From Elusimicrobiota bacterium (GTDB taxonomy: Bacteria > Elusimicrobiota > Elusimicrobia > Elusimicrobiales > UBA9959): 64,000 nucleotides of DNA. The translations under genes were made by a program, and so were the position numbers. Positions 1 to 64,000 of this stretch are shown piece after piece. The notes under the pieces are model-generated. The model did no database searches. It had not been told where the DNA came from and saw nothing but the letters and a program-made list of their open reading frames with translations. Location of the stretch: positions 31,881-95,880 of the forward strand of contig JBAXKK010000002.1 in NCBI GenBank assembly GCA_037137395.1, given 5' to 3'. Position 1 is the first letter of the stretch, and every line of letters begins with the position of its first letter.

Positions 1-139
1 GTCAGTTTCAGACGCCCTGCGGATTTTTTCAATCAGGACCCTGGTGGCGGCCAAGGATTCGGACGCCAATAAAAAGCTCATACGGAACATCATACGAAAC
101 CGCAGATCTAAGTTTTTATCTACTGATTTTATCCTGTAA

Positions 140-799
140 ATGGATTTACTTATGGAAAACGGGGAAATTTCCGGAATAACCGCAATATTAAAAAAGCACT
201 ACCCCAAAGCGGACTGCTCGCTGAACCATCACAGCCCTTTTGAGTTGCTGATATCAACCATACTTTCAGCACAATGCACCGACCAGCGCGTGAACATGGT
301 AACGCCCATACTGTTCAAAAAATATCCCGGAGCGAAGCAAATGAGTTCGGCACCCATAAGGAATCTTGAAGCGATTATACGCTCCACCGGGTTTTACCAC
401 TCAAAGGCCCTGGCAATAAAAGAAACTTCCAGAGCCCTGACGGATAATTTCGGCGGAAAAGTACCGGTCGACATGGACAAACTTCTGACGCTTCGCGGCG
501 TGGCCAGAAAAACGGCCAATGTGGTTTTGGGCAGCGGCTACGGCATAGCCGCCGGCGTGGTGGTGGACACCCATGTAAAGCGCCTGGCATTCCGCCTGGG
601 CCTGACCGGGGAAACTGATCCCATCCGAATAGAGAAAGATTTGATGGAGAAGATTGAAAAAAAAGATTGGATCTGGTTCGCGCACGCGCTTGTGCACCAT
701 GGCCGGGCCGTCTGCCAGGCCAGAAATCCGGATTGTCCCCACTGCGCCCTTAACAAACTGTGCCCCAGGAACGGAGTGAATGAGCGCCATAAGCCGTAG
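140..799 (+). CDS. nth: endonuclease III (HhH-GPD glycosylase/AP lyase)
   Basis: 219-aa ORF. HhH-GPD core (LISTILSAQCTD, GVARKTANVVL). C-terminal Fe-S motif CX6CX2CX5C (CQARNPDCPHCALNKLC). Confidence 0.9.
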   Translation: MDLLMENGEISGITAILKKHYPKADCSLNHHSPFELLISTILSAQCTDQRVNMVTPILFKKYPGAKQMSSAPIRNLEAIIRSTGFYHSKALAIKETSRALTDNFGGKVPVDMDKLLTLRGVARKTANVVLGSGYGIAAGVVVDTHVKRLAFRLGLTGETDPIRIEKDLMEKIEKKDWIWFAHALVHHGRAVCQARNPDCPHCALNKLCPRNGVNERHKP

Positions 800-820
800 G
801 CCATTTGCCATAGGCTTTTT
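786..820. repeat. heptamer array, GCCNTAN family (gccataa gccgtag gccattt gccatag gcttttt)
   Basis: Five consecutive 7-nt units read directly. The array overlaps the last codons and stop of nth. Confidence 0.8.
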
Positions 821-882
821 AGGAGTTCCAGGCAGTTAAGACAGCTCAGCGGCACAGCGATGCAGAGATCTAGCTAAATTGC

Positions 883-920
883 AAAAAAGGACAGGCTGAT
901 ATGAAGCCTGTCCTTTTTTT
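883..920. terminator. bidirectional rho-independent terminator
   Basis: A-run, 9-bp stem ggacaggct/agcctgtcc (889-897/905-913), then T7 run. Lies between convergent nth and the GAF/PAS gene. Confidence 0.65.
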
Positions 921-934
921 GCGGCAATCCAGTT

Positions 935-1792
935 TTAAATGTTGGTAATGTCCTGGAAGATCACGCCGGCTCCGCTTACTTTTCCGTCAACGCTTTTTAT
1001 ATTTATGGAGCTGTAGCCGATAATTTTGGTTTTGCCGTTGATGGCGTATTTAAACTCCTGCCGGCGCACGGTCTTGCCCTGTGTCAGCACGTCTCCGATG
1101 GCGCTGACAATATCCGGTGAGATTTGAAATATTGAAATGATATTTTTATTGAGATAATCATCGCCCACTTCAAATATTTCTTTGGCTTTAGGGTTGAAGA
1201 AGATAATCTTTCCGTCCAGGTCCACACCTATGAACCCGCCGGAGAGGTTATTGATGGTGCTTTCCCCTTTTAGACTAAACTGCTTAATGGTCGTTTCCAA
1301 GCGCCCCGTGTAGATATCTCGGGCCGCGCAATGCGTAATTATCGATGCCAGATCCAGATCCTGCGCGCTAAAAGCCCCTTGCGAGCAATTAATAAATTCT
1401 ACCACGCCAAGAAGCTTGCCGCCGGCAACAGCGGGAACGGCCAAGATATCTCTGGTCTTAAATCCCGTGCCATAATCTACTTTATTGGTGAAACGCAAAT
1501 CCGCCTCCACATCGCTCACCAGAATAGGTTTACGGGTTTGGGCGCACCAGCCGGCTATACCCTGATAGCCGAAGCTGACACCAGTCAGACTCGCACTCAC
1601 CGGTCCGATGCATTGCTTGAAAGTGAGGGTCTTTTTAGCCTCGTCCGCTTCTAAATAGGTGGCGGCCTGACAGCCTATAACGGAAGACGTTTTTCTTATA
1701 AGGTAATCCCAAAGTTCATCTTCGGTTTTGGCCTTGCCGGAGGAAAAATCCTCAAACATTCCGTACAGCATAGAAAAATAATCGCGATTCAT
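935..1792 (-). CDS. GAF domain plus PAS domain sensor protein with no output domain
   Basis: 285-aa ORF. N-terminal GAF-like region (...LAVPAVAGGKLLGVVEFIN...) and C-terminal PAS-like region. Its start overlaps the stop of the upstream amidase by 4 nt. Confidence 0.6.
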   Translation of the reverse strand: MNRDYFSMLYGMFEDFSSGKAKTEDELWDYLIRKTSSVIGCQAATYLEADEAKKTLTFKQCIGPVSASLTGVSFGYQGIAGWCAQTRKPILVSDVEADLRFTNKVDYGTGFKTRDILAVPAVAGGKLLGVVEFINCSQGAFSAQDLDLASIITHCAARDIYTGRLETTIKQFSLKGESTINNLSGGFIGVDLDGKIIFFNPKAKEIFEVGDDYLNKNIISIFQISPDIVSAIGDVLTQGKTVRRQEFKYAINGKTKIIGYSSINIKSVDGKVSGAGVIFQDITNI

Positions 1793-3690
1793 TTTTTCAC
1801 CTTTTTGGCAGGGAGCCCCCCGCTCTTTTGATTAGACACAGCCGGCGCGGGGGCGATCCCCGATACGGGCTTTGCCTTTGTATCCGGCTTTCGGATCAAG
1901 TGTTCCGCGCCGGAAGGGACGGGGCGGGGGCGCACCTTGAAGAAGTCAAGCACACCCGCAGCTATCGTCTCCGCCAGCCTGGCCTGAAAGACCGGAGTAT
2001 TAAGCATTTCTTCCTGCTCCGGCATGATCATATAAGCGCTCTCAATAAGCACAGCCGGCATAGAGGTCATGCGGGCCACGGCATAGTCGCCGAAGCGCAG
2101 GCCTTCATCCGGCAACGGAATATTTTTAAGATAGGAACGGTGAATAGCTCTGGCCAGTCCGTAACTATGCCGCTGATAATGATACACCGCGAAACCCCTG
2201 GGCTGAGAAAACGGGTCCTCACCGTCGCCGATAGCGTTGTTGTGAAGGCTGATATAGATATCGCCTTTATAATCCTTGGCCATTTTTGGCCTGTCCGCCA
2301 GCTGAACATTCTCGTCTCCGTAGCGAGTCATAAAGACAGTCGCGCCCAGGCTGGCGAGCGCGTCTTTTAATTTATCGGCCGTAACGCGGTTGACCTGATA
2401 CTCAAGAGTTCCCATGGGGCCGATGGCTCCGTCGTAGGGCTGCACCAGCTTGGGAGAATGTCCGGGGTCCAGCACCACCCGCAGGCCGGCCAGCGGCCTA
2501 GGCCAGGTTCCGGACACGGACGGCATCCGCTTAAGATCCACGTTAAGGGCGCGCGTGCCGGGGATTACATCATAGCCTCCCAATTCTGAACCGGGCGCGA
2601 ATTCAAAATCCACGGCAACAGTGTTCTCCGCGATCTGCGAAAAGCGCACCTGTCGCACAAAGGTATCCGAAGAATCATAGACAACATAGTTGCTGTGCAG
2701 CTTGGTGTAATAAAGCGTTAGCCGCAGCGAATTCTCACGCTCCTCGGCGGCATACGCAGCCGGATACGGCATAGTGATGGAGGCTGTTGCGCCGGTCTCG
2801 GTCTTCTTAAGACGGATAGCGCCGGTCTCGTTCTGAGGAACGAAAGCCGTATCGGCGGCGATCTCCACCTTTGAATCGTCAACCCATCCGGTCTCGGATG
2901 ACGATAGCCTGATGCGGCGGCTGTTGCCCAATCTGCCGTCTGAAACCAGCTTTACGTTTTTGGGAAGGAACACCATGTAACCGGAATCTACGCCGTTGCG
3001 GAGTATCACGGTATCAGTGGAAGTCTCGACAATTACAGGATTCCTGAGAATGCTGATATGTCTCTTTGAAATCGCGCGCGCGCCGGATGCGAAAAGTCCG
3101 GTTTTAAACTTCACTCTCAGTTCGGTTTTGTCGGCCTCGTCGGAATCTTTTACGCGGTAGGCTCCAAAATAGCGGCCGGAGCCGGGAGGCAGTTCCTTCA
3201 TTTCAACATCCCGCGCCACGTTCTTTATAGTGAACGCGGCGACGCGGCCGGGAGTGCCGGCGGCTTGCACATCGATATAATCTCCCGGCGAAAGGTCGAG
3301 ATCTGCCAACGGGGATATCAGTTCAAGGCGCAAGCCCCCGGCGGAAATAGCGGGCTGGGGGCTGGTCCTGATCTTTATCTTTCTGGAGTAAGTTACGGTG
3401 GCGCCGTTTAAAAGTTCGCATTTAAAAATAAAATTCCCCTCGCTGACCGGCAGATATGCGATGAATCCGCCGTTCCTATAGACATTTATCTTAGTCCCGT
3501 TTATGTAAAACGGCGCTGTGGGAGGCTTTATATTTCCGAAAATAAAGGTATTCTTCACGGACGGGAGAATATCTCCCTCCGATGGATATGTAACTATTAT
3601 TTCCCCGGCCCGCGCCGCCCCCGTGGAAAGGCAGGCGAGGACGGTTAAAGTCAGAAAAGTGGAGCGAAGTTTCATATCAAGTATTTTCAT
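1789..3690 (-). CDS. secreted N-acetylmuramoyl-L-alanine amidase (Amidase_3 family) with large N-terminal domain
   Basis: 633-aa ORF with signal peptide. C-terminal amidase_3 motifs (VVLDPGHSP, ISLHNNA, ESAYM). Confidence 0.8.
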   Translation of the reverse strand: MKILDMKLRSTFLTLTVLACLSTGAARAGEIIVTYPSEGDILPSVKNTFIFGNIKPPTAPFYINGTKINVYRNGGFIAYLPVSEGNFIFKCELLNGATVTYSRKIKIRTSPQPAISAGGLRLELISPLADLDLSPGDYIDVQAAGTPGRVAAFTIKNVARDVEMKELPPGSGRYFGAYRVKDSDEADKTELRVKFKTGLFASGARAISKRHISILRNPVIVETSTDTVILRNGVDSGYMVFLPKNVKLVSDGRLGNSRRIRLSSSETGWVDDSKVEIAADTAFVPQNETGAIRLKKTETGATASITMPYPAAYAAEERENSLRLTLYYTKLHSNYVVYDSSDTFVRQVRFSQIAENTVAVDFEFAPGSELGGYDVIPGTRALNVDLKRMPSVSGTWPRPLAGLRVVLDPGHSPKLVQPYDGAIGPMGTLEYQVNRVTADKLKDALASLGATVFMTRYGDENVQLADRPKMAKDYKGDIYISLHNNAIGDGEDPFSQPRGFAVYHYQRHSYGLARAIHRSYLKNIPLPDEGLRFGDYAVARMTSMPAVLIESAYMIMPEQEEMLNTPVFQARLAETIAAGVLDFFKVRPRPVPSGAEHLIRKPDTKAKPVSGIAPAPAVSNQKSGGLPAKKVKK

Positions 3691-3735
3691 TATAATATAT
3701 TTTAGCCCCTCTAATTTTTTAAGGTGATTGCAAAA

Positions 3736-4950
3736 TCAACCCTTAGGCAGAGGCGAGCGAACGGGGGAAGGTTCCTCACTTACGGCCATAGCCGCAGCGA
3801 AACCGGCGATGGCTAGAAGTGATGCGGCCATAAAAACTGATTTGTAGCCATAAGCGGCCCAAAGTATACCGCCCAACGCCGGCATCAGCATCGAGACCGC
3901 GTGATCCATGGTAACACCCATCGACAATGTCGGGGCTATATCAGATTTATGCACTGCCAGCTTATTAAGGTATGTGGTACGCGCTATGCGCGTGGCGAAC
4001 ATCAGGCTGTCCAGTATAAACAGCGCGTATAAAAACGGCCTGAAAGTTGAGAAGGCGAAACCGCCGCATATTATCAGCAGAATAAGCGCGTCCGCTATAA
4101 ACATTTTACGCTCGCCAATTTTGTCTACGAGCACGCCGAAGGCCTGCCGAAATACCACTCCCAGGAAATAGGCGGTCATAGACAGCGCCGCCATAATGGC
4201 CGGGTTCGCGCCATAAACCGTCACCAGCACCCACGGCGCGAAGGTTAGAAATATCTGTTTTCGCGCCCCAAATAGTATATTCAGCAGATAAAACCATCTG
4301 TATTTCCATCTAAAAACAAAACGTTTACCGCCGGCAACAGCGTCCTCTCCGTCTTCTTTCATTCGCGAAAAAAGAAAAGCCGAAACCACCGAGGCCAGCG
4401 CCGCCGCCAGGAAAGCCCACTGATAAAGCTTCGGGGCCGCCGTCTTCGCGAGCAGCCATACCAGCCCGGCGCCGGCTATGGCCGCGAAATTGGTTATGCC
4501 GCTTATCTGGCCCAGCCTGCGCCCGTGCCCTCCCTCCCTGGCGAAGCGCAGGCCCATCACGCTCTCCACAGTCATAAAAAGGTGACCGCCGGTGCTCCAC
4601 AGAAGCATCCACACCAGCATCAAATGGTACGACGGCGACAGGAAACCCAGCCCCGCCACGCCCACCGCGGTAAGCAAACTTGTTATAACCGCCCATTGCC
4701 GCACCGGCAAAGCCGCAAGCCCGCCGGTGACAAAAATAAGCATAAAGCCGGGGAACTCGCGCGGGAACTCCAGGAAGCCGCGCTGGCTGGCTGACATCCT
4801 GAAAGAGTCGTTTAGGTAGTTGTTGAAAGCTGAAGAGATGATGCCGGAATTTATTCCCAGAAAGAACACACCGGCAAGGAAAGCCTTTAGAGCGGGGTCG
4901 GCATTGTTCCACCGGCCATATATTTTAGAGGCGTACAATGTTAGAGGCAT
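3736..4950 (-). CDS. MFS transporter
   Basis: 404-aa ORF with about 12 hydrophobic segments and MFS-like loops. The annotated ATG and first 10 codons lie inside a 16-nt repeat array, so the start is uncertain. Confidence 0.65.
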   Translation of the reverse strand: MPLTLYASKIYGRWNNADPALKAFLAGVFFLGINSGIISSAFNNYLNDSFRMSASQRGFLEFPREFPGFMLIFVTGGLAALPVRQWAVITSLLTAVGVAGLGFLSPSYHLMLVWMLLWSTGGHLFMTVESVMGLRFAREGGHGRRLGQISGITNFAAIAGAGLVWLLAKTAAPKLYQWAFLAAALASVVSAFLFSRMKEDGEDAVAGGKRFVFRWKYRWFYLLNILFGARKQIFLTFAPWVLVTVYGANPAIMAALSMTAYFLGVVFRQAFGVLVDKIGERKMFIADALILLIICGGFAFSTFRPFLYALFILDSLMFATRIARTTYLNKLAVHKSDIAPTLSMGVTMDHAVSMLMPALGGILWAAYGYKSVFMAASLLAIAGFAAAMAVSEEPSPVRSPLPKG

Positions 4951-5050
4951 AGCAGTCTGGAGGTAAAGCAGTTTAGATGTAAAGCAATTTAGCCAAATTG
5001 CCGGCGGGCTGTGCCTCTAAGTTGCTAGACGGCTTTGCGTCTAAATTGCC
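4925..5050. repeat. 8/16-nt periodic word array (TTAGAGGC / GCCTCTAA family), two inverted arms
   Basis: ttagNNNN words at 4925, 4941, 4957, 4973 and 4989 (exact 16-nt phase). Inverted words gcctctaa at 5013 and gcgtctaa at 5037. Confidence 0.8.
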
Positions 5051-5261
5051 AGTTTTATTTCCAGGATACGGTCAACTCTAAAAATCCATTCTCCATGTCG
5101 GTCGAGCCAGAAACAATCCAGACCAACGCCCCCCCCCTCACGGAAACCCGGCGATAAAACCTTTCCGCAATTATACCATTTAGGCGCACCAGCCAAAGTG
5201 ACGGAGCGGCCCTGTAATATTTTTGCCCTGCGACGCAGTTGTTATCTATAATCAGAAGCAT

Positions 5262-6473
5262 ATGAATATCTCCAGATTTAAAATTATCGCGATACTGCTC
5301 GCGGTCTTCGTGGCGGGCGCGGGGGTATTCGCCTATATAAAATATAAGAAGTTTTCCGGCTATCTCATAGAACAGATAAATTCACAGACTGGCAAGAAAC
5401 TTGGGCGACAGGTTAAATTTAAAAAAATATCTTTTTCACCATTGGAAGGCGTTGTAATAGACGAGCCCTGCGTCTCCCGGGCGCCTAACTTCACAAAGGG
5501 CAATTTCTTTTGCGCGGCGCGGGCCGTGATACGGCCGGAGCTCGACCAGTTGATGAAGAACCGCCTGTATTTCGCGAACATTGAGCTTGAAAAACCGGTG
5601 GTAAAGATCCGGGAAACCGGAGGCAAATGGGATTTTGAAGATCTACTGGCCCTGCTGCCAAAAACTTCCAAGGGGCTCTACATAACCTGGAACGCCCGCA
5701 AACTGACGCTTAAGGAAGCGACACTGGAAATGGATTTAGGCTCTTCCGGCAACTCGATAGCTTTTGAGAACGCCGATCTCACATTGCTTCACTACTCCGA
5801 CCTGGCCGGGAATTTCTCGTTAAGTTTGAGCGGCGACCTGAAGACCATCCTTCAGGGGCAGCTGGTAACTGCTAAAACCTCTTTTAGGACCGACCTCAAT
5901 TTTGAATACACAGGGCTGACCTCCGCTTACGGCGGGGTGGAATTCAGCGACGCGGCCATGGGCGCCGCCACGCTTAGAAAAGCCTCCCTTAACTGGGAAC
6001 TATTTAACATACACAAGCCGGCGCCGGAAAAGAACTATACCGCCGGAGCTAAGGCGGAAGGGCTTTTCATCCCGGCCCAGAGTTGCGGCGCCTCACGGTC
6101 GGTTAACAGCGCCCTGGCGCTGCTCTCCGAAATTATGGGTAAAGCGAGCCCAAGATGCGAAGACATAGAGATGACCAGTCTGGCGCTGGATTTTGCCCTG
6201 AACGACGGCGCGCTGCGCGTAAAGCAACTGAACCTGGACACAAATTTTCTGAATCTAAAAACCACATATGAGCTTAACGGCCCGGCCGGCACCGTGGATA
6301 TGGCGCTAGCCGCCTCCTCCGGCGAAAACAAACTGCGCCTTACGGCCAAAGGCGCTATGGATAAACCCGAAATACTGCCGGTTATGTCCGTCACCCTTAA
6401 CCGCAAATTGATCGGTGTCGTGCGTGATATCAACGCCGCATTCTTGAAAGCATTCCCGATTGCTGGCAAGTGA
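5262..6473 (+). CDS. membrane-anchored AsmA-like protein
   Basis: ORF 5223..6473. Start chosen at MNISRFKIIAILLAVFVAGAG (N-terminal TM helix). The AsmA-family call rests on architecture and weak sequence similarity. Confidence 0.45.
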   Translation: MNISRFKIIAILLAVFVAGAGVFAYIKYKKFSGYLIEQINSQTGKKLGRQVKFKKISFSPLEGVVIDEPCVSRAPNFTKGNFFCAARAVIRPELDQLMKNRLYFANIELEKPVVKIRETGGKWDFEDLLALLPKTSKGLYITWNARKLTLKEATLEMDLGSSGNSIAFENADLTLLHYSDLAGNFSLSLSGDLKTILQGQLVTAKTSFRTDLNFEYTGLTSAYGGVEFSDAAMGAATLRKASLNWELFNIHKPAPEKNYTAGAKAEGLFIPAQSCGASRSVNSALALLSEIMGKASPRCEDIEMTSLALDFALNDGALRVKQLNLDTNFLNLKTTYELNGPAGTVDMALAASSGENKLRLTAKGAMDKPEILPVMSVTLNRKLIGVVRDINAAFLKAFPIAGK

Positions 6474-6488
6474 CAGGAGAAAAAAGAA

Positions 6489-7853
6489 ATGTCTAAAAAA
6501 GTCCTTATCATCGGCTCAGGACCCGCCGGCTATCCGGCAGCTTTACGACTGAAGGAACTGGGGGCCGAACCTACAATCGTGGAATCCTGGGATTTTGGCG
6601 GCACCTGCCTAAATCGCGGCTGCATCCCTTCAAAATCACTGCTTGACGTCGGATACCGGGTCCAGTCCATGGATGTGCTGAAAGGATTGATGCCCAACGG
6701 CAAAACCCTTGATTTCAACCCTAATATGCTCTCCTGGGATAAAATAAAGGCCCGCCGCTCAGCCGCCGTGGAAAAACTCCGCACCTCGCTTGAAAAACTG
6801 TTTCAGATGAAAAAAATTGAGGTAATGCGCGGCAAAGCGGCGTTCACCGGACCGAATGAAGCGACCATCGCCACGACCGCGGGCCCTGTAGTCAAAAGTT
6901 TCGATTTCGCCATCATAGCTTCCGGCACAAGGCCGGGGTTTCCCCCGCCTTTTGACGCTTTCAGGGCGCAGCTGACCGATTCCGACCGCGTATTCGATCT
7001 GGCGAAGTTCCCCAAATCCATCACAATCGTCGGCGGCGGCGTCATCGGGCTTGAATTCGCCTGTTTCTTCAATTCGCTGGGCGCGGAGGTGTCGATCGTG
7101 GAGCTTATGCCCAACATCCTGGCCGGAGAGGATGACACTGTTGTGCGAACGCTTAAAACTTCTTTTGAGAAACGCGGCATAAAATTTTATCTCGGCAAAA
7201 AAACCGCCGGAGTGGAAATCGGCGCCGGAATGAAAACCCTTATATTGGACGACGGCTCAAAGATCGTATCGGAAGAAGTGCTGGTAGGCGCGGGACGATA
7301 CGCGGATCTTTCCCAATTTGGCCTTGAGAACCTAGGCCTGAAGTGGGACCGTAAAGGCGTAAAGGTCAACGCTGGCATGCGCACCGAGCTGGAAAATATC
7401 TATGCAGCCGGGGACATCAACGGCATTTCGCTGCTGGCTCATTCCGCCACCCGGCAGGGCGAAATAGCGGCTGAAAATATTATGGGCGCGAGCCGCGTAT
7501 TTGACGAGGGGATCGTTCCCAAATGCATTTACACCTGGCCCGAGGTGGCTACTGTAGGCATAAACAAAGCCCAGGCCGAAATAGGTGGGCTTGCCGTCAA
7601 AACTTCCCGGGCGTATTTTCTCGGCATAGGCAAGGCCGTGACGCACGATGAAACGGAAGGCTTCGCCCAGATAGTTTACGACGCGGCCGATGAGACTATC
7701 CTGGGCGCCCAGATAGTGGGCGGGACAGCCACCGAGCTGATACATCTGCTGGCAGTGGCCGTCAAGTTCAAGCTGAAGCGTCAGGACATGCGTGAGATCA
7801 TCTACGCTCACCCCACAATGGCTGAAGTTATACACGAGGCGCTCAATAAGTAG
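6489..7853 (+). CDS. lpdA: dihydrolipoyl dehydrogenase
   Basis: 454 aa. GSGPAGY FAD motif, redox-active GGTCLNRGCIPSK, second GGGVIGLE motif and a C-terminal dimerisation domain. Confidence 0.9.
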   Translation: MSKKVLIIGSGPAGYPAALRLKELGAEPTIVESWDFGGTCLNRGCIPSKSLLDVGYRVQSMDVLKGLMPNGKTLDFNPNMLSWDKIKARRSAAVEKLRTSLEKLFQMKKIEVMRGKAAFTGPNEATIATTAGPVVKSFDFAIIASGTRPGFPPPFDAFRAQLTDSDRVFDLAKFPKSITIVGGGVIGLEFACFFNSLGAEVSIVELMPNILAGEDDTVVRTLKTSFEKRGIKFYLGKKTAGVEIGAGMKTLILDDGSKIVSEEVLVGAGRYADLSQFGLENLGLKWDRKGVKVNAGMRTELENIYAAGDINGISLLAHSATRQGEIAAENIMGASRVFDEGIVPKCIYTWPEVATVGINKAQAEIGGLAVKTSRAYFLGIGKAVTHDETEGFAQIVYDAADETILGAQIVGGTATELIHLLAVAVKFKLKRQDMREIIYAHPTMAEVIHEALNK

Positions 7854-8044
7854 AGGCACAGCCATTTAGCAACTTAGATGCAAAGCAGGCTGGCAATTTA
7901 GACGCAAAGCAATTCAGTAATTTAGCTAGAGCGCTTTGCTTCTAGATGGCTTTACATCCAAACAGCTTTGCCTCTAAGTTGCTTTACATCCAAACTGCTT
8001 TGCCTCTAAATTGCTTTGCCGCTAGACCGCTTCGCATATCCATT
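7850..8044. repeat. 8/16-nt periodic word array, large imperfect palindrome
   Basis: Right arm is seven units in exact 16-nt phase starting 7933, 7949, 7965, 7981, 7997, 8013 and 8029 (gctttRc NtcNaaN NN). Left arm carries inverse ttagNNgc words on an 8-nt grid from 7850. Fills the whole lpd-xth gap. Confidence 0.85.
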
Positions 8045-8046
8045 TT

Positions 8047-8817
8047 ATGTCTATAAAAATTTTATCTTGGAACGTTAATGGCTACCGGTCAATCCTTAAT
8101 AAAGGGTTCAGGGAATTCCTTGCAACCTCAGGGACAGATATCATTGGTCTACAGGAGATAAAAGCCAGTCCGGAGCAGCTGAAGCCGGAAGACATGGCTT
8201 TCGCGGGCTATGAGTCGCGATGGAACCCCGCCGAACGGAAAGGTTACAGCGGCGTAGCGGCTTTTTTCAAAACCCAACCGCTCTCAGTTTCCTGCGGGAT
8301 GGGTATCGGGGAATACGACATCGAAGGCCGGGTCATATCGCTGGAGTATCCGGCCTTTCATCTCTTAAATGTTTATTTTCCTAACGGCGGACAGGGCCCA
8401 GAACGACTGGCCTATAAGCTTAATTTTTATGAGGCTTTCCTGAAACATATCGAGACCCTGCGCAAAACCGGCAAGGCTGTTATTTTCTGCGGAGATATCA
8501 ACACAGCTCACCGGGAAATAGATTTGGCCAGGCCTAAAGAAAACGCAAACAATTCCGGCTTCATGTCCATTGAACGGGCCTGGCTGGATAAAATTACCGC
8601 CATGGGCTGGGTGGACACCTTTCGCCTTTTTCATCCGGAACCTGACAATTACACCTGGTGGGACTATAAAACGCGCGCCCGCGAACGCAATGTAGGCTGG
8701 CGAATAGATTACTTTTTTATAAATAAAGAGAAGCAAGATCTCGTAAAAGAGGCATTCATACTCCCGCAGATCCAGGGCTCCGACCACTGCCCCGCAGGAT
8801 TAACTCTGGACCTGTGA
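8047..8817 (+). CDS. xth: exodeoxyribonuclease III
   Basis: 256 aa. ILSWNVNG, LQEIK, CGDINTAH and SDHCP motifs of the EEP/ExoIII family. Confidence 0.9.
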   Translation: MSIKILSWNVNGYRSILNKGFREFLATSGTDIIGLQEIKASPEQLKPEDMAFAGYESRWNPAERKGYSGVAAFFKTQPLSVSCGMGIGEYDIEGRVISLEYPAFHLLNVYFPNGGQGPERLAYKLNFYEAFLKHIETLRKTGKAVIFCGDINTAHREIDLARPKENANNSGFMSIERAWLDKITAMGWVDTFRLFHPEPDNYTWWDYKTRARERNVGWRIDYFFINKEKQDLVKEAFILPQIQGSDHCPAGLTLDL

Positions 8818-8831
8818 CCTGACAGAGATTT

Positions 8832-8878
8832 ATTGCGAGTGAATGGACCATCATATTTTCCAATTTGCCACTCGCAAT
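8832..8878. repeat. inverted repeat attgcgagtg / cactcgcaat (CGAGTG word family)
   Basis: Perfect 10-bp arms at 8832-8841 and 8869-8878. Followed by a second hairpin atgcttaa/ttaagcat. Confidence 0.7.
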
Positions 8879-8922
8879 TAAAAGTTGTATGCTTAAAACT
8901 TAAGCATGTTTGAGGGGGAAAA

Positions 8923-9333
8923 ATGAATAACTTAAAGTTGCCTATCGTACTACTGGCGTCGCTGCTGTTGGCAGCCTGCTCTGCGAATCTGCGTAAAAAG
9001 GTGCCGCCACTGGAGGATGTTCTTCACGCCGGGCCTTTAGCCAAAATAGTGGTTTATTCCGGAAATGTGGCCCTGGGGCAGAGCGGTCCGTCCGCAGACG
9101 GAATAACTCTCTCTATAGGCGGCACAGCCGCGCTCAGCGCGCAAGGCCGCGACGTCAATAACCGGCCCATAAAAATATCCCCTGCATGGACCGCCAGTAA
9201 GCCTGAGCTGATAGAAATAACTCCCCGCACCGGAGATATAGTTCTGGTGAAAGGGCTCAGGGAAGGCACCGCCGAGATCGTGGCTGAATACGACGGCGTA
9301 AAAAAAACCATTGAGTACGTTTTTATAAAATGA
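8923..9333 (+). CDS. lipoprotein with bacterial Ig-like (Big_2) domain
   Basis: 136 aa. Lipobox LLAAC at the signal peptide end. C-terminal Big_2-like region (LREGTAEIVAEYDGVKKTIEYVF). Confidence 0.55.
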   Translation: MNNLKLPIVLLASLLLAACSANLRKKVPPLEDVLHAGPLAKIVVYSGNVALGQSGPSADGITLSIGGTAALSAQGRDVNNRPIKISPAWTASKPELIEITPRTGDIVLVKGLREGTAEIVAEYDGVKKTIEYVFIK

Positions 9334-10613
9334 AATTCATCTGTGAATACGCGTTATCGCGCGGTTCAGGCCCTGTCGAAAGCGGACCCTGCTCCGTAGC
9401 GCTTTCCGAAGAGGTCCTGACGCTTTTACCAAGCGGCGCCCAGCCGCTTATCATTCCCTGGGAAGAAATCACGATGTTCTCGCTTGCGGATTTCAAGGCG
9501 GATCTTGCCCTGAGGCAGACCTCTTTGACAATAAGTTCTCTCGGATACAAATTCGAGGACTTCGCGCGTCACGCCGCCAGACTGCGCAACGAACGACTGC
9601 TGAAACTTAGCTTGGCGGAGGAACCATTAAGAACATCCATGATCGAAGCGGATTTGACATACAAATCTCCCGCCATGGAATTCACCTGCCGCTGCGAATT
9701 GCGCATATATGAAACCTCTCTCGTGGCTCTGCCCGAAACTGCCGACTTCCTTCGCCTCCCTTTCCGTTGTATCACAGAATTGAAAGAAGACGATTTCAGC
9801 GGTGAGCTAACCGGAGAAAGCGGGGAACACTGGTTTTTAAGCGGACTTGGCCGTAATTGTGATCATTTCAGGGATTCCTTACACGCGCAGATGGCGGACC
9901 TGGACCTATTCGCGCAGAAAGCACTGGGAGCAGCACTGCCTGGGGTTTCGCCTCTTGATTTGCGCGCCCTGTCCGCGCTCTCGCGCGAGGGACGCCTGAT
10001 CCCTCTCACGGAGCTGGATAAAATCAGACCCGGGGCCTGGGCCGCCATCGAAAAACGCATATGCTCAAACAAGGCCGACGCCGCTGAATATAATTTCCTT
10101 AAAAAGATTTCTGACACGGAGAAAACGGCCTTTGGCGTAAAAAAAGGCGTTATGGGGAAACTTAGCGGGGACCATTACATATTCCTGTTCTGCGCGAAAA
10201 ATCTGTCACCGGTTGTCATGGTCGAATCTTTTCTGCTGGAACCGAAGAGCGAACACGCCACCGATAAAACGGCCACCTACATCTACCGCCTCCCCAACGG
10301 CGGAAAAGACCCTTGGGCGGACTTCCTTTCATTCTTCAACCGCGCCATGACAGCGGTGAATTTCAGACGCATGCCGGTACTGTTATCCGATGCCCGCCTG
10401 GCCGACCCAAAGAACGCGATTTACGCCGGTGCGTTGGCGCGAGTGCCTGAACTGAAAACCCTGAGGCAGCTATATGTGGGGCGGGCTATACATACCGAAA
10501 CGGAACAGTGGGAAACGACCGTGTACGATCTTCTGCAATTCGCTGTCAAGAATCCGGCCCCGTGCGCCAGATGGAGAGCGAGTGAAGAAGAAGTTAAAGA
10601 GGAGGAACAATGA
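9330..10613 (+). CDS. hypothetical protein with internally duplicated N-terminal domain
   Basis: 427 aa. ATGA overlap with the upstream and downstream genes. Two similar ~75-aa segments (see findings). No family recognised. Confidence 0.5.
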   Translation: MKFICEYALSRGSGPVESGPCSVALSEEVLTLLPSGAQPLIIPWEEITMFSLADFKADLALRQTSLTISSLGYKFEDFARHAARLRNERLLKLSLAEEPLRTSMIEADLTYKSPAMEFTCRCELRIYETSLVALPETADFLRLPFRCITELKEDDFSGELTGESGEHWFLSGLGRNCDHFRDSLHAQMADLDLFAQKALGAALPGVSPLDLRALSALSREGRLIPLTELDKIRPGAWAAIEKRICSNKADAAEYNFLKKISDTEKTAFGVKKGVMGKLSGDHYIFLFCAKNLSPVVMVESFLLEPKSEHATDKTATYIYRLPNGGKDPWADFLSFFNRAMTAVNFRRMPVLLSDARLADPKNAIYAGALARVPELKTLRQLYVGRAIHTETEQWETTVYDLLQFAVKNPAPCARWRASEEEVKEEEQ

Positions 10614-10942
10614 CGGGCTATAAACATCCGTGCCGCTATTGCGGCGAACTTGTCCCGCCGGACGCCAGTATATGTCCGGCCTGCGCCAAAATTAATCCGT
10701 ACGGAGATCTCCGCTGCCACAAATGCCGGGCGCCTGTAAAAGAAACATGGAAGGTTTGCGCCTCCTGCGGACTCAAGCTTGAATTAGAATGTCCAAAATG
10801 CGCGGGGGTTGTTTTTTTCGGGGACTATTGTTCAAAATGCGGAACGCGCCTGACCGTAACCTGCCCGCACGGTTGCGGAGAAGAGCAGCCGCCAGTTTCG
10901 AAAAACTGCCGTAAATGCGGAAAAAAATTAGGAGGAAAATAA
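10610..10942 (+). CDS. multi-zinc-ribbon protein
   Basis: 110 aa with eight CxxC-type cysteine pairs, giving about four zinc ribbons. Confidence 0.6.
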   Translation: MTGYKHPCRYCGELVPPDASICPACAKINPYGDLRCHKCRAPVKETWKVCASCGLKLELECPKCAGVVFFGDYCSKCGTRLTVTCPHGCGEEQPPVSKNCRKCGKKLGGK

Positions 10943-10943
10943 T

Positions 10944-11609
10944 ATGTCTAACACAATAGGCTTCACAAGCAACTTCGCCGACAACAGCACCGAGGCCGGC
11001 TTCCAGTTCACCTTTTACTGCGACACATGCAAGGAAGGTTATAAGACCCGCTTCACCGAGTCCAAAACCTACAAAAAAAAGAAATTTTTTAAAGGGTTGG
11101 GTGATGTCATAAGCGCAGTGGCACAGATGGCGGGGAAATCCAGCATAGGTTACGGAATAGAGCGCGGCACCGACGCCATCAGCGAAAAATTCACCGGCAT
11201 GTCTCCGGAGTGGCACAAGGAACACGAGACCGCTTTCGAACTGGCGCAGAACGAGGGCAAGGGATATTTTAAACGCTGCCCAAAGTGTCATAAATGGGTA
11301 TGCGAAACATGTTGGAACGAGCAGGAAGGTCTTTGCGTGACCGATGCCCCGAGGGCTAATGTAGAAATTGCAGCGGCCAAATCCAAAAAAATGGTAAAAG
11401 ACATAGCGGCGGCCGCGGAAGCAACGCCGGTATTCACAGGAAAGATCGAAAGCAAACAAACCATCTGCCCTAAATGCGACAAACCCGCCGGTGAAGGTAA
11501 ATTCTGCGGCAGTTGCGGGGCCACGCTAGCCATGCCAAAATGCCCTAAATGCGGCGCGCAGAGCCAGCGGGGAGTCAAATTCTGCGGTGAATGCGGCGGT
11601 AAGATATAA
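10944..11609 (+). CDS. zinc-ribbon domain protein
   Basis: 221 aa. CxxC pairs at the N-terminus, in the middle (CPKCHKWVCETC) and three pairs at the C-terminus. Starts 2 nt after the upstream stop. Confidence 0.55.
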   Translation: MSNTIGFTSNFADNSTEAGFQFTFYCDTCKEGYKTRFTESKTYKKKKFFKGLGDVISAVAQMAGKSSIGYGIERGTDAISEKFTGMSPEWHKEHETAFELAQNEGKGYFKRCPKCHKWVCETCWNEQEGLCVTDAPRANVEIAAAKSKKMVKDIAAAAEATPVFTGKIESKQTICPKCDKPAGEGKFCGSCGATLAMPKCPKCGAQSQRGVKFCGECGGKI

Positions 11610-11612
11610 AGA

Positions 11613-11843
11613 TTAACCTGAATCCTGCAGTTGAAGATAGATTTTCCGCCACACAGCTTCGTCGGACCCGCCGGATTGTATTGGCGGGTATTGGGAAATC
11701 CGGGAACAGAATTATTCTGCAGGATTCCCCGCACAGCGGGCTGAAGGCCCAGCGCTATGCGCGCCCGGCCCGAAGAGGTGTATACCTCCCGAATGGGCGC
11801 CCGCTACGCGGGCGGAAAGTTGCAACTGCAACTTTCAGGTTAA
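11613..11843 (+). mobile_element. MITE-like non-coding element, copy A (231 bp)
   Basis: 10-bp terminal inverted repeats ttaacctgaa (11613-11622) and ttcaggttaa (11834-11843). Aligns end to end with the reverse complement of 36732..36917. Confidence 0.75.
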
Positions 11844-11851
11844 TACCGATT

Positions 11852-11888
11852 AAAAAGCCCCGGTTTACCGCCGGGGTCTTTTATTTTT
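11852..11888 (+). terminator. rho-independent terminator
   Basis: Stem gccccgg/ccggggt (11857-11863/11871-11877) followed by cttttattttt. Confidence 0.6.
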
Positions 11889-11913
11889 ATAAAATCCTCA
11901 TACGGTTCAGCAT

Positions 11914-12789
11914 ATGTTTATAAGAAAAAACTTCACGCGCCTAAATATCATTAAAACTCTGGCTGCGCTTACCGCGTCGATCGTCCTGGCGTCCGCCGCG
12001 TATATTTTCTGGCTGCCGGATGTCGCCCCCCTCAAAAAAAAGAACCCCGCCGTCACCGCTTATATGCTGATAAAAGAGCGCCAGGCCGCGGCCGCCGGTA
12101 AAAAATTGGGCCGCAACCTTGTCTGGACGGGCTGGGATGACATCTCGGAAAATTTGAAGCACGCCGTCCTGGTGGCGGAGGACGACACTTTTTACCGGCA
12201 TAAAGGCGTTGAGTGGGAAAGCATGCGCCGCGCGTTAAAGACCGACTGGAAAACAAGGACTCTCGCTAAGGGCGGCAGCACCATAACCCAGCAAGTGGCC
12301 AAGAATCTCTATTTGTCTCCGTCAAAGAATCCGCTGCGCAAAATTAAGGAGATCTTGATCGCCAAGAGGCTTGAACGCGCGCTTGGAAAAAGGCGCATTT
12401 TCGAGATTTACCTTAATATAGCGGAATGGGGAAAGGGAATATACGGGGCGCAGGCCGCTTCACAGGCCTATTTTGGCAAAAACGCTTCGGAGCTCAGCCC
12501 CGAAGAGGCCGCAGCGCTGGCAGCCGTCCTGCCCAGCCCACGCCGCTACAGCCCGACGAAAGGCACGAAATTTATGGAAAGAAGAAAAAACCAGATAGTC
12601 GGCAGGATGCGCGCTTCCGGCTACCTGCCTGATGAAGCTGAAGAAGCGGACCTTGATGAAACCCTGGAAACGATAACCGCGAGCACTGATACCATTACGA
12701 TGCCTCAGGATCCGGCAAACACTGTCCTGAGAAACGATCCATCAGTCATTGACCGCTCAACCGCCGCGACCGAAACATCCCCCCTTTAA
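11914..12789 (+). CDS. mtgA: monofunctional biosynthetic peptidoglycan transglycosylase
   Basis: 291 aa. N-terminal TM helix, GT51 motifs EDDTFYRHKGV, GGSTITQQVAKNL and RKIKE. Low-complexity acidic C-terminal tail. Confidence 0.85.
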   Translation: MFIRKNFTRLNIIKTLAALTASIVLASAAYIFWLPDVAPLKKKNPAVTAYMLIKERQAAAAGKKLGRNLVWTGWDDISENLKHAVLVAEDDTFYRHKGVEWESMRRALKTDWKTRTLAKGGSTITQQVAKNLYLSPSKNPLRKIKEILIAKRLERALGKRRIFEIYLNIAEWGKGIYGAQAASQAYFGKNASELSPEEAAALAAVLPSPRRYSPTKGTKFMERRKNQIVGRMRASGYLPDEAEEADLDETLETITASTDTITMPQDPANTVLRNDPSVIDRSTAATETSPL

Positions 12790-12965
12790 AACACCGCGTA
12801 GAAGAACGGGATTAACACCGGCAGTTCTCCGACAAAAAGCAAGAAAAGTATGACAATTATGGCCATGAATACGGGTATCATGAAGTAGAGCCGCCTGTCC
12901 CTTATCATCCGATAAAATTCCCCGGCCACGCCCATCCTCTTTTCAAAACCCGGAAACAATTTCAT
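12786..12965 (-). CDS. small membrane protein, DUF5989/SxtK-like (59 aa, not in the ORF track)
   Basis: Hand translation: MKLFPGFEKRMGVAGEFYRMIRDRRLYFMIPVFMAIIVILFLLFVGELPVLIPFFYAVF. Its ATG overlaps the carbamoyltransferase TGA (ATGA). Size, basic N-terminus, single TM helix and PFxYxxF end resemble DUF5989. Confidence 0.55.
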   Translation of the reverse strand: MKLFPGFEKRMGVAGEFYRMIRDRRLYFMIPVFMAIIVILFLLFVGELPVLIPFFYAVF

Positions 12966-14656
12966 TGCGCTCTCCTTTTACCTACCAGGAACCGGTTTAT
13001 AACCAGATAGTCCATATCGGTCCGCTGGAATGAGGAGATGGCGTTCTGCGGAGTGCAGACAATCGGTTCTCCTTTTACATTAAAAGACGTGTTGAGCACG
13101 ACCGGCACGCCGGTTATCCGGCCGAATTCTTTTATGAGCGAGTGGAAAGCGGGATTATCCCGTTCAGCCACGGTCTGAAGCCGCGCGCTGCCGTCGACAT
13201 GAGTGACGGCGGGGATTTCCCGTATTTTTTCCGGCTTTACCGCAAATGAAAGCGTCATGAACGGGCTGTCATGACGCAGGTCGAAATACTCGGCCGCGTT
13301 TTCGGCGCAGACTGCCGGCGCGAAAGGTCTGAAAGGCTCGCGGTGTTTTACGCGCGTATTGAGTATATCCTTCATTCCGGGTATGCGAGGGTCCGCCAGG
13401 ATGCTGCGGTTTCCCAGCGCGCGCGGGCCGAACTCCATCCTACCCTGAAACCAGCCCAGTATCTTACCTTCGCTTAAAAGTTTGGCGGCGCGCGAAGAGA
13501 TCTCGCCATCCGCAAGCTTTTCATAATCCACCCGGCTCTGCTTTAAAACCGCTTCCACCTGCTCGTCCGTAAAAGAAGGTCCAAGGAATGCGTTTTCCAT
13601 GCGCCAACGGTTTTTACCGCCGAACAGCTGCGTGTACGCGTAAAGCGCTGCCCCCATCGAACAGCCGTCGTCGCCGGCTGCCGGCTGAATGAATATTTTT
13701 TTGATCGGGGTTTTTTCAAGGATAAGCCCATTCGTGACGCAGTTAAGCCCGCAACCGCCAGCGACGCAAAGCGTGTCCGAACTATACCTGGCGCACAACC
13801 GGCGAACGAGCTTGATCACAATATCCTCAACCGCGGCCTGCAGAGCGGCGGCCAAGTCTTCATGCTCAGGGCGAATCTCAGAGCCGGCTTCCCTGGGAGG
13901 GAAGAAGAGGGCGGAGAATTTGGGGCTGGTCATCACCAAGTCGTAGTGGAAAGCGAAATAATCCATGTTAAGGCGGAAACTACCGTCTTCCCTGACATCG
14001 ATCAGTCTGGCAAATAGCTCTTTAAAGGCCGATGGCCTGCCGTAGGCGGCAAGACCCATCACCTTACCCTCGCCACCATTCACCTTAAAACCCAGATGGG
14101 CTGTAACCGCGCTGTAGAGCAGACCGAGCGAATGCGGAAAGCGCAGATCCTTTTCCAGCTTTATAACTGTCCCTTCCCCGATACCGAAAGCCAGCGTGGA
14201 CCATTCGCCGGTACCATCCATGGTCAATATTATCGCGCGCTCGAAAGGCGAGGGAAGAAAAGCGCTGGCTGCATGGGCGTAATGATGGTCGGTAAAATAC
14301 ACCGGACCTTTGTAGCCGGTTGTTTCGCGAATAGTCTGCGGCACGCAAAGCTTGTAATTGAGCCACATCGGCAAAAAAGCCCTGAAACTTTTATATGAGT
14401 GCGGAAACATCTCGATATGGGTTTTTATGATGCGCTCGAATTTCAGAAACGGCTTTTCATAGAACACCATAGCGTCAAGATCATTAACAGTTGTCCCCCC
14501 CTCCAAAAGACAATAATTGATGGCCCGTACCGGGAAATCTATGGAATGTTTTATGCGGATGAAGCGTTCCTCTTCCGCCGCGGCCAAGACCACGCCGTCG
14601 CGCACAAGGCACGCCGACGAATCGTGGTACATATAGGAAAGCCCCAATAAATTCAT
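12962..14656 (-). CDS. carbamoyltransferase (NodU/CmcH family)
   Basis: 564 aa. N-terminal MNLLGLSYMYHDSSACLV, HHYAHAASAF, and the C-terminal carbamoyltransferase domain (LNTSFN). Confidence 0.9.
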   Translation of the reverse strand: MNLLGLSYMYHDSSACLVRDGVVLAAAEEERFIRIKHSIDFPVRAINYCLLEGGTTVNDLDAMVFYEKPFLKFERIIKTHIEMFPHSYKSFRAFLPMWLNYKLCVPQTIRETTGYKGPVYFTDHHYAHAASAFLPSPFERAIILTMDGTGEWSTLAFGIGEGTVIKLEKDLRFPHSLGLLYSAVTAHLGFKVNGGEGKVMGLAAYGRPSAFKELFARLIDVREDGSFRLNMDYFAFHYDLVMTSPKFSALFFPPREAGSEIRPEHEDLAAALQAAVEDIVIKLVRRLCARYSSDTLCVAGGCGLNCVTNGLILEKTPIKKIFIQPAAGDDGCSMGAALYAYTQLFGGKNRWRMENAFLGPSFTDEQVEAVLKQSRVDYEKLADGEISSRAAKLLSEGKILGWFQGRMEFGPRALGNRSILADPRIPGMKDILNTRVKHREPFRPFAPAVCAENAAEYFDLRHDSPFMTLSFAVKPEKIREIPAVTHVDGSARLQTVAERDNPAFHSLIKEFGRITGVPVVLNTSFNVKGEPIVCTPQNAISSFQRTDMDYLVINRFLVGKRRAQ

Positions 14657-15019
14657 TTAGTATTGTCTCCCGAATCTTTCCCGTGTAGAGTCTTCCGGTT
14701 CCTTCTCGGTAAAAAAAGAGCCTTCGTCCGCCGCGGCCGCGCCGGCTCCCCCCGAAATCCGTACGAACAGGGCAATGGGGCCCACCGCCAGATAGTAGGT
14801 CAGGAAAATAAGGGCTCCCGTAAATCGCCTGCCCAGAAAAGAGATTACGATGCGCGCCGTGGCCAGTATGTGATTATGCACGAAATTCACAAAAAACACG
14901 AAATAGACGCGCGCGCGGGGCGGAAGAAGGATCGCGGCGGCACAGACGATAATTGACGGAACCAAGCCCAGCCTTTTCTTGGGTTTTCCACCTTCGATGG
15001 TTATAAGCGGCTGTTGCAC
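14657..15019 (-). CDS. SxtJ-like small membrane protein
   Basis: 120 aa with 2-3 TM helices and a C-terminal ...RERFGRQY tail. Sits directly upstream of and abutting the carbamoyltransferase. Confidence 0.5.
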   Translation of the reverse strand: MQQPLITIEGGKPKKRLGLVPSIIVCAAAILLPPRARVYFVFFVNFVHNHILATARIVISFLGRRFTGALIFLTYYLAVGPIALFVRISGGAGAAAADEGSFFTEKEPEDSTRERFGRQY

Positions 15020-15021
15020 GG

Positions 15022-15855
15022 TTATTCCTTTAGAAGTTTAGCGACTCTGGTTTTCGCGGTAGGATTTTCAAGCCAGAGACGGGTTTCGCGCTTTATCACT
15101 TCCAATTTTTCGGAAAGATACGCCCGCGCCAGCCGCTCGTATTCGGCAAAAGAGCGCTTTTCAAGCAGGAGACGCATCATCATCGCGAACATTATCTGCT
15201 GACTGCATACCACCTGCATATCTTTGGCTGTCATTTTTATTTTGGGCTGGGGACTGATTCCCAACTCATAAAGCGTCAGTTCGGTGGAAAGCCCTTCTTC
15301 ATATACCGGGTGAAGGAGCGTTATCCCGAAGGCGGCGTAAAGGGCGGAGAGTTCCGGCATGAGTATGCGTGGATTCTGCTCAGCGAATTCCTCAGCGCCC
15401 ACAACCGCGCCGTCCGCGGCGTATTTTATGCCGTTCTGCAGGCAAAAGATAAGGTTGCGCCAGTGAAGCGCCGTTTTACAGTGACCGCAGGAATTCAAGA
15501 TAAGAAGACCATGCTTTTTAAACGCCTGCCAACGACCTCTCCCCTCCACTTCGGCGTAAAATTTTCCCGCAGGGATAAGGCGGTGGAAGAACTCGGACTC
15601 AGGAAACCGTTCCCTCATACGCAAAAAATGCGCGTCTGAAAACCGGCAAGCCATAAAACCGGGGCGCGAAAAAGTGTTCAGGTGGACTTTTTTAAATGTT
15701 CCGGCAAGCGTACAGGCCGCCAGCGAAGAGTCCGCCCCGCCCGAATAAAGCAGCGCGACTTCCTCGCCTGACCCGACAGGGAATCCGGCCAACACCGACG
15801 AGAAATGGACATCGGAGCCCCGTACAGGTTCTGATCCGACAACTTTGGGAGACAT
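15022..15855 (-). CDS. PP-loop (SGGxDS) ATP pyrophosphatase superfamily protein
   Basis: 277 aa. LLYSGGADSSLAA PP-loop and a CGHCK motif. Exact family not recognised. Confidence 0.5.
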   Translation of the reverse strand: MSPKVVGSEPVRGSDVHFSSVLAGFPVGSGEEVALLYSGGADSSLAACTLAGTFKKVHLNTFSRPGFMACRFSDAHFLRMRERFPESEFFHRLIPAGKFYAEVEGRGRWQAFKKHGLLILNSCGHCKTALHWRNLIFCLQNGIKYAADGAVVGAEEFAEQNPRILMPELSALYAAFGITLLHPVYEEGLSTELTLYELGISPQPKIKMTAKDMQVVCSQQIMFAMMMRLLLEKRSFAEYERLARAYLSEKLEVIKRETRLWLENPTAKTRVAKLLKE

Positions 15856-15960
15856 TATCCATATGTTACAATATTAGTTGGGAACGGAAAATTACTTTAA
15901 TCTTACCTTAATCTTCCGCCGCGCGGACAGCCTCGCAAAAAACAGCATACCGGAACGATC

Positions 15961-18255
15961 ATGAAACCGATAAATCACGCCGCAATAAAAACTATATTTT
16001 TTATTTTTACCTGCCTGACTACGGCTTTTCCAGGTTTTACCGGGTTCTGCCTGGGAGGACAATCCTCTTTAAATACGCAACTATGCGAAGATGTGAAGAT
16101 GCCTTTTTTCAGGCCGGGGAAAAAAGAGAATGGTAGTATTATATATGAACCCGCAAGACCAGGCGCGATAGAGAACAATAATTCTTTTATTGTGCCGAAA
16201 CTTCCGGGCATGAAGTATATTTTCCTGATAGGAGAATCCAACGCGGCCAGCCTGGCGCGCGGGGCGGATGGTGACACTGTTTCAAGACTGGCTAAAGCTT
16301 TGGGCCATCCGGCAAAGGCCATAAACTGCGGCATGGCCGCGTATGATTCCGAAAGGACATATGCCGTAATGAAAGAAGTGCTGCGGTATTCTCCGGATGC
16401 GATAGTGGTCATGGTAGGCAACAGCGAGAACTTCACAGCTTGTCCCGGTATCGGACGAAGACTGAAAGAGCGGTTCTATATGGCGATGAACTATCTCGTC
16501 TGGCATCTTTCTAGCGCGGAGGTCAGAAAAAAGTTCCTTCTGGACACTCAGGCCCATTTCTTCAGGAAAATGGCGCGTCTGGCCGCCAAAAATAAAATTC
16601 CGCTTGTTTTCTGCGCCCTTCCGGCGAATCTGGCGGATTTTCCACCCAGAGGTATCCTGCCCCTAAAGAGCCCCGTTTTCGCCAGGGGTTGGGAATCCTC
16701 CGCAGAAGGCGACTACACTGCGGCAAAGCATTCCTTCGCGAAATATGTTTCACAATGGCCGAAAGACGCCATGGGTCTGTATCATCTCGGCCAGACCCTC
16801 CTGAAACTGGGAGAAACGCCGGCCGCTCTTTTCGCCCTTAAAGCGGCGGCCGATAACGATATTCAGGACAGCCGCTGCCCCGGAGCGCGTAACGAAATGA
16901 TCCGCAGGACCGCGCGCGAAACAAAAACTTTACTAGCTGATATCGAGAACCGTTTTTACAGCGCCTCGCCGACCGGTATCCCCGGAGGTGACATGTTTGA
17001 TGACAGGACGCACTGGTCTCATGACTACGATATGCTTGCGGCTTGCACCATAATGGCTCCCCTGGCGGCAGCGGAGGGCCCGTTTTCTTTTCCGGGCGGC
17101 TCCATCTGGGAAACGCCGCTATGCAAATTTGCCGCAAGCCCAAGAGCGTCGCCGCTCTCTTCAGAAGAAAAGAAACACAAAAAAACCATTCTCGCTAAGT
17201 ATCTGGCATTCAACATGAACGTCCTAAGCAATTTTAATAAATCCGAATGGCTGATAACGGAAGAAATTGTCGTTTTCATGCGGAGGATATACACCCTTGA
17301 CCGGGGATATCTGCTGAAGATATCCGGCTCTCCTGAGGCGCTGGCAGCCGCGACCTACACTGCCGGTGTCAAATGGCAGAATATACCGCTAAAAAACATA
17401 AAGCGCTTCTGGCCACATTATCTCGCCCATCTGGGGGAAGCACTGCGCCGCGAAGGAGAACCCGAGCTTTCCATACTATATTTTAACAGGGCCCTCGGAT
17501 CGGAACCGCAGTGCCGCGACGCTTATTTCTATCGTGGCCTGGCCTATTTAAAAGCAGGCGATATACAAAAATCCGTCTCCGATTTCGACCGTTCGCCCAT
17601 GCCACATTCCCGCGTTTCAAACATCGCGGATATTCATGGTTTCTCGGAAAAACTAAAAACCACAGCAACCATTTACCCTCCTGGTTTTGTCCAAAAAGAA
17701 CTCCGGGGCCCGAAACGAGACGGCCTAGGGAAGATGTATTATGTTTACGGCGGCACCAGAGCCCTGTCAGGAACCGACGGTTTATACCCTAAAGATCACG
17801 GGTACATCCTTTTAGGATCCACTAGCACCGAATCCACGATGTTATTCTCGGGAGCCTACTCTTATTATGTTATCGCAGTCTACGATAACGCTATGGTCAA
17901 AGTGGATGCCCTGCAACTCTCTGACGGTACGTATTATATCGGGGGGTTCAGCACCTCAAACGTGACCAACTGGGACAACGCGAACGGCGCGCCGGACGGC
18001 AGATTCGCCATTGTAGGAAGAAGCGGAAGGTTTCTAAACCGCGGCAGCCTGGGATACCTGCTCGCGAGCCCCGGACCTGGATCGACCAGCATCAAAATTT
18101 ATGTGACTGGCAGAAAACAGGTTAACCGATTTTTAAAATTTTTACATATTACTTCAGCAGTTCTGCCAGGGCAAGTCCGTATTTTTTGGCCGGGACCGGC
18201 CCGCTGGCGGTCACAAGTTTCCCATCCACTTCCAGATCTGTGCCGGTATACCTAG
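15961..18255 (+). CDS. secreted SGNH-like / TPR-repeat protein with unknown C-terminal domain
   Basis: 764 aa. Signal peptide, GESNA...VGNSE SGNH-like blocks, TPR-like segments (AMGLYHLGQTLLKLGE, YFYRGLAYLKAGD). The last ~36 codons are antisense to the DJ-1 gene, so the 3' end is doubtful. Confidence 0.5.
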   Translation: MKPINHAAIKTIFFIFTCLTTAFPGFTGFCLGGQSSLNTQLCEDVKMPFFRPGKKENGSIIYEPARPGAIENNNSFIVPKLPGMKYIFLIGESNAASLARGADGDTVSRLAKALGHPAKAINCGMAAYDSERTYAVMKEVLRYSPDAIVVMVGNSENFTACPGIGRRLKERFYMAMNYLVWHLSSAEVRKKFLLDTQAHFFRKMARLAAKNKIPLVFCALPANLADFPPRGILPLKSPVFARGWESSAEGDYTAAKHSFAKYVSQWPKDAMGLYHLGQTLLKLGETPAALFALKAAADNDIQDSRCPGARNEMIRRTARETKTLLADIENRFYSASPTGIPGGDMFDDRTHWSHDYDMLAACTIMAPLAAAEGPFSFPGGSIWETPLCKFAASPRASPLSSEEKKHKKTILAKYLAFNMNVLSNFNKSEWLITEEIVVFMRRIYTLDRGYLLKISGSPEALAAATYTAGVKWQNIPLKNIKRFWPHYLAHLGEALRREGEPELSILYFNRALGSEPQCRDAYFYRGLAYLKAGDIQKSVSDFDRSPMPHSRVSNIADIHGFSEKLKTTATIYPPGFVQKELRGPKRDGLGKMYYVYGGTRALSGTDGLYPKDHGYILLGSTSTESTMLFSGAYSYYVIAVYDNAMVKVDALQLSDGTYYIGGFSTSNVTNWDNANGAPDGRFAIVGRSGRFLNRGSLGYLLASPGPGSTSIKIYVTGRKQVNRFLKFLHITSAVLPGQVRIFWPGPARWRSQVSHPLPDLCRYT

Positions 18256-18667
18256 CTCCCGCCTTTTTTACCTCTTCAGCCCCGTCCGGGAAACATGTTA
18301 CTGTTTTCCCCGTCAAAAGTCCGGCGTGCGCCAGCACTACAGGTGAAATACAGATAGCTCCTATAAGCTTCCCTTGTGTCACCGCCCGTTGAAAAATCTT
18401 ATGGACCTTTTCGTTGTCCAGGTACTCCAGAGCTCCGGGCCCGCCCACCAGGGTCAAAGCGTCGTAATCGGCTGGGTTTATTTCATCAATGATATAGTCC
18501 ACCTGGGCCGTGACACGAAATTTCCCCCGCGCCAAACCTATGGCGGTGGAAACCGTGTCCACTTTGATGCCGGCAGCCTCAAGGGCCTTTTTGGGCTCGG
18601 TATATTCCTCATCCCGAAACCCCTGAAAAGCAATAAACATCGCTGCTTTTTTCATATTATCTCCCAT
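18149..18667 (-). CDS. DJ-1/PfpI family protein
   Basis: 172 aa. Nucleophile elbow AICISPVVLA, and typical length and layout. Confidence 0.85.
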   Translation of the reverse strand: MGDNMKKAAMFIAFQGFRDEEYTEPKKALEAAGIKVDTVSTAIGLARGKFRVTAQVDYIIDEINPADYDALTLVGGPGALEYLDNEKVHKIFQRAVTQGKLIGAICISPVVLAHAGLLTGKTVTCFPDGAEEVKKAGARYTGTDLEVDGKLVTASGPVPAKKYGLALAELLK

Positions 18668-18846
18668 TTGCGGATACCGGCAAATAGATATCTCCTACCC
18701 TTTTCCACATCCCTATAACCGGCTTTAATAGGAGTATAATATTTATTTATGGGGGTATTCTTGCCGAAGCGTTATTATTTTGTTAAATTCTATAAAAGGA
18801 CTTCCGCATTCAAGTTACTCCATAAACGAAAGCCCTCGGAGAAAAC

Positions 18847-19965
18847 ATGACTACCGCTGCTGCCGTAAGAAAAACAGTCTTAAACGAGACCATGAGCAAG
18901 GCCGGGGGCAAAATGGTGGATTTCCACGGCTGGGAACTACCTATACAGTTTGAAGGCATCCTGAAGGAGCACGCCGCCGTCCGGAACTCCGCCGGCATCT
19001 TCGATGTTTCCCACATGGGTCAGGTATTCGTCACAGGCCCTGACAGCTTTAAACTACTGCAGAAGACCAACGCCAACGATCTGCGCAAGGCCACGGTTGG
19101 AAAGGGCGTCTATTCCCACCTGCTGAACGAGAATGGCGGCCTGGTGGACGACATTATAGCTTTCTGCCTGGCGCTCAACCGCTATCTGGTTATAGTCAAC
19201 GCCACCACCAGCACTAAAGATTTTAACTGGCTCTCCGCAAAAGCCGCCAAAATGAATGTCACGGTAGAAAACAAGAGCGATGATTATTCCATGGTAGCAG
19301 TGCAGGGCCCCAATGTACCTAAAATGATGGAAATATTTGCTCCGGAAGCCGTAAAATTGCCGCGCTTCGGCATTGTTGAAAAGAAACTTTTCGGCGCAGA
19401 CTGCTTCATCAGCCGCACCGGCTACACCGGCGAGGATGGCTTTGAGATTACCGCCCCCCACTCCGTGATAATCAATATCTGGAACAAGATGATGGAGCTG
19501 GGTAAACCCTACAATATTGTTCCCTGCGGCCTGGGCGCGCGCGACACGCTGCGCCTCGAATCCGGCTATCTCCTTTACGGACAGGATGTGGACGATGACC
19601 ACACAACCTACGAGTCTAATTACGGCTGGGTGGTAGCCATGGATAAAGGCGACTTTACGGCTAAAGACATTCTACTAAAGCAAAAAGCTGAAGGCCTGAA
19701 TAGGAAACTGACAGGTCTAACGCTCACAGCTGGCGGCGTACCCAGGCCCGGCTGCAAAGTTTTCAAGGACGGAAAAGAACTGGGCCAGCTTGCCAGCGCC
19801 ACTTATTCCCCCACGCTCAAAAAAGGTATAGGCGTGGGATACCTGTCCGCCCCTGACCTCAAACCCGGGGAACCTCTGGAGGTGGAGATCCACGGCAAGC
19901 GCGTCCCGGCGATTGTGGCAAAAGTTCCCTTCCACAAGGGCACGGCTTTTACTTTCAAACTGTAG
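18847..19965 (+). CDS. gcvT: glycine cleavage system aminomethyltransferase (T protein)
   Basis: 372 aa. GIFDVSHMG and ISRTGYTGEDGFEI motifs. GGAGA RBS. Confidence 0.92.
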   Translation: MTTAAAVRKTVLNETMSKAGGKMVDFHGWELPIQFEGILKEHAAVRNSAGIFDVSHMGQVFVTGPDSFKLLQKTNANDLRKATVGKGVYSHLLNENGGLVDDIIAFCLALNRYLVIVNATTSTKDFNWLSAKAAKMNVTVENKSDDYSMVAVQGPNVPKMMEIFAPEAVKLPRFGIVEKKLFGADCFISRTGYTGEDGFEITAPHSVIINIWNKMMELGKPYNIVPCGLGARDTLRLESGYLLYGQDVDDDHTTYESNYGWVVAMDKGDFTAKDILLKQKAEGLNRKLTGLTLTAGGVPRPGCKVFKDGKELGQLASATYSPTLKKGIGVGYLSAPDLKPGEPLEVEIHGKRVPAIVAKVPFHKGTAFTFKL

Positions 19966-20016
19966 CGCGACATACAAAACTTAGTTTCATTCAACTAGCC
20001 AGGAGATAATAAAAAT

Positions 20017-20406
20017 ATGCCTAAACAGGAAGAAGCGAAGTATACAAAAACGCATGAATGGATTTTAGTACAGGGGCAGGAAGCCACCGTGGGGCTGTCC
20101 GACCACGCCCAGCACGAGATGGGCGATATAGTGTTTGTGGAACTGCCAAAATCCGCACAGAAGGTTGAAAAGGAAAAGCCCTGCGCCGTGGTAGAATCGG
20201 TCAAGTCAGCCTTTGATATATACGCCCCCGTTTCCGGCCAGATTTCGGCCTTAAACGACGAAGTCACCAAGGATCCCGCCCTGATAAACCAATCTCCCAT
20301 GGATAAAGCGTGGCTTTTCAAAATACAACTTTCTGACACCGATCAGGTCAAAGATCTGATGGACTGGCCCGCCTACCAGGAATTCATAAAGCAGGCAGCG
20401 CATTAG
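20017..20406 (+). CDS. gcvH: glycine cleavage system H protein
   Basis: 129 aa. Lipoyl-lysine motif VESVKSAFDIYAPVSG. Confidence 0.92.
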   Translation: MPKQEEAKYTKTHEWILVQGQEATVGLSDHAQHEMGDIVFVELPKSAQKVEKEKPCAVVESVKSAFDIYAPVSGQISALNDEVTKDPALINQSPMDKAWLFKIQLSDTDQVKDLMDWPAYQEFIKQAAH

Positions 20407-20428
20407 GACAGCGCTAAAGCGCTGTCCT

Positions 20429-20586
20429 GCCATATGCCATAAGCTATAGGCCATACGCGGAAAGTACAATTATACGCCTTAAGCTTTATCGTATTATGAA
20501 GCGCATCATTGAAAGTCCTTTTACTACTTAAATTTTAAGTTTCTGCGTATGGCCTATAGCGTATAGCTTATGGCAATAGCAATAAC
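20429..20586. repeat. heptamer array GCCNTAN with inverted arm (long imperfect palindrome)
   Basis: gccatat gccataa gctatag gccatac gcggaaa at 20429-20463. Reverse-complement arm ctgcgtatggcctatagcgtatagcttatggcaatagc at 20543-20580. Confidence 0.85.
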
Positions 20587-20609
20587 CACACTAACTACAG
20601 GACCAAATT

Positions 20610-21947
20610 ATGTTCATCGCCAACACTCAAAAAGACCGCGAGGAGATGCTCCGAACCATCGGCGTTTCCTCCATTAAAGACCTCTTAAAACAGGTCCCAG
20701 AAAAATTCCTATACCCCGCCTTTAGCCTTCCGGAGACCTCTCTCGACGAGCAGCAGACCGCGCGCCGCATGAAAACTCTCGCCGCGGCTAACACGGCGCA
20801 CCTAAGCTTCCTGGGCGCCGGCGCCTACGAACGCTACATCCCCGCGGCGGTAAAGTCCCTCATCTCAAGGGGCGAATATCTTACCGCTTACACCCCATAT
20901 CAGGCCGAAGCCAGCCAGGGCATACTGCAGACCATATATGAATACCAGAGTTCAGTCTGCGCTCTTTACGCCATGGACTGCGCCAACGCTTCAATGTACG
21001 ACGGAGCCAGCGCTTTCGGCGAGGCCGTGCGCGCAGCGGTTCGCATCACCGGCAAAAAAAAAGTGCTCTGCCAGGAAACCCTCAACCCTCAGTACCTGAC
21101 TACGCTTAAAACCTATTTTTCCAATTCCAGCGATTACCAGTTCATCACCATACCTGCCAGGGATGGTATTATGGACGCCGATAAGTTGGCTGTCCTCCTG
21201 GGCCCGGACACGGCCTGCGTGGCCTTCCAGACACCAAACTTCTTCGGCCTTATGGAAGACGCGCCGAAGATCTCGGAGATGGCGCATAAAACCGGCGCGC
21301 TTGTGGTGGCTGCGGCAGATCCGGCCAGCCTGGGCCTGTTTATCCCTCCGGGCGACTACGGGGCGGACTTCGCGGTTGGTGAAGGCCAGAGCCTCGGACT
21401 TCCTTTAAGCTACGGCGGCCCTTATCTCGGAATTTTCGCGTGCAAAAAAGAATATGTGCGCCAGATGCCAGGCAGAATAGCCGGCATGACAAAAGATAAG
21501 GACGGCAAGCGCGGCTTCGTGCTTACCCTCCAGGCCAGGGAACAGCACATACGACGTGACAAGGCGGCTTCCAATATCTGTTCCAATGAAGCCCTCTGCG
21601 CTTTAAGCGCCACCATCTACCTGGCGCTCCTCGGTCCGGAAGGTCTGAAGGAACTGGCGCGCGCCAACGCCGCAGCCGCGGCTTTCACGGCGGAGAAGCT
21701 CTCCGGAGTAAAAGGCGCAAAGCTCAAGTTTAACGGGACATTCTTCAATGAGTTCGTGCTGGAAATTAAAGGCGACGCCGCGGAACTCAGGGAGAAAGTG
21801 CTGATAAAGGAACATATAGACATCGGGCTGCCGCTCAAAGACCTTTACCCCGCCCTCGGCCCCGGCGCGCTGCTAGTATGCGCCACCGAGACCAAGACCG
21901 AAGCGGATATACTCAGGCTTGTGAAAGCGCTGGGAGAGAACATATGA
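20610..21947 (+). CDS. gcvPA: glycine dehydrogenase (decarboxylating) subunit 1
   Basis: 445 aa with typical GcvPA sequence (YTPYQAEASQG). Confidence 0.92.
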   Translation: MFIANTQKDREEMLRTIGVSSIKDLLKQVPEKFLYPAFSLPETSLDEQQTARRMKTLAAANTAHLSFLGAGAYERYIPAAVKSLISRGEYLTAYTPYQAEASQGILQTIYEYQSSVCALYAMDCANASMYDGASAFGEAVRAAVRITGKKKVLCQETLNPQYLTTLKTYFSNSSDYQFITIPARDGIMDADKLAVLLGPDTACVAFQTPNFFGLMEDAPKISEMAHKTGALVVAAADPASLGLFIPPGDYGADFAVGEGQSLGLPLSYGGPYLGIFACKKEYVRQMPGRIAGMTKDKDGKRGFVLTLQAREQHIRRDKAASNICSNEALCALSATIYLALLGPEGLKELARANAAAAAFTAEKLSGVKGAKLKFNGTFFNEFVLEIKGDAAELREKVLIKEHIDIGLPLKDLYPALGPGALLVCATETKTEADILRLVKALGENI

Positions 21948-23395
21948 ACGATATAACAAAACTCGATAACCGCTTAAGCATTGAAAGATCCGATCCGGGC
22001 CGGCGGGCCGTCAGATTTAATAATCTGCTGAAAGCAAAAGAGGCCCTCCCCGCCGGGCTGGCCAGAAAAGCCCCCCCGAAACTTCCGGAGCTTTCGGAAT
22101 TAGACGTGGTGCGCCATTACACCGGACTTTCAAAAATTAACTTTTCGGTAGACACCCACTTTTATCCGCTGGGTTCCTGCACCATGAAGTACAATCCGAA
22201 GATCAACGAAGAGGCGGCGGCCCTGGAAGGTTTCGCAAATCTTCATCCGCTGGCTCACGACAAAACCTCGCAAGGCACGCTTGAGATGCTCTATGATCTG
22301 GAAAAACGCCTTTGCGCCCTGTGCGCGATGGACGCCTTCACCCTCCAGCCGGCCGCCGGCGCGCACAGCGAATTTACCGGCCTGCTGATAGCCAAAGCCT
22401 ACTTTGCTAAGAGAGGCGAAGATCAGCGCGTGGATATAATTTGTCCCGACTCCGCTCACGGCACCAACCCGGCCACAGCATCCATGCTGGGTTTCAACAC
22501 GATAAACATCAAATCCGGTCCCGACGGCCGGGTAGACCCGGCAGACCTTAAAGCGCACCTGGGCGACAAGACAGCCGTGCTCATGCTGACCGTGCCCAAC
22601 ACGCTGGGGATCTTTGAGTCCCGCATAGAAGAAATAGCCGAAATGGCTCACAAAGCCGGCGCGCTCGTCTATATGGACGGGGCAAATTTCAACGCTCTGA
22701 TCGGTATTGTGAAGCCGGGAGATCTAGGCGTAGATATTATGCACATCAACGCTCATAAAACCTTTTCCACACCGCACGGCGGAGGCGGACCAGGAGCGGG
22801 CGGCATCGGCGTCAAGCGGAGACTGGAGGAATTTTTGCCGGTGCCCCGCGTGAGACTGGAAGACGGAATCTACCGGACCGATTTCTGCTGTCCGGATTCC
22901 ATTGGCAAAGTAAAGGCTTTCTTCGGCAATGTGGGAGTGCTGACACGCGCCTACGCCTACTTGTTAATGCACTCGAAAAAGGAACTGGCCCAAATATCGG
23001 AAAACGCCATACTTAACGCCAATTATATGAAGAGCCGTCTTCAGAATATTTATCCGGCACACTCAGGCGACTACTGCATGCATGAGTGCGTCCTTACCCC
23101 TCCTGCGGCGCTGGCGGCCAAAGGACTGAAGACCCTTGATATCGCCAAACGGCTGCTGGATTACGGATTTCACGCGCCGACAATCTACTTCCCGCTGATC
23201 GTACACGAAGCGATAATGATTGAACCCACCGAGACCGAATCCAGAGAAACCATGGACTCCTTCATAGAAACCATGCTCATAATAAACAACGAGGGCGCCG
23301 CGAACCCGCAGTTGCTGAAAGACGCGCCCCACACAATGCCGGTAAAACGACTGGACGAGGTTCAGGCCGCCAGGCAGCCAAATTTGCGGTGGTAA
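21944..23395 (+). CDS. gcvPB: glycine dehydrogenase (decarboxylating) subunit 2
   Basis: ORF 21878..23395. Start set at MNDITKL (ATGA overlap with the gcvPA stop). PLP-lysine region NAHKTFSTPHGGGGPG. Confidence 0.92.
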   Translation: MNDITKLDNRLSIERSDPGRRAVRFNNLLKAKEALPAGLARKAPPKLPELSELDVVRHYTGLSKINFSVDTHFYPLGSCTMKYNPKINEEAAALEGFANLHPLAHDKTSQGTLEMLYDLEKRLCALCAMDAFTLQPAAGAHSEFTGLLIAKAYFAKRGEDQRVDIICPDSAHGTNPATASMLGFNTINIKSGPDGRVDPADLKAHLGDKTAVLMLTVPNTLGIFESRIEEIAEMAHKAGALVYMDGANFNALIGIVKPGDLGVDIMHINAHKTFSTPHGGGGPGAGGIGVKRRLEEFLPVPRVRLEDGIYRTDFCCPDSIGKVKAFFGNVGVLTRAYAYLLMHSKKELAQISENAILNANYMKSRLQNIYPAHSGDYCMHECVLTPPAALAAKGLKTLDIAKRLLDYGFHAPTIYFPLIVHEAIMIEPTETESRETMDSFIETMLIINNEGAANPQLLKDAPHTMPVKRLDEVQAARQPNLRW

Positions 23396-23412
23396 GTAAG
23401 GGCGCCGCGCCC

Positions 23413-23515
23413 GCCATTAGCCATATGCTCTAGGCCATACGCAGAAACACTGTTAGTTGCCATAAGCATTCACTTCTAAACTTTTCTGCAAATGGCAAAT
23501 GGCCAACGGCTTACA
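23413..23515. repeat. heptamer array GCCNTAN with inverted arm
   Basis: gccatta gccatat gctctag gccatac gcagaaa at 23413-23447. Inverted arm tgcaaatggcaaatggccaacggcttac at 23488-23515. Confidence 0.8.
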
Positions 23516-23528
23516 GCAACAACGTAAT

Positions 23529-24227
23529 ATGACTGAAGGCCTTATAATCGAAACTCATCCGCTCGACGCTTATCAACAAATGGCGGCGGATGAAGTCCTT
23601 TGCGACGCGCTGCTTTCCCCTTACACCCTGCGCTTTTACAACTGGAGCGGGCCGGCCGTAACCTTCGGATATTCACAGCGTATCTTATCGGTGCGCTCTG
23701 CGGTCGGCCCTGAGAAGGTCACCTGGCCCATGACGCGCCGGCCTACCGGCGGCGGGATCGTCTTACATGAAAGCGATCTCACCTTCTCCTTCATCTTCCA
23801 CCAGCCCGGAGCTTATTTCGAGCCGGCAAAAACATATGACCGCCTGCACCGCGCCATAACCGGTGGCTACGCGGGAGCGGGAATCAGTTTTGATTTGCTT
23901 AAAGAAAACACCATTGACTACAAAACCAACAACCCCGTAATGGACTGCTTCGCTAAGCCGGTAAATCTGGATATTATGTATAATAAGAAAAAAGTGCTTG
24001 GAGGAGCCCTGCGAAAATTCGGAGACTATATGCTTTATCAGGCTTCTTTTCAGGCTCCGGACGCAAGAAGCAAAGCGGCTTTTCACAGGGATATAATTGT
24101 TAACGCCTTTGGCCTGGAATTTGGCCTTTCGTGGCGCGGCGCCGAATTTTCAGATCGGGAAACGGATAAAGTAAAAGCCCTCGCGCTCACGAAGTACGCG
24201 TCCAGGGAATGGAACGAGCGGATATAA
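23529..24227 (+). CDS. lipoate-protein ligase / octanoyltransferase family protein (BPL_LplA_LipB domain)
   Basis: ORF 23499..24227. I prefer the second Met (MTEGLI) because the first 10 codons are repeat-array sequence. Contains RRPTGGGIVLHE and KKVLGGALR motifs. Confidence 0.7.
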   Translation: MTEGLIIETHPLDAYQQMAADEVLCDALLSPYTLRFYNWSGPAVTFGYSQRILSVRSAVGPEKVTWPMTRRPTGGGIVLHESDLTFSFIFHQPGAYFEPAKTYDRLHRAITGGYAGAGISFDLLKENTIDYKTNNPVMDCFAKPVNLDIMYNKKKVLGGALRKFGDYMLYQASFQAPDARSKAAFHRDIIVNAFGLEFGLSWRGAEFSDRETDKVKALALTKYASREWNERI

Positions 24228-24234
24228 CAGCAAT

Positions 24235-24311
24235 GGCGAGTGATTAGTAACTAGTGGCGAGAAAGAAACCCCTTTACCAACAGCCACACGCTACTCACTG
24301 ACCACTAGACG
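24235..24311. repeat. heptamer array NNNTAGT family with inverted arm
   Basis: ggcgagt gattagt aactagt ggcgaga at 24235-24262. Inverted arm ctactca ctgacca ctagacg at 24291-24311. Confidence 0.8.
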
Positions 24312-24338
24312 ATAGCGAAGTCCCAAGGAGAAAAACTT

Positions 24339-24569
24339 ATGATCGCATTCGTATTATGCAAACTGGTAGCCGGTCTTGAGCAGAAGGCCGTGCAACAAAT
24401 AAAGAGCGTGCGCGGCGTAAAAGACGTATACCTGACCTTCGGCGGCTGGGACGCCGTCCTTGTGACGGAATCCGACACCATAGACAAACTCAGCGGCCTG
24501 ATAGTGCGCGAGGTCCGCGGGATACATGGCGTGCAGACGACCGAAACCCTGGTCACAACCAACTTATAA
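24339..24569 (+). CDS. small Lrp/AsnC ligand-binding (RAM) domain protein
   Basis: 76 aa with a stand-alone RAM-like fold pattern (VKDVYLTFGGWDAVL). AGGAGA RBS. Confidence 0.6.
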   Translation: MIAFVLCKLVAGLEQKAVQQIKSVRGVKDVYLTFGGWDAVLVTESDTIDKLSGLIVREVRGIHGVQTTETLVTTNL

Positions 24570-24611
24570 CCGCTAAAAATATTATTAAATTATCCCCAGA
24601 GGTAACATAAA

Positions 24612-25026
24612 ATGGAAAATTCCGGTTTCTCTAATCCTGCCGACAAACTCATACTGATAGCGGACGATGACGAGTCTGTCAGAGAACTCATTGAGTGCGT
24701 GGTGAAGAAAGAAGGCTTCAAGGTGGAGAAAGCCGGGGATGGTGAGGAAGCCCTTCAGAAAGCCCGGCAGGTTCATCCAGACCTCATCTTGTTGGATCTC
24801 ATGATGCCAAAAATTCGGAGGGTTTGAGACGCTCCGCGAACTCCAGAGCGATGAAACCACCAGCATCCCAATAATTATCATTACCGGCCGTTACACAGAT
24901 AGATCAACCTCGGAAATGATAAAACAGGAACCCAATGTCGTGGAATTTATTGAGAAACCTGTAAAGCCCCACGCTCTGACCGCGGCATTGCATAAAGTTC
25001 TAAAGACCCGGCCGATTCAAAAATAA
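24612..25026 (+). pseudogene. response-regulator receiver domain split by a frameshift in an A5 run
   Basis: Frame 1 (24612-24827) gives ...ILIADDDESVRE...LILLDLMMPKIRRV*. Frame +1 from 24814 gives FGGFETLRELQSDETTSIPIIIITGRY...IEKPVKP...*, ending 25026. Removing one A at 24809-24813 restores a canonical REC domain. Confidence 0.75.
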
Positions 25027-25051
25027 TATACCATCTGACAGGATTGTCATC

Positions 25052-25744
25052 TTGAGTAAGGTAATGCTAGCCCTGCTGATTTCCCCACTGACCGCGGCTA
25101 CGGCTTTCGCCACGGCCGCTCTGGCGTGTTCCGCCCTGGCGCGCCTTCAGGCAGCCCTCCCTCTTCTGCTGGGGGCGGCCCTTTACTGTCCTCTGCACTT
25201 CTATCTACCCCGAAACCGATTTTTTTATGTCCTCTCCCACGAATTAAGCCACGCTCTCGCGGCTTTGGCCAGCGGTGTTAAAGTGAGGAGGATAAACATC
25301 GGCAGGACCGGCGGCTTTGTGACATTGAACGCCACTAACGCGTTCATCTCGCTGGCGCCATATTTCATCCCTTTCTACGCGCTCGCGGCAGGGTTGACAT
25401 ACTGGCTGGCGGCCTATTTTTGCGATATGTCGCCCTACAGATCCGTTTTTATCGGCGCCACCGGTTTTTTTCTGACTTTCCATCTACTGAACACCGGCGA
25501 CATTCTGACCGGGCCCGTACAGAGCGACCTAAAAAAGGCCGGGGGAGTTTTTTTTTCCGTCTCCATGGTGCTGCTGCTCAACAGCCTGTGCCTGGCCCTG
25601 GCGCTAAAAATGATATTTCCGGACCTCGTCTCGCTTAAGAGTTACGCCGCAGGAGTTTATAATGTGACCGGAGTTATAACCGGCTGGTTGTTCGCGGCCG
25701 CGTCTTACCTCTTTAATACTGCTAAAATATATCTGCGTTCATGA
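25052..25744 (+). CDS. integral membrane protein with HExxH motif (M50B-like putative metalloprotease)
   Basis: 230 aa (TTG start in the track; an ATG lies 12 nt downstream). About 6 TM helices. HELSHAL motif. Confidence 0.45.
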   Translation: MSKVMLALLISPLTAATAFATAALACSALARLQAALPLLLGAALYCPLHFYLPRNRFFYVLSHELSHALAALASGVKVRRINIGRTGGFVTLNATNAFISLAPYFIPFYALAAGLTYWLAAYFCDMSPYRSVFIGATGFFLTFHLLNTGDILTGPVQSDLKKAGGVFFSVSMVLLLNSLCLALALKMIFPDLVSLKSYAAGVYNVTGVITGWLFAAASYLFNTAKIYLRS

Positions 25745-27945
25745 AACAGCCAAAAACCACCAGTCTGATTAAGCAGATAGCGCTGAGGATAATATTCCTC
25801 CCACTTATCTTCGCTTTTCTTTTTCTGGTGACAGGCACCATAATCGTTAAGACCATGTTCACGCCCCGTGACCTTGAGGCGGTCGTCACGGACCAGCTCC
25901 AGGGGCTATTTAAAAGACCGGTCCAGATAGACTCCGCCAGAATCTCGCTTACAGGTGAGATAAAGATCAAGGGGCTGAGGGTGATCGAGCCCGGACCGGA
26001 AGCTTTAAATTTTGTGACCGCCGACTATATTTTTGCCACCTATCGCCTGACCCCGCTTTTAAACCGCAGGATAGTAATAAACAGCATAATTCTGGTCTCA
26101 CCTAAAATCGAGCTCATAAAAAAATCTTCCGGCAGCTGGAATTTTTCTGATATCCTGGAGGCTTATAGCCATCCTTCCGTTAAAAAAAACCGCCTGAATA
26201 AGATAGCCTCGGCCGAGATCCGGGAAGGAGTTATAAACCTTCGCTACCCAGGGGAAAAAACCGCTTACTCGTTCGAGAACGTGAGCCTGACCCTTAAAGA
26301 TTTTAAACCCGCCGCGGATACGCCCTTCTACCTGTCTGTTTTTTTTAAGCGGAAGGCGCTGGGCAGAGACCTGGCAGGGCGCATCTATGCCGAGGGGGTA
26401 GTAAACTTCAGCGATTTCAATATGGCGATGGCCGAAGCGAAGGATTTGGCGATAACTTTCTCGGTGTTGAACAAATCTTTCAAAGCCGAGGGTTCAATAA
26501 AGAATTTCAGAAGGCCCGCCATAGAACTGGTAACCCGCGCCGAGAAACTCAACAGCTCTGACCTGTCTCCTTTTTTTAAAGGCCTGTACGATTTCGCTTT
26601 GCCACCAACTAAGTGGCAGTTGAAGGCGCAGATGGCTGAAGACAAGACACTTAACATGTCCGTAAAAGTGGACCCGCTGGATCTCCGGGCCGACGGCTTT
26701 ATTAAATTTACCAGCAGCCGCACGGCCTACGCCTTCACGATTTTCACCCCGCCTTTCAATCTGGCGGAACTAAAAAGGACAGCCCCCGATCTTCCGCTTA
26801 GCGAAGCCTCCGGAATCGCCCAGGTCAGACTGAGCGTCAACAACAAGTCCGGAAAGTTCGCCATATCAAAAGTGGTCCTGACCTCCAATAAGGCCAATTT
26901 CCTTTACAAAAATCTGCACTTTGACAGCCTGAACCTCTCAGCCCTTTTTTCCGAGGGCTTTAAAAACAATTACCTCAACATTCAGGATGGAAAAATGGTG
27001 ATGGACGGCTTCAGTCTCAAGGGGCTGAAAGTGACCACCCAACTGTCCCGCGAAAAATTTACCGGCGATTATTCGGCCCTCTGGGGCGACGACCCGATGA
27101 AAGGCCGTATCGTTATAGTTAACCCGCTGACCGACAAGAAAACCGCGGAGTTCACCGGTTATTCCCGACGCCTGGACCTTAAGGAAGGGCGCAACTTTCT
27201 ACTGGAGCTGAAAAAAGTGAGGACCCCGGATAAGACCCGACGGAGCTACAAGGCAAACCTGGCCTGGGTCAGGACCGTTAAGAATTCAATCCCCACCGGG
27301 TTCGCGGATTTTCGCCTGCTTTATAAGGCCGACTTTTTAAAGCACGAGTATATAGACGCACGCAATTTCTATCTGGCCGCCAATCTTAGAAATATAGCCG
27401 GACAGATAGAAAAGCTCAAGGGTGACGTTTCCATCCGGTCCGGCGGCGGGACATTCTACGACGTGCAAAAAATGTCCGAGCAGGACCGCATATACTATAT
27501 TTTTTCCCTGCCAATACTTACAATGTACCGCCTCAACAGGATGGGGGCTCTCAAGTTCGGCTACAAACTCAACGATGTTAATTTTAATTCTATAGGCGGT
27601 GACTACACGCTGGACTCCGGGAAGATTAATATCCGCAATTTCTACATGGCCGGAAAAGAGTTTTCCATCTATACCACCGGCACTCTGGACCTCGCGAACG
27701 AGAATATTAAGTTAAAAGTTTATACAATATCAGATAAGTACTATTCCATGGGAAGCCTGCCGGAGACCCTTACAGACGCCAGCGGGAAACCGGCTCTCGC
27801 CTTCACAATAGAAGGCATGATGAATAAGCCTACCATAACGATGATGAACCCTAGAGAAGCGGGCAGCATCATAGAGGAAGCGATAAAGAAAGGCGTCGAG
27901 ATGGATCTGGCGAAGATAAATAATTTTGCGGCGGGAGGCAAGTAA
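25741..27945 (+). CDS. large membrane-anchored AsmA-like protein
   Basis: 734 aa. N-terminal TM helix and long beta-rich periplasmic region. ATGA overlap with the upstream gene. Confidence 0.5.
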   Translation: MKQPKTTSLIKQIALRIIFLPLIFAFLFLVTGTIIVKTMFTPRDLEAVVTDQLQGLFKRPVQIDSARISLTGEIKIKGLRVIEPGPEALNFVTADYIFATYRLTPLLNRRIVINSIILVSPKIELIKKSSGSWNFSDILEAYSHPSVKKNRLNKIASAEIREGVINLRYPGEKTAYSFENVSLTLKDFKPAADTPFYLSVFFKRKALGRDLAGRIYAEGVVNFSDFNMAMAEAKDLAITFSVLNKSFKAEGSIKNFRRPAIELVTRAEKLNSSDLSPFFKGLYDFALPPTKWQLKAQMAEDKTLNMSVKVDPLDLRADGFIKFTSSRTAYAFTIFTPPFNLAELKRTAPDLPLSEASGIAQVRLSVNNKSGKFAISKVVLTSNKANFLYKNLHFDSLNLSALFSEGFKNNYLNIQDGKMVMDGFSLKGLKVTTQLSREKFTGDYSALWGDDPMKGRIVIVNPLTDKKTAEFTGYSRRLDLKEGRNFLLELKKVRTPDKTRRSYKANLAWVRTVKNSIPTGFADFRLLYKADFLKHEYIDARNFYLAANLRNIAGQIEKLKGDVSIRSGGGTFYDVQKMSEQDRIYYIFSLPILTMYRLNRMGALKFGYKLNDVNFNSIGGDYTLDSGKINIRNFYMAGKEFSIYTTGTLDLANENIKLKVYTISDKYYSMGSLPETLTDASGKPALAFTIEGMMNKPTITMMNPREAGSIIEEAIKKGVEMDLAKINNFAAGGK

Positions 27946-27946
27946 T

Positions 27947-28543
27947 ATGTCTAAACTTGGAAAATTCGACGTGGTCGGGCTCCTTCAGGAGCACGGCGCC
28001 ATTTTAAACGGACATTTCCAGCTTCCCTCCGGGTTCCATACCCAGACATACATACAGACTTCGCTGGTTATGCAGTACCCCAACCTCGCTCATAAGGTAG
28101 CCAAGGAGATGGCTTCTAAATTTGCCCAGGAGATAAATGTAGTGATCTCCCCCTCCGTGGGGTCCATGGTTATAGGTCAGGAAGTGGCCCGCGTAAAAAA
28201 AGCCCGCTCAATTTTCACCGAGCGCATAAACGGAGTGATGGTCCTAAAAAGGGATTTTAAAATAGCGGAAGGCGAGCGCGTCCTAGTGGTGGACGATGTA
28301 CTCAACACGGGACGCCTGTGCTCCGAAGCCATAAATCTGGCCAGGGGTTACGGAGCCAAGGTAGTAGGCGTAGTTGCTATTGTTGACCGCTCCACCGCCG
28401 ACCTAACCCTTAATGTGCCCGTCAGGGGTCTTATCTCATATCCGCTTCAGCTTTTCACTCCCGACAACTGTCCGCTATGCAGGCAGAAAATGCCGCTGAC
28501 CGTGCCGGGATCCACGATTCATCACGCTCACAATCAGGAGTAG
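27947..28543 (+). CDS. orotate phosphoribosyltransferase-like (type I PRTase)
   Basis: Start at MSKLGK. PRPP-binding loop VLVVDDVLNTGRL. Confidence 0.75.
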   Translation: MSKLGKFDVVGLLQEHGAILNGHFQLPSGFHTQTYIQTSLVMQYPNLAHKVAKEMASKFAQEINVVISPSVGSMVIGQEVARVKKARSIFTERINGVMVLKRDFKIAEGERVLVVDDVLNTGRLCSEAINLARGYGAKVVGVVAIVDRSTADLTLNVPVRGLISYPLQLFTPDNCPLCRQKMPLTVPGSTIHHAHNQE

Positions 28544-28624
28544 GAAAAGCACAGAATTAGGACCAGAAGGCGGGAGAATTAACCATTTAGGGAAACTCCT
28601 TCCGGTTTCCTAATCCTCCGACTT

Positions 28625-29406
28625 ATGAAAACCAGATTTATCGCGTTGCTTTCGGATTTCGGCACCAACGGCCCTTATGTCGGGGCGATGAAAGGAGTTA
28701 TTCTCTCAAAAGCTCCGTCGTTGAAGATCATAGATATCACGCATCAGATACCACCGCAGGACATACACACGGCCGCTTTTTATCTTATGGCGTCAATGCC
28801 TTATATGCCTAAAGGCACGCTTTTTATAACGGTAGTGGACCCGACGGTCGGCACCGGGCGGGGCATACTATGGGCCAAGACGAAGAATTATCAGTTCATA
28901 GCCCCCGACAACGGCATTTTAAGCTGGGTGGAGGAGCATGAAAAAATAGAGGAAACCCGCTTTATAAATAACTCGAACCTCTTCATGCCGCATATCAGTT
29001 CAACCTTCCACGGACGGGACATCATGGCCCCCGTGGCGGCAGCCATAGCCAGAGGTCTTCCGGAAAAAAAGATAGGGCCTATATTGGAAGATTACAGAAA
29101 ATTTCCTTTTCAGCGCCCTGAAAAGACCGGGAACCGCGTCATGGGCCACATAATAGCATTGGACCATTTTGGCAACGCAATAACCAATATAACGCAGCAG
29201 TATGTAAACGCCGGTCTATTTTCACGGTATCGGACAGGATTATCACAGGGCTCAAACTCACTTACGCGTCCGTGACAGAAGGCGAACCACTGGCTTTGAT
29301 CGGCTCGTTCGGCTTCCTGGAATTTTCCATCAGGAACGGGAATTTCGCCCAGACTTTCGGCGTAAAACCAGGCAGCGAAGTAGAAGTTATAACCTCACTG
29401 GAATAA
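28625..29406 (+). pseudogene. SAM hydrolase / SAM-dependent halogenase family (DUF62), frameshifted in a T4 run
   Basis: N-terminal 199 aa are typical (LLSDFG..GPYVGAMKGV, VVDPTVGT, STFHGRD). The conserved C-terminus (TYASVTEGEPLALIGSFGFLEFSIRNGNFAQTFGVKPGSEVEV) is read in another frame from 29221 to 29406. Confidence 0.75.
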
Positions 29407-29427
29407 CTAAAAAAGGACACATAATAT

Positions 29428-30618
29428 ATGCAAAAATCCACTCTCAAGACTCTTAAACTCAAGTTCTCCGGCGAACGGCGTCTCAAGCAGGGACACCCCT
29501 GGATATTTTCCAACGAACTTGAGAAGATAGACAATACTATTACGCCCGGCGAGATCTGCAGCGTAATGCTTAATTCGGGCGCGCCCGCCGGCATCGGTTT
29601 TTTCAATCCCCACAGCCTGATCGCGGTCCGGCTTCTTAAAACCGGGTCACTGGAACTGGAGCAGGATTTTGTCCTAAGCCGGCTCAAAAAAGCGATGGAG
29701 TACCGCAAATCTATCGGGGTTATAGAGAACGGGCGGATGTTTTTCGGGGAATCGGACGGCCTGCCGGGCCTAGTGGTCGATAAATACGCGGATATCCTGG
29801 TGGTGGAGATAATCTCCGCCGGCACCGAACTGCTGAAGGACGAAATAACAAAACACCTGCGCTCGCTTTACAAACCCCGCGGCATCTTTTACCGCAACAC
29901 GCACGAGTTCCGAAATCTCGAGGGACTTAAGCTTTACACGGAAACAGCTTACGGAGATGTCCCGGCGTCCGTCCAGATAACGGAAGACGGACTTAAATAC
30001 GATGTCCCCCTCACCTCGGGTCAGAAGACGGGCTGGTATTTCGATCAGGCGGAGAACCGGACTTTCCTGAAGCCGTATTTCAAGGGGCGAAAGGTCCTGG
30101 ACCTCTACACGTATCTGGGAGCTTTCGCGCTGACGGCCGCGGCCGCCGGAGCCGAAATGGTCTGGGGCGTGGACTCATCTTCCGCCGCGGCGCAAGCCGC
30201 CGAACGCAACGCGAATCTTAACAACCTGCAAAAAAAAGTCATATTTAAAAAAGAAGATGCAGAGCGGGTATTAAGCGGACTTGCGACCGGAGAGATGCCG
30301 GAGCAGCCTGACTTTATACTTTTGGATCCGCCGAATTTCGTCAGAAGCAAGAAGAATCTGGTCCAAGCGGCGAAGCTGCTGGTGCGCCTGAACACCAGCG
30401 CCATGGCCGGCTTACCCGCCGGAGGACTGCTGGCATTCTCTTCCTGCTCCCACCACATTTCCCGGAGCATCTTTCTGGAGATCCTCAGTGAGGCCGCCGC
30501 GAAAGCCGGACGCATGGCCGTCCTGATGGAGCTGCGGGCCCAGGCCAAAGATCATCCGATACTGCTGAATATGCCGGAAACGGAATATCTGCACTTCGCT
30601 CTGGTAAAAGTCCTGTAA
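29428..30618 (+). CDS. rlmI: class I SAM-dependent rRNA (cytosine-C5) methyltransferase, RlmI-like (PUA plus MTase)
   Basis: 396 aa. N-terminal PUA-like region (GHPWIFSNEL), GQKTGWYFDQ, and LDPP motif IV. Confidence 0.75.
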   Translation: MQKSTLKTLKLKFSGERRLKQGHPWIFSNELEKIDNTITPGEICSVMLNSGAPAGIGFFNPHSLIAVRLLKTGSLELEQDFVLSRLKKAMEYRKSIGVIENGRMFFGESDGLPGLVVDKYADILVVEIISAGTELLKDEITKHLRSLYKPRGIFYRNTHEFRNLEGLKLYTETAYGDVPASVQITEDGLKYDVPLTSGQKTGWYFDQAENRTFLKPYFKGRKVLDLYTYLGAFALTAAAAGAEMVWGVDSSSAAAQAAERNANLNNLQKKVIFKKEDAERVLSGLATGEMPEQPDFILLDPPNFVRSKKNLVQAAKLLVRLNTSAMAGLPAGGLLAFSSCSHHISRSIFLEILSEAAAKAGRMAVLMELRAQAKDHPILLNMPETEYLHFALVKVL

Positions 30619-30633
30619 ATAAAAATCGGCAAT

Positions 30634-30668
30634 AAAAAAACGGCGGGGAATATTCCCGCCGTTTTTTA
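30634..30668. terminator. bidirectional rho-independent terminator
   Basis: aaaaaaa cggcggg gaatatt cccgccg tttttt, between convergent rlmI and the response regulator. Confidence 0.75.
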
Positions 30669-30689
30669 TTTGACCCCTTCAAGATCCGA

Positions 30690-31061
30690 TCAATATAAGA
30701 TATTTTTCACAACTTTAAGGATTTCTTCCTTACTGGAGGGCTTGGTGATATAAGTGCTGGCACCGTATCCTATCGCCTGCCGGATTTCGGCGATGCTCCC
30801 TTCCACCGTTAGCATGACCACAGGAATAGGTTTTGTGACCGGGTTGGACTTTATAGCCTTACAGGCCTTCAGCCCGTCCATCTTAGGCATGTGTATATCC
30901 AGCATTATAAGAGACGGCAACTCTTTGGCCGCCATTTCAACAGCCTCTTCCCCGTCCTCCGCCCTTATGACCTTATAGCCGGAGTCTTCCAACAAAGACG
31001 CGAGACTTTCGCGCATCTCACTATCATCATCCGCTATAAGGATCTTGTTCACGATGGGCAT
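30690..31061 (-). CDS. single-domain response regulator (CheY-like receiver)
   Basis: 123 aa. ILIADDDSEMRE, LIMLDIHMPKMDG, VVMLT and TKP motifs. Confidence 0.88.
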   Translation of the reverse strand: MPIVNKILIADDDSEMRESLASLLEDSGYKVIRAEDGEEAVEMAAKELPSLIMLDIHMPKMDGLKACKAIKSNPVTKPIPVVMLTVEGSIAEIRQAIGYGASTYITKPSSKEEILKVVKNILY

Positions 31062-31131
31062 TTATCTCCGAATCCGGCTCCCGCGCTTTTCATCAGGTGG
31101 TATTCTGGTGAGGCTTTCAGGCGTATAAAAA

Positions 31132-31203
31132 TGCCGCGAGTTGGGATCGAACCAACGACACCTGGTTTTTCAGACCAGTGCTCTACCACTGAGCTACCGC
31201 GGC
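31132..31203 (-). tRNA. tRNA-Phe (anticodon GAA), CCA not encoded
   Basis: Reverse complement GCCGCGG TA GCTC AGTGGTA GAGC A CTGGT CTGAAAA ACCAG GTGTC GTTGG TTCGATC CCAAC TCGCGGC A folds as a canonical cloverleaf. Confidence 0.92.
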
Positions 31204-31279
31204 ACCTGTGGTAATTCTACATTGATAATATTAGCATTTTTAGCAAAAGAGATTAAGGGTTCCGGACAAAAATCTTGTT

Positions 31280-31891
31280 TCAGTCTTTGCGCATGGAGTA
31301 AAACTTCTCTTGAGAATGGGCTACAGGCATCTCGCTGACAACCCTAAAACCCCAATGCTCATATTTCTGGACATTTTCCGCGCTCTGGGTGATCAGGGTG
31401 CAGGGAAGCCCTTCTTTTTCAGCTCTAGCCAGCATGGGCCTGATAAGCAGCGAGGAGAACTTCTTGTCCCTGAACTGAGGGCGCACGGCCACCAAGTGCA
31501 GATACCACTGAGGTTTTTGGCCGAGACGCGCCGTCAACGCGGAAATTACATCGTTAACTGCCTGCATCTTTTCCATAGTCCCTGGATCCGCGAAATCTTG
31601 CGCTCTGAAGGGGTCAGAATCAGTATCCTCCGAGTGGCCCATGCCGGGAGGGAACCAAATGCTCACCGCTTCCAGACTCGGGGATACCCCCTGTCTTACA
31701 GCCTTGGGAGAACAGGAGGTCACGAGTGAACGAAAAAATCGCTTCTTCAGGATGAGATGATCGGGTTCGTCCTGGAACATAAAATTCCCGATAGGGTCAT
31801 TGGCGCCGATAAACGCGTCGACGGTTGCGTCGGCCGCCTCATTAATCCTGCTCAATGGTACTTCGTATAGATTTGTATTAAACATAAGCAA
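31280..31891 (-). CDS. GNAT family N-acetyltransferase
   Basis: 203 aa. Acetyl-CoA binding-like segment (VAVRPQFRDKKFSSLLIRPMLARAEKEG). Confidence 0.6.
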   Translation of the reverse strand: MLMFNTNLYEVPLSRINEAADATVDAFIGANDPIGNFMFQDEPDHLILKKRFFRSLVTSCSPKAVRQGVSPSLEAVSIWFPPGMGHSEDTDSDPFRAQDFADPGTMEKMQAVNDVISALTARLGQKPQWYLHLVAVRPQFRDKKFSSLLIRPMLARAEKEGLPCTLITQSAENVQKYEHWGFRVVSEMPVAHSQEKFYSMRKD

Positions 31892-32268
31892 TTATTGTGA
31901 GAAATTAGCGCAAGCAACGATTACACACCCCTCTCACATGAACCTCCTGACGCTAAAAAGTAGAAAGCAATTTCTTATTCCTATTGTACAAAAGTCGCAA
32001 CATTTTATGGAATTTTACGGGATTCCCGCTGGCCGGGCAGATGAGGCTGAGGGAAATTGACCGTTTCAGCCTTAAACCGGGAATGCTGCTGCGGTGCGGG
32101 AAGGCGTCTTTGTTTTGTGGTAGAATGTTTTCATGACTTTACTCCTGAAACATGCCGGGGCAGCCGCCGCCTCCAGAACACTTCCGCCGAAAGCGGTTTA
32201 CATTCCGGAAGTACAATTCATGATTACGCACTGTTTACCATTTATTACCTACTTTACCCCATACACAT

Positions 32269-33024
32269 ATGATAATCGATAAGAAACTTCTGGAAGCCAC
32301 ATACGACAGGTTCAACCATAAGGAATTCATACATCCTGACCCTCTTGAATTTGTTTACCGCTATAAGGCGCTCGGAGACCGGGAGGTGGCCGGCTTCATA
32401 GCCGCCGCGCTAGCCTATGGCAATGTGACGCAGATATTGAAAAGCGTGGAGAAGGTTTTGGCGCCCATGAAATCTTCGCCCAGCCGCTGGCTGATGAAAA
32501 CCTCACCGCGTGAAATAACCCGAATATTCGCTCCGTTCAAACATCGTTTCACCACTGGTCGGGAACTGACGGCTTTCCTTATTAATATAAAAACCGCTCT
32601 GGAGAAGCACCGCTCGCTTGAAATCTGCTTTTTAAAACATTACAGGCCGGCCGAAGAAACCCTTGCCGGGGCAATTTACGCCTTCGTGAACGATTTTAAT
32701 TCTAAAGCCTGCGCTCCAACTTTAACGCCCTGCCCGGAGAAAAAAAGCTCATTTAAACGCCTTAATCTTTTCCTGCGCTGGATGGTCAGGAGCGACGAGG
32801 TGGATCCTGGAGTCTGGAAACAAGTGTCCCCAGCAAAGCTGATAATCCCGCTGGATACGCATATGTTCCAAGTAGCGAAAACGATGGAGCTGACCGCAAG
32901 GAAGGACGCCTCCATGAAAACGGCTCTTGAGATTACCGCCGCTTTCAGAAAAGTCAGCCCTTTGGACCCGGTCCGCTATGACTTTTCCCTTACCCGCGCG
33001 GGGATAAGGCGTAACAATATTTAA
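32269..33024 (+). CDS. TIGR02757/DUF2400-like protein
   Basis: 251 aa. Pattern DPLEFVYRY...DREVAGFIAAALAYGNV and C-terminal PLDTHM resembles this family. Recalled from memory, not searched. Confidence 0.45.
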   Translation: MIIDKKLLEATYDRFNHKEFIHPDPLEFVYRYKALGDREVAGFIAAALAYGNVTQILKSVEKVLAPMKSSPSRWLMKTSPREITRIFAPFKHRFTTGRELTAFLINIKTALEKHRSLEICFLKHYRPAEETLAGAIYAFVNDFNSKACAPTLTPCPEKKSSFKRLNLFLRWMVRSDEVDPGVWKQVSPAKLIIPLDTHMFQVAKTMELTARKDASMKTALEITAAFRKVSPLDPVRYDFSLTRAGIRRNNI

Positions 33025-33069
33025 GCTCTGTATATTTGTTAGAATACTCACAGTGATTGGGAGGAAATA

Positions 33070-33642
33070 ATGAAACTAAAAGGCACGCAGACTGAAAAAA
33101 ACCTGCTCACGGCTTTCGCCGGAGAGTCGCAGGCTAGAAACCGTTATACCTACTTCGCGGGCATCGCGAAAAAGGAAGGTTACATACAGATATTTAAAAT
33201 ATTTGAAGAAACAGCTGAGCAGGAAAAAGAGCACGCCAAAAGATTCTTCAAGTTCCTGGAAGGCGGAGAGGTCATGGTGGAAGCCGCTTTCCCCGCCGGC
33301 GTCCTAGGCACGACCAAAGACAATCTTAAAGCCTCAGCCGACGGCGAGGCTTTTGAGTGGGGCAACCTTTACCCGAACTTCGCCAAAAAAGCGAGGGAGG
33401 AGGGTTTTGAGGCCGTCGCCAAAGTATTTGAAGATATCTCGGTAGCGGAAAAGCAGCACGAAAAAAGGTACCGCGGCCTGCACAAGAATCTTTTGGACGG
33501 TAAAGTCTTCAAGAAGGACCATAAAACAGTCTGGCGCTGCATCAACTGCGGTTACACACATGAGGGAGAGCACGCCCCGGAAAACTGTCCGGCCTGCGCA
33601 CACCCCAAAGCTTATTTTGAAGTACTCGCGGAGAACTGGTAG
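33070..33642 (+). CDS. rbr: rubrerythrin
   Basis: 190 aa. Ferritin-like diiron ExxH motifs plus C-terminal rubredoxin-like CINCG...CPAC. Confidence 0.92.
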   Translation: MKLKGTQTEKNLLTAFAGESQARNRYTYFAGIAKKEGYIQIFKIFEETAEQEKEHAKRFFKFLEGGEVMVEAAFPAGVLGTTKDNLKASADGEAFEWGNLYPNFAKKAREEGFEAVAKVFEDISVAEKQHEKRYRGLHKNLLDGKVFKKDHKTVWRCINCGYTHEGEHAPENCPACAHPKAYFEVLAENW

Positions 33643-33650
33643 GAAAAACC

Positions 33651-33732
33651 GCCATAGGCCTTAAGCCATACGCCATAAGCAGAGCGGCTGCCAAGGTATA
33701 ATATGGCCTAAAGCATACGGCATATGGCAATA
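33651..33732. repeat. heptamer array GCCNTAN with inverted arm
   Basis: gccatag gccttaa gccatac gccataa gcagagc at 33651-33685. Inverted arm (rc: gccatat gccgtat gctttag gccatat) at 33695-33732. Confidence 0.85.
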
Positions 33733-33762
33733 ATTCACCTCTGTAATATTTAGGAGACATTT

Positions 33763-34320
33763 ATGGACGAAAACATCAACGAATTAAACGCGGAAGAAAA
33801 AAGTGAAACTGTAAAGCGCACCGTGACCATGCAGGGCAGGCCCATGACACTTGCGGGAGATGAAATTAAAGTCGGAATGCCGGCCCCGGATTTCAAGGCA
33901 ACCAACAACGATATGCTGCCGATGAAATTTTCCAGAACCTACAGCGGTAAGATATCAATCATCTCCGCGGTCCCCTCGCTGGACACCCCAGTCTGTGACC
34001 TGGAAACCCGCCGTTTCAACAAAGAGGCCGAACTCCTGGGCCCGGAAGTGAACGTGCTGACCATAAGCATGGACCTGCCATTCGCCCAGAAGCGCTGGTG
34101 CGGAGCCGCCGCCGTAAAAGCCGTACATACTTATTCAGACTACCAGAAAGCGGATTTCGGCAAGTCCTACGGAGTGCTTATAAAAGACCTGCGACTCCTG
34201 GCACGCGCGATCTTCATAGTGGACAAGGACGGTATAGTGAAATACGTGCAGATAGTGCCGGAAGTTTCCAAAGAGCCTGATTATGAGTCTGTTCTAACCG
34301 CGCTGAAAGCTTTAGTATAG
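33763..34320 (+). CDS. tpx: thiol peroxidase (Tpx-type peroxiredoxin)
   Basis: 185 aa. AVPSLDTPVCDLETRRFN peroxidatic Cys motif. AGGAGA RBS. About 20-aa N-terminal extension. Confidence 0.85.
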   Translation: MDENINELNAEEKSETVKRTVTMQGRPMTLAGDEIKVGMPAPDFKATNNDMLPMKFSRTYSGKISIISAVPSLDTPVCDLETRRFNKEAELLGPEVNVLTISMDLPFAQKRWCGAAAVKAVHTYSDYQKADFGKSYGVLIKDLRLLARAIFIVDKDGIVKYVQIVPEVSKEPDYESVLTALKALV

Positions 34321-34339
34321 AGCCTCGCCTATAACAAGT

Positions 34340-34445
34340 GTTAATGGCGAGTGAAAGCCGCAGTAATTAATGGATAATGGCTGGGCACGGAAGTATCCGG
34401 AACTGCCGCGCTGTCTTACTGCCGTACTGTCACACTGACGACTAA
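34340..34445. repeat. degenerate word repeats (aatggcgagtg; actgNNN words), includes a 16-mer related to the mocA insert
   Basis: tcttactgccgtactg at 34414-34429 is 14/16 identical to the tandem unit at 48893-48924. Less regular than the other arrays. Confidence 0.55.
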
Positions 34446-34468
34446 GCTGTATCAAGGAGAATATAAAT

Positions 34469-34849
34469 ATGGCTGAGATGAAAGAGATCTACAAATGCGA
34501 CGCCTGCGGCAACATAGTCGAAGTCCTGCATGGGGGTCCGGGCGGCCTGGTCTGCTGCGGAGCGGACATGAGGCTGTTTTTTGAAAACACGACCGACGCT
34601 TCAAAAGAAAAACATGTGCCCGTCATAGAAAAAACAGCGACAAGCTACAAAGTTAAAGTGGGCAGCGTCCCCCATCCAATGGATGATAAGCATTACATAG
34701 AGTGGATAGAGCTGGTGGCCGACGGTAAATCGTTCAGGGAGTTCCTGAAACCCGGCGCCGAGCCCCAAGCCGTGTTCTGCCTGTGCTTTGAGCCTAAAGA
34801 GCTATATGCACGGGAATACTGCAACCTGCACGGGCTATGGAAAGCATAA
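34469..34849 (+). CDS. dfx: desulfoferrodoxin (2Fe superoxide reductase)
   Basis: 126 aa. N-terminal desulforedoxin CDACGN...CCG, then the SOR domain (KHVPVIE, HPM...HYIEW, C...H). Confidence 0.9.
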
Positions 34850-34886
34850 ACGCGGTGGATACGCGAGAGAGTTTAAGGAGATTATT

Positions 34887-35048
34887 ATGAAAAAATATGT
34901 ATGCAAACTTTGCGGCTACATCTACGACCCGCAACTTGGAGATCCGGACAATAATGTCCCCCCCGGCACTCCTTTTGAAAAAGTACCGGCCACCTGGGTC
35001 TGCCCCCTCTGCGGGGCCGGCAAGGATGAGTTTGAACCGGAAAACTGA
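34887..35048 (+). CDS. rub: rubredoxin
   Basis: Start at [15 protein letters not shown]. Second pair [11 protein letters not shown]. 53 aa. Confidence 0.9.
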
Positions 35049-35120
35049 TGGCTGAGGCCGGAGCGCCCGGATCAAAAAGATTGCCGCCAGCCGGGATGAG
35101 AAATACAGGGTGATCCCTGG

Positions 35121-35156
35121 AAACCCCCTTTTTTAAGAAAAGGGGGTTTTTATTTT
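35121..35156 (+). terminator. rho-independent terminator
   Basis: aaaccccctttt ttaag aaaagggggttt followed by a T-rich tract. Confidence 0.7.
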
Positions 35157-35283
35157 GACCTAATTTTTAATAAACATTTGGAATAATAGTAAATATATCA
35201 GTTTTTATATTATACATTTTGTTTTTTAAATTAGTTTTTGCTATATTTATACTAATATCAATTTGCATCAAAGGAGCAAATCC

Positions 35284-36735
35284 ATGCCCATAACGAAATC
35301 TACCGGAGCGGTAATCCTAAAAAATTTCCTTGAAATACCCTATGACGAATTAGAGGCGATAAATCTTGAAGCGGCGGAAGCGGCTGAAACACTCCCCCCC
35401 GCGGAACTTGAAAAAAAATACCGCTCGTATCTGCACAAAGAAAAACGCATCAAAGCGGTAACGCTTTGTTTCTCAGATATAGAAGGGCGCTTCCATATGC
35501 TCGACTATGATAAGCAGTATTTTTTAAAAGCGGATGACAACCTGACCTTTGACGGCTCATCCATCCGCGGTTTTTCCGCGCAAAAGGAGTCCGATCTCAG
35601 ACTCGGGATCGACTGGAGCAGCATCTTCTGGCTCCCCTCCGATGTGTTCGGTCCGGGCAAGGTAATTCTTTTCGCCACGGTCCTAAACCGGGACAAGACC
35701 CCCTACGAATCCGATTTCCGTGCGCATCTGGCCGAACTCGCAAGGGAAATGAAAAAAACGCGAGGCATCACCGCGAATGTCGCCGCCGAAGTGGAAGGCT
35801 TCCTAGTAAACGGGCTCAATGCCGAACAAATCTACGATAAAGTGAAGGGGTTTGACCTCATTTCTACCGGCGGCTATTTTCACTCCCTGCCTCTGGACCG
35901 CCTAAAAATATTCATAGACACCGCCGCCGAGTCACAAAGGGCTATGGGATTCAAGAACGAAAAGGACCATCCGGAAGTGGCGCCCTCACAGTTCGAACTC
36001 AACTTTTCTTACGCTAATGCTGTACGAGCCTGTGACATGATCCAGCTGTATAAACTCGTCTGCCGCCAGGTGGCCGCGAACATGGGAATGACCGCGACAT
36101 TTCTTCCAAAGCCGGTTTCCGGAGTGAATGGCAGCGGCATGCATCTTAATCTCTCTTTTTTTAAGGGCGGACAGAATATTTTCTACGATAAGAAAGGGGA
36201 GGACGGCCTGTCAGCGATAGCCTGGAACGCTATTTCACGGATACTTAATAACGCTCAGGAACTTTCGCTTATCTTAAATTCAAGCGTGAACGCCTACCGG
36301 CGCCTGGATCCGCGCTTTGAAGCTCCGAACCAGATCAAGGTCTCCTCCGTTGACCGCGGAGCCATGATACGCATCCCTGCCGGGAACGAAACATCCGCCC
36401 GCATAGAGATCCGCTCAGTCGGTCCGGACGCAAATCCGTACCTCGCTTTATACGCGCTCCTTCGCACAGTCCTGGAAGGATCGCCTCTCACGAAAGATAA
36501 AAGCAAGCGCGACCGCGTACGGTGCCTTCCGGGGAATATCTATGACGCCATACGAATATTCCGCGCAAGCGAATTTATAAAGGCGGTTATGGGCGCGGCG
36601 TCGCACGAAAAGTACGCGTCGCACAAGCAGGCTGCCGCGGATCGCAGTCCGAAAGAGTTGGGAATGATAGTAAAGTCGGCGGAAGTCCTATTCCACCACG
36701 AAGTGACAAATCAAATGCTCTGGCACAAGTTTTAA
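35284..36735 (+). CDS. glnA: glutamine synthetase family protein
   Basis: ORF 35263..36735. Start set at ATG MPITKS. GS beta-grasp N-domain (FSDIEGRFHMLDY) and catalytic domain (KPVSGVNGSGMHLNLS, NAYRRL, IRIP...RIEIRS). Confidence 0.85.
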   Translation: MPITKSTGAVILKNFLEIPYDELEAINLEAAEAAETLPPAELEKKYRSYLHKEKRIKAVTLCFSDIEGRFHMLDYDKQYFLKADDNLTFDGSSIRGFSAQKESDLRLGIDWSSIFWLPSDVFGPGKVILFATVLNRDKTPYESDFRAHLAELAREMKKTRGITANVAAEVEGFLVNGLNAEQIYDKVKGFDLISTGGYFHSLPLDRLKIFIDTAAESQRAMGFKNEKDHPEVAPSQFELNFSYANAVRACDMIQLYKLVCRQVAANMGMTATFLPKPVSGVNGSGMHLNLSFFKGGQNIFYDKKGEDGLSAIAWNAISRILNNAQELSLILNSSVNAYRRLDPRFEAPNQIKVSSVDRGAMIRIPAGNETSARIEIRSVGPDANPYLALYALLRTVLEGSPLTKDKSKRDRVRCLPGNIYDAIRIFRASEFIKAVMGAASHEKYASHKQAAADRSPKELGMIVKSAEVLFHHEVTNQMLWHKF

Positions 36736-36917
36736 CCTGAAAACTTTAGTTGAAGTTTTCCGCCCGCATAGCGGGCGCCCTTCGGGAGGAATACACCCGT
36801 CGGGCCTGTCGCGCATAGCGCTTGGCCCTCCGCCCGCTTCGCGGTGAATCCTGCAGAATAATCCTGTTCCCCTGATTTCTCTATGGGAATCATTCTGAAC
36901 TGCAGGATTCGGGTTAA
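36732..36917 (-). mobile_element. MITE-like non-coding element, copy B (186 bp, inverted relative to copy A)
   Basis: Ends ttaacctgaa (36732-36741) and ttcgggttaa (36908-36917). The glnA stop TAA (36733-36735) lies inside the terminal TTAA. Confidence 0.75.
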
Positions 36918-36936
36918 AAAACGCAAACAGTGAAAC

Positions 36937-37008
36937 GTAAAGAGTAAAGAGTTATAAGACATGAACTTTTTGCTCTTTACGATTTACGATTCCCGCTTTA
37001 CGCTCTTT
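36937..37008. repeat. heptamer array GTAAAGA / TCTTTAC with inverted arm
   Basis: gtaaaga gtaaaga gttataa at 36937-36957. tctttac gatttac gattccc gctttac gctcttt at 36974-37008. The right arm encodes the C-terminal tail (KSVKRES) of the Mo subunit. Confidence 0.8.
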
Positions 37009-39305
37009 ATCGCCGCAAGAACTTTCTCGGGAGTGAACGGCGAAGAAAACAGCCGCGCGCCCACGGCGTCACGCACTGCGTTGGCCACCGCGGGCAGCGG
37101 GCCGTTGATGCCTATCTCAGAAACAGACTTGGCTCCAAAAGGCCCGTTGGGCTCAAACGTAGGAATAAGGATGGTTTTAATAGGCGGCATATCGGCGGTG
37201 TTAAATATTTTATAGCGCCGGAAGCTGGCGTTAAGCGGCGTGCCATTCGAGGAGAACTCCATCTCTTCCGAGAGGGTGTGGCCTATCCCGTTCAGCACGG
37301 CCCCGTCGTTCTGGCCTTCAGCCAGTTCCGGATTTATGGCGGTGCCGCAGTCTACGCAGGAAATATAATTAAGTATCGTTATCTTGCCTGTCCCCGTATC
37401 AACTTCCACTTCCACGAAATTGGCCGCGAAAGGCGGCGGAGAAGTGTGGGCGTAATGGGAGGCTGAAGCCACGATCTGGTGCTGGTCATAATAATAAAGC
37501 GAGGTATTGGCCACCTCGGAAAGGCCGCAGGCCGCTCCGTCTTTCGCTAAAACCTTTCCACCCTCAAGGCGCAGGTCATCAGGCTTCCTGTCAAGGATCT
37601 TCGCCGCCACCGCTATAATCATTTCGCGGACCTTTTCCGCCGTCTTCTTTACGGCGTTGCCGGAAATGAACGTAGTTGATGAGGCGTAAGCCCCCACATC
37701 GAAGGGCGTGAGATCAGTGTCGGATGAATAAACTATGACATCTTCGGCTTTTACTCCGAGGACCTCGGCCGCTATCTGGGCGAGGATGGTGTCGGACCCG
37801 GTGCCAAGATCCGCGGCGCCTACCATCAGGTTGAAGGAACCGTCCTCGTTCATCTTAAGCGTGGCGCTGGCCATGTCTACCTCGGGGATGCCGGAGCCCT
37901 GCATCATACAGGCCATACCGAGCCCGCGCCTCAATTGACCGCTCTGGTTTTTATATTTTTTCTTTTTCTCGTGCCACTTTATAGCCTTAAGCCCCGCCTC
38001 TATGCCGTCATAAAGACCGATAGACGTGATGACCTGCTCAACGCCCTCACGGCCCTCCCCCATGGCTTTAAACACCGGCGAGCCCTCGCCCAGGCGTATG
38101 TAGTTTTTTTTGCGGAACTCCACGGGGTCCATGCCGATCTTTTCCGCCATTATATCCATCTGCGACTCCCAAGCGAAGAAACCCTGTGTAGCGCCGTAGC
38201 CGCGGTAAGCGCCGGAAACCGGCAGATTGGTATAAACGCTCTTGCCTATGAATTTTATATTGTTCGCCACCCTGTACATCGGCAGGGTGTGGGATCCCGA
38301 GCACATCATAACTGTCAGCGCGTGCGAGCCATAGGCGCCGGTATTGAGCGTTATGTCCATCTCGGCGTCTGTTATCGTACCGTCTTTACGAACCCCTGTC
38401 TTTAGCCGCACGATGGCGGGATGTCGCGTGCGCGATGAAATAAAAGTTTCCCTGCGCGTGTATTCAATTTTAACAGGCTTCCCGGTTTTAAGCGTAAGGG
38501 CGGCCGTAATATCTTCAAGCAGAACTTCCTGCTTGGAGCCGAAGCCGCCGCCGATGCGCGGCTTTATAACCCGGATCTTCTTGACGGGCATCCTGAGCGC
38601 CTGGGCCACGATGCGCCGGACGTGAAACGGGACCTGCGTTGAAGTCCTGATGACCAGGCGGCCAAAATGGTCGAAACTTGTTATAACCGTATGCGGCTCG
38701 ATGGCGCAATGCTGGAGATAGGGCATTTTATAGGTATGCTCTATCACAAAATCGGCGTCCTTAAACCAATCTCCGTTCCTGACTTCAAAATCAAATTTGG
38801 CGGCGATATTATGCTTCGCGTCCGGAATATTTTTCGCGTCTTCCTCGTCATGAATTACGGGCGCGCCGTCCTTAACGGCCTCAAAAACATCAAAGACGGC
38901 CGGCAGGATCTCGTAGTCAACCTTTATCAGCTTCAGCGCCGCGTCCGCGGCCTCGGGAGTCTCGGCGGCCACGGCGGCCACCCGGTCGCCAACGAAGCGC
39001 ACCTTGCTGTCAAGCACATATGAATCGTAAGGTGAAGGCTCAGGATACCCCTGACCGGCCGTAGTGTGCGGCACCCGGGGAACGTTCTTATAGGTAAGAA
39101 CGGCTTTCACCCCAGGGACCTTTTCGGCCTCCCTGGTGTCTATTTTTTTGATCCGGGCATGGGCGTAATGGCTCCACAGGATACGGCCGTAAAGCATCCC
39201 GTTGATGTCCACATCGTCGGTGAAGACCGGTTCGCCGCAGGCCAGGCCCAAAGCGTCCATCTTCAGCACGCGCTTGTTAACTACTTTCAAATTTTCAGTT
39301 TCCAT
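36984..39305 (-). CDS. xanthine dehydrogenase family molybdopterin-binding large subunit (set 2)
   Basis: 773 aa. Ald_Xan_dh a/b hammerhead plus Mo-binding domains (GGGFGSK, GEPP-like FGAKSVSE). Confidence 0.88.
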   Translation of the reverse strand: METENLKVVNKRVLKMDALGLACGEPVFTDDVDINGMLYGRILWSHYAHARIKKIDTREAEKVPGVKAVLTYKNVPRVPHTTAGQGYPEPSPYDSYVLDSKVRFVGDRVAAVAAETPEAADAALKLIKVDYEILPAVFDVFEAVKDGAPVIHDEEDAKNIPDAKHNIAAKFDFEVRNGDWFKDADFVIEHTYKMPYLQHCAIEPHTVITSFDHFGRLVIRTSTQVPFHVRRIVAQALRMPVKKIRVIKPRIGGGFGSKQEVLLEDITAALTLKTGKPVKIEYTRRETFISSRTRHPAIVRLKTGVRKDGTITDAEMDITLNTGAYGSHALTVMMCSGSHTLPMYRVANNIKFIGKSVYTNLPVSGAYRGYGATQGFFAWESQMDIMAEKIGMDPVEFRKKNYIRLGEGSPVFKAMGEGREGVEQVITSIGLYDGIEAGLKAIKWHEKKKKYKNQSGQLRRGLGMACMMQGSGIPEVDMASATLKMNEDGSFNLMVGAADLGTGSDTILAQIAAEVLGVKAEDVIVYSSDTDLTPFDVGAYASSTTFISGNAVKKTAEKVREMIIAVAAKILDRKPDDLRLEGGKVLAKDGAACGLSEVANTSLYYYDQHQIVASASHYAHTSPPPFAANFVEVEVDTGTGKITILNYISCVDCGTAINPELAEGQNDGAVLNGIGHTLSEEMEFSSNGTPLNASFRRYKIFNTADMPPIKTILIPTFEPNGPFGAKSVSEIGINGPLPAVANAVRDAVGARLFSSPFTPEKVLAAIKSVKRES

Positions 39306-39323
39306 AAAATTATCTCCGATTTT

Positions 39324-39392
39324 CAGGTTACAGGGGTCAGGTTTCAGGCTACAGATAAAAAATTCCGCCTGCTACCTGCCACCTGTTACCTG
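39324..39392. repeat. heptamer array CAGGNNN / NNNCCTG inverted arms
   Basis: caggtta caggggt caggttt caggcta cagataa at 39324-39358. Inverted heptamers end in cctg at 39371, 39378, 39385 and 39392. Confidence 0.85.
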
Positions 39393-39895
39393 GCGCCTTT
39401 TAACTTTTTCGCGGCGGCTTTTACCGCCGCGATCTGTTTTACATAGCCGGTGCAGCGGCATAGATTTCCATCAAGATATTTCCGGATTTCCTCTTCGGAC
39501 GGTTCGGGATTGGCGTCCAGCAGATGTTTAGAGGACAGGATCATGCCCGGAATACAAAAGCCGCACTGCACAGCCCCGGCTTCAACAAAAGCTTCCTGGA
39601 GCGGATGGGGGTTCTGGACCGTGCCCAAGCCCTCTATCGTTGTGATCTCACTTCCATGAGCGGCGAACGCCGGTATAAGACAGGCAAGCGCCGGCTTACC
39701 GTTAAAAATAACGGTACATGAGCCGCAGTCGCCGGTATCGCAGCCTTTCTTTACGCTCTTGTAGCCGTGGCGCCGCAGGGCGTCCAGCAGAAATTCGGTA
39801 TTCTTCACGCTGAAACTTTTTTTTACGCCGTTAATTCCCAGGCATATCTCAAAGATCCCATTAACGGCTTCGAGTCTGGCGTTCTCTTTTTTCAT
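39386..39895 (-). CDS. (2Fe-2S)-binding small subunit of molybdenum hydroxylase (set 2)
   Basis: 169 aa. CDTGDCGSCTV and CGFCIPG...CRCTGY motifs. Confidence 0.9.
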   Translation of the reverse strand: MKKENARLEAVNGIFEICLGINGVKKSFSVKNTEFLLDALRRHGYKSVKKGCDTGDCGSCTVIFNGKPALACLIPAFAAHGSEITTIEGLGTVQNPHPLQEAFVEAGAVQCGFCIPGMILSSKHLLDANPEPSEEEIRKYLDGNLCRCTGYVKQIAAVKAAAKKLKGAR

Positions 39896-39904
39896 TTTGT
39901 CCTC

Positions 39905-40732
39905 TCAGATACCGTTTAAAAATCTTTTGAAGAGGCTGGAGGCCGCTTCTTTCTTAAATTCGCTCGCGCGGGCGCCGTCCAGGTCGCGCGCAAATTCCAG
40001 CGCGGCCGAATCTATGGTTCCGGAGGTGAGCTTAACTCCGGACAAGGCCTTCTCAGCGGCCAGGGCACGGAACGGCTTTGGCGAGAGCGCCCCCACGGAG
40101 ATACGGATTTCTTTTACCACCCCCCCCTTCACCGAAGCCGCCATAAAAAGCGTCAGATAGGCTTCCCAGCTGGCCTCAGTTTTGGCGAGTTTCTCGAACC
40201 GGCAGATCCAGTTCCGGGTTTTACCCGGGATAATTATGTCAAGGATCAGACAGTCGCGCCCCGGCTTGAACTTAAAATCCCCGCCATAGATATCGGAGAA
40301 CAGATATGTCTTCACACCGATTTTGGAGAGTACCCTAACCTTGGCGTCCAGTCCGATCAGCACTGCCGGAAAAATATTAAAGGAATGCGGCCTGGCGATA
40401 TTGCCGCCTATGGTGGCCATATTGCGGATGAGTTGGCTTGAGCACCGGGCCGCCGCGCCTGAGATAGTCCCGCCGGCCCACCCCCTGACCAGTTTTGAAT
40501 TATCTATGTCGTCAAAGGTCGCCATCGCGCCGATTACAAGGTCAGCCCCATGCTTTTTAATATAGCCCAGAGGCAGGTTTTTAAGGTTGACGAAATTTTC
40601 CACTGTTTCAGGCAGGGTTTTAGCCACCAGAGTCCCTCCGGCCACGGCCAGAGCTTCAGCTTTACGGCTTAAAAGCCAGGCTAGCGCGGCCTGGGGCGTT
40701 TCGGGAAAACTGCAATACTTAATGTTGTTCAT
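39905..40732 (-). CDS. FAD-binding medium subunit (CoxM/XdhB/YgfM-like), paralog B
   Basis: 275 aa. FAD_binding_5 pattern (AGGT..., NMATIGGNIA) and CO-dehydrogenase flavoprotein C-domain. Confidence 0.8.
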   Translation of the reverse strand: MNNIKYCSFPETPQAALAWLLSRKAEALAVAGGTLVAKTLPETVENFVNLKNLPLGYIKKHGADLVIGAMATFDDIDNSKLVRGWAGGTISGAAARCSSQLIRNMATIGGNIARPHSFNIFPAVLIGLDAKVRVLSKIGVKTYLFSDIYGGDFKFKPGRDCLILDIIIPGKTRNWICRFEKLAKTEASWEAYLTLFMAASVKGGVVKEIRISVGALSPKPFRALAAEKALSGVKLTSGTIDSAALEFARDLDGARASEFKKEAASSLFKRFLNGI

Positions 40733-40742
40733 GATATATCCT

Positions 40743-41615
40743 CTATTCGGTCACTTGCGACATGCCACCGGTCAGAATCATGGAGTTCAGAGCCCTCTCA
40801 AGCAGTACGCCGGACATCTCTCTGCGGTAAGCGGCTTCGGACCGGGCGTCAGTGATGGGCGAGACCTCGGTTTTAACCAGCGCCGCGGCCGTGCGTGCGT
40901 TCTCTTTATTAAGTACGCGCCCCGTCAGATAGTTTGCGGTTTTTACAGCCATGAGCGGCACTGGCGCCACTGAAGCGAGAGCTATGGAGGCGGACCGCAC
41001 TTTCTCCCCGTCAAGCTCCAGGGCGACAGCCACCGACGCCTTGGCAATGCCGAAATACGCCCTGGGACCGAGTTTCAAATAAGCGCCGGAGTGCTTCCAC
41101 TTGGGAACTTCAAAAGCCGTTATCAATTCATCCCTGCGCAGCACGGTCTGTTTGGGCCCGCTAAAAAAATTCCGCAGCGGTATTTTGCGCTTTTTGCCTC
41201 TGAGCTCAAGCCAGACATCGGCTCTTTCCGCGCAAAGGGCGCAGGCGCCGTCCGCGCAGGGGCTGGCGGTGGCGGCGTTACCGCCGATGGTAGCCATGTT
41301 CCTTAAAGAGGGGCTGGCAAAATGCGGTATGGCGGATCGGAGGGCGGGAAGCCACCGGCTTATAAGTTCGGAACCGCCTAATTCCGATATCTTGACTCCG
41401 GAACCGATAATCAGGGAGGTTTTTGTTTCTCTTATCCCTTTCAATTCTTTGATATCGCTTATATCCACCCAAACTCGCGAAGCGTCCAGGCCAGCGTTAG
41501 CTCCGGACACAAGGTCGGTACCGCCAGCCAGGTATTTTCTGGAACCGCCGTGAGAGGGCGGCAGCAGCCAGAGCTCTTTCAATGTCGCGGGTTTTACAAT
41601 GTAGGCGTTGGGCAT
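40743..41615 (-). CDS. FAD-binding medium subunit (CoxM/XdhB/YgfM-like), paralog A
   Basis: 290 aa. LAGGTDL and NMATIGGNAA motifs. Confidence 0.8.
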   Translation of the reverse strand: MPNAYIVKPATLKELWLLPPSHGGSRKYLAGGTDLVSGANAGLDASRVWVDISDIKELKGIRETKTSLIIGSGVKISELGGSELISRWLPALRSAIPHFASPSLRNMATIGGNAATASPCADGACALCAERADVWLELRGKKRKIPLRNFFSGPKQTVLRRDELITAFEVPKWKHSGAYLKLGPRAYFGIAKASVAVALELDGEKVRSASIALASVAPVPLMAVKTANYLTGRVLNKENARTAAALVKTEVSPITDARSEAAYRREMSGVLLERALNSMILTGGMSQVTE

Positions 41616-41628
41616 AGTGATTAAGTCA

Positions 41629-41733
41629 ATTCAAGATTCAAGATTCAAGAGATGCCAGCAATTTTTAATCCGCACTTTTAAACTTCAAATCCTTAGTCCC
41701 AAATCTTCAATCTGGAATCTTGAATCTTCAATC
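41629..41733. repeat. heptamer array ATTCAAG x3 with inverted ATCTTNA x5 arm
   Basis: attcaag at 41629, 41636 and 41643. atcttca atctgga atcttga atcttca atcctat at 41703-41737. Confidence 0.85.
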
Positions 41734-42258
41734 CTATATATCTGTTTTGGCTTTTTCCACGGCGCTTATTACCTTTTCGTAGCCGGTACAGCGGCACAGA
41801 TTGCCGGTCAGTCCGCGCTTGATATCTTCCACTGTAGCGTGAGGATTTTCTTTTAAAAGCGCTTCCGACGCAATAATCAGGCCGGGCGTGCAGAAGCCGC
41901 ACTGCACGGCGCCTTCTTCCATAAAAGTTTTCTGCAGGGGATGCAAGCCGCCGTCACGGCCTTTAAGTCCTTCTATAGTGATTAAACGCTTGCCCTGCAG
42001 CTGAACAGCCATCATCAGGCAGGAGTTGACGGCTTTGCCGTCAACGAGCACCAGACAGGCGCCGCACTCACCTTCACCGCAGCCCTCCTTAGTCCCTTTA
42101 AGACCGAGGTCCAGGCGAATAAATTCGATAAGGGACCTGGAGGAATCCAGGTCCCGTTCCACCTTTTCTCCATTCACAAAACATTTGAGGGAGAACTTAG
42201 CGCGGTGCGTTATTTTTTTATTCTTTTCGGTCACGCGTATGCCTGTCCTAAAAATCAA
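41734..42258 (-). CDS. (2Fe-2S)-binding small subunit of molybdenum hydroxylase (set 1)
   Basis: 174 aa. CGEGECGACLV and CGFCTPG...CRCTGY motifs. The annotated start overlaps the upstream gene by 11 nt. Confidence 0.88.
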   Translation of the reverse strand: MIFRTGIRVTEKNKKITHRAKFSLKCFVNGEKVERDLDSSRSLIEFIRLDLGLKGTKEGCGEGECGACLVLVDGKAVNSCLMMAVQLQGKRLITIEGLKGRDGGLHPLQKTFMEEGAVQCGFCTPGLIIASEALLKENPHATVEDIKRGLTGNLCRCTGYEKVISAVEKAKTDI

Positions 42259-43573
42259 AGCCCATTCCGACCAGGAACTTCACGCCGCTCAGCGTCAATG
42301 TGTCGGCTTCGCCGGCTATGCCGCCGCGCGTAAAGTTCATAGTATTCATTTCGTAGCGCAGTTCGGCCACGAGTTGTGTCTTGTCCGCTATCCGTATCCT
42401 CAAGCCTACGGGTACGCGGACCATTAAGCCCAGCGCTAATTCCTCCGTGGGCTTAACAAAGGAGCCATTGGTATAGCCCTTTACATAAGGCAGCGTGAGC
42501 GAGTTGAGCGACATCCCAATTCCAAGTCCGAAATAGGGGTCGACCTTCTCGCCGGGATGTCTGATAAGCAGATCGCCGCTGATACCGAAGGTTTTGACTG
42601 TGGCGTAATCGTTGGTATAAAACTCCATACTCCCGGGAGCGGCGCCGTTGAGGCTCCAGGTGGTCTTCTGAGCCGCTATATTGCGTTTCTCATAAGAGAA
42701 TTCCAGATCTCCGCCCAGGGCGCCGTTTCCGAAGCCGCCGACGCGGAAAGCGATCGGGCCGAAGCCTTCGGTAACGAGTTTTTCGAATTTAACGCTTCTG
42801 TAATTGCTGGAAGCATAAGGCGACAGGGGATTACCGAGAGAAATACCAAGGGCGTTACTATAGGTGTTATCAAGCTGTATATTCCCTTTGGAATTAGAAA
42901 ATTCCAGGTCCATTTTAGGAGAACCGAAACCCATAAACACGTCAAAGAAGCCATACTGATGTTTTCCGCGCGGCTTCCTGACGGCGGCTGTCTGCTTCAT
43001 GGCTGGCTGCTCATAAGCAGGCTGCTCATACGGCTGCGCGTACGCGGACTGCTGTGACTGGCCCGGCTGCGTGGCCGCGTCGCCCACCCAGTCCTTTTCC
43101 AGATCCACCTGAGAAGCGCCTATGGCTTGCGCGGTTTCGGTTTTTATAAGACGGGCGTTAACCTCTATCTTGCCGGCCTGCATTTCCACCAGGGTGCCGG
43201 TAACAATGGCCTGCACGCCCAGGAGTTTCCCAAGTTGCTGAGTCGAAGTGGCGTCCATCATGCCGGTGGACTGGAGCTTGAGCTCACCCATAACCTTATC
43301 CAGCATGCTGCGCTCCACAACTTCAAATTTCCGCTGTTTTATCAGGCGCATAGTTATGCGTTCCGACACTATAGCCCCGTCCTTAGTCGCAACCCGGCCG
43401 TCCGCGTAGGAGAAGGGCAGAATTGCGATCTTCTTATTGGTCAGGGTGGTTCCCGCCTCGCTTATCTCCCGGGCTATCTGATCGTACTTGTCCTCAGCGA
43501 AAACTACGCCGTTAAAATTTAAAAACAAAGCGCCTAATATAAGAACTCCGGCAATTTTAAATCTGCTCATCAT
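42248..43573 (-). CDS. outer-membrane protein: N-terminal LpoB/CsgG/FlgO-like domain, Q/P-rich linker, C-terminal beta-barrel
   Basis: 441 aa. Signal peptide, KKIAILPFSY...FEVVERSMLDKV...AIVTGTL module, QPYEQPAYEQP linker, alternating-hydrophobic strands ending ...VGMGFDF (terminal Phe). Confidence 0.6.
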   Translation of the reverse strand: MMSRFKIAGVLILGALFLNFNGVVFAEDKYDQIAREISEAGTTLTNKKIAILPFSYADGRVATKDGAIVSERITMRLIKQRKFEVVERSMLDKVMGELKLQSTGMMDATSTQQLGKLLGVQAIVTGTLVEMQAGKIEVNARLIKTETAQAIGASQVDLEKDWVGDAATQPGQSQQSAYAQPYEQPAYEQPAMKQTAAVRKPRGKHQYGFFDVFMGFGSPKMDLEFSNSKGNIQLDNTYSNALGISLGNPLSPYASSNYRSVKFEKLVTEGFGPIAFRVGGFGNGALGGDLEFSYEKRNIAAQKTTWSLNGAAPGSMEFYTNDYATVKTFGISGDLLIRHPGEKVDPYFGLGIGMSLNSLTLPYVKGYTNGSFVKPTEELALGLMVRVPVGLRIRIADKTQLVAELRYEMNTMNFTRGGIAGEADTLTLSGVKFLVGMGFDF

Positions 43574-43619
43574 TCCACCCTCCTAAAGTTCAACCTGCGT
43601 TTTTAAAAAGATTTTTGAT

Positions 43620-45908
43620 TTATTTTTTCTTAAGCCCGCCCCAAACCTTTTCAGGCAGGATGGGAACGCTTTTCACCCTGACACCGGAAGCGTTCCTGAC
43701 CGCGTTTGCGATAGCCGGGGCCACGCCAATTAAGGGGACTTCGCCCATGCCTTTAGCCTTATACGGGCCTTCGGCATAGGGCTTCTCTATAAAAGTTATA
43801 TCATATTCCGGTTTGTCGGCGGTAGTGGCCATCACGTAGTCGGTGAAATTAGGATTGAGCATGATGCCGTTCTTGTACAGCAGGTTCTCATAAACGGCCC
43901 AGCTCATGCCCTGCAGTATGCCGCCCTGCGCCTGGCCCTCCGCGAGTCTCGGGTTTATGATCTTGCCTACGTCATATGCCGCGCAGATCTTAAGCACCCT
44001 GGTCACGCCTGTCTTCAGGTCCACCTCAACCTCCGCCACATCTGCGGAGTAGGAATAAGTCACGTAGGCGTCGCCCTGACCGTCGCCCATGTTGTAAGAG
44101 GTGTGCGGCGACACATACCAGCCCTGCTCGCCCATTTTCATGCGGAGGTTCCAGCATTCTTTAACAACTTCGGCAAAAGTAACCGACACTTCGCCTATAT
44201 AGAAGACGCCCTGGAAGGCGCTCATGGGTTTAGAGCCTTCAGCGCCCTTGGCCAAAAGAAGATTAAAAGCGGTCTTAAAGATGTTCGCCCTCATCGGCGC
44301 GGCGGCTTCTATGATGGCGTTGCCGCTCATCAGAGTGGTACGGCTTGCCACGGTGGGGCCGGAGTCCGACACCTTGGAAGTATCCACTTCCTCCAGTTTT
44401 ATATTCTCATAAGGGGCGTTAAGGGTCTCGGCACAGATCTGGCTGAGCACGGTCAAGGCGCCCTGACCCATCTCTGCGTTGCCGACATTTACTCCGACGG
44501 TAGCGTCTTTATAAATATTGACATACGCGCCGGCTCGGTCAAGGTAACGCCCTTTGGCGCCAAGGCCCACGCCGTAATACGCCACGGAAACGCCCATGCC
44601 CCTCACAACATCACCTTTAGACTTCAGCATTAAGCCTTCAGCCTTTCGACTGTCCCAGCCGGATTTATTCTTCACGGTTTCAAGAAGCTCTTCAAGCCCG
44701 CAGGAAGCCCCGATTATCTGACCGGTGGCGGTTTTATCTCCAGTGCGCAGAATGTTTTTCATGCGCAGCGCTACCGGATCAATTTTCAGCTTGTGCGCCA
44801 ATTCATCCACCAGCGATTCCTGCGCGAAACAGATCTGCGGCTGCCCGAAACCGCGGAAAGCGCCGCAAGGCACCTTATTGGTGGCCGCGGCATAGGCTTC
44901 TATGCGGATATTATCTATCTTGTAAGGCCCGGCGGCGTGCACTGCGCCCCGCCAGAGAACTATTGGTGACAGGGTGGCGTAAGCGCCCCCGTCCAGAACA
45001 TATTTCACCACGCAGCCGGTGATCTTCCCGCTCTTGTCGGCAGCATACGTAACCTTGGACCACGACGGATGCCTCTTGGACATGGAGTTAAAATCTTCTT
45101 TGCGGTCGTAAATGAGTTTGACCGGACGGCCGGTCTTAAGGGCGCACAGGGCCGCGTGCGCCGCCACAAGCGCCGGGACATCTTCTTTGCCTCCAAAACC
45201 GCCGCCGGTCACGGTTTGTATGACCTTCACTTTGTGATAGCCAAGGCTGGCGGCGGCCGCGACTCCGTCGAGAACATAGAACGGACACTGGGTGGAACTG
45301 TATATGGTCAGGCCGCCGTCGGATTCCGGAACGGCGACAACGCCCTGGGTTTCAAGATAAGCGTGAACCTGGTAATTAGTGGTAAATTCATCTTCCACCA
45401 CGGCATAAGCTTCTTTAATGGCTTTATCCGGGTCGCCTTTCTTAATGATAAATTTGGCAAAAATATTGTCGTCGCCGTGAAGTTTTATTGACTTTTTTTC
45501 CAGAGACTTCAGCGGGTCCTCGATGAACGGGAGTTCTTTATACTTCAGCTCCATAAGCCGGGCCGCTTTCTTAGCGGCATTTTGAGTCTCCGCCACCGCA
45601 AGCGCCACGGTTTCGCCCTGAAACCGCGCTTCCTTCTCAGGCAGAAAAGGATAATCGTTCACTACCAGCGGCCATTTATTTACGCCTCGCACGTCCTTGT
45701 ATGTAACTAAAGTCACATAGCCGGGAACTTGCCGGGCTTTGGCGTCGGAAATGGACAGGATTTTTATGCGGGGTTTTGGGCAACGCACAGCTGCCGCGTA
45801 CAGCATACCGGAGAATTCCTGATCGGCGGCGTATTTAGCCCGTCCAGTCGCCTTTATAAGCGCGTCTTTCCTGGGCAATGATTTTCCTACATAAGAAAGG
45901 TTATCCAT
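43620..45908 (-). CDS. xanthine dehydrogenase family molybdopterin-binding large subunit (set 1)
   Basis: 762 aa. GGGFGGKE, FRGFG and GMGEVP motifs. Confidence 0.88.
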   Translation of the reverse strand: MDNLSYVGKSLPRKDALIKATGRAKYAADQEFSGMLYAAAVRCPKPRIKILSISDAKARQVPGYVTLVTYKDVRGVNKWPLVVNDYPFLPEKEARFQGETVALAVAETQNAAKKAARLMELKYKELPFIEDPLKSLEKKSIKLHGDDNIFAKFIIKKGDPDKAIKEAYAVVEDEFTTNYQVHAYLETQGVVAVPESDGGLTIYSSTQCPFYVLDGVAAAASLGYHKVKVIQTVTGGGFGGKEDVPALVAAHAALCALKTGRPVKLIYDRKEDFNSMSKRHPSWSKVTYAADKSGKITGCVVKYVLDGGAYATLSPIVLWRGAVHAAGPYKIDNIRIEAYAAATNKVPCGAFRGFGQPQICFAQESLVDELAHKLKIDPVALRMKNILRTGDKTATGQIIGASCGLEELLETVKNKSGWDSRKAEGLMLKSKGDVVRGMGVSVAYYGVGLGAKGRYLDRAGAYVNIYKDATVGVNVGNAEMGQGALTVLSQICAETLNAPYENIKLEEVDTSKVSDSGPTVASRTTLMSGNAIIEAAAPMRANIFKTAFNLLLAKGAEGSKPMSAFQGVFYIGEVSVTFAEVVKECWNLRMKMGEQGWYVSPHTSYNMGDGQGDAYVTYSYSADVAEVEVDLKTGVTRVLKICAAYDVGKIINPRLAEGQAQGGILQGMSWAVYENLLYKNGIMLNPNFTDYVMATTADKPEYDITFIEKPYAEGPYKAKGMGEVPLIGVAPAIANAVRNASGVRVKSVPILPEKVWGGLKKK

Positions 45909-45926
45909 AAATTTACCCGCTATATC

Positions 45927-45990
45927 TAAAACGGAAAGAAAGTTGCTTTACCCTTTCCGCTTCCCGTTTTCCGCTTTACGACTTTCCGCC
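45927..45990. repeat. heptamer array CTTTNCG (ctttacc ctttccg cttcccg ttttccg ctttacg actttcc)
   Basis: Six units in exact 7-nt phase at 45946-45987, with a short inverse word aaaacggaaagaaag at 45927-45941. Most of the array lies inside the XdhC 3' end and encodes ...ESRKAENGKRKG. Confidence 0.8.
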
Positions 45991-46784
45991 ACCCTCATAT
46001 GCTTGCCGTCTTTTTTGTAATGCAGCATTATTATCTGGGCCATCACCGAAACTGCTATCTCGCCAGGCGTCTTGCCGCCCAGATTGAGACCGATGGGCGA
46101 ATAAACCCGCTTGTCCTTGAGCGGATAAAGCTTTTTCTTACCTGCCAGACGGAATATTTCCCGCACTTTATCGGCGCTGCCTATCATTCCGATATAAGCC
46201 GCCTTTGTCCGCATAACCGCTTCAAGGCATTCCCTGTCCAGGGCGTGGCCCCGCGTGACAATGACCGCATAGGTATTCTCGTCCACTCCGGCGCGTGCTA
46301 CGGCTTCATGCGGCCTTTCAAGAATGATATCGGAGGCGTGTGGGAATCTTTCTTTGTTGGCGAATTCCGGCCTATCGTCGGCGACAAGGTACGGGTAGCC
46401 GGCCATATCCGCGGCAGCGGCTATCTTCATTCCCACATGGCCCGCGCCCAGTATCAATATTTTAAGCGGGCTCTTGTATACATCTATAAATATTTCCACG
46501 CGGCCCATGCATATCATGCCGGTATTGCCTTTGGGTTTGAGGTCGAAAACAAATTTGCCCCCGACGCCTTTCTTAATGCAGGCCACGGCCTGTTTTATCG
46601 CCAGAGCCTCCAGGGTCCCCCCGCCGACCGTACCCTCTATAGAACCGTTCTCGAACACCAGCATTTTGGCGCCGGCCTCGCGCGGTGTGGAACCATCCAC
46701 GTCAATGACGATCACGAAAGCGGCGTTCTTCCCTCCGTCCACCGCTTCGCCCAGCATTTTGATAAGATTCCTGGATTCCTTCAT
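45948..46784 (-). CDS. XdhC/CoxI family molybdenum-cofactor insertion accessory protein
   Basis: Start set at MKESRN (TAATG overlap with the upstream ORF). XdhC_CoxI N-domain (DVDGSTPREAGAKM) and Rossmann C-domain (ILGAGHVG). Confidence 0.8.
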   Translation of the reverse strand: MKESRNLIKMLGEAVDGGKNAAFVIVIDVDGSTPREAGAKMLVFENGSIEGTVGGGTLEALAIKQAVACIKKGVGGKFVFDLKPKGNTGMICMGRVEIFIDVYKSPLKILILGAGHVGMKIAAAADMAGYPYLVADDRPEFANKERFPHASDIILERPHEAVARAGVDENTYAVIVTRGHALDRECLEAVMRTKAAYIGMIGSADKVREIFRLAGKKKLYPLKDKRVYSPIGLNLGGKTPGEIAVSVMAQIIMLHYKKDGKHMRVAESRKAENGKRKG

Positions 46785-47311
46785 TATTTCACCACCCACT
46801 CGTCAATTTTTTTATCCGTGCCGTACTCAACGATCTCAACCGCGGCTGAATCCTTTCCCAGGGCTTTAGCCCAATCGTTGGCCACTATCTTCACCAATTG
46901 TTCCTGCTGGGATCTTTCAAGGCTATTGAAACGCTGATCCACATAAACACGCAGCGCGTCATCCTTATAACCGATATCATCCACGCCCAGATTACTCAGC
47001 TCGCCAGCCCCTTTTTCCTTTATCGCCCGTATCAGTCCGTCTTTTACATCATTAGTGATTGCGCCTGTTTTAACCGGCGCGTCCGGCACTTTGGCGGAAA
47101 ACGAACTATCCACAAGCTTGCCGGTTATGGCAAGAGAAAGAATCACAAAGAGTATTTTTAATCGCGGCGAGCTTTTTTTTTCAACTTTCAGAGACTTCGG
47201 TCCAGCGTTGAGCTTCACACCGTATGACGGGCACATATTCGCGTTCCCGCGCGCTTGCAATAAAGCCCTGTAATACCTGTTAATACCGCCCATACTCGTC
47301 ACCTCACTCAT
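46784..47311 (-). CDS. hypothetical membrane-anchored protein
   Basis: 175 aa with one TM segment (LKILFVILSLAITG). Translationally coupled to xdhC. No family recognised. Confidence 0.4.
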   Translation of the reverse strand: MSEVTSMGGINRYYRALLQARGNANMCPSYGVKLNAGPKSLKVEKKSSPRLKILFVILSLAITGKLVDSSFSAKVPDAPVKTGAITNDVKDGLIRAIKEKGAGELSNLGVDDIGYKDDALRVYVDQRFNSLERSQQEQLVKIVANDWAKALGKDSAAVEIVEYGTDKKIDEWVVK

Positions 47312-47352
47312 GTTGTAATCGTAGAATCCAGAATATTATATAACTTATGTGA

Positions 47353-48600
47353 CTACAGAAAAATCCAGTATATTATCCCATTTATCAGGGTCAGCGGCAC
47401 TCCGGCCTTCGCGAATTCTGTAAAGGTCAGGGTCTCCCCGGCTTTTTTCTCTGCGTTCTGGATAATGATGACATTGCTGGCCGCGCCCAGGATGAACATA
47501 TTACCCGCGATAGTTGAGCCGGCGGCCAAAGCCATAAGCTGCGGGGTCCCGGCTCCGGCGTGCGCAATCGCCGGCATATAAAGAGCGACCAGCGGCACAT
47601 TGGAAATCAGCTGGCTCACGACCACGCTCACGGAGAGTATCATAGGCGTGGAGGCGATTTCAAGGCCGGAGCTCGCTATTGCTTCCTGAAAGAATCCGAT
47701 GTCCCAAACGCTTTTCATCAGGATGAACATAGCCGCGAAAAAAACAAGCGTGCTCCAGTCCGTCTTTTTCAGCAGTTCCGTCCTTCGCGAACTAAAAACG
47801 AGCGGCGGCAGCATGGCCGCCAACGCGATATAGGTGAGTTTTAAATTCGCAGCGGGAACTAAATAAACAGCCAGAATCTTAACGGCAACCATGACACCCA
47901 TAACGATAAGCGAGACCTTGGAAAGAAAACTGAGGTAATGATCCTTTATAGGCTCCTGGGAATGCACGAGCGCACCTTTAGAAAAATGCCCGCGGTACAT
48001 AATTCTCAGCAGTAAAAAAGCGAAAACCAGATTCAGAACCGTGGGAAGGAAAAGATATCTTAAGAAGGTAATAAAAGGCGCCGCCACGCCGCCGTTCACG
48101 GCCACCAGAAGATTCTGCGGATTGCCGATAGGGCTCATTACGCTGCCCGTGGTAATGCCGAACGCCAGAGTCAGCAACAGAAGCTTCGGGGACATTTTGT
48201 GCTTTTTGGCCAACAGCAGGACCACTGGCGTACCGATAATAGCCAATGTATCGTTCATCAGAGCGGCGGAAGCGAAGGCTGAGCCAAAAAGAACAAAGAA
48301 CACCAGCTGACCAAGCGACTTGGCCCGCTTGAAGAAGGAATACTCCAAATGTGCCAGATAACCACTCATTTCAAGCGCGGCCCCGACCACGAACATGCCG
48401 AACAGGAAAAAGATAACATCAAAATCTATCGCTCGCAGAGCCGCCGCCGGACCGATATCTCCCGATAGCAGCACCGCGGCCGCGCCCGCGAACATCACCT
48501 GCCAGATCTCAACCCGGAAACGCCCCACCCGACGGACGGCAATCAGCACAAAAACAATAATGAGGACGATTATGGGAAACATAATGTAGCGCGATAGCAC
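47353..48600 (-). CDS. ArsB/NhaD/SLC13-superfamily anion permease
   Basis: 415 aa, polytopic. CitMHS/ArsB-like repeats (GNPQNLLV, SNVPL). Confidence 0.65.
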   Translation of the reverse strand: MLSRYIMFPIIVLIIVFVLIAVRRVGRFRVEIWQVMFAGAAAVLLSGDIGPAAALRAIDFDVIFFLFGMFVVGAALEMSGYLAHLEYSFFKRAKSLGQLVFFVLFGSAFASAALMNDTLAIIGTPVVLLLAKKHKMSPKLLLLTLAFGITTGSVMSPIGNPQNLLVAVNGGVAAPFITFLRYLFLPTVLNLVFAFLLLRIMYRGHFSKGALVHSQEPIKDHYLSFLSKVSLIVMGVMVAVKILAVYLVPAANLKLTYIALAAMLPPLVFSSRRTELLKKTDWSTLVFFAAMFILMKSVWDIGFFQEAIASSGLEIASTPMILSVSVVVSQLISNVPLVALYMPAIAHAGAGTPQLMALAAGSTIAGNMFILGAASNVIIIQNAEKKAGETLTFTEFAKAGVPLTLINGIIYWIFL

Positions 48601-48657
48601 GACAGCAAGATGGCACGTCAGATAGCAACGAGATTTTAAGTCAGGCGGATTTACTAC

Positions 48658-49347
48658 CTACCAGTTGCGACCAAGTAGTTGTTGGTACTCCTCTGGCGTG
48701 TCAAAATCGCGGATAACACCTGCATCTGCCACCACGAGATCCAGAACTTTCACCGACTGGTGATGCGTGACCCAATGCAGGCCCTTGTCATTGGGGCCTT
48801 CAAAACAAAGCTGAAAATATTTTCGCGGAATAATTATTGGATGCCCGCGTTTGAAGGAAAGAGGATTAACGCCAGCTGGAGGCACCACGCTATCTTGCTG
48901 TCGTACTGTCTTGCTGTCGTACTGTCCTGCTGTCGCGCTTTCCGGGGCCTCGTCACGCCGGCACTTGGGAATAACAAGGAAATCTCTGCTGGATCGCCAA
49001 AAATCGGCTATCAGTTTATAGGTTTCCGGCTTTATTAGGGGCTGGTCAACCAGACAGATCATCACGGCTTCGGACCGGTAACTGACAAGTTTAAGGGCCG
49101 CCCTGACCGAAGCTATCTGCCCCAATTCCGGAGTCTCATTGAAAGCAACTCTTATCTCACCGGGGTTCCAGGCGGCAAGAACTTCCGCGCGGCTGGCGCC
49201 GAGAACAACAATAGTCTCCGTTACGCCCGCGGCATTGACTCCCGCGCAGACCGATTCCAGAAAATTACGCCCGTCATACTCAAGCAGCGCTTTTGTCCGC
49301 CCCATTCTGGAGGAATCCCCACCGGCCAGCACTAAAGCGCTTATCAT
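48658..49347 (-). CDS. mocA: MobA-like NTP transferase (molybdenum cofactor cytidylyltransferase MocA-like) with ~35-aa repeat-derived insertion
   Basis: 229 aa. LVLAGGDSSRMG..K signature, DQP motif and KRGHPIII. The insert lies between IPKCR and KRGHP. Confidence 0.75.
   Translation of the reverse strand: MISALVLAGGDSSRMGRTKALLEYDGRNFLESVCAGVNAAGVTETIVVLGASRAEVLAAWNPGEIRVAFNETPELGQIASVRAALKLVSYRSEAVMICLVDQPLIKPETYKLIADFWRSSRDFLVIPKCRRDEAPESATAGQYDSKTVRQQDSVVPPAGVNPLSFKRGHPIIIPRKYFQLCFEGPNDKGLHWVTHHQSVKVLDLVVADAGVIRDFDTPEEYQQLLGRNW
48893..48940. repeat. 16-nt tandem repeat inside the mocA-like CDS (tcttgctgtcgtactg x2 plus a degenerate third unit)
   Basis: Units at 48893-48908 and 48909-48924 are identical. 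The third unit at 48925-48940 matches 12/16. 3 x 16 = 48 nt keeps the reading frame. Confidence 0.85.
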
Positions 49348-50720
49348 CTAGCAGCCTTTTCAACCAGCTTCCTGGAAAGCTTATTGGCTCGTTCCGCAAG
49401 CATGAACTCATCGACATTGACGAGTCGGCCGTTCTTGACCACGATCTTGCCGTTCACGATCGTATACTTGGTCCTGTGCCCGGCCCCGCAGAAGAGCAGC
49501 GAAGCCAGCGGATCCGAACCTGAACCGGCGAAATCCAGTCCGCTCACGTCGAAAACAGCCAGATCGGCGGCCTTACCGGGCTCTATGGAACCGATGTCGT
49601 TGCGGCCCAGCACTTTTGCGCCGCCCAAAGTTGCTATTTTAAAAACATCTCTCGCCGGCATGGACTCCGCGCCGGACTTCACGCGGTTAACCAACATGCA
49701 CTGGCGCAGCTCGCCCAGCATATCCGAAGAGTCGTTGGAGGCAGAGCCGTCCACTGCCAGTCCTACCGGCACTTTGTTATCCAGGAACATTCGCACAGGC
49801 GCTATGCCGGAGCCTAAACGCAGATTGGAGGACGGGCAATGAGCCACCCCCGTTCCGGTAGCCCCCATCCTTTTGGCCTCACACTCGTTTATATAAACGC
49901 AATGGGCGAACCAGGCGTTCCCCTCGGAAACCCAGCCCACTGATTCCATATAATCAAGCGGGCGCATCTTGAAAAGTTTAAGGCAGAAAGCTTCTTCATC
50001 TATAGTTTCGGCCAGATGAGTATGCATCCTGACGCCCCATTTTTTGGCCATTTCAGCGGTAAGCTTCAGGAGTTCGGTGGTCACGGAAAAAGGCGAGCAG
50101 GGCGCCATAACCATCTGCGTCATGGGGAATTTATTTTTATCGTGGAATTTATGGACCAGGCGCTCGCAGTCCTTCATGATAAAATCCTCGCTCTGCACAA
50201 CAGAGTCGGGCGGCAACCCTCCCTTTGAACGGCCGCGTGACATTGAGCCGCGGGTCGGGTGGAAGCGCATACCTATTTCCCGCGCGGCTTCCACCTGCGT
50301 ATCAATAAAAAATCCGCTGTTCTTTCTGGGGAAAAGATAAAGGTGGTCGGTACTGGTCGTACAACCGGTTAAAAGCAGTTCGCCCAGGCCGACCTGAGTG
50401 CTGGCGTAAACAGACTCAGGTGAGATATGCCGCCATATTTCATAGAGGTAAAGGAGCCAGTCAAAAAGCTTGGCGTCCTGCACTGCGGGTAGGTTGCGCG
50501 TCAGTGTTTGATAAAGGTGATGATGTGTATTCACGAAGCCGGGCAGGACCACGCAGTTTTTAGCGTCTATAACAGTATCGGCCTTCACTCTGAGACCTTT
50601 GCCGATCTTCTTTATCTCGGGGCCCTCTATATAAATATCGCCGCCCTTAATTTCCCGGCCTTCGCCGTCCATGGTCGCCAGGACCAAAGCGTTCTTTACG
50701 AGTATAGACTTATAAGCCAT
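49344..50720 (-). CDS. amidohydrolase-superfamily deaminase (8-oxoguanine/guanine deaminase or chlorohydrolase-like)
   Basis: 458 aa. VNTHHHLYQT metal site, HLAE, and typical length. Confidence 0.8.
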   Translation of the reverse strand: MAYKSILVKNALVLATMDGEGREIKGGDIYIEGPEIKKIGKGLRVKADTVIDAKNCVVLPGFVNTHHHLYQTLTRNLPAVQDAKLFDWLLYLYEIWRHISPESVYASTQVGLGELLLTGCTTSTDHLYLFPRKNSGFFIDTQVEAAREIGMRFHPTRGSMSRGRSKGGLPPDSVVQSEDFIMKDCERLVHKFHDKNKFPMTQMVMAPCSPFSVTTELLKLTAEMAKKWGVRMHTHLAETIDEEAFCLKLFKMRPLDYMESVGWVSEGNAWFAHCVYINECEAKRMGATGTGVAHCPSSNLRLGSGIAPVRMFLDNKVPVGLAVDGSASNDSSDMLGELRQCMLVNRVKSGAESMPARDVFKIATLGGAKVLGRNDIGSIEPGKAADLAVFDVSGLDFAGSGSDPLASLLFCGAGHRTKYTIVNGKIVVKNGRLVNVDEFMLAERANKLSRKLVEKAAR

Positions 50721-50827
50721 GATCGCTCCTTATAAAAACCCACCACCCTTATATTATCCAAAATTTGTTCATCGGATAACCATATGTTTGTATCGCGTCC
50801 GTTTTTGTGGAATAATATCAGAAGGTT

Positions 50828-51769
50828 ATGTCTTTTCTCAAATTAAGAAAGCCTCTTAACGGTCTTAAGGAACTCCGGGACTTTGATCCCGGCCTCTCCG
50901 ATCTTGCCGCCCTGCTGATAGGCGCCAAGCCGGTGCTTTACACGGATTTCTCCGCCGCCGGTTGGCCCTATATAAAAGAACTGTGCGAAGCGCTGAAACT
51001 AAAGTACCTTATGCCTGAACCCGTTTACGGAACGGCGGGCTTCAAAGCTGTACCGGATTCCGGAAAACGGATGCTGCTTATAGGTAAAAATCAGAAAACC
51101 CTGAAAGACGCCGCCAAAAGTTGGCATCGCTCCCCCACCGATCCGGCCTGGGGCCTCCTGCTCGGCTATCCGGAATGCTGCGTTAAGGCTTATATAGAAT
51201 GGCGTTCGGTGGCGGACAAAACCGACCTTGTTAATTTCACCCTGAGCAGGACCCGGAAAAAAGAACGATATCACTTCGGCCTAAACAACATCTTTAATTA
51301 TTTCTCGCGGCTGACAGGAAAGCCGGCCGACATGGAAGGTTTCGCGCGCATAAGAGCAGCCAATAAAGACCTGGATATTTCAACTTTGCAGATAATCAGC
51401 TGGCACCCCTGCGCCTATGACTGCGGCCCCAGCGGGAAACTTGCCAAAGAGATCTTCTCATTCCTTCAACATTATCTGCCCGGGCGCGCGGCGGAACTAA
51501 AAAGCCGACTTGCAAAACCTGTTCTCTTCCGGGATAAATACGAGTACCTGCTTTTGGATGGTCTGGCAAAGGGCGCTGAAGTCCGCTACCGAGGCATAAC
51601 CAAACCCGAAGGCCTGCTGCCTAAAGAACTAACGCGCAAGATAGCGGCCGGAAATTCACTTCGCGCGGAAAAAGGCCGCGTCACGGTATTTAAAGGTTCC
51701 AAACCTCTTTACGAAATAGTCTCAGACAGGCCTTTTTCGCTGTTAAACTTTACGGTTTCACAACGATAA
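50828..51769 (+). CDS. hypothetical Cys-motif protein (GYPECC ... WHPCAYDC)
   Basis: 313 aa. Divergent from the deaminase operon. Motifs vaguely resemble DUF483-type proteins. Not verified. Confidence 0.4.
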   Translation: MSFLKLRKPLNGLKELRDFDPGLSDLAALLIGAKPVLYTDFSAAGWPYIKELCEALKLKYLMPEPVYGTAGFKAVPDSGKRMLLIGKNQKTLKDAAKSWHRSPTDPAWGLLLGYPECCVKAYIEWRSVADKTDLVNFTLSRTRKKERYHFGLNNIFNYFSRLTGKPADMEGFARIRAANKDLDISTLQIISWHPCAYDCGPSGKLAKEIFSFLQHYLPGRAAELKSRLAKPVLFRDKYEYLLLDGLAKGAEVRYRGITKPEGLLPKELTRKIAAGNSLRAEKGRVTVFKGSKPLYEIVSDRPFSLLNFTVSQR

Positions 51770-51800
51770 TGCTAAAAATTATAGAATCTATTGTAATCCG

Positions 51801-51892
51801 GGCTGTTTGATGAGCATAGCTCTTGATACGGCACCGGCATAGCCTGGGCCGTTTGATGAGCATAGCTCTTGATACGGCACCGGCATAGCCTG
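51801..51892 (+). promoter_or_regulatory. perfect-phase 46-bp tandem duplication abutting the RBS of the DPD/YgfK-like gene
   Basis: Copy 1 at 51801-51846 and copy 2 at 51847-51892 differ at 2 positions. Each contains an imperfect palindrome gccgtttgatgagc ata gctcttgatacggc. Confidence 0.6.
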
Positions 51893-51901
51893 GAGAAAAA
51901 T

Positions 51902-54349
51902 ATGTCAGAAAAAATAAATTTCCTGTCAGACGCTCAGCTTAAATCGGAGGCAGAGCGCTGTCTCTATTGCGAAGAAAAACCATGCAAGGCAGCCTGTCCC
52001 GCGGATTGCTCCCCGGCCGACTTCATAATGGCGGTACGTCAAATGGAAAAATCAGACTTCAAGAGGGCTGCCAAGCTGATAATGGGTCACAATACTTTCG
52101 GCGGGGTCTGCGGAGCCGTCTGCCCCGACTGGTTCTGCGTGAAAGCCTGCTCTAGAAAACTTTTCGACAATCCGATCAATATTCCCGCCGTCCAAGCCGC
52201 AATTGTGCAGAAGGCTAAAAAAATGGGAGTGATGCCAAAGTTTAAGAAGGCCGGTTCCACCGGTAAAAAGGTCGCCGTAATAGGCGCGGGACCGGCGGGC
52301 TTCGCCGCGGCCGCGACCCTCGCCCAGCTGGGCTATAAAGTGGATGTTTTCGAGAAGGATAAAAAGGCGGGCGGCGCCTGCAATCTGATACCGGACGCTC
52401 GCTTCCCCAAGGAAGTCCTACGCACTGAAATAGAATTTGTAAAAACTCTGGGCGATATCCGTGTTAAAACAGGTGCGGCCGTCAAAAACCCCGCTTCCCT
52501 GCTTAAGAAGTATGACGCGATTATAGTCACCGCAGGGGTGGAAAAGCAGATAAAACTGAACATCGAGAACGAAAACCTCGGTGTGGAAGGCCTGGAATAC
52601 CTTCGCAACACCTCCAAATACAAAGTAAAGGGCAAAAATGTGGGCGTAATAGGCGGCGGCGCCGTAGCAGCCGACTGCGCCATGAAGGCGCTGGAACTGG
52701 GCGCGGCCAAGGCGGAGATTTTCACCCGCAAGAATATAGGCGATATACAGCTGCCGGAACGGGAATTGCGCGACATACTCAAGGCAGGGATCAACATAAA
52801 CGCCAAGAGCCGCCTCACGGGGATACTAAAAGCCGGGAAAGGAATAAGAGTTGTGCGCCTCGACAACAAGGCTAAAGATATCCCGGGCACTGAACAGGCA
52901 CGCGCGGATATAAACTTTGTTGTGCTAGCCATAAAAAACACACCTGTCTTTGACGACCAAAAGCAGAAGGGAGTGTTTCTCGCCGGCGACTGCCGCAATG
53001 GGGCCGCGACCGTGGTGGAGGGCGTCGCTTCCGGCAAGAACGCCGCCATGGAAGCCCATACTTTTATGCAAGGCAAGAAACCCCCATCTATTCCCAACAA
53101 CCTTAAAAGCGTTACTATTCTTAAGGGCAGAGATATGCTGCCGGTTGATCTGACCACGGACTTTTTCGGCCGCAAGATCCGTTCCCCCTTCATCATCTCA
53201 GCCTCTCCCCATTCCGACGGCTACGACCAGGTGAAGCTGGCCTACGAGGCAGGTTGGCCCGGCGTGGTGATGAAAACCGCCTTCGACGGCCTGGATATAC
53301 ATATTCCTGCGGAGTACATGGTCACGTTCAGCGATTCAACTTACGGTAATTCCGACAATGTTTCAGGCCACGCGCTTGACCGCGTGTGCCGGGAAGTGGC
53401 GAAACTCGTAAAAGAATATCCGGATCGCCTGACTGCGGCTTCCACAGGCGGACCTGTTACCGGCAACGACGAAGCTGACCGCAAGGTCTGGCAGTCCAAC
53501 ACGTTAAAGCTTGAGCGCGCCGGCGCTATGGCTGTTGAATATTCTTTATCCTGCCCGCAGGGCGGAGACGGAACAAAAGGCGACATCGTCTCCCAGGACC
53601 CGGAATTGGCTGCCAAGATTATCGGCTGGGTTATGGAAGTCTCAGACCCGGAAGTTCCAAAATTATTTAAACTGACCGGAGCCGTAACCGCCATCTACCA
53701 GATAGTGGACGCCATACGCAAAGTCTACGATAAATATCCGCACAAGAAGGCCGGCATCACGCTGGCCAACTCCTTCCCGGCGCTCGCTTTCCGAAAAGGC
53801 GTCGGCACATGGGACGAAGGAATGATAGTGGGGATGAGCGGCGATGGCGTAACGCCCATCAGCAATCTGACTATTTCCAAGGCTTCAAAGCTCAATGTTC
53901 CGATTTCCGGTAACGGCGGGCCCATGGATTACAAAGCCGCGGCCCACTTTCTGGCCCTGGGCGCCAGGTCAGTGCAGTTCTGCACTATCGTGATGAAGTA
54001 CGGCTTTGGGATAATTGATGAACTGAACTGGGGCCTCAGCCACCTGCTTGAGGAAAAGGGCCTTAAATCTGTGGACGAGCTTATCGGCATAGCGCTGCCA
54101 AAACCCGTCACGGACTTTATGGATCTGTCTCCGGTAAAGGGCATTCCGGAGTCCGACGGAGAGCTCTGCATGCACTGCGGAAATTGTCTCCGCTGCGGCT
54201 ACCTGGCAATAAGCCTCGACGGCAAGAAGGTCCCCAAGGCTGACGCCTCAAAATGCGTAGGGTGTTCCCTTTGCGTTAAAAAGTGCTTCGCCGGCGCGCT
54301 GAAGATGCGAAAGCGCACCCCGGCCGAACAGGCGCGGACGCCTGAATAA
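51902..54349 (+). CDS. fused GltD/PreT-like NAD(P)H flavoprotein plus PreA/dihydropyrimidine-dehydrogenase-like TIM barrel plus 2x[4Fe-4S] (YgfK/DPD-like)
   Basis: Start at MSEKINF. N-terminal Cys clusters, VAVIGAGPAGFAAA and VGVIGGGAVAADCA dinucleotide folds, DHODH-like barrel, and C-terminal CMHCGNC...CVGCSLC. Confidence 0.8.
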   Translation: MSEKINFLSDAQLKSEAERCLYCEEKPCKAACPADCSPADFIMAVRQMEKSDFKRAAKLIMGHNTFGGVCGAVCPDWFCVKACSRKLFDNPINIPAVQAAIVQKAKKMGVMPKFKKAGSTGKKVAVIGAGPAGFAAAATLAQLGYKVDVFEKDKKAGGACNLIPDARFPKEVLRTEIEFVKTLGDIRVKTGAAVKNPASLLKKYDAIIVTAGVEKQIKLNIENENLGVEGLEYLRNTSKYKVKGKNVGVIGGGAVAADCAMKALELGAAKAEIFTRKNIGDIQLPERELRDILKAGININAKSRLTGILKAGKGIRVVRLDNKAKDIPGTEQARADINFVVLAIKNTPVFDDQKQKGVFLAGDCRNGAATVVEGVASGKNAAMEAHTFMQGKKPPSIPNNLKSVTILKGRDMLPVDLTTDFFGRKIRSPFIISASPHSDGYDQVKLAYEAGWPGVVMKTAFDGLDIHIPAEYMVTFSDSTYGNSDNVSGHALDRVCREVAKLVKEYPDRLTAASTGGPVTGNDEADRKVWQSNTLKLERAGAMAVEYSLSCPQGGDGTKGDIVSQDPELAAKIIGWVMEVSDPEVPKLFKLTGAVTAIYQIVDAIRKVYDKYPHKKAGITLANSFPALAFRKGVGTWDEGMIVGMSGDGVTPISNLTISKASKLNVPISGNGGPMDYKAAAHFLALGARSVQFCTIVMKYGFGIIDELNWGLSHLLEEKGLKSVDELIGIALPKPVTDFMDLSPVKGIPESDGELCMHCGNCLRCGYLAISLDGKKVPKADASKCVGCSLCVKKCFAGALKMRKRTPAEQARTPE

Positions 54350-54386
54350 TGAAAAGGACCAATCCTCTTATCTGTAAGGATTTATT

Positions 54387-55712
54387 ATGAAAAAAAATAT
54401 CCTGATTAAAAATGCGACAATAGCCACGCTGGGCGCGACCAACAGGCTGCTTAAAAACCACGCCATCCTGGTGGAAGACGGCCTGATAAAAAAAATAGCC
54501 CCGCAGAAGTCTTTTAAAGGAAAATACTCGAAAGTTATAGACGGCGCCGGCAAGCTGGCCATGCCGGGTTTTATCAACGCCCACATGCACTTCTATAGCA
54601 CCTTCGCCAGAGGGCTCGGCAAGGCCGCTCCTTCCAGGAACTTCACCGAGATACTTGAGAATCTCTGGTGGCGCCTGGACAAGAAACTTACCAATGCCGA
54701 TTCATATTATAGCGCGGTCATCCCGCTCATGGACGCCGTGAGGAAAGGCACTACCACGCTGATAGATCATCACGCCAGCCCTTTCGCGGTAAAAGGCTCG
54801 CTTAAAGCCATAGAAAAAGCCGTAAGGGAAACCGGCCTGAGAGCCTCGCTCTGCTACGAGCTTTCCGACCGGGACGGCAAGGATATCGCGCAGGCGGGGC
54901 TTGAAGAGAACACTGAATTCATAAAATACGCCGCCTCTCTAGACGACAACACCATTAAGGCGATGTTCGGCCTGCATGCTTCCTTTACCGTGACCGACGC
55001 CACGCTTGAAGAAGCCGCCTATCGCGGCCACACTTTAAAAGCCGGCTTCCATATCCACACGGCCGAGTCTCAGGCCGACCAGCTCTACGCAGAAGCGCAT
55101 TACAAGATGCGGGTGGTTGAACGTCTGGAGGGTTTCGGCATCCTGGGCCCCAAGTCAATCGCCGCACATTGCGTACACATAAACGAAAAAGAAATGGAGA
55201 TCCTGGCCCGCACGCATACCGCGGTGGTCCACAATCCCCAGTCCAACGCCAACAACGCGGTAGGCATCGCGGATATAGTCGCCATGGCGGGGAAGGGCGT
55301 GCTGGTAGGGCTGGGAACAGACGCGATGACGGTCAACATGCTGGAAGAGGTCCGCGCGGCGGTGTGGCTGCAGCACCTGAAACGCGACCCCTCGCAGGGG
55401 TTTGCGGAATCCGTGTCAGCACTGCTCATGAACAACACAGAAATAGCAAACCGGCAGTTCAAGGATGTGGGAATACTTAAAGAAGGATACTGCGCGGACA
55501 TCATACTGCTGGACTACTACCCGCCAACCCCGCTTGAAGCTGATAATTTCTACGGCCATTTGGTGTTCGGCCTTTCCCAAAGCGCCGTGGACACCACCAT
55601 AGCCGCGGGTCGCGTTCTGATGGAGAATAAAAAGCTCAAGCTGGACATAGACGAAGAAGAAGTTTCAAGAAAATCGGCGGAGCTGGCCAAAAAACTCTGG
55701 AGCAGGTTTTAG
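54387..55712 (+). CDS. ssnA: SsnA-like amidohydrolase
   Basis: 441 aa. INAHMHFYST and HTAES motifs. Position immediately after the YgfK-like gene mirrors E. coli ygfK-ssnA. Confidence 0.7.
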   Translation: MKKNILIKNATIATLGATNRLLKNHAILVEDGLIKKIAPQKSFKGKYSKVIDGAGKLAMPGFINAHMHFYSTFARGLGKAAPSRNFTEILENLWWRLDKKLTNADSYYSAVIPLMDAVRKGTTTLIDHHASPFAVKGSLKAIEKAVRETGLRASLCYELSDRDGKDIAQAGLEENTEFIKYAASLDDNTIKAMFGLHASFTVTDATLEEAAYRGHTLKAGFHIHTAESQADQLYAEAHYKMRVVERLEGFGILGPKSIAAHCVHINEKEMEILARTHTAVVHNPQSNANNAVGIADIVAMAGKGVLVGLGTDAMTVNMLEEVRAAVWLQHLKRDPSQGFAESVSALLMNNTEIANRQFKDVGILKEGYCADIILLDYYPPTPLEADNFYGHLVFGLSQSAVDTTIAAGRVLMENKKLKLDIDEEEVSRKSAELAKKLWSRF

Positions 55713-55750
55713 CTCTAATTACCACGCCCCCCGGCCCGAAACCTTTTCGC

Positions 55751-56755
55751 CTAAAATGTCTGGGTAACTTTGTTCAGACCTTTGGGATTGTCGGGGTTCA
55801 GGCCTTTTGCGATGGCCAGGTGCAGGGCTATGAGTTTTATTTCTATGTCGGCCAACAGGCAGTTAAAAGGAAAATTTCCCTTCGACGGCGCTATAACATG
55901 GTAAGGTGTATTTCTGTCGTTTAACGCCATCCTCACCTTCTCAACATCGTCCGGCAGCTCTCTGGAGGGGCTGAGGAGAAACACAAAATCTTTTGAAGTA
56001 TAGGCGCCGACCGGCCCATGCAGGAACTCAGCTGCAGAATAGCCTAAGGCGTGCGCCTTGGCCATTTCCCTGAACTTCAGAGCTGAATCGTCAGCCACGG
56101 CGTTATACGGCCCGCGCCCGACGAAGCCTATCACTCCGGCTTTTCTGAGCTTTGGCCAGAAGTTCTCTGCCGACGGATCAAAACCAGAGGCTAGGAACTC
56201 CCGGATGAGCGAGATTGTGCCGCTGAAATCTCTGGCTTTGAAACAGCCGGTCCAAAGTTGCGCCGTCCACAAAACAACCCAGAGCTGCAGAATAAAACTC
56301 TTTGTAGCCGCCACGGGAACCTCTTTCGAGCTTGAAAGAAGAATATGGGTATCGGCCAGCCGGGCAAGCGGGTTAGCCTTCAGGTCAGCCTCGTTGGTAA
56401 CAGCCACACCTTTCGCCCCCCAGGTTATCAGTTTTTTAAGGACCGCGATTATATCCGAACTTTTGCCGGACTGCGAAAAAGCCCACACTGCCTGATTGCT
56501 GAAATGCAGGGGAACTTTCGCCTCAAAGATGGAATGCGGGTGGATGAAATTAGTGATTACGCCTGAATATCCCTCCCAGATATACTTGGCGAAAAGGGTG
56601 GCGTTGCCGGAAGACCCGCGGCCCGCCAAATATACAACCTTGTCTTTAGACCTTAAGACGGCAGCCTGAAGTCCGGGCGCACGCCTGGAAAAATCCTCCA
56701 GCAGGGCCGGAATTTCCATTATATCTTTATAGGTCAGCGTATCCTGATATTTCAT
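55751..56755 (-). CDS. double-SIS-domain sugar-phosphate isomerase/deglycase-like protein (GlmS C-terminal, AgaS or FrlB type)
   Basis: 334 aa. GRGSSGNA and SQSGKSSD SIS motifs. Confidence 0.7.
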   Translation of the reverse strand: MKYQDTLTYKDIMEIPALLEDFSRRAPGLQAAVLRSKDKVVYLAGRGSSGNATLFAKYIWEGYSGVITNFIHPHSIFEAKVPLHFSNQAVWAFSQSGKSSDIIAVLKKLITWGAKGVAVTNEADLKANPLARLADTHILLSSSKEVPVAATKSFILQLWVVLWTAQLWTGCFKARDFSGTISLIREFLASGFDPSAENFWPKLRKAGVIGFVGRGPYNAVADDSALKFREMAKAHALGYSAAEFLHGPVGAYTSKDFVFLLSPSRELPDDVEKVRMALNDRNTPYHVIAPSKGNFPFNCLLADIEIKLIALHLAIAKGLNPDNPKGLNKVTQTF

Positions 56756-57597
56756 TCGCCTGTCACCTTGCGCTTCATTTCCCTCAGCGCTCGCATATTA
56801 TCTTCGATGTCCTTTAGATCCATTCCCGTGCGGCCGTAATGGGCGTGCTCTATAGGGGAATCCGGGCAGATGTAGGTGCCGCGCCGCACCCCCTTGGAAT
56901 CCTTCTCAAGCCCCAGCCAGATAAGCCAGGGGTAAAGATCCTTAAAATCTTTCACTATCAATTCGGCGCCGCTGCGCGCCAGAAGATTCTGATCTCCGAA
57001 ACCGTCCATAACGGCGGCGGAATGGTAGCCCGCGTCTTTGGCAGCAAAAACATCCAGATGCGTGTCGCCTATCACATAAACATCGGCCGGCCTTATCTTG
57101 GCACGCAGCAGCTTTTCCGCCCGCTCTACGGCTTTCACAAGGACCCGACTCCTGATATGAGAATCGCAGCCGTACCCGCCGAAGGCGAAGTACTTCTTTA
57201 AACCGGAGGGTTCAAGCTTTATAAACGCTCCCTCGCGCAGGTTGCCGGTCCCAAGGCCCACCATAACGTCCTTACGCTTAGAAAGCAGCACCAACAGCTT
57301 TTCCACACCGTTTAGCTTGGAATAATTTTTAGATTTTATAGACTGCTTCACTTCCGCAGGCAGGAAACCGAGATATTTAAGTTCCAGGTCCCGAAATTGT
57401 TTGGCGGTAGGCTTTTTACCGCAAGCATGTTTAAAGGCCGTGGTGAAATTTTCCTTATCAGTAGCGCCCTGCAGCGAAAACTTGTCGCAGATATTATCCG
57501 CGCCGCACATTTCCTTTACCGCTTTATTGAGACCTCTGGCCCCGGCTCCGCCGGCCTTTATAAGCGTGCCGTCAATGTCAAAAAGAACTATTTTCAT
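56752..57597 (-). CDS. HAD-superfamily hydrolase with C-terminal extension
   Basis: MKIVLFDIDGTL motif I and GDTHLDVFAAKDAG motif IV. The track ORF starts 6 nt upstream at 57603. Confidence 0.7.
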   Translation of the reverse strand: MKIVLFDIDGTLIKAGGAGARGLNKAVKEMCGADNICDKFSLQGATDKENFTTAFKHACGKKPTAKQFRDLELKYLGFLPAEVKQSIKSKNYSKLNGVEKLLVLLSKRKDVMVGLGTGNLREGAFIKLEPSGLKKYFAFGGYGCDSHIRSRVLVKAVERAEKLLRAKIRPADVYVIGDTHLDVFAAKDAGYHSAAVMDGFGDQNLLARSGAELIVKDFKDLYPWLIWLGLEKDSKGVRRGTYICPDSPIEHAHYGRTGMDLKDIEDNMRALREMKRKVTGE

Positions 57598-58831
57598 AAG
57601 CAATGCTTCCTTTTTTTATAGTCATCTTATTCAAATTCGCTCCAAAATAATAGCATAACTCACGGTAATCCGAAGCGTCAAAGACTGCGATGTCGGCCTG
57701 TTTGCCGGATTCTATTGACCCCAGACGGTTCCCGGCCTTCAGGGCGCAGGCCCCATTGATCGTAGCGGCGCAAAGCGCCTGCTCCGGAGTCATTTGCATA
57801 TGGGTGCAGGCCGCGGAAAGCACCATCTGCATGTTCCAGCAGGGAGAGGTGCCGGGATTAAAATCAGTGGCCAGAGCCACCGGCACGCCTTCAGATATAA
57901 AAGTTCTCGCGTCCGGATATTTTGAAAGCCCCAGAAAAAAATTGGAAGCAGGCAGCAGCGTGGCGACAGCTCCGGCGCGGCGCATAGCCCGCATATCCTT
58001 CTTTCGCGCATAGTCAACGTGATCCGCACTTACGACCCCCGCCTTTGCTCCTGCGATGGCGCCGCCGGAATTAGAGAGCTGTTCGGCGTGGATCTTGGGG
58101 ATAAGACCGGCGGCCTTGCAGGCGTTAAGATACTTCAGGCTTTCTTCAGGTGTGAAATATCCTTTTTCGCAAAACATGTCGGCAAAAATCGCCAGCTTAT
58201 TTAAAACAACCTCCGGAACTATTTCAGCGAGCACATACCGCAAATATTTTCCCGAATCTCCGAATTCCGGCGGCACCGCGTGCGCGGACATTAGAGTCGG
58301 CAGCATCTCCAAGGGTGTGCGGGCGCAAGCGGCTTTTACAGCCTTAAGGGTTTTGAGCTCCGAAGCTTTATTCAGGCCGTAACCTGTCTTCACTTCTATC
58401 GTGCCTGTGCCGCATTCGAGAAACCGCGATGCGCGCTCCACCAGTTGCGAAACCATCTTTGCAGGAGACTGATTACGCACGGCCCGAACGCTTGAGAGTA
58501 TCCCCCCGCCCCGCGCCTTTATCTCGGAGTAGGTAGAGCCCTGAGTGCGCAGCGAAAAATCCCGCAGCCGCGGTTCGGCGAAAACGGCGTGAGTGTGGCT
58601 GTCCACGAAGGCTGGCAGGGCCACGCCTCCAACTTTTCTGGCGCGGGCCTTGTTTGCAAGCGGATGGCGCATAACCTCTTTTTCCGTACCGGCGGACCTG
58701 ATAAGCCCGTTCTCGATGAGAATAGCGCCGTTCCGGACGAGACCGATAGCGCACTGTTCTCTGCCTGAACGCGGCGCGGCGGCACCCTTGAAGGTTAGAA
58801 GCTGTTTGAAACCGGTGAGGAGTAATGCCAT
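57578..58831 (-). CDS. hutI: imidazolonepropionase
   Basis: 417 aa. FVDSHTH, HAEQL and TDFNPG motifs. Confidence 0.88.
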   Translation of the reverse strand: MALLLTGFKQLLTFKGAAAPRSGREQCAIGLVRNGAILIENGLIRSAGTEKEVMRHPLANKARARKVGGVALPAFVDSHTHAVFAEPRLRDFSLRTQGSTYSEIKARGGGILSSVRAVRNQSPAKMVSQLVERASRFLECGTGTIEVKTGYGLNKASELKTLKAVKAACARTPLEMLPTLMSAHAVPPEFGDSGKYLRYVLAEIVPEVVLNKLAIFADMFCEKGYFTPEESLKYLNACKAAGLIPKIHAEQLSNSGGAIAGAKAGVVSADHVDYARKKDMRAMRRAGAVATLLPASNFFLGLSKYPDARTFISEGVPVALATDFNPGTSPCWNMQMVLSAACTHMQMTPEQALCAATINGACALKAGNRLGSIESGKQADIAVFDASDYRELCYYFGANLNKMTIKKGSIAYENSSF

Positions 58832-58833
58832 AT

Positions 58834-58935
58834 AAAAAGTGGTTAGTGACTAGTGGCGAGTGTCAGTATTTGCAATCCAAATGTGAAGATAGCTGTCATG
58901 AAGAATACCCGAACCGACCGCTGTCCACTATAACG
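58834..58935. repeat. heptamer array NNNTAGT family (aaaaagt ggttagt gactagt ggcgagt gtcagta) with weak inverted arm
   Basis: Five units in exact phase at 58834-58868. Partial inverse words at 58916-58935. Confidence 0.75.
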
Positions 58936-58937
58936 CT

Positions 58938-59435
58938 TTATCTGAAGTTATCGAACTGCAGGGCTATGCCGAAGTCCTGTCCGCGCAGAATGGCCATCAC
59001 ATTCTGCAGCTCATCCTTGGACTTGGATGTTACGCGCAGCGTGTCGCCCTGTATTGAGATGTTAGCTTTTAATTTCTGTTCCTTCATGGCCTTAACTATT
59101 TCTTTCGCCTTGTCCTGCGGTATGCCCTGCTGTATCTTAACCGCCTGCTTGGCCGTCCCGCCAAGAGCGCTCTCTACTTTCTGCGGCTCGAAGTTTTTTA
59201 GCGGCAGGCCACGCTTTGAAAGCTTGGTGAGCAGCACATCATAAAGCGCTTTTACTTTATAATCGTCGCACGACTGCAGCATTATGCTGTTGTTTTTTTT
59301 ATCGAAGTTGATCTCCGACTTGGAATCTTTGAAGTCGTATCTGTTTATCACTTCCTTCATCGCGATCGCGATAGCCTCATCCACCACGGTGTACTCCACC
59401 TTTGAAACCACATCAAAACTGAATTCAGAAGCCAT
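58938..59435 (-). CDS. yajQ: YajQ family nucleotide/cyclic-di-GMP-binding protein (UPF0234)
   Basis: 165 aa. Full-length match to the YajQ pattern (FDVVSKV..., ...RYDFK..., ...LQFDNFR). Confidence 0.88.
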   Translation of the reverse strand: MASEFSFDVVSKVEYTVVDEAIAIAMKEVINRYDFKDSKSEINFDKKNNSIMLQSCDDYKVKALYDVLLTKLSKRGLPLKNFEPQKVESALGGTAKQAVKIQQGIPQDKAKEIVKAMKEQKLKANISIQGDTLRVTSKSKDELQNVMAILRGQDFGIALQFDNFR

Positions 59436-59449
59436 TATTTTTCTCCTTT

Positions 59450-60055
59450 TTATTTCTCAAGTTTTCTCTTTATCGATCGGGCCATGTCTGACAGCGCCTT
59501 GCTGACAGATTCCGCACTGTAATCTTTTTCGGAAGAGCAGCTAAGCAACACCCGCCCTGTGTTCACATCCACGAATTTAACAGTAAGCCCGCTGAAAATA
59601 GTGTTGGACTCCACTCTTATTTCGCCCGGAACCTGCCTGCCGCCCGTTTGAGGGCGGCGGCTCGCCTTGAAAGACCCGCGTGGCAATTTTACGCGCGGCG
59701 TTACCGTACGGATATTTTCCTGGCGCACGCGGTACGACCCCGTAACTACAGCGCTTACCCCGGCCAGCTTTCCCACCTGCGCGATAGCCTCCGGAGCCAT
59801 GGCCCCGGAAAGAGAAACTTTTTGTTCTTTAAGCACATTCTCCAGCTGCGCCCGCTCTGTTACTTCAAAACCGGCGTCCATCAGATAGGTGGTAAAAACT
59901 TCCGCCAGCGAGAGCCCGGTTTCTTCGTCCTTACCGCTGAACGGCATTACAGCCACGCGCCCTGACGCATCAAAATCCCCACGGATAACGGTCTTGACGC
60001 CGGCACCGCAGCCGGAAAAAAAGACTGCGGTTAAAACCAGCATAAAAACCTTCAT
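59450..60055 (-). CDS. lipoprotein with LpoB/CsgG/FlgO-like domain
   Basis: 201 aa. Lipobox [14 protein letters not shown]...[12 protein letters not shown]...AVVTGSY module paralogous to the N-domain of 42248..43573. ATGA overlap with the hutU stop. Confidence 0.55.
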
Positions 60056-61719
60056 CGTCTTTCCCCCCGCATTGGTATTTTTACGCCGCTCTTTTCAGCG
60101 AAATCCGAGGCAAGTTTATAGCCCGCGTCGGCATGGCGCAGCACGCCCATGGCCGGATCGTTGGTGAGCACGCGCTCTAGGCGCAGGTCCATTTCTTTCG
60201 TGCCGTCCGCAACTATCACCTGGCCCGCGTGCAGGGAGTAGCCCATCCCCACTCCGCCGCCATGGTGAAAAGAAACCCAGCTGGCGCCCGAAGCCGTGTT
60301 CACAAGAGCGTTGAGTATAGGCCAGTCGGCTATGGCGTCGGAGCCGTCTTTCATGGCCTCGGTCTCGCGGTAGGGGCTGGCCACTGAGCCGGAGTCCAGG
60401 TGGTCGCGTCCTATAACGATCGGGGCCGAAATTTTACCGGAGCGCACCAGCTTATTAAGCTCCATGCCGAAGAGATGCCTCTCGCCGTAGCCAAGCCAGC
60501 AGATGCGGGAAGGGTAACCCTGAAATCTTACTTTTTTTGAAGCCATGTCTATCCAGCGCTTAAGGCCCTGGTTTTTTGGGAACATGTCCAGCGCCAGTTT
60601 ATCGGTTACGGCGATATCCTTAGGGTCGCCAGAAAGCGCCACCCAGCGGAACGGACCTTTTCCCTCGCAGAAAAGGTCACGGATATAGGCCGGCACAAAA
60701 CCGGGGAAATCATAGGCGTTCTTAACGCCCTGCTTAAAAGCCATGGTGCGGATATTGTTGCCGTAGTCAAAAGTTACGGCGCCCGCTTTCTGCAGCGCGA
60801 GCATCGCTTCCACATGTATGGCAATTGACTCCATAGCCAGGGCCGTATATCCTTTGGGGTCCTTGCGTCGCATTTCCACGGCGTCCTTCATGCTGAAACC
60901 CTTGGGCACATAGCCGTTAAGCGGATCATGCGCCGAGGTCTGATCCGTCAGAACGTCCACCTGAACCTTTCGCCTGACCATCTCCGGCAGAATTTCGGCG
61001 CAATTGCCCAGCAGCGCGATGGATAGGGGTTTTTTTTCTTTTATCGCTTTGCCGGCCATGGCCAAAGCCTCATCCAGCGAGGTCGCCATTACATCCACAT
61101 ATTTAGTATCCAGCCGCCGCCTGATCCGGGTCTCGTCAACCTCTATGATTATGGCCACGCCGTTATTCATGGTGATAGACAGCGGCTGGGCCCCGCTCAT
61201 GCCGCCAAGGCCGCCTGACACCACCAACTTTCCGGTCAGGTCGCTTTTAAAATGCTTTCTGGCGCAGGCCGCGAAAGTTTCATAAGTCCCCTGAAGTATT
61301 CCCTGCGTGCCGATATAGATCCACGAGCCGGCCGTCATCTGGCCGTACATCATCAGACCTTTCTTCTCCAGCTCGTCGAAAACTTCCCAGCTTGCCCAGT
61401 TGCCCACGAGATTGGAATTAGCCAGCAGCACTCGCGGCGCGTGCTCATGCGTCCTTACCACGCCAACCGGCTTGCCGGACTGCACCAGAAGGGTCTCGTC
61501 GTTCTCCAGAGCAGTCAGCGAACTGACTATGGCCCTGTAGCAGTCCCAGTTGCGCGCCGCTTTGCCGCGACCGCCATAGACCACCAGATCCTCCGGGCGT
61601 TCGGCCACATCCGGATCCAGATTATTCATAAGCATGCGCAAAGCCGCTTCCTGCTGCCAGCCCTTACATGTGATTTTGTTGCCTCTGGGGCCCCTGATGT
61701 TTTTAACCGGTGAACTCAT
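60052..61719 (-). CDS. hutU: urocanate hydratase
   Basis: 555 aa with near-canonical HutU sequence throughout ([16 protein letters not shown]). Confidence 0.95.
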
Positions 61720-61797
61720 ATTTCTCCCTGAAACTGCACAATATTTATGCCTGCACTTTACACTTTTAACAACATCCCCTATCCCTTAAGGAACTAT

Positions 61798-63336
61798 CTA
61801 CCAGGAACTTTTAAGTTCGCCGATTTCGTTCAGAACCGCGTCAAGGACCTCACACCGCGCAACTGCCTCGGTCATGGCGTTGTGATCCGTAAAAAGCGGG
61901 CGGTCCACTTCAAGATGCTCTACCACTTTGCGTATGGCGCCGTGCGCGGCGCGCGTGCCTTTACCTACGGCAAAGTCCCTGAAATCAACGGCCTGCGCGG
62001 CGGCTATCATTTCAATAGCCAGAACGCTTTGGGCGTTGTCCAGTATCTGCCTGGTTTTAAGCGCAGCGTTCATCCCCATGCTGACAAAATCCTCCTGGTC
62101 GGCGGCGGCGGGGATGGACTGTATGCAGGAAGGCGCGCTGAGTATGCGCTGCTCGACTATCAGCATGTCCGCGGTATACTGGCTGAGCATTAATCCTGAA
62201 AACATCCCGGCGCCTTTGGTTAAAAATGCCGGCAGCCCCACGCTTAAGGCCGGATTCAACAGACGGTTCAGCCGTCTTTCGGACAGCACGCAGACCATGG
62301 TAACGCCAGCGCCCACCATGTCAAGCGGCATACTGACAGGCGTTCCCTGGAAATTGGCGCCGGTAAGCACCGTGTCGCTTTCCGCCAGAAAGATGGGATT
62401 GTCGGCCACGCCGTTAATTTCAATTTCAAACTGTTTGCGGGCGTAAGCGAGATGGTCCCTGAAAGCGCCTATGACCTGGGGCGTTGACCGCATGGAATAC
62501 GCGTCCTGCACTTTAACCCTCAGCTTCCCGGTTACAAGATCGGAACCGGCCACCACGGAACGGATGTTGGCCGCGGAGGTTACGGCGCCTTTAAACCCTC
62601 TAAGCTCGTGAAGACGGCTGTCATACGGCTTCATATTGGCCATAAGCGCTTCAAGCGTCATCGCCGCCGTTATTTCCGCCTGTTTAACCCAGCGCTCGGC
62701 GTCGTAAATCTCAAGACAGCCCATGCCCGTTAGCAGATTGGAGCCGTTTATGGCGGCAAGGCCGTCGCGCGCCTGTAAGCCCGGAACGGGGATGCCCGCT
62801 TTTTCCAGCGCCGCTTTGGTGGGCATGCGTTCACCTTTATAAAAGCTTTCACCTTCCCCCATAAGAGAAAGAGCTATTTGGCTCATGGGGGCCAGATCGC
62901 CGCAGGCGCCGACGCTGCCCTTTTCGCAAACCACCGGAGTAACTCCCTTATTAAGCATCTCGACATAGGTCAGCGTTATTTCCGGTCGGCAGCCCGAACA
63001 GCCCCTCGCATGAACATTTATACGGCCCAGCATCGCCGCGCGCACATGCTCTATAGGGCATGGCTTTCCTATCCCGGCAGCGTGGTTATATATCAGATAT
63101 CGCTGAAATTGCTTGACCTGTTCGTCATTAAGCACCATTTCCGAAAATTCGCCTATTCCCGTGTTGACGCCGTACATTATTTCATGAGCCGCGATCTTTT
63201 TCTCGATCATGCCGCGGCATTTCCTGATACGCTCAACAGCCGAAGAGCATAATTCAACTTTCTCTCCCAGCCGCGCCACTTTAACCACATCCTCAATTGT
63301 TAGGGAGCCCTCGCCCACTTTGATAGCCATAAACAC
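61798..63336 (-). CDS. hutH: histidine ammonia-lyase (MIO enzyme) with Ala-Cys-Gly in place of the Ala-Ser-Gly triad
   Basis: 512 aa. YGVNTGIG, GSVGACGDLAPMS and NQEDFVSMG-like (ADQEDFVSMG) motifs. Confidence 0.9.
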   Translation of the reverse strand: MFMAIKVGEGSLTIEDVVKVARLGEKVELCSSAVERIRKCRGMIEKKIAAHEIMYGVNTGIGEFSEMVLNDEQVKQFQRYLIYNHAAGIGKPCPIEHVRAAMLGRINVHARGCSGCRPEITLTYVEMLNKGVTPVVCEKGSVGACGDLAPMSQIALSLMGEGESFYKGERMPTKAALEKAGIPVPGLQARDGLAAINGSNLLTGMGCLEIYDAERWVKQAEITAAMTLEALMANMKPYDSRLHELRGFKGAVTSAANIRSVVAGSDLVTGKLRVKVQDAYSMRSTPQVIGAFRDHLAYARKQFEIEINGVADNPIFLAESDTVLTGANFQGTPVSMPLDMVGAGVTMVCVLSERRLNRLLNPALSVGLPAFLTKGAGMFSGLMLSQYTADMLIVEQRILSAPSCIQSIPAAADQEDFVSMGMNAALKTRQILDNAQSVLAIEMIAAAQAVDFRDFAVGKGTRAAHGAIRKVVEHLEVDRPLFTDHNAMTEAVARCEVLDAVLNEIGELKSSW

Positions 63337-63406
63337 CTCCTCCTTGAATCCCGTAGTTCTCTTTTTTCACACTGCTTTGCTGTAACACTTATCTGATCTC
63401 ACACTA

Positions 63407-63985
63407 TCACGCTCTTTTAAGCAGGTCCGCCACCGTGACCGCGCCTTCTTTTCTGAACACCAGCATGAAATGCTCAAATATCTTGCGCGTCATCTCCACA
63501 TCGCTGAGCGCGCGGTGCCAATTCTCGGCCGAGATATCCAGCTCTTTTGCTATGGTGCCCAGGCGGTTGTTTGTAAATATGCCAAGACTCCGGGCGATGC
63601 GCAGCGTGTCTATGACCGGCAGTTCCGGCAGCTTAAGGCCGGCGCGGACAAACTCCATTTCAATAAAAGACAGGTCGAATTCCGCGTTATGCGCCACTAT
63701 GACCGAACCCTCCAACAGCGTGATCAGCCTGGGGATAAGCGCCGAAAAAGCGGGGCTGCTGCGGACCATATCGTCGGTTATACCGTGGATCTTGGAGCTT
63801 TCCGGCGGTATCGGCAGCCCCGGATTCACCAGGGAGCTGAAATGACTGACCCTGCAGTTGCCCTGAAAAGCTACCAGCGCCACTTCGCATACCCGCGAAG
63901 TCCGCGGCGAAAGCCCCGTGGTCTCCACATCAATAAAAGTGAACACGGCGTCGTCAATGGAGCGGTGCAACACGCGCGGATTCAT
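63407..63985 (-). CDS. DEDDh 3'-5' exonuclease (DnaQ/epsilon-like)
   Basis: 192 aa. ExoI FIDVETTGL, ExoII VAHNAEFDLSF and ExoIII HRALSDVEMT motifs. Confidence 0.82.
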   Translation of the reverse strand: MNPRVLHRSIDDAVFTFIDVETTGLSPRTSRVCEVALVAFQGNCRVSHFSSLVNPGLPIPPESSKIHGITDDMVRSSPAFSALIPRLITLLEGSVIVAHNAEFDLSFIEMEFVRAGLKLPELPVIDTLRIARSLGIFTNNRLGTIAKELDISAENWHRALSDVEMTRKIFEHFMLVFRKEGAVTVADLLKRA

Positions 63986-64000
63986 AACATTAGATCCTTA

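What the first reader, a model, noticed from the sequence alone, without database searches (positions are those of the whole stretch)
48853..48957. In-frame insertion of a 16-nt tandem word repeat into the catalytic domain of the MocA-like cytidylyltransferase
About 35 extra residues (DEAPESATAGQYDSKTVRQQDSVVPPAGVNPLSF) sit between IPKCR and the conserved KRGHPIII segment. At the nucleotide level the core is tcttgctgtcgtactg repeated twice perfectly (48893-48924), plus a degenerate third unit (48925-48940). Three 16-nt units make 48 nt, which preserves the reading frame, whereas one or two units would not. A 14/16-identical copy of the word (tcttactgccgtactg) sits in the tpx-dfx intergenic repeat region (34414-34429). 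The intergenic word-repeat system has therefore apparently invaded a coding sequence and been tolerated only at a frame-preserving copy number. Copy-number change would switch the gene off, a potential phase-variation mechanism for Mo-cofactor maturation.
Basis: partly seen in the sequence, partly recalled or inferred. Interest (0 to 1): 0.65.

Follow-up and report, generated by a model that had tools for sequence, protein, structure and literature searches.

The report
Short-repeat array inside MocA surface loop
A molybdenum-cofactor enzyme gene of a freshwater Elusimicrobia bacterium carries, in a floppy surface loop, a run of 8-letter DNA words of the kind that fills this genome's gene spacers; it looks like a tolerated passenger rather than an on/off switch.

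Summary
On the + strand, 48893-48924 is a perfect 2 x 16 nt tandem repeat. It lies inside a degenerate period-8 array (48890-48945, about 7 units, GACAG-type words on the coding strand). The array is in frame in a 229-aa MocA-type cytidylyltransferase gene (48658-49347, minus strand).

The roughly 35 extra residues (131-165) form a disordered loop between a beta-strand and the invariant KRGHP motif, and the core fold is intact.

Across Elusimicrobia this loop is a hot spot. One large clade keeps a fixed 10-residue loop. Related clades have loops of 10-73 residues whose DNA consists of 7- or 8-nt word arrays. The same word families recur in spacers, a protein tail and a signal peptide of the same genomes. 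The claim that genome-wide word repeats colonised a coding loop is therefore supported.

Phase variation is not supported. The array has the same length in three genomes (81-100% protein identity). Clusters at 90% identity show no loop-length variants. Only two units are perfect.

An inverted partner array lies just upstream of the downstream CitMHS transporter gene and is predicted to pair with the in-gene array in the mRNA. That pairing is specific to this lineage and untested.

Verdict: a new variant of a known kind (5-11-nt simple-sequence repeats and in-frame repeat passengers), of moderate interest.

The parts
48658..49347 (-). MocA-type molybdenum cofactor cytidylyltransferase gene (229 aa)
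   Evidence: PF12804, E 3.8e-29. The best NCBIfam model is TIGR03310 MocA, at 129 bits, below its 186-bit cut-off because the insert splits the match. The AF2 model has pLDDT 88. The top Foldseek hit is the MocA-related Rv0371c (2we9), TM 0.90 normalised to the target. Neighbours are XdhC and xanthine-dehydrogenase-family subunits.
48853..48957 (-). Lineage-specific loop insert, residues 131-165, between strand 124-130 and the invariant KRGHP motif
   Evidence: Alignment A1. The loop survey shows a 10-residue loop in most Elusimicrobia. pLDDT is below 50 at residues 137-155 and no secondary structure is predicted.
48890..48945 (-). Degenerate period-8 word array (coding strand NNNGACAG, 6-7 units); the perfect 2 x 16 nt is at 48893-48924
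   Evidence: TRF, unit scan, coding-strand print. The length is the same in L081 and L001.
48588..48632 (-). Inverted partner array of the same word family in the mocA-CitMHS spacer, ending about 10 nt upstream of the CitMHS ATG
   Evidence: Inverted repeats I4, I7 and I8: 34 nt, 76% complementary, 276 nt apart, among the four longest in the window. Word match at 48595-48610. Predicted duplex of -52.9 kcal/mol, z -5.8. The stem is present in the MFE and centroid folds. L081 lacks exactly one 8-nt unit here.
47353..48582 (-). CitMHS-family transporter gene immediately downstream; the likely start is the ATG at 48582-48580
   Evidence: Pfam PF03600. Conservation begins at ATGTTTCCC in the three-genome alignment. 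The gene call in L081 starts at the same ATG.
34403..34442 (+). Solo array of the same CTGYC period-8 word family (5 units), ending 26 nt upstream of the dfx start codon
   Evidence: It has no structure of its own (z +1.0).
45948..45990 (-). C-terminal tail of XdhC, encoded by a different word array (GTAAAG-type; AESRKAENGKRKG*). In L081 and L001 the same tail is encoded by the GACAG/GGCAG word family

Best explanation
The 16-nt tandem repeat is the best-preserved part of a 48-nt array of 8-nt words. The array sits in a lineage-specific, disordered insertion in a surface loop of a MocA-type cytidylyltransferase. These Elusimicrobia genomes carry many arrays of degenerate 7- or 8-nt words, mostly as inverted pairs that form hairpins between genes. 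The arrays turn over quickly, and whole arrays are replaced between close relatives. The loop between the IPxCxR strand and KRGHP tolerates extra residues. In one group of clades it has therefore repeatedly gained, exchanged and lost such arrays. Selection removes every state that breaks the frame or introduces a stop codon. In this lineage the array is a stable, near-neutral passenger translated as a floppy peptide, and it is not a switch. Shown here: the anatomy, the loop location, the hot-spot pattern, the sharing of words with other loci, and the stability of array length in three genomes. Inferred: how arrays arrive (slipped-strand expansion combined with copying or conversion between arrays) and that the peptide is neutral.
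For: The array and frame are shown directly. The insert is a disordered loop on an intact MocA-like fold. For the hot spot, one large clade has a fixed 10-residue loop RTFRAxDSRL, while the RCxR clades have loops of 10-73 residues that differ between close relatives (P0007 has 37 and P0010 has 10). More distant Elusimicrobia and the solved structure have short loops, so the short state is ancestral. The insert DNA in other lineages consists of 7-nt arrays: GTCACAR x5 plus CTCTACC x5 in L002, CAAGTCW x6 in L018, CCCAGAC x7 in L026 and CCCTAAC x4 in L006. The same words occur elsewhere in the same genome: an 18/18 match to the XdhC tail in L001 (and L081), CCCTCTA x4 in a signal peptide in L007, and AGGGTAN x4 beside a promoter in L002. 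Genomes with a loop insert have 0.13 period-7/8 arrays per kb elsewhere, against 0.034 per kb in short-loop Elusimicrobia. Word depth over the array jumps from about 10 to 343 in the source metagenome, through many contigs with unrelated flanks. For turnover, 3 of 4 orthologous array sites carry a different word family in L081 and L001 than in the window. For stability, the three genomes have the same array length, the indels beside it are in frame (-6 and +24 nt), and clusters at 90% identity show no loop-length variants.
Against: How the arrays arrive was not observed. Matches between loci are only 13-21 nt long, so independent slippage on similar seeds cannot be fully excluded. The array is no more diverged (87-91% identity) than the constrained core (87-90%). 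It is less diverged than third codon positions (75-83%) and the rest of the loop (70-83%). This hints at some constraint or homogenisation that a purely neutral passenger would not need. The array and its inverted partner kept their word family while three other sites were replaced. The array-density comparison rests heavily on the window itself (12 of the 24 arrays).
Confidence: 0.6

Rival explanations
1. Phase-variation switch: slippage changes the unit number, shifts the frame, and reversibly turns Mo-cofactor cytidylylation off.
For: Units of 8 or 16 nt are not multiples of three. Gain or loss of 1 or 2 units truncates the protein before KRGHP. The intergenic partner array differs by exactly one 8-nt unit in L081, so slippage by whole units does occur in this family.
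Against: Array length is identical in the window, L081 and L001, and the only differences are substitutions. Clusters at 90% identity show no loop-length variants, and the identical proteins P0003 and P0007 are each seen on 11 contigs. Only two perfect 16-nt units are present and the 8-nt units are degenerate, which makes a weak slippage substrate compared with known contingency loci (general knowledge). The gene is a housekeeping cofactor enzyme in a purine-catabolism cluster, not a surface or restriction function.
Confidence: 0.07
2. Coding-embedded RNA arm: the in-gene array is kept because it pairs in the polycistronic mRNA with its inverted partner just upstream of the CitMHS start codon. 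The resulting long-range stem would control translation, processing or stability of the transporter message.
For: The predicted duplex is -52.9 kcal/mol (z -5.8) in the window, -48.7 (z -4.0) in L001 and -40.1 (z -2.7) in L081. Between 22 and 33 array bases pair with the leader in the MFE and ensemble of the full segment of about 400 nt. The stem is present in the MFE and centroid folds, with overall z -2.1. The pair is among the longest inverted repeats in the window. The array is more conserved than third codon positions and the rest of the loop. This pair kept its word family while 3 other array sites were replaced. Other array pairs in the window form intercistronic hairpins whose proximal arm lies 14-35 nt from the next start codon.
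Against: Lineages with heptamer arrays in the loop (L002, L003, L007) have no complementary partner downstream (z about 0), so this is not a conserved design. Two nearby arrays of one word family in opposite orientation are complementary by construction. Three closely related genomes give no real covariation test. Co-transcription of the two genes was not shown, because no RNA runs were found.
Confidence: 0.15
3. Discrete mobile element: the insert is a copy of a small non-autonomous element (RPE-, MITE- or REPIN-like) that transposed in frame into the gene.
For: Dispersed near-copies of the array are abundant in the metagenome. Whole spacer hairpins are exchanged like cassettes between close relatives. 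In-frame insertion of small palindromic elements into metabolic genes is known from Rickettsia (PMC10969869).
Against: No conserved full-length element was found. Similarity between loci is confined to runs of words 13-21 nt long, and copies differ in unit number and word order. No terminal inverted repeats or target-site duplications are visible at the loop. The in-gene array has no second arm inside the gene. A RAYT or transposase association was not tested.
Confidence: 0.12
4. Assembly artefact: the tandem units were created by mis-assembly of a dispersed repeat.
For: Logan contigs break at the array, and other loci share its words.
Against: The same array, in frame, is present in independent assemblies: the window protein on 3 contigs, L081 (JGI) and L082 (ENA), and L001 (an NCBI MAG). 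The reading frame and the conserved C-terminal third continue correctly across it.
Confidence: 0.02

Closest known systems
Long simple sequence repeats with 5-11-nt units (Mrazek et al. 2007, as summarised in PMC4679880 and PMC4692102)
   Same: These are tandem arrays of short words, with heptamers the commonest. They are over-represented in the spacers of particular bacterial lineages, often have about four units, are under-represented in ORFs, and are thought to arise by polymerase slippage.
   Different: Here the words are degenerate and differ from locus to locus. Arrays usually come as inverted pairs that form hairpins. One protein loop is a recurrent landing site across many lineages.
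TAACTGA heptamer repeats of marine Beggiatoaceae, cyanobacteria and Bacteroidetes (MacGregor 2015, PMC4679880)
   Same: They are mostly intergenic and often lie a few nucleotides upstream of start codons. A minority lie inside ORFs in the orientation that avoids stop codons, at the periphery of proteins.
   Different: That system has a single conserved heptamer genome-wide, almost always as direct repeats. Here there are many word families, inverted pairs, and an internal loop rather than a protein end.
GGGAATC-type heptamer repeats of Xanthomonas and Nostoc (Rehm et al. 2015, PMC4692102)
   Same: They favour four units, lie between co-directional ORFs and within about 50 nt of start or stop codons, and are occasionally arranged as inverted pairs.
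   Different: Those repeats are G-rich and form quadruplexes. The words here are not G-tracts, and the predicted structures are ordinary hairpins.
Rickettsia palindromic elements (RPEs) inserted in frame in metabolic genes (reviewed in PMC10969869)
   Same: Repetitive DNA sits inside protein-coding genes, is translated as extra peptide, and is compatible with the fold.
   Different: RPEs are discrete elements of about 150 bp with conserved sequence and an encoded conserved peptide. Here only short word runs are shared, and the peptide changes with the word.
Contingency loci (SSR-driven phase variation, e.g. Haemophilus, Neisseria)
   Same: A repeat whose unit is not a multiple of three lies inside an ORF, so a change in unit number shifts the frame.
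   Different: There is no long perfect tract, no unit-number variation among relatives, and the gene is a housekeeping enzyme.
REPINs / BIMEs (REP doublets forming hairpins; recalled from memory, not checked here)
   Same: Inverted pairs of short repeats form hairpins between genes, and whole units are present or absent between strains.
   Different: REP sequences are conserved 20-40-mers tied to a RAYT transposase. Here the arms are degenerate tandem word arrays from many families, and a RAYT link was not tested.

Membership tests
MocA (molybdenum cofactor cytidylyltransferase, TIGR03310 / PF12804) | MobA-like NTP-transferase domain with the N-terminal LAGGxSxRMG nucleotide-binding motif | tested here: met
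   PF12804 at E 3.8e-29 over residues 4-193. LAGGDSSRMG is present. The fold matches the MocA-related Rv0371c, TM 0.90 normalised to the target.
MocA (molybdenum cofactor cytidylyltransferase, TIGR03310 / PF12804) | Score above the curated equivalog cut-off | tested here: not met
   TIGR03310 scores 129 bits against a cut-off of 186. The match is split in two by the insert. Insert-free homologues are named MocA by their sources.
MocA (molybdenum cofactor cytidylyltransferase, TIGR03310 / PF12804) | Genomic association with MCD-dependent xanthine-dehydrogenase-family enzymes and XdhC | tested here: met
   XdhC, two sets of Mo, FAD and Fe-S subunits, and amidohydrolases flank the gene in L081. 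The gene order is the same in the window.
MocA (molybdenum cofactor cytidylyltransferase, TIGR03310 / PF12804) | CTP-specific formation of molybdopterin cytosine dinucleotide | not testable with these tools
   This needs an enzyme assay.
Long simple sequence repeat (5-11-nt unit) | Tandem array of a 5-11-nt unit longer than chance allows | tested here: met
   Period 8 with 5.5-7 units, and a perfect 2 x 16 nt. The chance expectation is about 1.5e-5 per 64 kb.
Long simple sequence repeat (5-11-nt unit) | Genome-wide excess of such arrays, mainly in spacers | tested here: inconclusive
   The window has 12 further period-7/8 arrays with at least 3 copies, mostly intergenic. The rate is 0.13 per kb in insert-bearing genomes, 0.034 per kb in short-loop Elusimicrobia and 0.06 per kb in other phyla. 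No whole genome was available.
Contingency locus (phase-variable SSR) | Unit number varies among close strains or within a population | tested here: not met
   Array length is the same in three genomes and clusters at 90% identity hold no loop-length variants. Variation within a population could not be tested because only assembled contigs are held.
Contingency locus (phase-variable SSR) | Unit length not divisible by three inside an ORF, so that slippage shifts the frame | tested here: met
RPE / MITE-like in-frame element | Discrete element with conserved full-length sequence and ends in many copies | tested here: not met
   Only word runs of 13-21 nt are shared between loci, and no terminal repeats or target duplications are seen.
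RPE / MITE-like in-frame element | Inserted in frame at a structurally permissive site | tested here: met
   The insert is a disordered loop. Other copies lie in a protein tail and a signal peptide.
REPIN | Inverted doublet forming a hairpin | tested here: met
   Four of five intergenic pairs fold with z from -3.4 to -7.0. The in-gene array pairs with an arm 276 nt away.
REPIN | Association with a RAYT transposase and a conserved REP sequence | not tested
   No RAYT search was done. The arms are degenerate word arrays rather than a conserved REP.

The most novel reading that the evidence does not exclude
These Elusimicrobia may have a so far undescribed, actively spreading system of hairpin cassettes built from inverted arrays of 7-8-nt words. 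The cassettes are exchanged wholesale between close relatives and can lodge in permissive parts of proteins (a loop, a tail, a signal peptide). In this lineage one arm, embedded in the mocA coding sequence, would have been co-opted to form a long-range mRNA stem with the leader of the downstream transporter gene. A disordered protein loop would then exist chiefly to carry an RNA regulatory arm.
Probability: 0.12. Interest if true: 0.8.

Novelty: new variant of a known kind. Interest (0 to 1): 0.42.

Why it matters
The finding shows how a genome-wide tendency to make short-word repeats can write new, disordered peptide segments into an otherwise conserved enzyme. One loop serves as a natural permissive site across many lineages. 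For annotation, it explains why these MocA homologues fall below the curated family cut-off. For protein engineering, it marks a loop next to KRGHP that tolerates from 0 to more than 60 extra residues. For genome biology, the rapidly replaced inverted word-array hairpins between genes, and the possible pairing of a coding-embedded arm with a downstream leader, are testable leads on post-transcriptional control in a phylum with almost no genetics.

Tried and rejected
The genome-wide contexts of the word family therefore rest on the window, the related loci and the loose ends.

2. Unit-number heterogeneity in reads could not be judged. All 15 runs are held only as Logan contigs, and these break at the array. 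The 'goes back' joints come from short contigs or contigs with unrelated flanks, which probably represent longer arrays at other loci.

3. The period-7 array at 44614-44645, inside the xanthine-dehydrogenase-family Mo subunit, was considered as a second in-frame insertion and rejected. It lies in a gap-free conserved stretch and is only weakly periodic.

4. TRF counts at score 30 did not separate Elusimicrobia from other phyla because of 2-copy noise. Only arrays with at least 3 copies were informative.

5. A pure-Python mismatch search timed out and was replaced by blastn-short.

6. Array-level covariation of the loop with the downstream spacer across lineages was tested and not found.

7. 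Inversion of the 276-nt segment between the inverted arrays was considered as a possible switch. No strand-changing joints were seen in the contigs, but contigs are weak evidence.

8. Literature searches for Elusimicrobia repeats found nothing relevant. The search for cyanobacterial small dispersed repeats did not retrieve the paper I recalled.

Full report
**1. What is there**

The + strand at 48893-48924 reads TCTTGCTGTCGTACTG twice without a mismatch, followed by a degenerate third unit. Tandem Repeats Finder reports it both as period 16 (2.7 copies, 96% matches, score 79) and as period 8 (5.5 copies). A unit scan gives seven 8-nt units with a CTGTC-like core at 48890-48945. On the coding (minus) strand these read NNNGACAG.

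The array lies in frame in ORF 48658-49347 (229 aa). This ORF is a MobA-like NTP transferase (PF12804, E 3.8e-29). Its best curated match is MocA (TIGR03310, 129 bits). That is below the 186-bit cut-off because the match is split in two around the insert.

Sequence comparison with the solved MocA-related protein Rv0371c aligns residues 2-118 and 168-225. About 48 query residues are left where the structure has 14. About 1.5e-5 perfect 16-nt tandem duplications are expected by chance in 64 kb.

The 14/16 copy at 34414-34429 is real, and there is another on the opposite strand at 48595-48610. That makes four matches with up to three mismatches, against 0.24 expected.

**2. Where it sits in the protein**

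An AlphaFold2 model built on 33 homologues is confident overall (pLDDT 88, pTM 0.85). The exception is residues 131-164, with pLDDT below 50 at 137-155 and no secondary structure. These residues lie between strand 124-130 and strand 165-167. The model superposes on Rv0371c with TM 0.90 (normalised to the target) and 1.9 A rmsd.

The insert is therefore a disordered loop appended to an intact fold, directly before the KRGHP motif. That motif is invariant in the alignment.

The neighbourhood fits a MocA role. It contains XdhC, two sets of xanthine-dehydrogenase-family Mo, FAD and Fe-S subunits, and several amidohydrolases.

**3. The loop is a family-wide hot spot for short-word arrays**

The organism is a freshwater Elusimicrobia bacterium, judging by the source names of the homologues and the kinds of runs that hold the sequence.

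I examined 115 homologues ordered by a neighbour-joining tree of the loop-free core. One large clade has a fixed 10-residue loop, RTFRAxDSRL. Clades with an RCxR start have loops of 10-73 residues. These differ even between close relatives: P0007 has 37 residues and P0010 has 10 with the same RCRREAG start, and P0004 has 45 while P0014 has 19. More distant Elusimicrobia and the solved structure have short loops, so the short state is ancestral.

At the DNA level the extra sequence in other lineages consists of heptamer arrays:
- L002: (GTCACAR)x5, a spacer, then (CTCTACC)x5.
- L007: (CAGTCAC)x8 plus (TCTACCC)x3.
- L018: (CAAGTCW)x6.
- L026: (CCCAGAC)x7.
- L006: (CCCTAAC)x4.

This explains recurring peptide motifs such as SQVTSHKSQVT and PLATDHSPL. 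The window and its two closest relatives have the period-8 version.

**4. The words are shared with other loci of the same genomes**

The window's spacers hold many degenerate arrays of 7-8-nt words, usually as inverted pairs:
- (GCCATAN) at 20428/20545 and 33650/33701.
- (GTAAAGA) at 36937/36976.
- (NNNCAGG) at 39321/39368.
- (ATTCAAG) at 41629/41702.

Four of these five pairs fold into long hairpins, with z from -3.4 to -7.0 against dinucleotide shuffles.

Loop words recur elsewhere in the same genome:
- In L001 an 18/18 match, and in L081 a 17/18 match, lies in an array that encodes the C-terminal tail of XdhC (DSAAARQHDSAAD, compared with AAARQYDSKTVRQQD in the loop).
- In L007, (CCCTCTA)x4 encodes part of a signal peptide (TLYPLPSTLS).
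- In L002, (AGGGTAN)x4 lies beside a -35 box.

In the source metagenome, word depth rises from about 10 to 343 exactly over 48897-48923. The rise comes from dozens of contigs with unrelated flanks.

Genomes with a loop insert carry 0.13 period-7/8 arrays per kb elsewhere, against 0.034 per kb in short-loop Elusimicrobia. This comparison leans on the window itself, which supplies 12 of the 24 arrays.

Between the window and L081 or L001, three of four orthologous array sites carry a different word family:
- Fer2|FAD spacer: ATTCAAG-type in the window, GCTTATA-type in the relatives.
- FAD|Mo spacer: NNNCAGG in the window, the 16-nt TTTAGAGGCAAAGC family in the relatives.
- XdhC tail: GTAAAG in the window, GACAG in the relatives.

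The arrays therefore turn over quickly, and in whole blocks. The qualifier is that this has happened repeatedly at one permissive loop.

**5. Is it a switch?**

The arithmetic holds. Gain or loss of one or two units (8 or 16 nt) shifts the frame and removes KRGHP and the C-terminal third. Changes of three 8-nt units keep the frame.

The comparative evidence argues against hypermutability:
- The array has the same length in the window, L081 (86% protein identity) and L001 (81%).
- The perfect 2 x 16 nt is shared by the window and L081, and the differences are substitutions.
- The indels lie beside the array and are in frame (-6 nt in L081, +24 nt in L001).
- The intergenic partner array differs by exactly one 8-nt unit in L081. 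Slippage by whole units therefore does occur where the reading frame does not matter.
- Protein clusters at 90% identity contain no loop-length variants. The apparent length differences are start-codon calls.
- The identical proteins P0003 and P0007 are each seen on 11 contigs.

Raw reads were not available and Logan contigs break at the array. Rare variants within a population therefore remain untested. I put phase variation at about 7%.

**6. A lineage-specific RNA possibility**

The in-gene array has an inverted partner at 48588-48632. This ends about 10 nt upstream of the CitMHS start codon (ATG at 48582, supported). The pair (34 nt, 76% complementary, 276 nt apart) is among the four longest inverted repeats in the window.

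Predicted duplex energies against shuffled leaders are -52.9 kcal/mol (z -5.8) in the window, -48.7 (z -4.0) in L001 and -40.1 (z -2.7) in L081. In full folds of the segment of about 400 nt, 22-33 array bases pair with the leader. The stem appears in both the MFE and centroid structures, with overall z -2.1.

The array is 87-91% identical between the three genomes. That is similar to the constrained core (87-90%). It is higher than core third codon positions (75-83%) and the rest of the loop (70-83%).

Against a designed function, lineages with heptamer loops have no complementary partner downstream. Two nearby arrays of one word family in opposite orientation are complementary by construction. 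Co-transcription was not shown. I rate this reading at about 15%.

**7. Comparison with what is known**

Tandem repeats with 5-11-nt units, heptamers above all, are a recognised class in some bacteria:
- Mrazek et al. 2007, as summarised in PMC4679880 and PMC4692102.
- TAACTGA repeats in Beggiatoaceae, which lie near start codons and occasionally at the periphery of ORFs.
- GGGAATC-type repeats in Xanthomonas and Nostoc, which favour four units between co-directional ORFs and are sometimes inverted.

In-frame repeat passengers in metabolic genes are known from Rickettsia palindromic elements (PMC10969869).

This case differs in four ways. It has many degenerate word families rather than one. 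The arrays are habitually arranged as inverted pairs forming hairpins. Arrays are replaced wholesale between close relatives. A single internal enzyme loop serves as a recurrent landing site across a large part of a phylum.

It fails the defining tests of a contingency locus, because unit number does not vary. It also fails those of a discrete RPE or MITE, because there is no conserved full-length element and there are no element ends.

**8. Verdict**

The most likely account (about 60%) is a tolerated, frame-filtered simple-sequence array in a permissive disordered loop. It would be a by-product of a genome-wide and fast-evolving word-array system. It is a new variant of a known kind, of moderate interest. 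The broader array system and the possible coding-embedded RNA arm are the parts worth following up.

Noticed in passing
window 20428-20575; 33650-33729; 36915-37009; 39321-39392; 41629-41733: Spacers between genes hold inverted pairs of degenerate 7-nt word arrays. The word family differs from locus to locus (GCCATAN, GTAAAGA, NNNCAGG, ATTCAAG). Four of the five pairs fold into long hairpins (z -3.4 to -7.0). The arm nearest the next gene lies 14-35 nt from its start codon.
   Followed up: partly
window 39306-39385, 41616-41733 and 45948-45990, compared with L081:19853-20072, 17559-17689, 13325-13455 and the matching stretches of L001: At orthologous positions in genomes whose MocA proteins are 81-86% identical, the whole array or hairpin is replaced by one from a different word family, while the flanking genes stay conserved. 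This looks like cassette-like turnover.
   Followed up: partly
window 45948-45990 (minus strand); L081:13340-13395; L001:13925-13980: The C-terminal tail of XdhC is encoded by a word array. It is GTAAAG-type in the window (AESRKAENGKRKG*) and GACAG/GGCAG-type in the relatives (DSAAARQHDSAADVTSLQNTRHK*). This is a second protein segment written by the repeat system.
   Followed up: partly
L007:12960-13005: (CCCTCTA)x4 lies within the predicted signal peptide of a 587-codon ORF (TLYPLPSTLS). It is the same word as the second array in that genome's MocA loop. A (GGCTGAA)x3 array lies just upstream.
   Followed up: no
window 4941-4992 and 7868-8032: Arrays of a 16-nt word (TTTAGAGGCAAAGCNN) in opposite orientations lie about 3 kb apart and bracket two genes (5223-7853). 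There is also a local inverted copy at 7868-7917. The same family fills the FAD|Mo spacer in L081 and L001.
   Followed up: no
window 51800-51893: A 46-nt direct repeat (2 copies, 97% identical) lies immediately upstream of, and overlaps, the start of ORF 51869-54349. It is unlike the short-word arrays.
   Followed up: no
window 33680-33700: The spacer between the two arms of the 33650/33701 array pair contains GGTATAAT, a good -10 box. The arms would therefore bracket a promoter element upstream of the tpx-like gene.
   Followed up: no
window 48583-48600: The CitMHS transporter gene has no recognisable Shine-Dalgarno sequence between the array and its ATG (GTGCTATCGCGCTACATTATG). The dfx gene, by contrast, has AAGGAG after its array. 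MacGregor 2015 likewise notes few canonical ribosome-binding sites in spacers that contain repeats.
   Followed up: no
window 48897-48923, in runs X1-X8: Word depth spikes up to about 30-fold over the array. Several of the foreign contigs continue with a similar tail (GTCGGACTGAA..ATGA..), which suggests that many copies of this family sit just upstream of start codons elsewhere in these lake communities.
   Followed up: partly
window 39000-51000; L081:1-20681: The gene cluster looks like an anaerobic purine or xanthine degradation island. It holds two xanthine-dehydrogenase-family enzyme sets, XdhC, MocA, three amidohydrolases, a CitMHS transporter, and a CsgG/FlgO-like gene between the dehydrogenase subunit genes.
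   Followed up: no
window 44614-44645: A weak period-7 array lies inside the Mo subunit gene. It sits in a conserved, gap-free region identical in L081, so it is not an insertion.
   Followed up: yes
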